33,028 bases of DNA from an uncultured virus (IMG/VR IMGVR_UViG_3300045940_000149). Taxonomy: Duplodnaviria > Heunggongvirae > Uroviricota > Caudoviricetes. The notes beneath the pieces are model-generated. The model was not told where the DNA came from. It saw only the letters and a program-made list of their open reading frames with translations, and ran no database searches. This document shows, piece by piece, positions 1 to 33,028 of the stretch. The stretch lies in the IMG/VR virus record IMGVR_UViG_3300045940_000149; one strand, 5' to 3'. The position numbers were made by a program, and so were the translations under genes. Numbering within the stretch: the first letter of the stretch is position 1; each line of letters begins with the position of its first letter.

Positions 1-441
1 GTTGCCGAATACGTGCTTGCGACTGCCGCGGGTGACGCCTTCAAGCCGGGTGTTGTCGGGATTGCTCGGATGCGTCTGCCCGTAGCGCGTGGTGTCGAGC
101 ATGTTGGTGAGCCACGGGTCTTTCCAGACACCATTCATGATCGCCCAAAAAGCAGCATCCAGTTTGGTTTCGAGAACGACCTGATCATTGTTGGCCATGA
201 TCACCGAGAAGCCGATGCGCGCGGTGTGATTGAAGCGGATGTTCCCGGCGTTGAAGTCGCCGTCCGGCACCATGCTCTCGTCGATGATGTAGACCCCGAG
301 ATAGGGCAGCAGATGCGGCTGCACCGGCACCATCTTGGTGCGCCGCTTGGTGAAGGTGGCGAACGGCGGCAACACCGCGACCTTGGCGAACAACACGTCG
401 CGCAGAATCAACGTGTAGCTCTGATCGTCGCTGATGCTCAC
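1..441 (-). CDS. Putative tail terminator/neck protein, 3' end truncated by window edge
   Basis: Open frame from GTG at 441 (GTGA overlap with stop of 438..800) to the window edge: SISDDQSYTLILRDVLFAKV...LPYLGVYIIDESMVPDGDFNAGNIRFNH. Not in the ORF track because it has no stop. Function inferred from position after the head-closure gene. Confidence 0.6.
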   Translation of the reverse strand, partial: MSISDDQSYTLILRDVLFAKVAVLPPFATFTKRRTKMVPVQPHLLPYLGVYIIDESMVPDGDFNAGNIRFNHTARIGFSVIMANNDQVVLETKLDAAFWAIMNGVWKDPWLTNMLDTTRYGQTHPSNPDNTRLEGVTRGSRKHVFGN

Positions 442-800
442 GGCGACTGGCGAACCATCACTTCCTTCAGCGTGAGCGTGGTTTCGCCGCCTGCGTTGTA
501 GGACGCGTCGGTGATCTCGAACATGCCGTGGACTTGGTGATTACTGTCGGTCGGGATATCGACTCGGTCGCCCTGCATCGGGATGACGGAGAATTCCGAG
601 TTCAGGATATCGAGGATGGTGCGCTGCTCCGACACGATCGATCCGTCGAGCGCCAGCACGTCGAGCTGCCGGGTGTCGAAGATCCCGCGGGCGGCGTAGC
701 TGCCCTGCAGTGGGATCGAGACGATCGGATAGAACGTCACCGGGATCGCCCACATATCGAAATTGGGCGCATAGATCAGCGTTCCGAAATCTACCGCCAT
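438..800 (-). CDS. Putative head-closure/head-tail joining protein (lambda FII-like)
   Basis: 120-aa beta-rich protein (ARGIFD...PMQGDRVDIP...GGETTLTLK) in the neck module, overlapping both neighbours. Confidence 0.6.
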   Translation of the reverse strand: MAVDFGTLIYAPNFDMWAIPVTFYPIVSIPLQGSYAARGIFDTRQLDVLALDGSIVSEQRTILDILNSEFSVIPMQGDRVDIPTDSNHQVHGMFEITDASYNAGGETTLTLKEVMVRQSP

Positions 801-1252
801 GCGAGATCAATCGTCTTGCTGAGCAATGTCCGCATGCGATCGACCAGCATGTCCCACATCTGCGGTCGCAGGATCGGTCGGCGTATGCCAACGCGCTGGC
901 GGACACGTGGGCGGAACTTGCTGCCGCGGGCCCGCAATAAGTCCTTGCGCGAGCGCGGCCAGACGCGCGTCTGATATTGGCGGGGCGGAACGAAATCCCC
1001 GCCTCCCGTTTCCCCATGACCGACGCTCGCCATCCGCGGCGTCAGGACCGGGACTGAGGCTTCCTGCCCGGCCAACATTTCCGAGTTCGGATACTGCCGG
1101 TTCATGTCCTCGGTTTCCCACGTCCGCATTTCGCGCACGATGCCTTCCGGCAATTCATAGTTCAGGTAGTTGATCAGGTCGGTGACCTGCTCGCCGACCG
1201 GAGCGTTATCGACCACGATCAGAATGCCCGGGACCGGGATGCCGTCAGCCAT
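791..1252 (-). CDS. Neck/tail-completion region protein (153 aa)
   Basis: Likely start is ATG 1252 (TGATG overlap with connector stop), MADGIPVPGILIVVD. Basic C-terminus; lies between connector and closure genes. Confidence 0.6.
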   Translation of the reverse strand: MADGIPVPGILIVVDNAPVGEQVTDLINYLNYELPEGIVREMRTWETEDMNRQYPNSEMLAGQEASVPVLTPRMASVGHGETGGGDFVPPRQYQTRVWPRSRKDLLRARGSKFRPRVRQRVGIRRPILRPQMWDMLVDRMRTLLSKTIDLAWR

Positions 1253-1905
1253 CAGACCGGATACCGCATGTAGTGGCTGAGCAGGCTCTTCACTGAACTC
1301 ATCTGCTGCGTGGTCAAGCCGCCGCCGGTCGCCCCACTGCCGCCACGGGCGTTCGGGTCGAAGAACATCACCCGCGCTTCCTTGTGGCTGAGCGAGCGGA
1401 TACCGGCGACCGCGGCCTGCGCGGCTTCGGTGCGGGCGCTGCGCAGCGCGATGCCGAGCGCTTGCTTGAGTGCCGCCGGGGCCTCGATCGGCAGCAGATA
1501 TCCGCCCCAATAGGTGATAACGGTCGGCGATTCCCACATGCCGTCGAGGATGGTGATCTTGCCGCTCTCTTCCTCGATCTCGTACATGCTGGGATCGAGC
1601 ACCACGCCTTCCGGCGACTCGACGCTCTCGATATCGTCCTCCTTGACCGGCCAGTGCGTGAGATAGATGCGCGGGCTCTGCGGCGGGCAATCGATCCAGC
1701 GCCACGTCTCGCGCACGTGCTCGTAGGCGAATTGCCGGTTGGCCTCGGTGGCGAGCCACGCCGACTGCTGGTCGATCAGCATCTGGAGCTGGGCGTCGCC
1801 GCTGGTATCGACCGCCGGAATGCCGAGAAAGGTCTTGGCCTCTTCCAGCGTCATGAACGCGTAGGAGCTGGCCGCCTGCAGGATCTTGACGGTTACGTCG
1901 GCCAT
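1252..1905 (-). CDS. Head-tail connector (gp6/gp15-like adaptor)
   Basis: MTLEEAKTFLGI...D..LQMLI..S.....EANRQF, ITYWGGY..P...PAALKQA, LLSHY; start ATG 1905 with TGATG overlap. Confidence 0.8.
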   Translation of the reverse strand: MADVTVKILQAASSYAFMTLEEAKTFLGIPAVDTSGDAQLQMLIDQQSAWLATEANRQFAYEHVRETWRWIDCPPQSPRIYLTHWPVKEDDIESVESPEGVVLDPSMYEIEEESGKITILDGMWESPTVITYWGGYLLPIEAPAALKQALGIALRSARTEAAQAAVAGIRSLSHKEARVMFFDPNARGGSGATGGGLTTQQMSSVKSLLSHYMRYPV

Positions 1906-2039
1906 CAGCGCTTCTTTCGCCAAGTGAACCGGAAGCCGAGAACGACGATGCTCGGTACCAGCCCATACCGTTCGGAGAACATCACGGTCGCGGTCTCGCG
2001 CCGGATGTTCAGCCGCCCACGACCCAACGGGATTGTCAT
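1905..2039 (-). CDS. Small hypothetical protein (44 aa, MTIPLGRGRLNIRRE...)
   Basis: Fills the gap exactly, with an ATGA overlap at 2036-2039 and a TGATG overlap at 1905. Confidence 0.5.
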   Translation of the reverse strand: MTIPLGRGRLNIRRETATVMFSERYGLVPSIVVLGFRFTWRKKR

Positions 2040-3631
2040 CGGATCTCGGTCTCGAATTCCTCGAACAGCGCCCGCAGCTCCAGCCGCGGTCCGGGGCTGC
2101 CGTCGCTCATCACCGGGGTGGCGGTGAAGGTCTTGCGGTCGAGCTGCCAGCCGGTGACGGCCGGGGCATCCTTCCCGGCCACGCCCATCGCGCCGACCGG
2201 TCCGACCTGACCGCGCTCGCCCTTCTCGCCCCTGTCGCCACGCTGGCCCTGCCGGGCAATCAGTTGCCAGTCCGGACCCGGGCACGGCCCGGGGCGATCC
2301 TTGCGGGCGATGAACGAGCCGCCATTGAGCACCACGATATCGAGCCGCTTGTAGTCGGCGATCTCATCGGAATAGGTGCCGCGGATCTCGGGGCTCGCGC
2401 CGTCGAGCCCGGCCAGTGCCAGACAGACGAAGTCGGCATGCGGCGGACAGGCACCGGTATCCTTGCGAGCCTGCCACGTCGCGCCCGCGTGCGTGATGCA
2501 CTCGCCGCGATAGGTCACCTGCCCGGACTTGAATTCGCGCACCGGCGGCAGCTCGCCGCGCTCGCCGCGGATGCCCTGCTCGCCACGCTCACCCTTCTCA
2601 CCGCGCTGGCCATGCTCACCACGCGGGCCCGGATCACCCTTCTCGCCGCGCTCGCCCTTGTCGCCCTTGGTGCCGATCGGACCGATCAGGCCCTGCAGAC
2701 CGACATCGCCACGGTCGCCTTTCTCGCCCTTCTCGCCACGCTCACCCGGATCACCCTTGGTGCCGATCAGTCCGACCGGGCCCTGCGCACCGATATCGCC
2801 GCGCTCGCCCTTCTCGCCACGTTCGCCGCGCTCGCCCTTCTCGCCGACGCCGTTCAGACCATTCTCGCCCTTGTCGCCGGGCAGACCCTTCTCGCCGCGC
2901 TCGCCTTTGTCGCCGCGCACCCCGGGCATACCGGGCGCACCTTGCACACCCTTCTCGCCTTTCTCACCCTTCTCGCCGCGCTCGCCGCGCACGCCCTGCG
3001 GACCGAGTTCGCCCTTCTCGCCTCTGTCACCGCGCTCGCCGCGCTCGCCGACTGCGCCGATCAGGCCGACCAGACCCTGCGGCCCGGGGTCGCCACGATC
3101 GCCCTTGTCGCCGCGCTCGCCCTTGTCGCCACGCTCGCCCTTCTCACCGGGCAATCCCTTCTCGCCGGTTGCGCCGGGCTCGCCCTTCTCACCCCACTCA
3201 CCGGGCTCTCCCTGCTCACCGATCTCGCCGGGCTCACCCTTGTCGCCTTTCTCGCCGGGAAGACCCGGCGGGCCAGCGTCGCCGCGCTCGCCAGCCGGGC
3301 CCCTCTCCCCCGCAGCTCCCGCCGGTCCTTCCGGTCCTGCCGGACCTTCCGCACCTGCCGCCCCCGGTTGTCCATCGATACCGTCGCGCACCGACTTCAT
3401 CAGCTCGGTGACGCCGCTGACGAAGTTCGAATGCAGGGCGGTGAATTCAATGCGCAGCTCGGCGATCATCCGCCGCGACTGCTCTTCGATCAGCTCGCGT
3501 TCGCGACGCCACTCGCGCCGCTCTTCTTCGAGGATGCCAGCCAGCGCCTCGCGCCACGCATCAAGCAGTACGTCGGCGTGCGATTCGCTCGGCGGCTGAC
3601 CGAATGTTTCGGATTTCCCGTTGGAGGTCAT
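2036..3631 (-). CDS. Collagen triple-helix repeat structural protein (~531 aa)
   Basis: About 92 Gly-X-Y triplets (2549-3382, one GVG interruption), N-terminal coiled coil, C-terminal beta domains. AAGGA SD before ATG 3631 (alternative start 3637); overlaps the portal 3' end. Confidence 0.85.
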   Translation of the reverse strand: MTSNGKSETFGQPPSESHADVLLDAWREALAGILEEERREWRRERELIEEQSRRMIAELRIEFTALHSNFVSGVTELMKSVRDGIDGQPGAAGAEGPAGPEGPAGAAGERGPAGERGDAGPPGLPGEKGDKGEPGEIGEQGEPGEWGEKGEPGATGEKGLPGEKGERGDKGERGDKGDRGDPGPQGLVGLIGAVGERGERGDRGEKGELGPQGVRGERGEKGEKGEKGVQGAPGMPGVRGDKGERGEKGLPGDKGENGLNGVGEKGERGERGEKGERGDIGAQGPVGLIGTKGDPGERGEKGEKGDRGDVGLQGLIGPIGTKGDKGERGEKGDPGPRGEHGQRGEKGERGEQGIRGERGELPPVREFKSGQVTYRGECITHAGATWQARKDTGACPPHADFVCLALAGLDGASPEIRGTYSDEIADYKRLDIVVLNGGSFIARKDRPGPCPGPDWQLIARQGQRGDRGEKGERGQVGPVGAMGVAGKDAPAVTGWQLDRKTFTATPVMSDGSPGPRLELRALFEEFETEIR

Positions 3632-5021
3632 TTGCATAGTCCTTCGCCGGTTTCGGCTCGGGCTTGGGTTCGGGCTTCTCTTCGGTGATCTTCTGCGCAG
3701 CAGACGACGGCTGTCCGGGTGACGGCGGCGCGGCAGGAATTGCTGCCGCAGCCGAAAGCGGGACAACCTGCTGCTGCACTCTCGGCTCCGATCCATGCGG
3801 TACGGAATCGTAGCCTTCGAGATTTCGGGCCTCGTTCGGAGCCATGACGCCGCCCTGCACACCGCGCACCAGCGCGTCGATGCGATCCTTGAAGGCGGTG
3901 CGCAGCAATGCTGCGGTATCGAACTCCACGTACTCGTCGGGCTGACCGCGCAACTCGAACAGCAGGCCGAATGATTCCTCGATGTGGTTCAGCGCAAAGC
4001 CGAGACCGGTGGCGATCCACGATTGCATCATCATCTCGGTGGACGATGCCGGTCCGCCGAGCCCAAGGATCTGCAACGGAACGCGGAAGGCGAGCGCGAT
4101 CTTCTGATCGGTCAGCTTCATCACTTCCGCCAGCTCGGAGTCCTTCGGGCTCTGCCCCCACGGCTGCACCTTCAGCCCGGCGGTCAGGATCGGAACGCCA
4201 CCGGAGCACAGCCCCTTGGCCTGCTCGTTCCAGCGATCCCGCAGCGCCGCCGTCTGCTCGGGCGAGAGCACCAGATCGGTGGACAGCACGGCGCTCGGCC
4301 GCGCTTGGTTCATGTAGAACTGGATCTGCTGATCGAGGATCGCCGACGATGCCGCCAGATCGGCCAGCGCCGCAGTCAATGGCGACTCGCCCAACAACGG
4401 GCGCGGATGCCGTTTGCCGCTGTGCAGCCGGATGTGCAGCACGTCGCGCATCGGCACCAGCGTCTCTTCGTAACCGAGCTGATAGCCGAGCCGGTAATCG
4501 ATCACGTCATTGCCGCCCAAGCGATAGAACACATCGCCGGTCTGGCGCGCGACCATCGGAGTGGACTGGCGCGGGTCCATCAGGTGCAATTCGACGATCT
4601 CGTAGCGATCATTGCGCACCGCCAGCGCATAGGCATTGCCGTCGAGATAGAGCGAGCGGGTGGCATTGAGCATGAAGTCGCTCATGCTCTGGTAGTAGTT
4701 CGGCTTGCGCAGCACGCGCGAGAGCGACGAGTTGATGATCCGGTCGCGTCCGCCCTTGGTGTTCGCGCGCCAGTGATCCCCCGGGCACATTGCAACGGTC
4801 TGTGCGTAGGCCGAGACGCACGCCTCGACCATGGCCGACTGACTCGATCGGCTTTCGACATCGTATCCGTTCTGCCACCAATTCCAGTACTGACCGGCCT
4901 CGGCGCTGAGCCAGCCGCCCGTGACCGGAAGATGGTACGGACCGGGGCGATATTCGCCTTCGGCGGCGCGCTGAACCAACGCGCCGCCGAGACGAGATAT
5001 GAGCCTACGAACTCTGCTCAT
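3561..5021 (-). CDS. Phage portal protein, HK97 family
   Basis: VEACV, LRKPNYYQS, LYLDGNAYA, DVLHIR, GESPL, ARPSAVL, IALAFRVP, GVMAPNEARNLEG motifs. Confidence 0.95.
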   Translation of the reverse strand: MSRVRRLISRLGGALVQRAAEGEYRPGPYHLPVTGGWLSAEAGQYWNWWQNGYDVESRSSQSAMVEACVSAYAQTVAMCPGDHWRANTKGGRDRIINSSLSRVLRKPNYYQSMSDFMLNATRSLYLDGNAYALAVRNDRYEIVELHLMDPRQSTPMVARQTGDVFYRLGGNDVIDYRLGYQLGYEETLVPMRDVLHIRLHSGKRHPRPLLGESPLTAALADLAASSAILDQQIQFYMNQARPSAVLSTDLVLSPEQTAALRDRWNEQAKGLCSGGVPILTAGLKVQPWGQSPKDSELAEVMKLTDQKIALAFRVPLQILGLGGPASSTEMMMQSWIATGLGFALNHIEESFGLLFELRGQPDEYVEFDTAALLRTAFKDRIDALVRGVQGGVMAPNEARNLEGYDSVPHGSEPRVQQQVVPLSAAAAIPAAPPSPGQPSSAAQKITEEKPEPKPEPKPAKDYANDLQREIRNIRSAAERIARRRTA

Positions 5022-5302
5022 TCCTTCGGCTTTGAAGCTGGTGCGACGCTGCGGGTGGCGTAGCCAGCCTGCGCTGGCTTGGCCTCGACTGTCCGCCGGA
5101 CCATCTGCATCTGCATCTCCGGTCCGGAACCGTCGTCGGCCTTCGGATCAACGACCACGCCGAGCTTGGCGAGATCGTTCTCTTCCTGCGTCGGCGTCGG
5201 CGTGCTCCCCTCTGCCGGGTTGCCCTCCTTCACCGCCGCTGTGCGGGCTGCCTTGTTTTCCGCGATGACTTTCCTCGCCGCGGTCTCTGCTTGATCGGCC
5301 AT
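5018..5302 (-). CDS. Conserved small head-module protein (PTPTQEENDLAKLG)
   Basis: 94 aa, AGGAG SD, ATGA overlap with portal start, located between capsid and portal. Confidence 0.75.
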   Translation of the reverse strand: MADQAETAARKVIAENKAARTAAVKEGNPAEGSTPTPTQEENDLAKLGVVVDPKADDGSGPEMQMQMVRRTVEAKPAQAGYATRSVAPASKPKE

Positions 5303-5338
5303 GATGATCTCCTTTCCGATCGTTCGAAGTTCAGATCA

Positions 5339-5415
5339 GATTTGGCACACGGAGCTGTACGCAAAGCGAACAAACGCGAACAAAATGTTCCGTTTGCCAA
5401 ACCGTTTGCCAAATC
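5339..5415. repeat. Tandem plus inverted 12-bp repeat after capsid stop
   Basis: CCGTTTGCCAAA at 5390-5401 and 5402-5413; inverted copy TTTGGCACACGG (11/12) at 5341-5352; CGAACAAA twice inside. Confidence 0.7.
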
Positions 5416-7669
5416 ACCACGTGACCGCGGTGAGCCAAGAGACGGTGCCGGTGCGCCTGAGAGCCCAATTCAGAGGAAGGATGAGCCTCAGAGCGAGCGA
5501 ATCCGTCTGCCACAACGAACGCGTCGGATCGGCAGCGGTGGTGCCCGCGACGATCGGCAGCGGAGTCGTATCCTCCATATGAAGCGTCGCCTGATCGCTG
5601 ATCTCGAAGCGAGGGGCTTCGCCTCCGACCACCACGAAGTCCGCAGCGTCGATGCAGATCACGGTGGAGACCGGCACGGTGCCGGACGTGATCAGCTTGG
5701 CACCGCGCAACCGCCCGGCCGCCACTTCGTCGGCAAACGGGAACAGCCCGCCCGGGACTGGTGGCTGGATCAGGCTGATGCTCAGCGCCTGCTGCGGGTT
5801 CATGATGAAGGCCATGTTGCGGATGTTGCCGTTGGTGGCCGTCAGCAGTGCGCCGGTGAGCTGCTTGATATCGCCCACCAGTGCGGCGAACCCGCCGCCC
5901 GCGGTCGGCGTGAGACCGACCACGCCGTTGCGAATGCCAGCCGGACGGATGGCGGTCGCCGCGTTGCTGTCGAGCAGCACCGAGTCGATCGACACCGCGG
6001 TGTCCTCTTGGATCGCGTTGCGCAGCAAGCCCTCGATCGCGGGCACCGAATGCTCGTCAATCTCTCTGGACCAACTGGTGATCACGGCCATTTTCTTGGG
6101 GGTCAAGAGCACCGACGAGAATGCGGCCTGACGGACCGGGATCGGCTGACCTTCACCGACGAACGATCCCGCGATGGTCGGCGTCGCCGCCCGAGTCGGA
6201 ACGGCGATGCGACCGTTGCGCCCGAAGCTCAGCGACATGCCGAGTGCCGACAACTGCGGAAACACCGCCTGCGGCTGCAGGGTTTCCATGAACGACGCGT
6301 TGACCTGCTGGACCAGCTCGGCCGCCCAGCCCGCAACCGTGGTCAACGCTGGAGCGCTTGCCGCCTTGGCGCAGTAATCGACGATCACCTTGGTGGCTTC
6401 GTCGTTGCCGTAAATCTTCTGTCGGCAAACGTCGATGCTGTCGCCGGTGACCTTCGACATATAGCGCACGGTGCCCGCGCGAACGAGATATTCGAGCGGG
6501 TCCATCTTGCGCACCGGCAGGCCGAACGGCCGCTTGGCGGTATCGACGCTGCCGCCATTCTTCACGACGGTGCCGCCACCGTTACCGCCGTCGCCGCCGC
6601 CGCTGGCGTTGTTGGCCGCGCTGGCCAGCCTCGCTTCGGCGTCACGCAGAGCGCCAAGCCCCTTCTCTTCCTGCGTGATCTTGGCATTGAGTTCGTTGGT
6701 GAGCGTGATCTGCTCGTCGGTGACGGCAGTGTCATCGACGGACTTCAGATGCTCGGTGAGCTGGTCACGCAAGTTCAGCAACCGGGCCTGTGCGTCTGTG
6801 ACGCGTTGCGCCAGTGTAGTCATGGCTTTGGACTTTCCACTTCGAGACGTGTCGGCGTGCTTGCCGTGAGCGCCCCGGCGAGCGTTCCCGTTTCCCTTGC
6901 CGTGCTTGGCAAAAACGAGATCGATCGTCCCGGACGAAACGCGGAGTGACTTGGCGACCGCCAGAGCGTTGGGGTTGGCTGGCACCGCGACCAGTGAGGT
7001 CTCGATCAGCTCGCAACGCTTGTAGGTGATGCCGCCCATCGGCTCCGACGACTTGCGCGGTTCACTGTCGATCGGACGGAAGCCGACCGAAGTGGCACGC
7101 AAGATTCCTGCATCGACCAGCTTGCGGATCTCGTCGATGCGAGCGGAGGTTCCCTCGGGCGCGAGCTGCAGATGCCCGCGCAGAGAATTGCCTTCGATCC
7201 ACAACGACTTCCACATGCCGATCACAAAATCCGGATTGTGATTGAAGAGAGCCACGGGATTTTTTCGAAAGTTCGTAAGATCCCAGCCCTCGGCCACGAT
7301 CACGTCGCCCATCCGATCGGGCGTGTCGTCGCTCAGGATGAACATCATCCCGCTCTCGCTCGGCGACGCGTGCGTCTTGTGCTTGAGGCGACGGCCGCTG
7401 GCGGACTTCTCGCCCTCGTCTTCCCAGATCAGGTGGCACTCTTCTTCGTCGCCACCTTCATCGATGCAGCGTTCGATGAAATCGTTGTAGTCCTCGCCGG
7501 GCTCTGGCTCACAGTGCCCGCCCGCTTCGAGGTATCCCTTCTGCCCGTACATGCTGATGCAGGCTGCGACCGCCTGATCCTTCTCGCGCTTCCCGTCACC
7601 CATCATCTCGGGGACGCAGCGGCTGAGAAAATCCGATCGGCTCTCGCCATCCTTTGGCTTCATCGGCAT
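5414..7669 (-). CDS. Prohead protease (HK97-type) - major capsid protein fusion
   Basis: Protease motifs DRMGDVI, NPVALFNH, SVGFRP, ELIETSLVAVPANPNAL; coiled-coil delta domain; capsid motifs FVGEGQPIP, LTPKKMAVIT, SLWQTDSLALR; AGGAG SD. Confidence 0.95.
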   Translation of the reverse strand: MPMKPKDGESRSDFLSRCVPEMMGDGKREKDQAVAACISMYGQKGYLEAGGHCEPEPGEDYNDFIERCIDEGGDEEECHLIWEDEGEKSASGRRLKHKTHASPSESGMMFILSDDTPDRMGDVIVAEGWDLTNFRKNPVALFNHNPDFVIGMWKSLWIEGNSLRGHLQLAPEGTSARIDEIRKLVDAGILRATSVGFRPIDSEPRKSSEPMGGITYKRCELIETSLVAVPANPNALAVAKSLRVSSGTIDLVFAKHGKGNGNARRGAHGKHADTSRSGKSKAMTTLAQRVTDAQARLLNLRDQLTEHLKSVDDTAVTDEQITLTNELNAKITQEEKGLGALRDAEARLASAANNASGGGDGGNGGGTVVKNGGSVDTAKRPFGLPVRKMDPLEYLVRAGTVRYMSKVTGDSIDVCRQKIYGNDEATKVIVDYCAKAASAPALTTVAGWAAELVQQVNASFMETLQPQAVFPQLSALGMSLSFGRNGRIAVPTRAATPTIAGSFVGEGQPIPVRQAAFSSVLLTPKKMAVITSWSREIDEHSVPAIEGLLRNAIQEDTAVSIDSVLLDSNAATAIRPAGIRNGVVGLTPTAGGGFAALVGDIKQLTGALLTATNGNIRNMAFIMNPQQALSISLIQPPVPGGLFPFADEVAAGRLRGAKLITSGTVPVSTVICIDAADFVVVGGEAPRFEISDQATLHMEDTTPLPIVAGTTAADPTRSLWQTDSLALRLILPLNWALRRTGTVSWLTAVTW

Positions 7670-7694
7670 GGAACTCTCCTACTTTTATTTCCGC

Positions 7695-7711
7695 TAGGCT
7701 CCCACGCCCTA
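7695..7711. promoter_or_regulatory. TAGG-N9-CCTA palindromic operator (capsid-proximal)
   Basis: TAGGCTCCCACGCCCTA, 25 bp upstream of the capsid ATG. Confidence 0.6.
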
Positions 7712-7739
7712 CTTGAAAGTAGGCCACCATGGCCTATAT
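7712..7739 (+). promoter_or_regulatory. Island promoter P1 with operator 7720-7736
   Basis: CTTGAA-N16-CTATAT; contains TAGGCCA-CCA-TGGCCTA (perfect 7-bp arms). Confidence 0.75.
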
Positions 7740-7954
7740 AAGTAGTGGAAGGAGGGAAGCCGGAAAGGCCGGAAGAGATTGCGGAACGGACTGAGGATGC
7801 GTGCTTGGGGTCCGGGGAGACGGGATTGCCTACGCACCGGGCCACACAACCTCCCCTCCGTCTGACGGCAGCGGCAGGAACGCGGGATCTAGAGCCCCCG
7901 CTACGAGACCGGTCCGACTGCCGATTTGAGCCCCCGGCCCGCGGCCCAAGAGCG

Positions 7955-8170
7955 ATGTTCTTCGGAATCTGGACGGTCATCGGTGGTGTTGCTGGTTGGC
8001 TCAAGGACGCCAACGGCGACATCTGGAAGTTCGCAACCGCCAAGGACGCCGCGGCGGTTGCTCACGCAAAGCGGGTCAGAACCAAGCACCGCGCCATGGT
8101 CAATTTCTCGGTCGCTGCGCTGATCCCGCTCGCCACCGCCAAGGTGGCTGGGAACCGGGTGCTCATGTGA
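7955..8170 (+). CDS. Hypothetical protein (71 aa, MFFGIWTVIGG...)
   Basis: ATG 7955 after AAGAG; codon usage like other island genes; the upstream part of the ORF looks like structured leader. Confidence 0.6.
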   Translation: MFFGIWTVIGGVAGWLKDANGDIWKFATAKDAAAVAHAKRVRTKHRAMVNFSVAALIPLATAKVAGNRVLM

Positions 8171-8186
8171 GGAAGGAAGCAAGCTG

Positions 8187-8759
8187 ATGGGTTGGACGTA
8201 TACCTACCGCCCGAAGGGCGTGACCACCGCCGACTGGTTCGAGCGCGAGTTCGGGATGAAGTTCAAGGCCACGGCCACCAAGGCCGGGGTGTTCTACGCC
8301 GTCATCGAGCTTGATGCCGAGAAGGAAGCCCGGCTGGTGCCGGACGCCAACGGCAAGGTTCGGGTCGCGCTGGTGCTCCTGACCAAGTGGGCCAAGGGCG
8401 ACTACAACTTCGGCTGGAAGGACATGGACGAGTTCATGGGCCCGGTCGAGAGCACCGCGCCCGCCGCGGTCCTCGATTTCTTGTCGCCGATCGCCGACGA
8501 CGCCAAGGGCGACGGTGCCAAGTACGCACGCGACTGGCGCGCTCGCTGCCGGGCCAACATCGACCGGCGCAAGGCCGCCCCCAAGCTCCGGGCCGGGATG
8601 GTCGTCAAGCTCCCCGCGCCGATGGAGTTCCGCAACGGGGCGAAGATCGACACCTTCACGGTCGTGAAGCGTGGCCGGAAGGTTCTGTTCCGGAACGACT
8701 ACGTGCTCTACCGGCTGACCGCCCGAGCCCGCGAAAATTTGTTGGTCGTCACCGGATAG
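8187..8759 (+). CDS. DUF6927-like protein
   Basis: MGW start; FYAV; FGWKDMDEFMGP...P..VLDFLSP...ARDWRARCR signature recalled for this plasmid/phage family. Confidence 0.7.
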   Translation: MGWTYTYRPKGVTTADWFEREFGMKFKATATKAGVFYAVIELDAEKEARLVPDANGKVRVALVLLTKWAKGDYNFGWKDMDEFMGPVESTAPAAVLDFLSPIADDAKGDGAKYARDWRARCRANIDRRKAAPKLRAGMVVKLPAPMEFRNGAKIDTFTVVKRGRKVLFRNDYVLYRLTARARENLLVVTG

Positions 8760-8793
8760 GCCCCCTTGCCCTATAGGCCACCACGCCCTATAT
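8757..8793 (+). promoter_or_regulatory. Island promoter P2 with tandem operators 8757-8773 and 8774-8790
   Basis: CTTGCC(8765)-N17-CTATAT(8788); TAGGCCCCCTTGCCCTA directly followed by TAGGCCACCACGCCCTA. Confidence 0.8.
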
Positions 8794-8870
8794 AAGTAGT
8801 GGAGAGAGGGAGAGCCGGATGGCGGTGGCCACCGCGTGACACGCCCGGCTCTCCGGAAAGGGAAGGACGA

Positions 8871-9314
8871 ATGACTGCCGTTGAATATGGTTCGCTCCGC
8901 GAGAAGATCGCCGCGGAAACCAAGGCCCGCAAGGCCCGCTACGCCGCCTTCGAGGCCGCCTACGCCAAGGCCGCCGCCGCCGCCAAGGCCGCGGGCGAGG
9001 CCGCCAAGCCCCGCGCCATGGTCGTGTTCGACGCCGATCTCGCCGGGAAGCCGGTCGAGGGCGGCAACCGCTGGTACGAAGCGGAAGGGGTCTGCGGGTT
9101 CGCGTGGGTAACGGTCTATCCCGGCACGTCGAGCTTCGCCAAGTGGCTGGTCAAGAACAAGCTGGCCCGGGCGGCCTACCGCGGCGGCGTCGATATCTGG
9201 ATCTCTGACTTCGGTCAGTCGCTGGAGCGGAAGGAAGCCGCCGCCCGCGCGATGGCGGAAGTGCTGACCACCGAGCTGGGCGTCAAAGCCTACGCCGGAT
9301 CTCGGATGGACTGA
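8871..9314 (+). CDS. Conserved phage hypothetical protein (CGFAWV motif)
   Basis: ATG 8871 with AAGGA SD; GVCGFAWV...QSLERKEAAARA...YAGSRMD. Confidence 0.75.
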   Translation: MTAVEYGSLREKIAAETKARKARYAAFEAAYAKAAAAAKAAGEAAKPRAMVVFDADLAGKPVEGGNRWYEAEGVCGFAWVTVYPGTSSFAKWLVKNKLARAAYRGGVDIWISDFGQSLERKEAAARAMAEVLTTELGVKAYAGSRMD

Positions 9315-9320
9315 ACCACC

Positions 9321-9344
9321 GGCCGCCGGGTTCGCCCGGCGGTC
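9321..9344 (+). other. GC-rich intergenic hairpin with UUCG loop
   Basis: GGCCGCCGGG-TTCG-CCCGGCGGTC; no U tract. Confidence 0.6.
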
Positions 9345-9363
9345 ACACCTGAAAGGACACGAC

Positions 9364-9555
9364 GTGTTCGGCAACCGCACGCTCAAAGAGATCAACCGAG
9401 AGCTACGCGAGACCCGCGCCGAGATGCGCGCCAAGGGCATCAGGCGAACGTCCTGCTTCAACGGCGGGCTCAGCGGCGAGGCATACAGCCTGAACGCCCG
9501 CATGTTCCGACTCGAAACTGAACGGCAAGACGCCATCAAGAAAGGTGACCGATGA
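9364..9555 (+). CDS. Hypothetical protein (63 aa)
   Basis: GTG start with AAAGGA SD; ATGA overlap with next gene. Confidence 0.7.
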   Translation: MFGNRTLKEINRELRETRAEMRAKGIRRTSCFNGGLSGEAYSLNARMFRLETERQDAIKKGDR

Positions 9556-9881
9556 CCGACAAGACTGCCAAGATCCGCGAATTGAACGACCTGTTGCGCG
9601 GCACGTTCCTGCCGCAGCTCGGCCGGGTGGTTCTCACCGAAGGCATCCGCGACCACGACAAGCGCGAGGACTTCCTGACCAAGGTGCGCGAGTTCAAGGA
9701 CTTCACGGACGGCGACGACCCGTACGGCGAGCACGACTTCGGCGCGATCGAGGTCAACGGCGAGAAGGCGTTCTTCAAGATCGACTACTACGACAAGGCA
9801 TTCGAGTACGGCAGCGAAGACCCTGCCGATCCCAAGGTCACGGGCCGGGTGCTGACCATCATGCTGGCAGCGGAGTACTGA
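9552..9881 (+). CDS. DUF3768 family protein
   Basis: IRELND..R, DPYGEHDFG, FFKIDYYD, GSEDPADP..T.RVLTIMLA.EY. Confidence 0.9.
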   Translation: MTDKTAKIRELNDLLRGTFLPQLGRVVLTEGIRDHDKREDFLTKVREFKDFTDGDDPYGEHDFGAIEVNGEKAFFKIDYYDKAFEYGSEDPADPKVTGRVLTIMLAAEY

Positions 9882-9884
9882 GCG

Positions 9885-10193
9885 ATGCGCAAGTTCGAAG
9901 TCTGGTACATGCGGCCCGAGCACTTCCGCGACGGCATCTGCGGGCTCGGCAAGCCGATCGCGGCCGATCTCGGTAAGACCCACATCCGCCTGCGCGAGAT
10001 CGAAGCGGACAACCTCGAAGCGGTGTTCGTCGAGATGCAGGGCGAGCGCTGGTCGCCCAACGGCGAAGCCTTCGGCATGATCAAGGCGCTCGGGTTGCGG
10101 CATACCAGCATGTCGGTCGGCGACGTGGCGATCGACCTTGCCACCCGGGAAGTCTGGAAGGTTGCCCGGTTCGGCTTCGAGAAAGTAGAGTGA
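9885..10193 (+). CDS. YodL-like domain protein
   Basis: LEAVF..MQ...GLRHTSMSVGDV motif. Confidence 0.65.
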   Translation: MRKFEVWYMRPEHFRDGICGLGKPIAADLGKTHIRLREIEADNLEAVFVEMQGERWSPNGEAFGMIKALGLRHTSMSVGDVAIDLATREVWKVARFGFEKVE

Positions 10194-10201
10194 AAGCACC
10201 C

Positions 10202-10230
10202 CTTGCGGGATAGGCCATTACGCCCTATAT
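10202..10230 (+). promoter_or_regulatory. Island promoter P3 with operator 10211-10227
   Basis: CTTGCG-N17-CTATAT; TAGGCCATTACGCCCTA. Confidence 0.8.
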
Positions 10231-10246
10231 AAGGGGTGGAGGGAAA

Positions 10247-11044
10247 ATGACCACCGCCGCCCTGTTCACCCGAGCTGGCACCGCCCACGGCGGTGCCGTT
10301 TACCTCACCGGCAAGGGTAAGCCCGCCTTTCAGAGGCACCGGACCTGCCACCGCTGCGGTGGCGCTGGCGGTGCCGACGTTTGGGCGGCCACCGGCTGGA
10401 CCTGCTACGGCTGCGGCGGCACCGGCCACAAGGGTCTCGAAACCGTCCGGCTCTACACCGAAGCCGAGCTGGCCAAGCTGAACGCCACCGCCGCGAAGCG
10501 GGCGGCGAAGAAGGCCGCGGTCGCCGCCGAGCTGGCCGCCGCCGCCGCCGCGGAAGCCGACGCTAAGCGGGCGGGCTTCCTCGAAACCTACGGCGAGCTG
10601 CTGGCCAAGGCGGAAGCCTTCAAGGGCCGGAACGAATTCATCGCCGACGTGCTGCGCAAGGCGCATGAGAAGGCCGAGCTGACCGAGAAGCAGGCTGCCG
10701 CGCTCGCCGCCGCGATCGAGCGGATCGCCACCGAAGACGCCGTCAAGGCCGCGAGCGGCCACGTCGGCAAGGTCGGCGAGCGGATCACCGCCGCGGTCAC
10801 GGTCGAGCGGGTCGCGAGCTACGCGCGGGCCGCGTTCGGGTTCCGCAATAGCGAGGAAACGGTCTGGATCGTGACCATGCGCGACGCCGCCGGGAACGCG
10901 ATCGTGAGCAAGACCCCCCGGTTCCACGCCGAGAAGGGCGAGAAGTTCCTGCTGACTGCCACCGTGAAAGAGCACGGCGAATACAACGGCGAGAAGCAGA
11001 CGGTGGTCATGCGGGTGAAGACCGCAGACCTTGCTGCAGAGTGA
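10247..11044 (+). CDS. Zn-finger (CxxCGGxG x2) + helical + putative OB-fold nucleic-acid-binding protein
   Basis: CHRCGGAG...CYGCGGTG; Ala-rich helix; HVGKVGERIT...VKEHGEYNGEKQTV; GGAGG SD. Confidence 0.7.
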   Translation: MTTAALFTRAGTAHGGAVYLTGKGKPAFQRHRTCHRCGGAGGADVWAATGWTCYGCGGTGHKGLETVRLYTEAELAKLNATAAKRAAKKAAVAAELAAAAAAEADAKRAGFLETYGELLAKAEAFKGRNEFIADVLRKAHEKAELTEKQAAALAAAIERIATEDAVKAASGHVGKVGERITAAVTVERVASYARAAFGFRNSEETVWIVTMRDAAGNAIVSKTPRFHAEKGEKFLLTATVKEHGEYNGEKQTVVMRVKTADLAAE

Positions 11045-11059
11045 AGGGAGAAGGAAGCG

Positions 11060-11455
11060 ATGAAACTCGGAACACAGACCGGCTCTTTGACGAACCACGT
11101 TCTGGCCCGCGCGGTGAAGGGCCAGCCCGACGCAACGGTCGGCATGGGCGCGACCATGCTGTCTTGGACCGACCGCTACCCCGGCACGGTGATCGGCATC
11201 GCCCGCGAGCGCGGCGCGACGGTGCTCACGGTGCGCGAGGACAACGCCACCCGGACCGACAAGAACGGGTTCAGCGAGAGCCAGACCTACCTGTTCGAGC
11301 CCAACGAGAACGGCCGCGTCCACCTGTTCAAGATGAACAAGCACGGCATGTGGGACGAAGTCGCCCGCAATGAGAAGACCGGGCGGCTGGTCAAGACCGG
11401 AGGCTACGGCCTGCGGATCGGCGAGCGCGCCAAGTACCACGACTTCAGCTTCTGA
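11060..11455 (+). CDS. Conserved phage hypothetical protein (131 aa)
   Basis: AAGGA SD; VGMGAT...TDRYPGTVI...LRIGER..YHDFSF. Confidence 0.75.
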   Translation: MKLGTQTGSLTNHVLARAVKGQPDATVGMGATMLSWTDRYPGTVIGIARERGATVLTVREDNATRTDKNGFSESQTYLFEPNENGRVHLFKMNKHGMWDEVARNEKTGRLVKTGGYGLRIGERAKYHDFSF

Positions 11456-11467
11456 ACGGAGGGATGG

Positions 11468-11653
11468 ATGAAACCAAAGACCTACACCGTGGTCGAGAAC
11501 GCCGGATACGAAGGCGAGCGGGTGGTGCGCGAGGGCATCAAGCATCTCGCTGAAGCTCTGGCGTGGATGACCAACAAGTACAGCGACGACGAGATCGAGG
11601 CGTTGCACGTGCTGGTCCGCAAGGAATACGCGGACGGAACGTCGGAGTACTGA
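11468..11653 (+). CDS. Hypothetical protein (61 aa)
   Basis: GGAGG SD; compact packing. Confidence 0.7.
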   Translation: MKPKTYTVVENAGYEGERVVREGIKHLAEALAWMTNKYSDDEIEALHVLVRKEYADGTSEY

Positions 11654-11656
11654 GCG

Positions 11657-11893
11657 ATGTGGCGCGAGCGCTGGAATAGCTGCCGGTTCTGCAAGGGGCC
11701 GATGGTGCCGTCCGACGAGCTGGTCAAGTACGGCACCCGGCACTACGCGCATCCGCGCTGCTACTTCGATGCAGGCAAGCCGCTCGCCGCGCTGCCGCTC
11801 CACGAAATCGAGAAGTTGCCCTACTTCCTGCTGAAGGAACGCGGCCTGCTCGATCAGGCGCAAGAGCTGACAAAGAGAAGGTGGAAAGCATGA
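11657..11893 (+). CDS. Putative Zn-binding hypothetical protein (78 aa)
   Basis: CRFC...HYAHPRC; GGAG SD. Confidence 0.7.
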   Translation: MWRERWNSCRFCKGPMVPSDELVKYGTRHYAHPRCYFDAGKPLAALPLHEIEKLPYFLLKERGLLDQAQELTKRRWKA

Positions 11894-12081
11894 CCGACCG
11901 CTACCGAGCCAGCCCCTGCCCCTGCGGCTCTGGCCGACCGTCCACATGGGCATACGACGCCCGCGGGATTCCGCTCTGCCGGACCTGCGTGGTCTGCCAC
12001 AAGCGCAAGATGGCCGGTTACCGGCCGGACGTGCTGACCGACCCCAATTACTGGAGCGACGAGCCGATCGATGCTGATTAG
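11890..12081 (+). CDS. Zn-ribbon hypothetical protein (63 aa)
   Basis: ATGA overlap; CPCGSG...YDARGIPLCRTCVVC...YRPDVL. Confidence 0.7.
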   Translation: MTDRYRASPCPCGSGRPSTWAYDARGIPLCRTCVVCHKRKMAGYRPDVLTDPNYWSDEPIDAD

Positions 12082-12352
12082 AAACTCGCTGCACGCCTTA
12101 ACCCTGCCGGTCGTCCACCTGAACGGCACGCACCGGGACGATCTCTTCAACGGCTACATCGCCGCGATCCACGCCCTTCGCGAGGCCGAGAAGGCGATAG
12201 CCGCCAGCGCGCCCAACGGGCGCGACTACTACCCGTCCGGACCAACGGCCATCAACGAAGCGCTTGCCGAGCATCGTGCCCGGCTGACCGTTATTCACAA
12301 GATAATTGCGGAATTGGAACATATTGCCATGCACGTCCAAGATAGTCCGTAG
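12071..12352 (+). CDS. Hypothetical protein (93 aa)
   Basis: LPVVHLNGT...APNGRDYYP; its TAG stop is the first 3 nt of an operator. Confidence 0.7.
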   Translation: MLIRNSLHALTLPVVHLNGTHRDDLFNGYIAAIHALREAEKAIAASAPNGRDYYPSGPTAINEALAEHRARLTVIHKIIAELEHIAMHVQDSP

Positions 12353-12386
12353 GCCCCCTTGCCCTATAGGCCATTACGCCCTATAT
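12350..12386 (+). promoter_or_regulatory. Island promoter P4 with tandem operators 12350-12366 and 12367-12383
   Basis: CTTGCC(12358)-N17-CTATAT(12381); nearly identical to P2. Confidence 0.8.
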
Positions 12387-12517
12387 GTATGGTGGAGGGA
12401 GAAATGGCCAAGACCGAAGTCGGAACCATCCTTCCCGCAGGCGCGGGGCGAACCGCCGCGTCCAAGATGGGGACGGGAGGCACGAACCTCCCGAGCCCCG
12501 CACATCTGGAAAGAACC

Positions 12518-12649
12518 ATGAAGACTATCTGGAAGGCAGAGCTGAAGAAGAAGCTCTGGATCTACCTCGAATACACCGAGTTTGGTCTGTTCGTCGTGGA
12601 CTATTGGGGCGGCAGCAAGTGGCTGGTGCCCGGAACGGAGGTCTACTGA
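12518..12649 (+). CDS. Small hypothetical protein (43 aa; alternative in-frame start 12404)
   Basis: MKTIWKAELKKKLWIYLEY...; TGATG overlap with next gene. Confidence 0.55.
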   Translation: MKTIWKAELKKKLWIYLEYTEFGLFVVDYWGGSKWLVPGTEVY

Positions 12650-12810
12650 TGTTGCCCGGTTGGATGATCGAAGAGCTGCGCCGCCGCCGCGAGCGCGAAG
12701 ACCGCGAGTTCGAGGAACGGCGACTGCCGCTCTACCTCCCGATCCCGGTGCCGCCTCCGGAGAAGACGCCGGAACGCAACGGCGAGATCGACTTCGAGAT
12801 CCGGTTTTAA
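12649..12810 (+). CDS. Small hypothetical protein (53 aa, MLPGWMIEELRRRR...)
   Basis: GGAGG SD, TGATG coupling. Confidence 0.65.
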   Translation: MLPGWMIEELRRRREREDREFEERRLPLYLPIPVPPPEKTPERNGEIDFEIRF

Positions 12811-12824
12811 GCGAGAGGACTGAC

Positions 12825-13043
12825 ATGACCTATGTCTACGTCGATGTGAACCGCCTGCAGCGCCAGATCCACGTCTACGGGCTCGACGACGAAGGCAACG
12901 ACATCTTCGATCAGGGCGAGTTCGAGTGGGGCGTCGAGGGCGACGCCTACCGCGACTACGCCGAAGCCCGCCGCGCCGCCGATCGCTTCGCCGCCAAGAA
13001 GGCGAAAGAGCACGGCTGCGATTGGGGCGCGAACGAAGAGTGA
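12825..13043 (+). CDS. Small acidic hypothetical protein (72 aa)
   Basis: GAGGA SD; MTYVYVDVNRLQRQIHVYGLDDEG. Confidence 0.7.
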   Translation: MTYVYVDVNRLQRQIHVYGLDDEGNDIFDQGEFEWGVEGDAYRDYAEARRAADRFAAKKAKEHGCDWGANEE

Positions 13044-13057
13044 AGGGAGATCATCTG

Positions 13058-13243
13058 ATGTGCGATACCTGCCACGACAAGCGCTACCTGATTGTCGAGC
13101 GAGCCGATGGCCGCGAAGCGATCGAGCGGTGCGATGCCTGCGCTCTCGACATAACCGATGCTGGTGCTGCCATCCTCGCTGCCCGCGACGGTTACCTGAC
13201 CGCGCTGGCCTATCCCTTCACCATGACGAAAGGAACGAAATGA
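13058..13243 (+). CDS. Small Zn-ribbon protein (61 aa)
   Basis: GGGAG SD; CDTC...ERCDAC; ATGA overlap. Confidence 0.65.
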   Translation: MCDTCHDKRYLIVERADGREAIERCDACALDITDAGAAILAARDGYLTALAYPFTMTKGTK

Positions 13244-13845
13244 CTACCCGCTACCTGAGCTGCGCCGAGACTGCCAAGCTGATCCGGGTCGCCCTGAAGA
13301 AGGCATTCCCGGGCGTCAAATTCTCGGTCCGATCGCACACCTACTCCGGTGGAGCCTCGATCCGAGTCGGCTGGACGGACGGCCCGACCACCAAGATGGT
13401 CGAGGCGGTCACCAACGCTTACGCCGGTGGCGGCTTCGACGGCATGATCGACCTGAAGTACTCGAAGTACGCATGGCTGATGCCGGACGGTTCGGCGACG
13501 TTCGCCGAGACCAAGGGCACCGCGAGTTCCATGGGCATGGTCGAGTCCCGATCGGAGCTGCAGCCTTCGTTCAGGGCCGAGAAGGTCCGGTTCGGCTCCG
13601 ACTATGTATTTACCGACCGGAAGTACTCCGAAGAGTTCGGCCGCCGGGCGTTCGAGGCCGCCTGCCGCAGGCACGGCGTTAACCCTGCCGAGTTCAAGCT
13701 GCTGCATTCCAGCGGGTTCGGCCCCTACATCGACCGAGCGACCGATCGCCGGATCAACGGCGGGAGCTGGGATATGTCCGATCTCTTGCATCAGGAACTC
13801 GTCCGGCGATGTGTTCACAACCCTGAGCAGGCTCTTGCGAGCTAG
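13240..13845 (+). CDS. LPD29 (large polyvalent protein-associated domain 29)-like protein
   Basis: AKLIRVALKKAFPGVKFSVRS...SIRVGWTDGPT...GGFDGMID; AAGGA SD, ATG 13240. Confidence 0.8.
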   Translation: MTTRYLSCAETAKLIRVALKKAFPGVKFSVRSHTYSGGASIRVGWTDGPTTKMVEAVTNAYAGGGFDGMIDLKYSKYAWLMPDGSATFAETKGTASSMGMVESRSELQPSFRAEKVRFGSDYVFTDRKYSEEFGRRAFEAACRRHGVNPAEFKLLHSSGFGPYIDRATDRRINGGSWDMSDLLHQELVRRCVHNPEQALAS

Positions 13846-13862
13846 GCCATTACGTCCTAGGA
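13834..13862 (+). promoter_or_regulatory. Island promoter P5 (degenerate -10) with operator 13843-13859, upstream of HTH gene
   Basis: CTTGCG-N17-CTAGGA; TAGGCCATTACGTCCTA. Confidence 0.65.
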
Positions 13863-13886
13863 GTTGCCGCAGATGCGGAGGTTCCC

Positions 13887-14156
13887 ATGGCCAAGCGCAA
13901 GACCGCTACCAAGAAGAAGACCGCGAAGCGCGTCATGACCAAAGAACAGTACCGAGAAGCGATCGACGCGCTCGACCTGAATCAAGTTCAGGCGGGCAGG
14001 TTCATCGGCGTCGGCCCGCGCACGTCGCGGCGCTGGGCGCTGGGCGAGGCCCCGATCCCGCGCGCCACCGCCATGCTGCTGCGGCTGATGGTGCGCAAGA
14101 AGCATTCGCCGGAAGACGTGGCGAGGATGGATTACGAGCGGCATCTTGAAATGTAG
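13887..14156 (+). CDS. XRE/Cro-type helix-turn-helix regulator
   Basis: MTKEQYREAIDALDLNQVQAGRFIGVGPRTSRRWALGEAPIP; basic N-terminal arm; GGAGG SD. Confidence 0.85.
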   Translation: MAKRKTATKKKTAKRVMTKEQYREAIDALDLNQVQAGRFIGVGPRTSRRWALGEAPIPRATAMLLRLMVRKKHSPEDVARMDYERHLEM

Positions 14157-14173
14157 GCCATTACGCCCTATAT
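14145..14173 (+). promoter_or_regulatory. Island promoter P6 with operator 14154-14170
   Basis: CTTGAA-N17-CTATAT; TAGGCCATTACGCCCTA. Confidence 0.8.
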
Positions 14174-14198
14174 TAGTATTGGAAGGGAGGTAAGACTA

Positions 14199-14402
14199 AT
14201 GACCCGCCTGATCAGAGACGGACCGGTGACGGCCCGGCTCGTTAAAGTCGTCGGAGCGAACGGCACGCTGATGGGGTTGGTTCCCGCCAACCTGACCTTG
14301 CGCGAGGTCCGCGTGATGTTCGGTAACCATACGATCCGATGGAACGGTCATCTGGCCTGCTGGGAGAGCAAAGAGACCGAAACCACGGCCAACGCGGCCT
14401 AG
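14199..14402 (+). CDS. Hypothetical protein (67 aa)
   Basis: GGAGGT SD directly after P6; stop overlaps the convergent gene's stop (CTAG). Confidence 0.65.
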   Translation: MTRLIRDGPVTARLVKVVGANGTLMGLVPANLTLREVRVMFGNHTIRWNGHLACWESKETETTANAA

Positions 14403-14578
14403 GACTTCCCGGCCTTGGCCTTGTCCTCGGCGATCCCCTGCCTGATCGCCTGCATCAACGGATCATCCGGCTTCGGAGGGTTAAATCCCTCGCCATAGGT
14501 GTCGTCCGCGTAGAGCGGACCGGCTGGCGTCTCGACGATGAGCGGCCCGCGGTCGGTGCGCTTTGGCAATGGCTTCAT
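14399..14578 (-). CDS. Small Pro/Asp-rich protein (59 aa) downstream of zeta-toxin gene
   Basis: Hand-translated MKPLPKRTDRGPLIVETPAGPLYADDTYGEGFNPPKPDDPLMQAIRQGIAEDKAKAGKS; ATG 3 nt after upstream stop; just below the ORF-track cutoff. Confidence 0.6.
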   Translation of the reverse strand: MKPLPKRTDRGPLIVETPAGPLYADDTYGEGFNPPKPDDPLMQAIRQGIAEDKAKAGKS

Positions 14579-14581
14579 GGC

Positions 14582-15694
14582 CTACTTCCCTTTTCCACCT
14601 TCGGCGACCAGCTTGAGCTTGTCCCCGTTGTTATCAAACAATTTCCAGCTCCGGAACTCCGACTTCAGCGAGTCGAATGTCTTCTCGTTGGTCGTGCTGG
14701 CGATCGTCACTTCCGGCGGCACGAACCGCCCGCTGTAGTCGCCCTTCTTGTGCCGGAACCGGCCGACCGTCCGCACGGCCGATTCGATCGGCGACGTGCT
14801 GACGAAGTACCCGTCCGCCTCGTAACCCGCCTGCTGGTAGGCCGCAAGCCGCCCGGCGGCGGTTTTTTGCGTCTTCATAGTCGAATCGAAGATGACGTTG
14901 ATCTTCAGCTCGCGGGCCATCTCTTCGATACGATCGCCAATCTCTTGCGCCTCGCCGTTGAACAGGCCAGCCAGCCGGGGCTCGTATCCGGGCAAATGTT
15001 CCTGCACGTCGTCTGCGGATATATATAGGCTCGATTCCATAATTTCAGCCGGTAGCGACGTGGTTTTGCCGCTGGCTGGTCGCCCACCGACCAGCGTCAC
15101 CAATGGCTTCTCGCCTGCTGGTGGCGTGTACTTGGCAATGTTCTCCGGGCTGAACAGCTTCATCTTGTTCTTGATAATGTCGGCGTGCACTGCCACGCGT
15201 TCCGGAGTGTACTTGCCGTCCGGTTGCTTGAATTGCGCCATGGTCGGAATGCGACCTTCCATATCGCGCTTGGCCTGATCGATCTCTTCGATATCACGCG
15301 GGCTCAGCCGCGCCCGCACTTCTTCCATCGTCGGCGTTTTGTAGCTCTCGTAAATCTCGGTGGCGGTCGGGTTCTTCCCGTACCCGCTCTCGGTGTCCTC
15401 GGCGAGACTGTCGTCGCCGCCCCCGCCGTCCGTCCAGCGTCCGCGCTCGTCGCGCGGATGCTTGCTCTCGTCGAACTCGCGCAGCAACACCTGCGCTCTG
15501 GCCTTGGCCCGCTTCCATTGGATCGATCGCTTCTCGGCTTCGCGCTTGGCGGGATCGGGCACGTAGAAGTGCGATCCGCCGCGGGCGTCCATGAAGGTGA
15601 TTTGCACCAAGGTGGCGTCGGCCTCGCTCGCCGGATCGAACTCGCCCTTGAAGTAGGCCAGCGTGGCCGGGCGTCCATCGACGGTGGCGGTCAT
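14582..15694 (-). CDS. PRDExGRWT-motif effector 5: zeta-toxin-like P-loop kinase
   Basis: ATG 15694 (GGAGG SD, ATGA overlap); FDESKHPRDERGRWTD; GGRPASGKTT Walker A, ISADDV, NVIFDSTM, R....GRFVP. Confidence 0.85.
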   Translation of the reverse strand: MTATVDGRPATLAYFKGEFDPASEADATLVQITFMDARGGSHFYVPDPAKREAEKRSIQWKRAKARAQVLLREFDESKHPRDERGRWTDGGGGDDSLAEDTESGYGKNPTATEIYESYKTPTMEEVRARLSPRDIEEIDQAKRDMEGRIPTMAQFKQPDGKYTPERVAVHADIIKNKMKLFSPENIAKYTPPAGEKPLVTLVGGRPASGKTTSLPAEIMESSLYISADDVQEHLPGYEPRLAGLFNGEAQEIGDRIEEMARELKINVIFDSTMKTQKTAAGRLAAYQQAGYEADGYFVSTSPIESAVRTVGRFRHKKGDYSGRFVPPEVTIASTTNEKTFDSLKSEFRSWKLFDNNGDKLKLVAEGGKGK

Positions 15695-17496
15695 TTCTGC
15701 TGCCTCCGCTTGCGCTCGATGATTTCGTCGGCTTCCTGCTTGAACGGCTCGATGCCGGGGAGATGGCTCAGCTCGTCGAGTTCCTTCCGATAGCTGATCC
15801 ACTCGTCCAGCGGCTCGTACTCGCCGGGCGGATCGATGAAGGCATTCGGCACCGGGTACTTCTCCCAATCGATATCGATCGATCTGCCTGCGAACGTCGG
15901 CGGCGGCCCGGCGCGTTTCTGCATGTCGGCGACCAGTGCGTTGTACTCCTTGCTCAGCCGATCGATATCGCGCTGGAGATCGGGCGCGAGGCGGAAGCCG
16001 TAATCGAACCAGCCGTTGCGTCCGAGCGCATCGCTGACGGCATGGAAGAAAATCTTCGTACCCCGATCCGGCTCCATCTTTTCCGACGTGATCTCATCGA
16101 CCAGAAACTCGTCGGCGTCGGTGTACTGCGCCCCCCTCGCCTTCTTGAATGCGCCACGAATGTCATGCCTCGCTGGTCGGCTGGCGGCATAGATGCTGCC
16201 GTCGTGGCCGAGCGCCCGCACGCCGTAACATCCCGGCTTGGTGCTGAGAATGGCCAGATCCTGCACCGAGAGCGGGCTGGAGTTCGGGTGATTGTGATCA
16301 ACCTCGATCGCGCGGGACGGATCGTCCAGCGCCTTTCCCAGCTCGGGCCCGAAGCCGACTTCCTTTTCGGTACCTTCCTCGATCTCCGGTGACAGCTCGC
16401 CGGTGGCCAGATCGATCCAGCGCAGGTGCTCGGTGTCGGTGCGCCTGCCTTCTCGCAGCACGTAATCGGCCGATATCTGCCGGTTGATCTCCAGCTTGGG
16501 ATCGGCCTCCCCGAATCCAAACCGCGGCTGCTCCGGTCTCGGTGGCGGCGGCGGTTCCGGTGGCTTGGCGGCGTCGATCGCCTCCAGCTCCCGGTCCTGC
16601 GTCGCCTTGCCGTCGTCGTACTCGTCCACCCGCTCGCCCTGCCCAGCGGTATAGGTCGTCGAGGCCGGGTCGTAGACCATGAACACCACGTCCGGCTCGC
16701 CGTTGTTGAACTTCTGGTAGGTCTTCTTGTCCCAGCCGGGCGGTGCTTCCTTGTCGTCCCACGCGAGGCGCGCGACCACCCGCAGGCCGTGCTTGGCGTA
16801 GAGGTCCGGCAGGACGGTATCGAATGCGTCGGCGCGTCGGCCGCCTTGCTGTACGGCGAGGTCGATCGCCGCGCCAGCCACACCGGGCTGATCCGAGTTC
16901 GGGTTCTTGAACAGCGAGACGATATCGTCGCCCTTGAGGGCGAAGCCGTAGTCGCCGTTCGGCGACACGAACGTCCGCATGTACTCGTAGGCTCTGGTCG
17001 GGTAGGCGTGGACCGACGCCCCGTACGGATTGGAATGTTTGGCCGATTGGATGGCGACGCTGAAGCGCCCGGCACCGTCAGCGTTCAGCTCATGGAATGT
17101 GTGACTGCCGCGGGTCCAGACCGCGACTACATTCCGGCTGCTTTCAACATCCGTAGGGCTTCTTCGATCGAAAGGCCGGGGTGATTTTTCACCGTGGACA
17201 GCACCAGCTCCCGGTCTTCCTTCGTCAAGTCCTTCAGCAAGTCCTGATCCGCCTGCGTCGGTCCATCGGCCATATTCGTCTCTCGGCTGGTTCGGGTCGA
17301 ACCGCAGGGTAGATATGGCCCTTCCCCGAGCGTTTTGCCATGCCGCCTGCTTGTTGGCGCGCGAGCGCCCCCATGCGCTGAAGCAGGCCGCCGCCACGGC
17401 GTCGTTGCTCCACCCGGGCTCGGCGCGACCGGTTTCGAAGCAGCACCGGTTCATGAAATCGGTACGGGTCTCTTGCGGGTGCGGATCAACGGGCAT
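15691..17496 (-). CDS. PRDExGRWT-motif effector 4: protease-like Cys leader + GNAT-like + JAB/MPN domain
   Basis: N-terminus resembles prohead protease leader; FDPNQPRDEYGRWTD; DIVSLF...AVQQGGRRADAFDTVLPDLYAKHG; TEH...HNHPNSSPLSVQD (JAB HxH-S-D). Confidence 0.75.
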   Translation of the reverse strand: MPVDPHPQETRTDFMNRCCFETGRAEPGWSNDAVAAACFSAWGRSRANKQAAWQNARGRAISTLRFDPNQPRDEYGRWTDAGGSGLAEGLDEGRPGAGAVHGEKSPRPFDRRSPTDVESSRNVVAVWTRGSHTFHELNADGAGRFSVAIQSAKHSNPYGASVHAYPTRAYEYMRTFVSPNGDYGFALKGDDIVSLFKNPNSDQPGVAGAAIDLAVQQGGRRADAFDTVLPDLYAKHGLRVVARLAWDDKEAPPGWDKKTYQKFNNGEPDVVFMVYDPASTTYTAGQGERVDEYDDGKATQDRELEAIDAAKPPEPPPPPRPEQPRFGFGEADPKLEINRQISADYVLREGRRTDTEHLRWIDLATGELSPEIEEGTEKEVGFGPELGKALDDPSRAIEVDHNHPNSSPLSVQDLAILSTKPGCYGVRALGHDGSIYAASRPARHDIRGAFKKARGAQYTDADEFLVDEITSEKMEPDRGTKIFFHAVSDALGRNGWFDYGFRLAPDLQRDIDRLSKEYNALVADMQKRAGPPPTFAGRSIDIDWEKYPVPNAFIDPPGEYEPLDEWISYRKELDELSHLPGIEPFKQEADEIIERKRRQQK

Positions 17497-19315
17497 GCTT
17501 GGAGCGCTTGATCTCGGTGATCGCCGCCTTGTTCCAGATCACGAATTGCGGGGTGTACGAGAATGAGCCCTGCACGTAGGCACCGTCGTACCCGCGCTTC
17601 TGCAGCTCTTCCACGTCGGACTGCCGGAAGCCCCCGGCCGTGAGATCGACGAACCTCCCCCGCAGGCGAATGTCCATGACCTCGGGCTGCTTGCCGGGGG
17701 TGATGCCGAGCGTGGCCAGCGTCTCGGGCTTCCACGACTCGATGTTGTAGGGCTGCTCGGCGGACCATGTGATGTAGTCGGTCTGCCCGCTCTCGAAGTA
17801 TCCGAGATCGCGGACCGCGCGCTCGTACTCGTTGGCGGTGATGTACTTCACCGAGCGCTGCTGTTCGATCTTGCCGCGCAGGTAGGTCACGTAGTCCTGC
17901 TTCTGCGCGCTGGTCATGCTCGACAGGAAGTCCCACTTGCCCGCCGATCGTGACATCCAGATTTGCGGCACTGCGGAACCGTAGAAGCCAGCGCCGAGAT
18001 CGTCGCCGACGTTGCCGAAGGCGGTGGTCAGATCCTCGGGCGCATCGTTCAGCCCTTGCTCGACCCGCTCCGGGGTGTCGGTGACGTGCAGGATCGACAC
18101 CGTGTTGTCGTCATAGACGATCGCCGCCCCGCGCATGCGGGAGGTATCAATCACGTGGTTCTTGTTGTCGCGCACCGGGTAGGTCCGGCCGCCGACCGTG
18201 GCCTTCTCGGTGGTCTCTTCGGCAGGGTTGGCATAGCCAACCGTGTCCTCGGCGAGACCCTGATCTTCCCGGCTCCAGACCACGGGGCTGTTCGGATGTG
18301 AGGCCGAGCCCATCCGGTAGGTATCGGAAGAGCCGATCTGCTTCAGATCGATCTCGCCCGGCGTGTGCGAGTAGACATCGCCCCGCCACACCGCCAGCAG
18401 CTCGCTCCGCTCGATCGGGCGGGCGACGCCGACCTCGTTCTCGCCGGTGCCGGGAACCTCGCGGGTTTCTTCCGGCATGCGGGCGGCGATCACGTAGGCG
18501 GGCTTGGTGAAGGTTGGCGCGAATTGCCATGGAGCGAAGCCGCTGGCGTAGGACGCCGCCGTGTTGGGCTTTGTCGTCCAGTAGGTCAGTCCTCGCTGGT
18601 CCTCACCGATGTTGTATTCGCCCTTCGACGAGACTTTGCCGGTTTCGAGGATCGCTTGGTACTCTTCCGCCGAGATGCCGCGATAGATGATTTTCTCGCC
18701 TTCGAGCGGCTGGATTTCCGTCGCGTCTGTGTCTTTCGGTCTCGCATAAGTCCTCTCTATGATTGTCCCGGCGTCGATGGTTTCCAGACGCGCCAGCCGG
18801 GGATCATAGTAGCGGGTCTGGCCCGGCCGAGATTCGAATGGCTCGATGCCGGGAGCGAGCTTCGACGTGATGGTCAGATGGTAGGTGTCGCCGTCGTCGA
18901 ACGGTCCGCGCTCTTTCTTCTCGGCGGTCATATCGAACGCGTCGCGATTGAGCGCGGTGGCGATGCTGTCACTCGGATCGCGGATCTTGGTGCCGGGCGG
19001 AAGCCCGGGGATGCGGTCGTAGCCGCCGATCGTATCTTCGGCGAGGCTGTCGTCCGACCCGCCGGTATCGGTCCATCGCCCGTGCTCGTCGCGCGGCTGC
19101 GACGGATCGAATGCCTTCTGCTTGAGCAGCACGTCGGGATCGAGCCCGAGCCGCCGCATGACCTTGCGCGAGACCGCGAGCGCGCGGAGATGATCGCCTT
19201 CGTCGAGGATTTCCTGATGCAGCGAAGCGTCCTGCCGCTCGCCTGCGTCATCGACGTAGAACAGCTCACCGGTCTTATGGGTCGATGCGATCGTCATCGT
19301 CATCATCATCTTCAT
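17486..19315 (-). CDS. PRDExGRWT-motif effector 3: two putative ADP-ribosyltransferase domains (start uncertain, 19297-19315)
   Basis: FDPSQPRDEHGRWTD; domain 1 IYRGIS...YWTT...ENEVGV; domain 2 LHVT...LGAGFYGS...GYDG...QFVIWN (ART-PolyVal-like). Confidence 0.7.
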   Translation of the reverse strand: MKMMMTMTIASTHKTGELFYVDDAGERQDASLHQEILDEGDHLRALAVSRKVMRRLGLDPDVLLKQKAFDPSQPRDEHGRWTDTGGSDDSLAEDTIGGYDRIPGLPPGTKIRDPSDSIATALNRDAFDMTAEKKERGPFDDGDTYHLTITSKLAPGIEPFESRPGQTRYYDPRLARLETIDAGTIIERTYARPKDTDATEIQPLEGEKIIYRGISAEEYQAILETGKVSSKGEYNIGEDQRGLTYWTTKPNTAASYASGFAPWQFAPTFTKPAYVIAARMPEETREVPGTGENEVGVARPIERSELLAVWRGDVYSHTPGEIDLKQIGSSDTYRMGSASHPNSPVVWSREDQGLAEDTVGYANPAEETTEKATVGGRTYPVRDNKNHVIDTSRMRGAAIVYDDNTVSILHVTDTPERVEQGLNDAPEDLTTAFGNVGDDLGAGFYGSAVPQIWMSRSAGKWDFLSSMTSAQKQDYVTYLRGKIEQQRSVKYITANEYERAVRDLGYFESGQTDYITWSAEQPYNIESWKPETLATLGITPGKQPEVMDIRLRGRFVDLTAGGFRQSDVEELQKRGYDGAYVQGSFSYTPQFVIWNKAAITEIKRSKHAR

Positions 19316-20756
19316 CGCCCGGCCTGACCGTCACCGGCCGGTCGAAATCATCATCGTCGTCTTCGTCGTCGAAAGGCTTCGGTTTCACCGGCTTGATGTT
19401 GGTGCCGATGTAGGCGTTCAGCCGTTCGAGCACTTCCTTGTCGGTCAGGTCGAGCACGCCGTCCCACTCGGTGTCGGTCAGCAGCTCCTTGCCGACCTCG
19501 GAATCAGCAATCGCCCACACCGCCTTGGGATCTGGATTGTCGATTAGCTCGATGATCGTTTCGCGCTCTTGGTCCGAGACATCATCTTCGTCCATGTTTT
19601 CGAGCTTTTCCTGAACCTTATCGGCCAATTCCTCCCATGCCTCTCGATCGCGTGGCACGTAGCCGTACTTCGCCCACGCATATCCGCCTACATTGATGTT
19701 GCAGCGTGCGTGAACCTCGGTGATGCCAAGGTCTGCGTACATTTTCACGTTACTGGCGGTCACCTGCTTGCCGATGCCCTTGCCCTGCTGAGCCGAGTCA
19801 ACCTCGAAGAACGATGCGGTGGCCCGGTTCTTCGGACCGTTGATAAACCGCGACACCGATGCGAGATGTTCTCCGGTCCTTGGATTCTGCAGCAAGGCAT
19901 CGACATAGATTTGACCCGCACCGTAGCTGACCGTCATTTGCGGCTTGTACCTCGCGCCGAAAAAACTATCGGCGAACTCTTCCGGGTCCATGCCGATGTA
20001 CTTGTTCCAATTCTTGATCAGGTTGTGAGGATCGTCCACATTGTCGGAAATCTGCACCCGTTCCTTGCCGAGAAAATCCGATAGATCGCTGGGCTTCTTG
20101 CCGGGCTTGCGGTAGCCGCCGCCGGTGCTCTCTTCGAGCCGATCGAGATCGACCGTTTCCTCGCTGATATCCCATGGGCCATAATGCCCTGCCCGCACCG
20201 ACTGGACCAGCGCCTCGGTGTGCGTGTAGCGGTGATACTCGGCGGGATCGTCCGGCTTGACCTCGAAGCGCTCGTAGTACTCGGCCCGCGGCACGACCAC
20301 GTTCTGTCCGTTGCTGACCTCGTGGACGTTGCCGTCATTGTCCTCACCCCACGCGTGCGGGAAGCGCTTGCCGTCGCTGGTGACCATGCCGTGGACCAGC
20401 GTTTCCTCCGGATGCTCCTTGATCCATTTGTAGGCGGCCGACATGCAGTCGCCCTTGGACTTCTCGGAGCCGGTGCCAACGTCGGGCTTACCACCGTCAC
20501 CGCCGCCTGCATCGGTCCAGCGTCCGCGTTCGTCCCGCGGGTGCTCGCTTTCGTCATACTTGCGGAGCAGCAACCACGCGTCCTGCTTGGCCCGCTTCCA
20601 GCCTTTCTCGCGCTTCTGCTCGTCGAGCCATCGCTGCCGGTGCTTGGCGCGGATCTCGGCGTGCCGCTCGGCGTTCTTCTGCGACGGATCGAGCCAGTAG
20701 GGCAGATTCTGCTCCAGCTCCGTCTGCAGAATATCGACCTTCAGAGTCTCGACCAT
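19275..20756 (-). CDS. PRDExGRWT-motif effector 2: papain/transglutaminase-like Cys peptidase + GNAT acetyltransferase
   Basis: YDESEHPRDERGRWTD; GDCMSAA...LVHG...HAWGE...E; FEVDSAQQGKGIG...GGYAWAKYGY; poly-Asp tail; TGATG overlap. Confidence 0.75.
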   Translation of the reverse strand: MVETLKVDILQTELEQNLPYWLDPSQKNAERHAEIRAKHRQRWLDEQKREKGWKRAKQDAWLLLRKYDESEHPRDERGRWTDAGGGDGGKPDVGTGSEKSKGDCMSAAYKWIKEHPEETLVHGMVTSDGKRFPHAWGEDNDGNVHEVSNGQNVVVPRAEYYERFEVKPDDPAEYHRYTHTEALVQSVRAGHYGPWDISEETVDLDRLEESTGGGYRKPGKKPSDLSDFLGKERVQISDNVDDPHNLIKNWNKYIGMDPEEFADSFFGARYKPQMTVSYGAGQIYVDALLQNPRTGEHLASVSRFINGPKNRATASFFEVDSAQQGKGIGKQVTASNVKMYADLGITEVHARCNINVGGYAWAKYGYVPRDREAWEELADKVQEKLENMDEDDVSDQERETIIELIDNPDPKAVWAIADSEVGKELLTDTEWDGVLDLTDKEVLERLNAYIGTNIKPVKPKPFDDEDDDDDFDRPVTVRPGDEDDDDDDDRIDP

Positions 20757-22708
20757 CAGGCGGCCCGCTGCAGCTCGATCTCAAGAAGGCTCGGGGCGCG
20801 ACGGTGCCACGCGTCCCAGCCCTTCCACGCGGTGCCTGCGATCACGACCTCATGCTCGCTCTGGATGTTCACGCCGTAGGCCGGGACCGACACCGCCGCG
20901 GTGCGCGGCACCAGCGCGCGGAGCACGACGCGCGTCTGCCCGTCGCCCCAATCGTTGGCCACCTTGCTGTCGATGGTGGTCGAAGCCGCACCGTTGCGCT
21001 GGACCGCGATGCTCGGCAGGTAATGATGGCCACCGATCTCTTTCGACTTCGTCAGATGCGGACCGAGAGTATCCATGTCGAGATCGATGGAGCGGTACAG
21101 GCTCAGCTCCTTGACATCGGCCTTGTCGAGCATGAATTGCGTGGTTTCCCACTTCGCGCGCACGTAGGCGCGCACGCCCGCGTAGCCGCCGATCTCTTTG
21201 AATTGCTTGTTGGCGTAGGTCTTCGTCTCCATTTGATTCATGGTGTCGCGCGTCTTCATATTGAGACGGCCGTTCAATTCATCCGCGACCGCGATCTGCA
21301 GCAGCTTGCCGTTTTGAGTGGTCGAGCTTGATTTCCAATCTTCCCACAGCTTGCGATCGATGGAGGCGATGCGCTTGACGATATCGATGCGATTGGCCGG
21401 GTTGACTATGTCGCGCTCGATCAGCAGATCGGCGGCCCGCTCGATGCTCATGTGCCGCGCCATGCCTTGCGTATCTTTGTAGTCCAACCCGACCGTCTCA
21501 TTGAGCGGATCGTAGCTCTCCGGAACCGCCCGGACCCATGGCACCGGCGGGTTCCTCGTCTCTTCGTCCGCGGCGAAGTTTTGGGCGTAGGACAACTTGC
21601 TGTTATCGCTCAAGCCTTCCCAATCGGCGTCGGCGGCCTCCTTTGCGGCATCCAGCAGATATTCCGGCGGCTCCATCGCATCGCGCACATCCTTGACTTC
21701 CTCAAATGCCGCAAGCTCGATCTGCGCGGCCAGATCCTTGCGGTATTTATCGGTCAGCAGCTTGGACATATCCGGCTTCTTCGGCTCTTCGATGCCGGGC
21801 AATCGTTGCTGATCTGGATCAAACAGAGCGCCCGGCTTTGGACCGTACGCCGGTTCCTGCAATTTGCTGTCGTCCCATTTGACGGTGATTGCCGGGTCGT
21901 CGGCGTCCCGGTCATATTCCAGACGGACGGCATCGAGAAGCTGTGCGGCCTCGAACGGGATCTCGGCGTGCAGCGCTGCCTGAACCTCGGCGCTGTCGGA
22001 AGGTCGGTCGGCCTGCTCGGTCAGCTTCGATTCCATTTCCTCGAAATACTCGTTGATCGCCTTTGCGGCCCAAATCATCGTCGTCCGGTCGTTGAAGTCG
22101 TCGGTCACCTTGTCCTTGGCGTCGCTGACCCCGTCATTTGCCTTCCAGTGACCGACCTCGTTCTTGTGGTAGAACGGAACCTGCTTCTCCATCCATTGGT
22201 TCTTGACATCTTCTCGGTCGTCCTTGCTCAGCTCGCTCCACTCCAGAAGCTGCGATGGCGGCTTGCCCCGTGGATACTTGCCGACCGCCTCGCTCTCGAT
22301 CTTGCTGAGCTTCGGCTTGGCCATCTGGTACTCGCGCTCCAGATGGACGGCGGTGTCCTTGTTCCACTTGTCGCCGCCGACGTTGACGACTTCCGGATCT
22401 AGCTCGGGCTCGTATCCCCCGGGCGTGTCTTCGGCGAGCCCGCCACCGTCGCCTGCCCCGGTGTCCGTCCAGCGGCCGTGCTCGTCGCGTGGCTGGTTGG
22501 GATCGAACTCCCGCAACTCGACCACGTCAGGACCGAGCAGCGAGATGCCAAGGATCTTCTTCGCCTTCGCCTGCGCGACCGCCCATTGCTGCGGACGATC
22601 GAGCCTCGCCAGCGCCTGCGCGCTGGCTATCTTCCAGAGATTTCTGTTCGGAGCGTGCAACAGTGTGGTCTCAATCTGACCCGCAGTCCGGGCCAGTGCC
22701 GATCGCAC
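20756..22708 (-). CDS. PRDExGRWT-motif effector 1: C-terminal R-S-E ADP-ribosyltransferase (start uncertain)
   Basis: FDPNQPRDEHGRWTD; acidic helical middle; LYR...ASTT...VA...SEHEVVI. Confidence 0.75.
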   Translation of the reverse strand: MRSALARTAGQIETTLLHAPNRNLWKIASAQALARLDRPQQWAVAQAKAKKILGISLLGPDVVELREFDPNQPRDEHGRWTDTGAGDGGGLAEDTPGGYEPELDPEVVNVGGDKWNKDTAVHLEREYQMAKPKLSKIESEAVGKYPRGKPPSQLLEWSELSKDDREDVKNQWMEKQVPFYHKNEVGHWKANDGVSDAKDKVTDDFNDRTTMIWAAKAINEYFEEMESKLTEQADRPSDSAEVQAALHAEIPFEAAQLLDAVRLEYDRDADDPAITVKWDDSKLQEPAYGPKPGALFDPDQQRLPGIEEPKKPDMSKLLTDKYRKDLAAQIELAAFEEVKDVRDAMEPPEYLLDAAKEAADADWEGLSDNSKLSYAQNFAADEETRNPPVPWVRAVPESYDPLNETVGLDYKDTQGMARHMSIERAADLLIERDIVNPANRIDIVKRIASIDRKLWEDWKSSSTTQNGKLLQIAVADELNGRLNMKTRDTMNQMETKTYANKQFKEIGGYAGVRAYVRAKWETTQFMLDKADVKELSLYRSIDLDMDTLGPHLTKSKEIGGHHYLPSIAVQRNGAASTTIDSKVANDWGDGQTRVVLRALVPRTAAVSVPAYGVNIQSEHEVVIAGTAWKGWDAWHRRAPSLLEIELQRAA

Positions 22709-22727
22709 AGGTAGCGCCGCCGCCGCC

Positions 22728-23798
22728 TTACGTCGGCCAGCCGCTGGCGAGGTCGATGGCGATTACTTGTGCGACTGTGCTGCATGCGAGAATTTCCGCG
22801 CGCTTGGTGCGCTGCGTCTGCGCCAGCACTGCCCGTCGCGCGCTGATGGTGTTGATCAGCCCGGAGAACTCCACGACCGTGAGCACGGTGGGCGTCAGCT
22901 CGCCGAGCGCATACCACTCGATGGTCGTATCAGCCGGATCGCCGCCGCCTGCCGGTACGGTGACGTTGGTCATGCCGGGCGGGGCGCTCAGCGCGGCGGC
23001 AAGCTGTGTGATTCCGCTCGGAATATATACCCCGTCGTTGATCGGCGTGATGTTGGGCGGATCGGGTGGATAGTCGCCGGGCACGCCGCCGGGCCAGCTC
23101 GCCGCTTCGAACCGGGTTTCGTACGCATCGAACTTTCCTTGGATCTTCGGGAAGGTGTTGTCCTTGAGCGGCGTCACCACGTCGGCATTGACCGCGCCGA
23201 TCACCAGCGACTTGTTGTAGGCGAGCGAATAATTCGCCTGATCGACGATGGTATTGACCGCGCCCCGTACATTGAAGTTCACCTGCTGGCAGATGTTGCC
23301 ATCGGCATTGTTGCCGGGCGCGACCACGCGGCTGTTAACTTCGAAGGCGAGTTGGTTCAGGTTGTTGGACAGCGTGATGATATCGGTCGCAGAGCCGCCG
23401 CCGCTCAGTGCCGAGACCATCGACAGCTCGCTATTCATCGCGGTCACTTCGTCGTCGGTCGCGTCCCATGTCTTCGCGAGATATTCGATCGGTGCCTGTC
23501 GCTTGGCGTCGAAGATGGCGCGATTGAGATCGATCTTGATCTTCTTGGCCTGATCGAGCGTGATCGGCGGCGCTTGCCCGTTCAGCGTGGTGATGAACAG
23601 GTCGAACGACGGCAGATAGGGTATCGGATCGAGAAAGACCTCGCGCAATGCCGGACCGGTTTTGCGTTCGATGCGCCCGGCATTTTCCTGCCACTGCACC
23701 ATGCGGATGGTGGGATCGATCGACGACAGATCGAGCGCGCTCAGCGAGCAGTTGTCGATGCACATATTGCCGTACTCGGGAGCGATCCAGAAGATCAC
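22728..23798 (-). CDS. Tail-fibre-associated/assembly-like protein (DUF4376-like ends)
   Basis: LDQAKKIKI...R..PIEY...WDA and KRAEILACSTVAQVIAIDLASGWP, with an Asn/Val-rich insert; GTGA overlap. Confidence 0.5.
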   Translation of the reverse strand: MIFWIAPEYGNMCIDNCSLSALDLSSIDPTIRMVQWQENAGRIERKTGPALREVFLDPIPYLPSFDLFITTLNGQAPPITLDQAKKIKIDLNRAIFDAKRQAPIEYLAKTWDATDDEVTAMNSELSMVSALSGGGSATDIITLSNNLNQLAFEVNSRVVAPGNNADGNICQQVNFNVRGAVNTIVDQANYSLAYNKSLVIGAVNADVVTPLKDNTFPKIQGKFDAYETRFEAASWPGGVPGDYPPDPPNITPINDGVYIPSGITQLAAALSAPPGMTNVTVPAGGGDPADTTIEWYALGELTPTVLTVVEFSGLINTISARRAVLAQTQRTKRAEILACSTVAQVIAIDLASGWPT

Positions 23799-24301
23799 GC
23801 CACGTCGCTTTCAGAGACGCGCTCGGCCCACGCCACATCGACCTCTTCGACACCGAAGACCTCGCCGCCGAAGCCCGCGGTGACGCCGCGACCCTTGCCC
23901 TGCCCGAAGTATCCGCTGCTGCCGAATGCGTACTCGGGCCCGGACGCGTTGCCGGTGGCGTAGTCGGTGATGTTGCTTCCGGCGAGAACGTCATCGAGCA
24001 GCGGCTGCAGCTCGGCGCGCTGCTTGTCGGTGACGCCGCGCGCCGCCTTGTTGTGGGTCGCCTTCGGGAAGTAGCTGCCGGACAAGGTCTTGCTGATCGA
24101 CTGCCCGCGCGAGGCGGCGCGGTTCAGGATGGTTTCCATGAACGCCTGTCGTGCCTGATCGCCCTGCCCGCCGACCTCGGCGAGCGTGTACGCATAGAGC
24201 TTGTCGCGCACGGCGGCATTCTCCAGCTCCTTGGCCTGCTCGGCGCGAATCTGCGCGAGCGAGCTGGGCGCGGGTGATGGTGTCGGGAGAGATGATCGCA
24301 C
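23795..24301 (-). CDS. SleB/Hydrolase_2-like cell wall lytic transglycosylase
   Basis: TLAEVGGQG...AFMETILNRA...YF...LDDVLAGSNITDYAT resembles the SleB catalytic-Glu region. Confidence 0.6.
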   Translation of the reverse strand: MRSSLPTPSPAPSSLAQIRAEQAKELENAAVRDKLYAYTLAEVGGQGDQARQAFMETILNRAASRGQSISKTLSGSYFPKATHNKAARGVTDKQRAELQPLLDDVLAGSNITDYATGNASGPEYAFGSSGYFGQGKGRGVTAGFGGEVFGVEEVDVAWAERVSESDVA

Positions 24302-24305
24302 GGCG

Positions 24306-24779
24306 TCACGCGATCGGTTGTGCGCTCAGAGCAATGATCAGCGCGTCGCCGCCGCCGAAAGGCAATCCCGAATTGCTTCCCGGCAATACGCTGAAGGTAA
24401 ACCATGTGCCGTGATCGCTGACGGCATTGACCGTGTAGCGCGCGATGATTTCCGCGTCGGTTTTGCGCTGTATCGTCAATTGCTGGCCAGCTTGCACAGC
24501 CGCAAGCGCGTGACTGATATCGGTGTTGCCGCTTGTCTTTTGCGAGATGTAAATCTCGGTGGCGTCGCCTTGCGCCGCTGTATTCCAGACAACCTTGCCG
24601 TCGCCGGGATATTCCGCCTCCGTCGTCGTCACCTTGGCGGAATATTGCGCCGAAAGCACACCGTTGGATGCGGCTGGGCCGGGCGGACCGGGCGGACCTT
24701 GCGGCCCGGCTGGTCCGCGCGGTCCTTGCGGTCCGGTGGTGACGACGTTGGTGATGACTTCGATGGTGGCGGTGGGCAT
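24306..24779 (-). CDS. Short collagen-containing fibre-like protein (157 aa)
   Basis: ATG 24779 with TGATG overlap; GPQGPRGPAGPQGPPGPPGPA followed by a beta-rich domain. Confidence 0.7.
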   Translation of the reverse strand: MPTATIEVITNVVTTGPQGPRGPAGPQGPPGPPGPAASNGVLSAQYSAKVTTTEAEYPGDGKVVWNTAAQGDATEIYISQKTSGNTDISHALAAVQAGQQLTIQRKTDAEIIARYTVNAVSDHGTWFTFSVLPGSNSGLPFGGGDALIIALSAQPIA

Positions 24780-25186
24780 CACGCTCTCCGGAGGCGTGGC
24801 GGTACCGCACCGATCCGGGTCGGTACCGGCTCGACCCGGCTGATCCCGGCCTTGCCCCAGATCATGCCGCTGTACCACGTGCGGGGGTGGCTGTCGGGCA
24901 TGATCTGTTCGAGATCCCAATAGGCGCGGCCGATGGCGGCGATGTAGCTGGTCGATTCACCGCTGAGCGAGAGATAGAGCTTGCCGTTGGCCATCTCGCT
25001 GCCGTCGATCTCGAACGTGCAGATCACCTTGCCGAGCGGCGATGGTTTGTCGCGCACCTGCGCCAGCCACGTTCCTTCGAGCGCCATCGGTACGCTGCCG
25101 GACTGCAGGAAGGTGAACAGATAGGAGACGCCGTCGCCGCCGTAGACGGTGAAATCCTGCTTGAGCGGAATTTGGGTCGCCGTCAT
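24779..25186 (-). CDS. Fibre-attachment beta-sandwich protein (BppU-N/LtfC-like)
   Basis: DFTVYGGD...FTF...AQVR...GKLYLSL...YWDLEQ...RTWYSG pattern. Confidence 0.55.
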   Translation of the reverse strand: MTATQIPLKQDFTVYGGDGVSYLFTFLQSGSVPMALEGTWLAQVRDKPSPLGKVICTFEIDGSEMANGKLYLSLSGESTSYIAAIGRAYWDLEQIMPDSHPRTWYSGMIWGKAGISRVEPVPTRIGAVPPRLRRA

Positions 25187-25252
25187 TCCGGACGCATGAT
25201 ATCGGGCGCTGGTGCCAGCCGCGGGTACTCGCCCTTGGGAATTACCCGCGAC

Positions 25253-25468
25253 TCAGAGGCGCGGGAAGCGGGCCCCGCCGTCGATCAGGCCGACGAATTG
25301 CAGAAGGAGAAGGATGGCGATCAGCACGCAGACCACCATGATGATGGTGCGCGCCACCTGCGCGAACGGCTGCAGCATCGGCACGTGATCGATCAGGTAG
25401 ACCAGCAACCACGCGACCACGCCAAGGACGATCAGATAGATTACCAATTGTATCAGTGCCGTGATCAT
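25253..25468 (-). CDS. Two-TM small membrane protein (Thivi_2564-like; possible holin)
   Basis: Two hydrophobic helices separated by IDHVPMLQPF; GGAG SD. Confidence 0.7.
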   Translation of the reverse strand: MITALIQLVIYLIVLGVVAWLLVYLIDHVPMLQPFAQVARTIIMVVCVLIAILLLLQFVGLIDGGARFPRL

Positions 25469-25554
25469 GGCCGTACTCCCAGCAAGATGAACAACACCAG
25501 CATGGTGAGCAACGCAGCTCCGATCAGCGTGACGATCGGCTTGAGCACCTTCAT
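25465..25554 (-). CDS. Possible 29-aa single-TM peptide
   Basis: MKVLKPIVTLIGAALLTMLVLFILLGVRP; ATGA overlap with next gene; no clear SD. Confidence 0.4.
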   Translation of the reverse strand: MKVLKPIVTLIGAALLTMLVLFILLGVRP

Positions 25555-25578
25555 AAATTTATCGCACCGCGGCGATTT

Positions 25579-27093
25579 TCATCCGATCAGCGCCGCGATA
25601 TCGACGCCCGCCTTGTCGGCGACCGGCACCACGCCGACCGCCATGGCGAGCGCCACCATGCCGTCGATGCGGCCGGTCGATCGCGACTTGGAGAGCTTGC
25701 GGTTGGCCTTGTCCTTGCCCTCGACCACCGAGTTCATCGCGCACATGGTCAGCACCGGGTTGTTGCCGTGTGCCAGCTCCGCATTGGCGATCAGGCTTTC
25801 CAGATCACGCAACGCGGGCGACATGCTCTGCGTTCCCTGCCCGAACTCGACCCACTGCTCTTCGAGCTTGTCCTCGACGAAGCCAGCGTGCAGCAACCAC
25901 GGCTTCAGGTGCTTGTAGTTCCAGCGATCGAAGCCGATCTTTTTGACTCGATACGAGTCGCAGATTTTTCGGAGATCGTGCGCGACGTGCTCGTAACTGA
26001 TCGCGCGCCCGGGCGTGGTCTTCAGGAAGCCCTGCTGGTGCCAGAGGTCGTACGGGATGTGATCGGCGCGGGCCTTGTCGGCGAGCCCGACTTCCGGAAG
26101 CCAGAACGTCGGCCACACCTGCCAGACCTTGCCGACCTTGCCGATCAAAACCAGCGCGGTGAGATCGGAGACCTCCGAGAGATCGAGCCCGGCGTAGATC
26201 GGCATGGTGTCGTCCAGCTCGACCGGCTCGGCGTCGCACAGTTTCCAGTCGGACGGGCTGACGAATTGCGCCAGCGCCTCGACTCGCTGATTGAGGACGA
26301 GGTTGCGGAATTCCGGCTCGCGCGCCCGCATGCGCTTGGCGTCGGCGGCCATCGCCAGCACTTCCTGCTCGTTCTGAAAGGTGCCGAGCGCCGGATTGCA
26401 CATGCGAATGGTTTCGATCGCGAACGGGTCGGCATTGAGCGGCGCGGTATAGAGCTGGCAGAACGTGCGCGCATCGTTCCCGGCGAGCGCGTCGTCGATC
26501 AGGATGGACAAGAGATCGCCGTCGTTCGGTGCCTGCGTGGAGATCACCAGCGACAACGGATTCTCTTGCGCGCCGGTCGAGGTCTCCAGCGCTTCGTACA
26601 GCGCCGAGCGGGGTCCGCGGACCTGCCCCAGCTCGTCATGGACGATGAACACCGGCGACAGGCCGTAGGCGGTGGAGGCTTCGGCCGAGAGCGCCTTGTA
26701 TTTGACGCCGACCTCCGGAACGAACAGCTCCTTGAGCGAATCGCGGATCACCACGACTTCGTTCAGCCGCGGGTTCATCCGGCACATCTTCGAGGCCAGC
26801 GAGAAGATCAGCGCCGCCTGCTCGCGCGATTGCGCCGCCGAGTAGAGCTGCGAGTTCGGCACCATGCGCGGGCCCATCAGGTGGGCCAGCAGAAGGAACG
26901 CCGAGAACGCGGTCTTGCCGTTCTTGCGCGGGATGGAAAGGATCGCCCGGCGGCAACCGCCCGGCCGGTCGTAAATCTCGACAAGCAGATCAATTTGCCA
27001 GTCCTGCAGCTTGACCTGCTGGCCCAAGAAGCGACCTTCAGGAACGTAGCAGTAGTCCCCAATCCACTTCGCGACTTTCTCGGCTTCGCTCAT
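25579..27093 (-). CDS. terL: Terminase large subunit
   Basis: ATG 27093 (ATGA overlap); IPRKNGKT Walker A, IVHDELG Walker B, VIST, GLDLSEVSDLTA, RIDGMVALAMA. Confidence 0.95.
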   Translation of the reverse strand: MSEAEKVAKWIGDYCYVPEGRFLGQQVKLQDWQIDLLVEIYDRPGGCRRAILSIPRKNGKTAFSAFLLLAHLMGPRMVPNSQLYSAAQSREQAALIFSLASKMCRMNPRLNEVVVIRDSLKELFVPEVGVKYKALSAEASTAYGLSPVFIVHDELGQVRGPRSALYEALETSTGAQENPLSLVISTQAPNDGDLLSILIDDALAGNDARTFCQLYTAPLNADPFAIETIRMCNPALGTFQNEQEVLAMAADAKRMRAREPEFRNLVLNQRVEALAQFVSPSDWKLCDAEPVELDDTMPIYAGLDLSEVSDLTALVLIGKVGKVWQVWPTFWLPEVGLADKARADHIPYDLWHQQGFLKTTPGRAISYEHVAHDLRKICDSYRVKKIGFDRWNYKHLKPWLLHAGFVEDKLEEQWVEFGQGTQSMSPALRDLESLIANAELAHGNNPVLTMCAMNSVVEGKDKANRKLSKSRSTGRIDGMVALAMAVGVVPVADKAGVDIAALIG

Positions 27094-27368
27094 GGTACGA
27101 ACGGCAGCTCCGGTTTGTTGGGGAACCACTCGGCCCCGCCGATGTGACCGGCGAGATCCCAATGCCGCATGCCCGGCCGCCACATCTCCACCCGGGTGGA
27201 CGGCGGGTAACCCTGCTCGGCCAGCGCCCGGCACGCACCGAAGAACGGCAGCACCGATCGGCACAGCAGCTTGCCCGATCCGCGGAAACGGACGACGTAC
27301 TCGAAGATCGGACCACCTGCCCGGCGGTCCAGCTCGACCTCGATCTCGACGGTGTCAGGTGCGCTCAC
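27090..27368 (-). CDS. Hypothetical protein (92 aa)
   Basis: CRSVLPFFGACRALAEQGYPP; overlaps both neighbours. Confidence 0.65.
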   Translation of the reverse strand: MSAPDTVEIEVELDRRAGGPIFEYVVRFRGSGKLLCRSVLPFFGACRALAEQGYPPSTRVEMWRPGMRHWDLAGHIGGAEWFPNKPELPFVP

Positions 27369-27546
27369 CGAATTTCCAGCCCTTGCGTCGGCAGTAGCTG
27401 GTCACGCGTTCCCTGCTCCAGCCGCGCATGTAGGCGACGATCGGCGGGGTCTCGATCACCTTGCCGTCCATGAGGACGATGCCGCAGTAGAAGTGCCCGC
27501 CGTCGATCGCGGCCAGCTCTTCGCCCGACATTGATTTGCTGATCAT
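27355..27546 (-). CDS. Hypothetical protein (63 aa)
   Basis: ATGA overlap at 27543-27546; HFYCGIVL...PIVAYMRGWS...YCRRKGW. Confidence 0.65.
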   Translation of the reverse strand: MISKSMSGEELAAIDGGHFYCGIVLMDGKVIETPPIVAYMRGWSRERVTSYCRRKGWKFGERT

Positions 27547-27746
27547 GATTGGCTGATCACGGTCGCACCCGCCGTTGTCCCGGGCGACCGGCTTCCGGCG
27601 TACCCCATCGGGCAATCGACCTGCTGGCAGTAGAAGCCGTAGTTGACGTTGTAGTCGAACTTCATCCAGCACTTGCCGCACTGCCGCCCACGCTTGGTCG
27701 GCTTGTACTCGACCAGCTCGTACTCGGGATCAGGGGAATAGGTCAC
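27543..27746 (-). CDS. Small Cys-rich protein (67 aa)
   Basis: CGKC...YC...CP; overlaps on both ends. Confidence 0.6.
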   Translation of the reverse strand: MTYSPDPEYELVEYKPTKRGRQCGKCWMKFDYNVNYGFYCQQVDCPMGYAGSRSPGTTAGATVISQS

Positions 27747-27967
27747 TGCGTCGCCGCCCGCATTGCCTCAAGGATCGCCCCGCCGAGACAGATCCCGGCG
27801 ATGATGATCCACGTCCACGCCGACGCGGGAGTCATCGGTGGCTCGGCCTCCCGTCGCTGGATCAGGATCGCCATCGCCAGCGCCAGCCCGAAGCTCACCC
27901 CCGCGACCAAGATCAGCACGGTGAACAGCGGGGTCATCACGGTGCTGGTGAAGCCAGTCGCGAACAT
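27743..27967 (-). CDS. Small two-TM membrane protein (start uncertain)
   Basis: Two hydrophobic stretches; GTGA overlap with next gene. Confidence 0.5.
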   Translation of the reverse strand: MFATGFTSTVMTPLFTVLILVAGVSFGLALAMAILIQRREAEPPMTPASAWTWIIIAGICLGGAILEAMRAATQ

Positions 27968-28065
27968 GCGGCAGGGACCGGATCAGACCGTCGGCCGCCA
28001 CCCGGGCCCGCTTCGTCGTCCGTTCCCTGACCATCTCGGGCGTCGTCCAAGCCTGCCACCACACA

Positions 28066-28503
28066 TCAGGCCACCCGGCTGGCCCACGGCCGCTCGGGAG
28101 CCTGACCGTGAACCCGGTTCTTCTCACCCGACCGGGCGGTATCCGGGGTCTGCTTGGTGATCCGCAGCTTGGTCGCCAGCGTCGCCAGCATCCCAGCCTG
28201 ACCGGTCTGCAGCCGAAGCATCCGGGTCAGATGGAGAACCCGCGGCCCGGTCATCGGCTTCGACCTAAAGTCGGTTATGTAGCTGTTAACCCACCGCAAA
28301 TTACACGTGACCTTCACGTAGTTTTCCAGCAACCCGTGCGTCTCCCGGGTGAACCAGTCCGAAGGCATTCGAGCCACGATCGCCCGCCATTCAGCCGCCT
28401 CTTCCGGGCTCAAACCCTCCGGAGGCTCCGGTCTCTGGCCGGGAACCACCACTGCAACCACGCCGTGTGCCGCTGAAGAGCGCTTTCCATGCTGTATGTC
28501 CAC
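28066..28503 (-). CDS. terS: Terminase small subunit (P27-like)
   Basis: PEPPEGLSPEEAAEWRAIV...LLENYV...LATKLRIT; GGAG SD; located between cos-like region and TerL. Confidence 0.8.
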   Translation of the reverse strand: MDIQHGKRSSAAHGVVAVVVPGQRPEPPEGLSPEEAAEWRAIVARMPSDWFTRETHGLLENYVKVTCNLRWVNSYITDFRSKPMTGPRVLHLTRMLRLQTGQAGMLATLATKLRITKQTPDTARSGEKNRVHGQAPERPWASRVA

Positions 28504-28547
28504 GGTATCTCCATGCCTCTAAAAGAGAATATTCTTCCGGGGGGTCG

Positions 28548-28616
28548 TAACCCATTGATATTGCTCAGGTGGGCGCTGCCCACTGTGAAGTGGGGTTCAC
28601 ATCCAAGCCATTGATT
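28548..28616. promoter_or_regulatory. Two IHF-consensus sites
   Basis: TAACCCATTGATA (28548-28560) and CAAGCCATTGATT (28604-28616) match YAANNNNTTGATW. Confidence 0.6.
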
Positions 28617-28650
28617 TTATTACCGAATTTCGAATTTTCAAAAGGGAACC

Positions 28651-28677
28651 AACTTTAGGCCGCCGCCGCGTCAAGTT
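28651..28677. other. Candidate cos (cosN) site
   Basis: AACTT-TAGGCCGCCGCCGCGTC-AAGTT: GC core inside a hyphenated dyad in an AT-rich intergenic region upstream of TerS. Confidence 0.55.
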
Positions 28678-28758
28678 TCACTTGCAACTATCAAATTTCC
28701 TGCCACCCCCTCCCCTCACCAAGTGGGCGAGCCCTTGGCCTTCCTATTGAGGAGGTAT

Positions 28759-29298
28759 TTACGCACTCTGAGGCGTGGAAGATTTTTCTTCTCGCACTTT
28801 CGGCAGCACAACCGCTGCTGGTCTCGGCTCGATCTCGGAAGAGATGGCCTCGCACTGAGCCATGACCCTACGACTCAACTCGCTCGCCTGTTGGATGCGA
28901 GCACTGACTTCGCTGCCGAATGTGCGGAAGTTCTGACTGGTTGCGCGGACCATGCTTCTGGTCTCGTTCAGGATCTGGTCGAGCTGCTGCATCTGGTCGT
29001 GGAGCTGTTCCAGCTCGGAGCGTGCAGCGTTGGACATATCGTGGACTGCGTCCTCGACTGCAGTGATCAGGGTATCGATCTTGTCTGCGCTGTTGGTTGC
29101 TTCCTGCATTGCGGCGTTGGCAGCAAGCGCTCCTAGACGCTCACGATCCTTTGGTGGGGCGAAGGCTTCTGGTCCCTCCGGTACCCCAAGGGCCCTTTCC
29201 ACCCCACGCAGGAAGGCGGGATCGAGCAGCTTGGGATCAGGGCGATCGACGGGTACCTGTTGTCGCTTCCTTCCCAGCGGAACGATATCGAGTGCCAT
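28759..29298 (-). CDS. Coiled-coil hypothetical protein (179 aa)
   Basis: GAGAGG SD; heptad-rich helical core. Confidence 0.7.
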   Translation of the reverse strand: MALDIVPLGRKRQQVPVDRPDPKLLDPAFLRGVERALGVPEGPEAFAPPKDRERLGALAANAAMQEATNSADKIDTLITAVEDAVHDMSNAARSELEQLHDQMQQLDQILNETRSMVRATSQNFRTFGSEVSARIQQASELSRRVMAQCEAISSEIEPRPAAVVLPKVREEKSSTPQSA

Positions 29299-29308
29299 GG
29301 TTCGCCTC

Positions 29309-29476
29309 TCACGGTTTCCTGTGAAACAGTGACCCTATCAAGGTCACCTTTCCACCTTCTGCCGGGATTGAGGCTCTGGCAAGGCCCTTGCTTTCGGCGA
29401 GCTTGCGGAGCTTGAGCCGACGACGGGCTTTCTTGGAGCGCTCGACCAGCACCTTGAGCGGTAGGCGACTACGCAT
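29309..29476 (-). CDS. Possible small basic protein (55 aa)
   Basis: MRSRLPLKVLVERSKKARRRLKLRKL; weak SD. Confidence 0.3.
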   Translation of the reverse strand: MRSRLPLKVLVERSKKARRRLKLRKLAESKGLARASIPAEGGKVTLIGSLFHRKP

Positions 29477-29657
29477 GGAATGGCCGGAAAAGGTTGCGGC
29501 CCGGCACCCGGGCAGGGCGTCGAGCCGCGTTCTCGTCGAGTGTCTTCCCGTGACGAAGGCTGTACGCTCGAAACTGGCGAGAGGCAAGGACGGCTTTCGG
29601 ATATCCACCGCCCAGCAAGCCAGCCGTGAGCGCCCATGCGCTGAAACCATCCGAGCG

Positions 29658-30038
29658 CTACCCTATGCCGTCCGGATCGAAAAAACGCACCAGCGGGGCT
29701 CCTAGGGCCTTAGCCTCGTCCCGGTGCCGATAGCATGGGTGCTGGGGATCGACCGGCATTCCATCGGGCCCGATCGCGGTACTGTACCCGCGGATCTCGA
29801 CCGTACGCTTGAGCCCGTCATGGCAGGCTTTGCACAGCGACTGCAGGTCGCCCAGCCGAAACTTGTTGATATCGCCATGGTGGGGCTCGATGTGGTCGGC
29901 GACCGTTGCAGGCTCGACCTTTCCGCGTTCGAGGCAGATCCGGCACAGCGGGTGTTCGTGCAACTGGAACGCACGCCGCTTCCGCCAGCCAGCGCTGGAG
30001 TACCAGTCCTTCCAATGGACCCATGGGATCGTGGGCAT
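29658..30038 (-). CDS. HNH endonuclease (HK97 gp74-like packaging nuclease)
   Basis: W...R...L..HPLCRIC...ATVADHIEPH...LQSLCKACHD...GPDGMPVDP.HP. Confidence 0.9.
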   Translation of the reverse strand: MPTIPWVHWKDWYSSAGWRKRRAFQLHEHPLCRICLERGKVEPATVADHIEPHHGDINKFRLGDLQSLCKACHDGLKRTVEIRGYSTAIGPDGMPVDPQHPCYRHRDEAKALGAPLVRFFDPDGIG

Positions 30039-30185
30039 TGTTCGGGAGGAAAGGAAGACCGCGGGACGGTGCAGTGGAACGTGAGGGGGGCTCTACGTTT
30101 TCGCCCCGCGGTCAACGCGCTGCGAGGTCGGGAATCCCGGCTGTACACGGAATCCCCCTACGAAACCGCAGCTTACGGTCGGCGC

Positions 30186-30214
30186 TTGTAGCGTAAGTTC
30201 CGCTATCGTGCAAG
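30186..30214 (-). promoter_or_regulatory. Candidate late promoter
   Basis: Minus strand CTTGCA-N17-CTACAA overlapping the NusG stop, followed by a structured leader. Confidence 0.5.
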
Positions 30215-30706
30215 ATGTTGTACCTCTTCGAGGTCATTGTCGTCGAATTCGACCGCGACTGCCCGGCCGAGCATGTTCAGCAAGACGCGCTCGCGCTGCT
30301 TGGAGGTCATCCCGTCATAAATTCCGGTCCGATCGCGGAACAAGCCGCGTTTGATCCGCACCTGCTGGCCCTGTTTCCATCGCTTGGGTAGTCGGATCAG
30401 ACCGTCATCGCCTTCCCGGTGGCGGATCTCTGCGATGATCTTGTCGGAAAGTCTTGCAGGTTCATCGCCATTGCGCAGCAGACGGACGACACCGATGGTC
30501 CAGCCGATCTGGTACCAAGCGCCAGCGACGCGCACGAAAATGTAATTTGGAAAAAGCGGGATCGTCCGTTTGGTGGTGGTGGTCATCAGGGGGAGATAGG
30601 TTTCGAACCCGCCGCGATCGAGCCAGCCGCTGGCGACGCGTTCTCGGCGCGGTTCGGTTTCGACGACTGACCAGAACGGCTCTGTTGACATTTCCGTCAA
30701 GGACAC
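30203..30706 (-). CDS. NusG/RfaH-family antiterminator (alternative start ATG 30691)
   Basis: NGN domain W.VV.TEPRRE...GFETYLP...PLFPNYIFV...GVVRLL; KOW domain GQQVRIKRGLF...RVLLNMLGR. Confidence 0.9.
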   Translation of the reverse strand: MSLTEMSTEPFWSVVETEPRRERVASGWLDRGGFETYLPLMTTTTKRTIPLFPNYIFVRVAGAWYQIGWTIGVVRLLRNGDEPARLSDKIIAEIRHREGDDGLIRLPKRWKQGQQVRIKRGLFRDRTGIYDGMTSKQRERVLLNMLGRAVAVEFDDNDLEEVQHLAR

Positions 30707-30822
30707 CTTGTGTTATTCCGCGGTCGCCAATAGTTCGGTGAAACCCTCACTGTTCCTGCGACCGCATGCGAGCCCGGCCCCATCCTTCGTGGAGCCCACA
30801 CCGACCCTGCCGGGCTCGCCCT

Positions 30823-31062
30823 TCATTGCATCGTTGCCCATGGGTCGCGCTTCGCGAGATTGACGGTGACGAGATCGCAGACGAGCCCGACGTGCTGCTC
30901 CAGCGCCTCTCGTCTGACTTCCGGGTGATGGCCGATCAACCACATGCTGAGCAATTCCGCCAGCACGATGGATTGGATCTCCGGACCCTGCCCGTGGAGC
31001 ATCGGGGCGATCATGATGGCGATGGCTTCGGACCGGCGGACAATCTCGACCCTTTCGTCCAT
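30823..31062 (-). CDS. Hypothetical protein (79 aa)
   Basis: IAPMLHGQGPEIQSIVLAELLSMWLIGH; plausible helical protein. Confidence 0.65.
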   Translation of the reverse strand: MDERVEIVRRSEAIAIMIAPMLHGQGPEIQSIVLAELLSMWLIGHHPEVRREALEQHVGLVCDLVTVNLAKRDPWATMQ

Positions 31063-31071
31063 CTTCCGGAT

Positions 31072-31206
31072 CTCCAGTTATCTCCGGCTTGGGAGACCTC
31101 CAGTCGCCTCCAGTGTCCCCCTCTATGTGTTCTTACACATAGGGGGACTGGAGGACTGGAGGCCAAGGACCGGTCGTCTCCAGTTTCCCTCCAGTTATTC
31201 TACAGT
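31072..31206. repeat. Iteron/inverted-repeat cluster, candidate replication origin
   Basis: CTCCAGT at 31072, 31098, 31108, 31178, 31189; inverted at 31147, 31155; central hairpin CTATGTGT-TCTT-ACACATAG. Confidence 0.7.
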
Positions 31207-31219
31207 CGAGCCTCCCTAC

Positions 31220-31648
31220 TTATGTACCGCCAAGCCGCTGGTAGATATCCTCCAGCCACTCGGCTTGACGGTCGGTCGGCTCTCGCCGTTTGGTCCAATT
31301 GACCATGTGCTCGACAAACTGCCGTTCCTTGGAATTGCCGCCGCAGTAGTTGCGCTGGCAGAAGATTGCCATGGCGTGGAACGCCGACGCCTCTTCGCCG
31401 CCCACGTCGTGGAACCTGAGCGTCTTCTTCTGGTCTTCGATCTCTGTTATTGCCTGCCGGTAGCCGGTGGTGCGGCCGTGCTCGAACCCGGCGTCGAAAA
31501 TCTTGGTCATCTCGGCCTCGGTGAGCGCCATGGTTTTCTGCTCGACCCGGGCCGCCAGCGCGTGCATATCGACACCAGCCGAGCGCAGCGTCCGCACCAT
31601 CGCTCGCACTGCAGCCAGAACCTCGCCGTCACGATCGCTCGACAACAA
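31220..31648 (-). CDS. Hypothetical protein (LSSDRDGEV motif; true start may be upstream)
   Basis: LSSDRDGEVLAA...KERQFVEHM...PTDRQAEWLEDI; frame stays open upstream. Confidence 0.7.
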   Translation of the reverse strand: MLSSDRDGEVLAAVRAMVRTLRSAGVDMHALAARVEQKTMALTEAEMTKIFDAGFEHGRTTGYRQAITEIEDQKKTLRFHDVGGEEASAFHAMAIFCQRNYCGGNSKERQFVEHMVNWTKRREPTDRQAEWLEDIYQRLGGT

Positions 31649-31691
31649 TCGAACGAACGACGCGATGCGGGCGGCAATCTTGTCGAATTGA

Positions 31692-32996
31692 TCAGGGTCG
31701 GAGGATATCGTTGGCCTCTTCCGGGGTGAGATGTTTGATCTGCTCGTCGGTGAACCCGCGCTCGCGCAACTCGGCCTTCATCTTGTGCGTGATCAGGAAA
31801 GCGACGCTGGCGGTCGGCGCTTCTCTCGCCGCCTCGACATCCATCAAGACGTAGAACGTGCGATCTCTCGACGCCTCATCCTTCAGTACCTTCTTCGTGA
31901 AGATGCGATTGTTGAACCAAGTGGTCAGGACCGCGTTGGCCCACTTGATATCGCCCTTGTTCAAACCTGAACTGTCGCGATTGAAGCGACGGCACAGCTC
32001 ATGCCCAAGCCAGTCCGGAGAGCGGCTGTCGGCCCGGTACGGCTTGACGCGCAACAGGCCCTTGACCCAATCGATATCGGCGGTCGTCAGCTTGCCGAAG
32101 ACCTTCGGAAAGTCCCAGCGCTCGATTGCTTGGACGTTGTCGCCATTGGCGATCTCGACCGAGACCAGCTTGCACCATGACGCCTTCTCGGGCGGTGCCA
32201 TGTTGCGCTTGCCATTATCGATCCGGATGTACGCCATCCGCTTGTCCACCGGCACTTCGGCCTGTTCGGCCTCGATCTCGCTCATCTGATTGAGCACCCG
32301 ACATGATCGAACGGCGTTGACAATTGCGCCTGCACCGCGAGCGTCGTACACGGTGATCTCGCTCTGCCCGGTGCCCGGCTTGCGCACGTGATGGGCCAGC
32401 TCAATCCCGCAATGCTGTCGGGAGCAGATTTCTCCGAGCCGCTTGACGAACGCGTCCATCGACGCAGTGTCGTTTTCCTGCAGGTAGTGAAACGAGATCA
32501 GTGGATCGAGAATGACGACATCGATGTGGTCTTCCGCGATGGCTTCCTCGAAATTCTTGAGAAGCTGTTCATCGAATTGCGGGCCGTTCCGTCCGGCGCG
32601 AGCAATCTTGAACGGGAACGAAATCTTGTCGTCGAGAAACAACCGGCCGCCGTTGGCCAATGACGGCATCATTTCCGGATTGATCTTGGCGTGTGCGGCG
32701 ATGCGCCGGTCCAGCTCGACCTTGTCGTCCTCACCGGAGATGTACCAGACGCGCTTGCCCTCGCCCGCCATGCGAAGAGCCTCGAACAGCGCCAGCGAGG
32801 TCTTACCAAACCCTCCGGGTGCCACTGTCGAGGTTACCGCACCGCGCATGTAGTGCATCGCCGATAGCCACGCGCGGACCGGGATGCTCTCCGGGTCTGG
32901 CAAGACGTACGGCGATGCGCGGATCGGCTTCTGCTGTGGCGCTTGCTTGCCGCCGTTGGTGTAGGTTTGCTGCTCGCCCCCGCCGTTGGTTGTCAC
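31692..32996 (-). CDS. AAA_25/RepA-like replicative helicase
   Basis: APGGFGKT Walker A, YISGED, VVILDP Walker B, LAHHVRK, ARGAGAIVNAVRS. Confidence 0.9.
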   Translation of the reverse strand: MTTNGGGEQQTYTNGGKQAPQQKPIRASPYVLPDPESIPVRAWLSAMHYMRGAVTSTVAPGGFGKTSLALFEALRMAGEGKRVWYISGEDDKVELDRRIAAHAKINPEMMPSLANGGRLFLDDKISFPFKIARAGRNGPQFDEQLLKNFEEAIAEDHIDVVILDPLISFHYLQENDTASMDAFVKRLGEICSRQHCGIELAHHVRKPGTGQSEITVYDARGAGAIVNAVRSCRVLNQMSEIEAEQAEVPVDKRMAYIRIDNGKRNMAPPEKASWCKLVSVEIANGDNVQAIERWDFPKVFGKLTTADIDWVKGLLRVKPYRADSRSPDWLGHELCRRFNRDSSGLNKGDIKWANAVLTTWFNNRIFTKKVLKDEASRDRTFYVLMDVEAAREAPTASVAFLITHKMKAELRERGFTDEQIKHLTPEEANDILRP

Positions 32997-33028
32997 CGGC
33001 GCGTCAACAAAATCGGGTATGTCCTCCA

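Follow-up and report, generated by a model that had tools for sequence, protein, structure and literature searches.

Phage P1 carries many copies of a 17-bp site across its genome, each at a promoter and all served by one repressor, C1, a large lysogeny repressor whose sites are asymmetric. In restriction-modification systems, the controller (C) proteins recognise pairs of palindromes at the promoter of their own gene and, acting from sites upstream of the -35 box, activate first and then repress. MqsA and HigA2, two XRE-type antitoxins, recognise palindromes within the promoters of their own genes. The Aca regulators share a layout of promoter, inverted repeat, variable genes and a helix-turn-helix (HTH) protein, as described in PMC9410906. 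In this work, we describe a phage locus that probably encodes an Aca-like autorepressor, the operator-promoter of which would have been multiplied into a genome-wide early regulon.

A plus-strand island with six promoters

The analysed stretch (the window, 33,028 nt) is part of a tailed phage of the myovirus type, and its host is a soil alphaproteobacterium, probably of the Xanthobacteraceae/Rhizobiales. Its G+C content is 63.2%, not the ~65% assumed in an earlier note on this DNA, and positions 1-28700 are 100% identical to the virus record G001. Between minus-strand virion genes, 19 genes lie antisense on the plus strand (7955..14402), matching the ~19 small proteins estimated before; according to the ORF list and the sequence, they form six units of 2, 4, 6, 5, 1 and 1 genes. 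The island had been drawn as 7695..14173 and has to be extended to 14402, the stop of a 67-aa gene (14199-14402); minus-strand genes start again at 14399. Most of the 19 genes matched no known family in Pfam, PHROGs, NCBIfam and PDB searches, and the same searches found no anti-CRISPR or anti-defence family among the genes under these promoters.

The palindrome TAGG-N9-CCTA (pattern TAGGNNNNNNNNNCCTA) has nine exact matches in the window, all within 7695-14170 and exactly at the positions reported earlier (starts at 7695, 7720, 8757, 8774, 10211, 12350, 12367, 13843 and 14154). Shuffled windows contained 0.06 sites on average and 1 at most, and none of 100 shuffles reached nine. The earlier note had seen no exact copy outside the island and proposed a genome scan. 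Its statement stands for the window and falls for G001, which has 14 sites: the nine of the island and five in further promoters of the same build, 35-50 kb off in a second small-gene block. In total, G001 has 11 promoters of this class, and a matrix built on them scored its members at 33-53 bits and nothing else above 12 bits in 77 kb plus the window.

All six CTTG/CTATAT-type promoters claimed for the island were confirmed, with the palindrome running from the spacer into the -10 box; their CTTG boxes start at 7712, 8765, 10202, 12358, 13834 and 14145 (P1 to P6, plus strand), and CTATAT follows the CTTGnn hexamer by 16-17 nt in five of the six. This CTTG-N16/17-CTATAT build fits the rhizobial sigma-70 consensus, given for S. 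meliloti as CTTGAC-N17-CTATAT (PMC2873474), and the comparison supports the view that these are host-type promoters. A scan with an E. coli-type consensus called only P6 among the six.

At the left edge, an orphan operator (7695..7711, plus strand, TAGGCTCCCACGCCCTA), an exact pattern match just upstream of the P1 -35 box, ends where the CTTG of P1 begins and has no -10 box after it in the sequence. The divergent capsid-protease gene on the minus strand has its start codon (7669) 26 nt away, and G002, a syntenic relative with a 58% identical capsid, also has extra sites at the equivalent capsid/island boundary. P1 (7712..7739, 42.5 bits) is composed of CTTGAA (7712-7717), the operator TAGGCCACCATGGCCTA (7720-7736), which is the only copy with perfect 7-bp arms, and CTATAT (7734-7739). 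Past a leader of ~210 nt with no Rfam match and no unusual fold, it is followed by the genes 7955-8170 and 8187-8759 (DUF6927).

The extra sites at 8757 and 12350 were rightly read as tandem operators over the -35 box, since each pair (8757/8774 and 12350/12367) consists of abutting 17-bp units with the -35 in the upstream one. In P2 (8757..8793, 52.2 bits), operator 8757-8773 contains CTTGCC (8765-8770) and operator 8774-8790 fills the spacer before CTATAT (8788-8793); the genes under it are 8871-9314, 9364-9555, 9552-9881 (DUF3768) and 9885-10193. The orthologous promoter of G002 (13039/13056), located ahead of a homologue with 64% identity to 8871-9314, is again tandem, with different bases at the variable positions. 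P4 (12350..12386, 52.8 bits) combines operator 12350-12366, containing the -35 CTTGCC, with operator 12367-12383 and CTATAT at 12381-12386, ahead of five genes (12404-13845), of which the last encodes an LPD29 domain. The single-operator promoter P3 (10202..10230, 51.6 bits; CTTGCG, operator 10211-10227, CTATAT 10225-10230) is followed by a ribosome site GGTGGAGGGA, an ATG at 10247 and six genes (10247-12352). P6 (14145..14173, 52.9 bits; CTTGAA, operator 14154-14170, CTATAT 14168-14173) would drive the single 67-aa gene 14199-14402, and the TAG of its operator is the stop codon of the HTH gene.

The HTH gene itself (13887..14156, plus strand) lies behind P5 (13834..13862, 33.5 bits), made of CTTGCG, the operator TAGGCCATTACGTCCTA (13843-13859) and a degenerate -10, CTAGGA in place of CTATAT. 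This is the weakest -10 of the six, as had been noticed, and the score is the lowest of the 11 promoters. Across the clade, the -10 of the HTH promoter reads CCTAG- in three of five phages and a fourth has a weakened half-site; a weak promoter comparable to P5 precedes the HTH gene in L059, L122 and G002. Comparison within the clade thus supports the HTH promoter as the systematically weak one (4/5 members).

The palindrome as a candidate operator

In its refined form, the palindrome reads TAGGnC-N5-GnCCTA (17 bp; 17-mer form TAGGCCATTACGCCCTA), with half-site centres 11 bp apart, equal to one helix turn. It occupies the -35/-10 spacer and overlaps the first bases of the -10 box, and additional copies cover or precede the -35. 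One explanation would be that the 35-bp unit is nothing but a promoter, of a very strong host sigma-70 or heat-shock (RpoH) type, spread through the genome by recombination, with symmetry as a by-product and no repressor. The boxes do match the RpoH1 (CTTGAA-N15-16-CCTATAT) and RpoH2 (CTTGCC-N15-16-CCTATCT) promoters of S. meliloti given in PMC4843759; they fit sigma-70 equally well, with CCTA mostly inside its -10, and the close likeness of copies within one phage makes recent duplication plausible. The conservation of the right half-site is in part promoter-driven, as this half shares bases with the -10 (C+CTATAT). However, the left half TAGG has no promoter role, and this spacer element is kept together with C6 across phages with a protein identity of only 30-60%, whereas there is free variation at the five central bases. 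CCTA is also kept in the -35-covering copies and in the 7695 orphan, where it is not part of a -10.

Symmetry also extends to the unfixed positions. Among 91 distinct promoter-context sites pooled over all fetched loci, C6 occurs in 86 and G12 in 87, neither base being fixed by the search. In 40 of these 91 sites, which are not phylogenetically independent, positions 5 and 13 complement each other, against 25.8 in shuffles (0/2000 shuffles reached 40), a palindromic co-variation that a bare promoter would not call for; in this phage, 10 of the 11 promoter sites are asymmetric at 5/13 (GCCCTA, GTCCTA or GACCTA opposite TAGGCC). As the pattern moreover predicts one particular gene in 19 of 24 contigs (see below), we consider an explanation by promoter function alone very unlikely. 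The comparisons instead support a palindrome that behaves as a selected protein-binding site.

Linkage of the palindrome to one HTH protein

Selection from the DNA side used the tandem pattern TAGG-N5-TTGNCCTATAGG-N9-CCTA alone and yielded 31 stretches from 24 viral contigs. The island's HTH gene has a homologue on 19 of these contigs, within 6 kb of the motif in 18 (mostly 0.03-2 kb downstream on the same strand) and elsewhere in the record in one; the five contigs without it are fragments, 9-21% complete. Across 16 motif-selected loci, no protein family other than the HTH is shared by all, and the genes between promoter and HTH are mutually unrelated. HTH-bearing loci (876 kb) contained 55 sites versus 13 for a control palindrome. 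Exact sites numbered seven in G002 and six in G003, with 0 for a backward-read control in both, and seven and five in loci L059 and L088. These comparisons support a tight linkage of the palindrome to homologues of this HTH gene. Many phages and prophages of Rhizobiales-type hosts that are otherwise unrelated share this architecture, and, judged from sequence, many phages infecting soil alphaproteobacteria have the same set of promoter, site and putative repressor, with neighbour genes that vary.

The sites also went with the type of recognition helix: TAGG sites were found in 22 of 46 loci with an RRW-type helix versus 0 of 16 loci with other helices. Three of these 16 have the same promoter build with TACGCn half-sites, in tandem in L072 and L087 and single in L069. 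L077 runs contrary to this helix/site rule, pairing an RTSRRW helix with a TACG-type palindrome 828 nt upstream. The remaining 24 of the 46 RRW-type loci had no TAGG site in the fetched DNA, and 13 Rhizobium or unclassified Rhizobiales genomes with an (L/I)TSRRW HTH had none within 3 kb.

That about half of the homologues with the same recognition helix have no nearby TAGG site would suit a different arrangement, in which the palindrome is a real operator of another protein (a second XRE HTH, another early protein or a host regulator) and the 13887-14156 HTH does something else. A second XRE HTH (PF01381, 2.3e-6) is in fact encoded in the other promoter block (G001 reverse-complement 9386-9697). 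However, in a search limited to the 62 HTH-selected loci and L116, a Bradyrhizobium phage locus, it had homologues in just two, L055 and L056; the motif-selected loci have just the 13887-type HTH in common. A host factor would leave unexplained why a DNA pattern predicts a phage HTH gene within 2 kb. We therefore regard another binder as improbable, and the 17-base palindrome is most likely bound by a small phage repressor whose gene lies among the early genes.

The proposed repressor is an 89-aa XRE-type HTH protein with a Lys/Arg-rich N-terminal tail (1-16), an HTH at ~33-52 with RTSRRW as recognition helix, and a conserved helix at 59-71 (AMLLRLMV) that is the predicted dimer interface (family alignments A1 and A2). 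It matched PHROG 14076 'transcriptional regulator' (1.6e-7) and, below the family cut-offs, the MqsA-family profile TIGR03830 (2.5e-7) and PF15731 (1.4e-3). The AlphaFold model (pLDDT 91) has six helices in an XRE-type fold, and its top Foldseek matches were C.Kpn2I, HigA2, Aca2, MqsA, Aca10 and Aca1 (E 0.017-0.12); all fold matches are small XRE repressors, weak by E-value with none at or below 0.001. The protein models as a symmetric dimer, predicted from an author-built alignment, with a score of 0.70 versus 0.47 for the best control, at least 94% of contacts shared between runs and a partner pLDDT of at least 78. Of the proteins with solved structures, 20 of 30 in paired form and 1 of 23 in single-chain form reached that mark; since similar dimers have already been solved, the pass may reflect this likeness.

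A proposed regulon and its relation to known systems

In the mechanism that we propose, host RNA polymerase would read the small plus-strand genes from near-identical CTTGnn-N16/17-CTATAT promoters, and the 89-aa HTH protein, supplied by read-through from P4 and by a promoter of its own that bears an operator and is deliberately weak, would bind the palindromes as a dimer and block polymerase. Its build-up would turn down every promoter of the class, its own included, a negative feedback like that established for Aca proteins. We infer both the binding and the repression; the timing, an early burst and then shut-off, and the roles of the regulated genes are putative likewise. The multi-promoter Aca-like regulon suggested earlier thus gains from the host-type promoters, the HTH linkage and the Aca-like layout, but it would not be confined to the island, comprising its six promoters and at least five elsewhere in the genome. 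Promoter, operator(s), a few variable genes and HTH probably form together an old mobile unit of Rhizobiales phages, whose promoter-operator part would have been multiplied into the whole early programme in this clade.

The HTH could instead be a maintenance repressor, for lysogeny or a carrier state, silencing early promoters in a dormant phage rather than braking lytic growth. In the P1 C1 layout, a single repressor serves many operators dispersed over early promoters, and one relative, OP596614, is an inducible prophage with an integrase. In OP596614, however, the module lies at 39.3-41.8 kb behind lysis and tail genes, a long way from both the integrase (1-996) and the divergent gene pairs at about 12-13 kb. 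Scanning the window and 73 ORFs of G001 (a crude gene call with gaps) revealed no integrase, partition or CI-like gene, no conserved divergent repressor gene accompanies the module in seven relatives checked, and the HTH is made from the same promoter class that would be silenced. A dormancy role is most unlikely, and we retain the feedback autorepressor.

The proposed autorepressor would resemble lambda-type Cro as a small HTH dimer with 17-bp palindromic operators over early promoters, some adjacent, but has no divergent CI-type gene, and in the temperate OP596614 the module stands outside the divergent early gene region. Like P1 C1, it would serve many dispersed 17-bp promoter sites as one proposed repressor, whereas it is an 89-aa protein with a palindromic site and no lysogeny genes were seen. 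C.Kpn2I, the best Foldseek match (4yba, E 0.017), is likewise from a group of small XRE dimers, but no restriction or methylase genes lie near this HTH and its sites fill the spacer. MqsA and HigA2 give the best profile matches (TIGR03830, PF15731) and close fold matches; in contrast to them, the HTH scores below the family cut-offs, lacks the zinc-binding N-domain and has no conserved toxin partner, because its neighbours differ between loci.

Compared with Aca1 of phage JBD30 and Aca2 of phage ZF40, the HTH had no significant sequence match to solved Aca1, Aca2 or Aca10 (best Aca2, E 0.89), and no known acr gene lies under its promoters. It also has a separate weak promoter, in Rhizobiales-type hosts, and 11 promoters with tens of genes stand here against one operon. 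The likenesses described in PMC9410906 are a small dimeric HTH (here predicted) whose gene shares an operon with variable small genes, a strong consensus promoter carrying an inverted repeat inside its core and often a similar second one next to it, and negative feedback (here proposed). Aca2, Aca10 and Aca1 are among its best fold matches, and in both systems the HTH is the conserved anchor amid varying neighbours.

Predicted promoters, putative operators and genes of the island

The palindrome TAGG-N9-CCTA was found nine times in the 33028-base window, at 7695, 7720, 8757, 8774, 10211, 12350, 12367, 13843 and 14154; all nine matched exactly at the places listed in the earlier note, against a mean of 0.06 sites and a maximum of 1 in dinucleotide-preserving shuffles. 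Six of the sites are preceded by CTTG at a distance of 4–5 bases and extend into the -10 position. The six island promoters thus located (P1–P6, with CTTG at 7712, 8765, 10202, 12358, 13834 and 14145) all have the -35 CTTG and, in five cases, a CTATAT -10 box, with a spacing of 16 or 17, and every one, that of the helix-turn-helix (HTH) gene included, carries the palindrome in its spacer. The exception at the -10 position is P5 (13834), the promoter before the HTH gene, which reads CTAGGA instead of CTATAT. Of the extra operator copies, those at 8757 and 12350 lie over the -35 and that at 7695 ends where the -35 starts. Most -10 boxes are followed by GGTGGAGGGAG and then ATG, which makes the repeat a unit of about 50 bases that joins a promoter to a ribosome site. 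The left half-site TAG also ends the preceding reading frame at 8757, 12350, 13843 and 14154, that of the HTH gene included, and the packing of gene and operator is very tight there. At 15654-15670, CCCTTGAAG-TAGGCCAGCGTGGCCGG looks like the first two-thirds of such a promoter, with CTTG and the left half-site and no -10; it falls within minus-strand coding sequence and may be a decayed promoter copy or chance.

For Sinorhizobium meliloti, one account gives the sigma-70 consensus as CTTGAC-N17-CTATAT (PMC2873474), and another gives that of RpoH1/RpoH2 as CTTGAA or CTTGCC, N15-16, and CCTATAT or CCTATCT (PMC4843759). By their sequence, the CTTGnn-N16/17-CTATAT promoters fit rhizobial sigma-70 and RpoH1/2 equally well. 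An E. coli-type promoter scan flags only P6 of the six and misses P1–P5, since a -10 must end in T to be called, and many alphaproteobacterial promoters are described as lacking that base (PMC8407463). The leader at 7742-7960 matched no Rfam family, and its folding is weaker than that of shuffles (z +2.5).

The island comprises 19 plus-strand genes in six units, in agreement with the earlier estimate of about 19 small proteins; it ends at 14402, and minus-strand coding resumes at 14399. Three of the proteins have domains without known function (DUF6927, DUF3768 and LPD29, respectively), one more is the HTH, and the remainder gave no named match in Pfam, PHROGs or NCBIfam; four of the island proteins were also compared with PDB sequences, with no match. 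Plus-strand ORFs at 14339-15793 were rejected as spurious, since that region codes on the minus strand.

The island is flanked by minus-strand virion genes and therefore lies antisense in their midst. On its left are the portal gene (3561-5021) and a 751-aa fusion of prohead protease (Peptidase_S78) and major capsid protein (Phage_capsid) at 5414-7669, the portal gene coming after rather than before the fusion gene. On its right, a gene for a Zeta-toxin-type P-loop kinase protein (PF06414, 1.2e-22; 14582-15695, minus strand) converges on the last island gene and ends a block of large virion-side genes. The small and large terminase subunits are encoded at 28066-28503 and 25579-27264, again on the minus strand, as is a collagen-repeat protein of the window. 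Between terminase and island, six consecutive minus-strand proteins (601, 609, 493, 650, 356 and 168 aa; 15691-24301) matched no Pfam family and, for one only, a PHROG weakly; two are partly conserved in the relative loci L059 and L088, and parts of four match G002, a syntenic relative. At the right end of the window, the minus strand encodes a NusG-like antiterminator (30203-30706; PF02357 1.5e-13; phrog_6386), an HNH nuclease (29658-30038) and an AAA_25 helicase (31692-32996), of which the antiterminator is a candidate driver of long minus-strand late transcripts. Gene calls beyond the island are rough.

Island DNA matched phage records only in short pieces, in seven records; no phage record shares more than 32% identity with the capsid protein, and the HTH had one match among them, in a Bradyrhizobium prophage. 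The sequencing runs that contain the island are soil metagenomes. In four soil metatranscriptome runs, contigs cover the island and the flanking virion genes alike, and one (7415-8261) starts in the capsid gene and runs across P1; these contigs may reflect DNA carry-over. Contigs starting at 7740 and 14182, near the expected P1 and P6 starts, come from a single study each and were not counted as evidence.

The promoter class in the genome and its relatives

The record G001 (77254 bases, IMG/VR) is 100% identical to the window over 1-28700; no counterpart of 28701-33028 was found in it. It holds 14 sites, namely the nine of the window and five more in identical orientation. The five additional promoters have the form CTTG, 4–5 bases, TAGGCC-N5-GnCCTATAT, and are located among small plus-strand genes that form a second block; a ribosome site and ATG come after four of them, and a long leader after the fifth (6972, reverse complement). 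The earlier observation, made by eye, of no exact copy outside the island is thus true within the window and fails in G001. The 11 promoters (six of the island, five of the second block) were made into a weight matrix with which G001 and the window were scanned, and no other position in either exceeded 12 bits. The 11 promoters score 33.5-53.2 bits, that of the HTH gene being lowest. CTAGGA at P5 bears out the earlier observation that the HTH's own promoter has the weakest -10. The second block also contains another XRE-type HTH, of 103 aa (PF01381, 2.3e-6; G001 reverse complement 9386-9697, equal to L018:7558-7869:-); a search of 63 HTH-selected loci found homologues of it in only two. When viral contigs were searched with the exact 20-base promoter pattern, 15 single matches were obtained, of which 12 look like chance, one is a fragment of this phage, and two led to G002 and to the relative fragment G003.

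The right half-site has three bases in common with the -10 box, and the left half-site has no role in the promoter. At the level of sequence, the relatives settle that the palindrome is more than a part of the promoter, as a putative operator would be. G002, whose capsid is 58% and whose terminase is 57% identical, has seven exact sites and G003 six, with none in the backward-read control of either. Their usual form is a tandem, TAGGCCATATTGACCTA | TAGGCCATATTGCCCTA | TAT, with the -35 TTGACC within the first unit. We pooled 91 distinct promoter-context sites, related by descent, from all fetched loci; at positions left unfixed by the search these are symmetric, with C6 in 86/91 and G12 in 87/91. 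Positions 5 and 13 are complementary in 40/91 against 25.8 in shuffles, a difference to which no probability is attached because the sites are related by descent; in the window's phage the promoter-proximal half is mostly GCCCTA, and this symmetry is found in only one of 11 promoters. The refined site is TAGGnC-N5-GnCCTA, and its half-site centres lie 11 bases apart, which is the geometry expected of a helix-turn-helix dimer on one DNA face. Counting all 4-bp palindromes per locus swamped the signal in G+C-rich noise.

Many relatives have a conserved element, GTAACA(T/A)TTCGTGAT, 2–4 bases ahead of their tandem operators: L122 (six promoters), L117, L126, L128, L131, L136-L138, L142, L144, L145, L147, L116 (1318-1336) and G003. 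It could be an UP element or a second factor's site. It is absent from the window's phage, where AAAGCACCC precedes CTTG.

The HTH protein and its linkage to the site

The AlphaFold model of the 89-aa HTH (gene 13887-14156, plus strand), made from a 46-row alignment, has a pLDDT of 91 and six helices in an XRE-type helical bundle, and on this prediction the five-helix XRE fold is present. No HTH_3 (PF01381) match was found, and the scores for PF15731 (19.2 bits against 30) and TIGR03830 (30.6 against 61.8) fall below the curated cut-offs. Foldseek returned nothing from the PDB at E <=0.001; its best rows are small XRE repressors, C.Kpn2I, HigA2, Aca2, MqsA, Aca10 and Aca1 (E 0.017-0.12), and target-normalised TM-scores reach 0.6-0.8 for HigA2, MqsA-C, Aca10 and Aca1, all at E >=0.017. 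A protein atlas search returned only unnamed viral HTH clusters and RsaL-like/XRE clusters. The two-copy complex prediction scored 0.70 against 0.47 for the best control; among proteins of solved structure, 20 of 30 pairs and 1 of 23 single chains attained this mark. Contact agreement between runs was at least 94% and partner pLDDT at least 78, with the interface at residues 58-73, 40-42 and 78-82. Because the prediction was given a custom alignment and the PDB contains similar dimers, this predicted dimer shows likeness rather than proof.

The HTH gene is preceded by an operator-bearing promoter of its own in four of five members of the clade, weakened in all four: CCTAGGAG in the window, CCTAGATAAG with a degenerate left half-site in L059, CCTAGATCAG in L122, and a good CTATAT with TTGG in the left half-site in G002. 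Such weakening fits a low, self-limiting supply of the putative repressor.

A large protein search gave nine homologues, in which RTSRRW is invariant in the recognition helix and an AxLLRLMV helix is conserved. The 62 viral loci with an HTH homologue (876 kb) hold 55 TAGG-N9-CCTA sites against 13 control palindromes, and nearly all of the TAGG sites stand in a TTGAC-spacer-TA context; these and the following locus and site counts are taken across related loci, uncorrected for ancestry. The search was also run from the site, with a tandem pattern of 19 fixed bases that picked 31 stretches in 24 viral contigs. An HTH homologue lies within 6 kb in 18 of the 24, in most cases 0.03-2 kb downstream of the site and on its strand; one further contig has two homologues farther off in the record, and none was found in the remaining five, which are fragments with an estimated 9-21% of a genome. 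With crude ORF calling, the HTH is the sole protein family common to all 16 such loci. Neither the 0-5 genes that separate promoter and HTH nor the genes behind the HTH are related across them, except in two near-identical contigs and one three-member cluster.

Site and recognition helix were also compared: of the loci with an RRW-type helix, 22 of 46 have TAGG sites, against 0 of 16 with other helices. Three of these 16 have TACGCn half-sites in the same promoter build, L069 (RTSQSY) as a single site and L072 (RTSHGY) and L087 (RTGQNY) in tandem. L077 (RTSRRW), with a TACG palindrome 828 bases upstream, is a counter-example to this pairing. Also against it, the fetched DNA showed no TAGG site in 24 RRW-type loci and in 13 genomes, of Rhizobium or unclassified Rhizobiales, whose helix reads (L/I)TSRRW. 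Homologues in bacterial genomes, scanned with alignment A1 since A2 was too diverse, are all alphaproteobacterial (Xanthobacteraceae, Rhizobium, Rhizobiales, Acetobacteraceae), and both Xanthobacteraceae loci have a TAGG site in promoter context.

Proposed mechanism and comparison with known systems

On entry, as the consensus fit suggests, the host polymerase would fire every promoter of the class, and the HTH would then accumulate. Its dimers would occupy the spacer sites, plus the -35 and upstream copies where present, excluding polymerase, a step that we infer from site position by an established principle. The whole class, the HTH gene included, would then drop to a low level or shut off. 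Since the island opposes the virion genes on both sides, its shut-down would, more speculatively, also put an end to head-on transcription ahead of, or during, late-gene expression.

A joint reading, tentative and on balance somewhat improbable, would combine two things: an undescribed Aca-like anchor of fast-changing counter-defence loci in Rhizobiales phages and prophages, and an operator-promoter copied at least 11 times in a myovirus clade, where one 89-aa protein times the entire early programme and, ahead of late-gene expression, clears strong transcription directed head-on at the flanking virion genes. The cassette of such an anchor consists of a strong promoter, one or more TAGGnC-N5-GnCCTA operators, variable small genes and an HTH with the RTSRRW helix. 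A narrow open-access literature search found no such anchor for these hosts and no description of this system. What we offer is a concrete, testable pair of putative regulator and operator, the one an 89-aa protein and the other 17 bp of DNA, in soil phages with almost no gene of known function. If the Aca analogy is true, HTH and site could help to locate new anti-defence genes in phages that infect Bradyrhizobium, Rhizobium and kin. For alphaproteobacteria, the multiplied promoter with its ribosome site would also make a compact and repressible expression part, probably a strong one, and the case would show how a single-operon autoregulator grows into a genome-wide early regulon.

Type II toxin-antitoxin systems such as MqsRA and HigBA, which include some of the closest structural matches, have a conserved adjacent toxin, whereas the neighbours of the HTH differ across the 16 loci and no second shared family was found beside it. 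A CI/Cro switch has a divergent CI-type repressor gene, whereas the divergent gene in the window is the capsid-protease fusion; the divergent ORFs of seven relatives include no CI-type repressor and are lipase-like, head-tail connector or of no family.

Aca regulators are HTH proteins of about 60-130 aa, and the present protein, at 89 aa, agrees in size and predicted fold. In acr-aca operons, as described in PMC9410906, an inverted repeat lies in the core promoter, often with a second beside it; here, as in relatives, each promoter has such a repeat in its spacer, the HTH's own included, and second copies stand at 7695, 8757 and 12350. Such operons also hold a recognisable anti-CRISPR gene, whereas no named anti-CRISPR or anti-defence family was found among the 19 island proteins in Pfam, PHROGs or NCBIfam, or, for four of them, among PDB sequences. 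Against all PDB chains, Aca1, Aca2 and Aca10 included, the HTH sequence retrieved of these only Aca2, at E 0.89. The Aca-like regulon that had been proposed is in keeping with layout and predicted fold, and site-gene linkage gives indirect support to putative binding and repression by the HTH; it lacks a recognisable acr gene, and the solved Aca proteins gave no significant sequence match. In the inducible Bradyrhizobium prophage OP596614, an HTH (53% identical) and a tandem site at 39.3-41.8 kb lie behind lysis and tail-fibre genes, far from the integrase (1-996). A conserved regulator and site with changing neighbours, in an accessory genome position, is by analogy the pattern of acr-aca operons.
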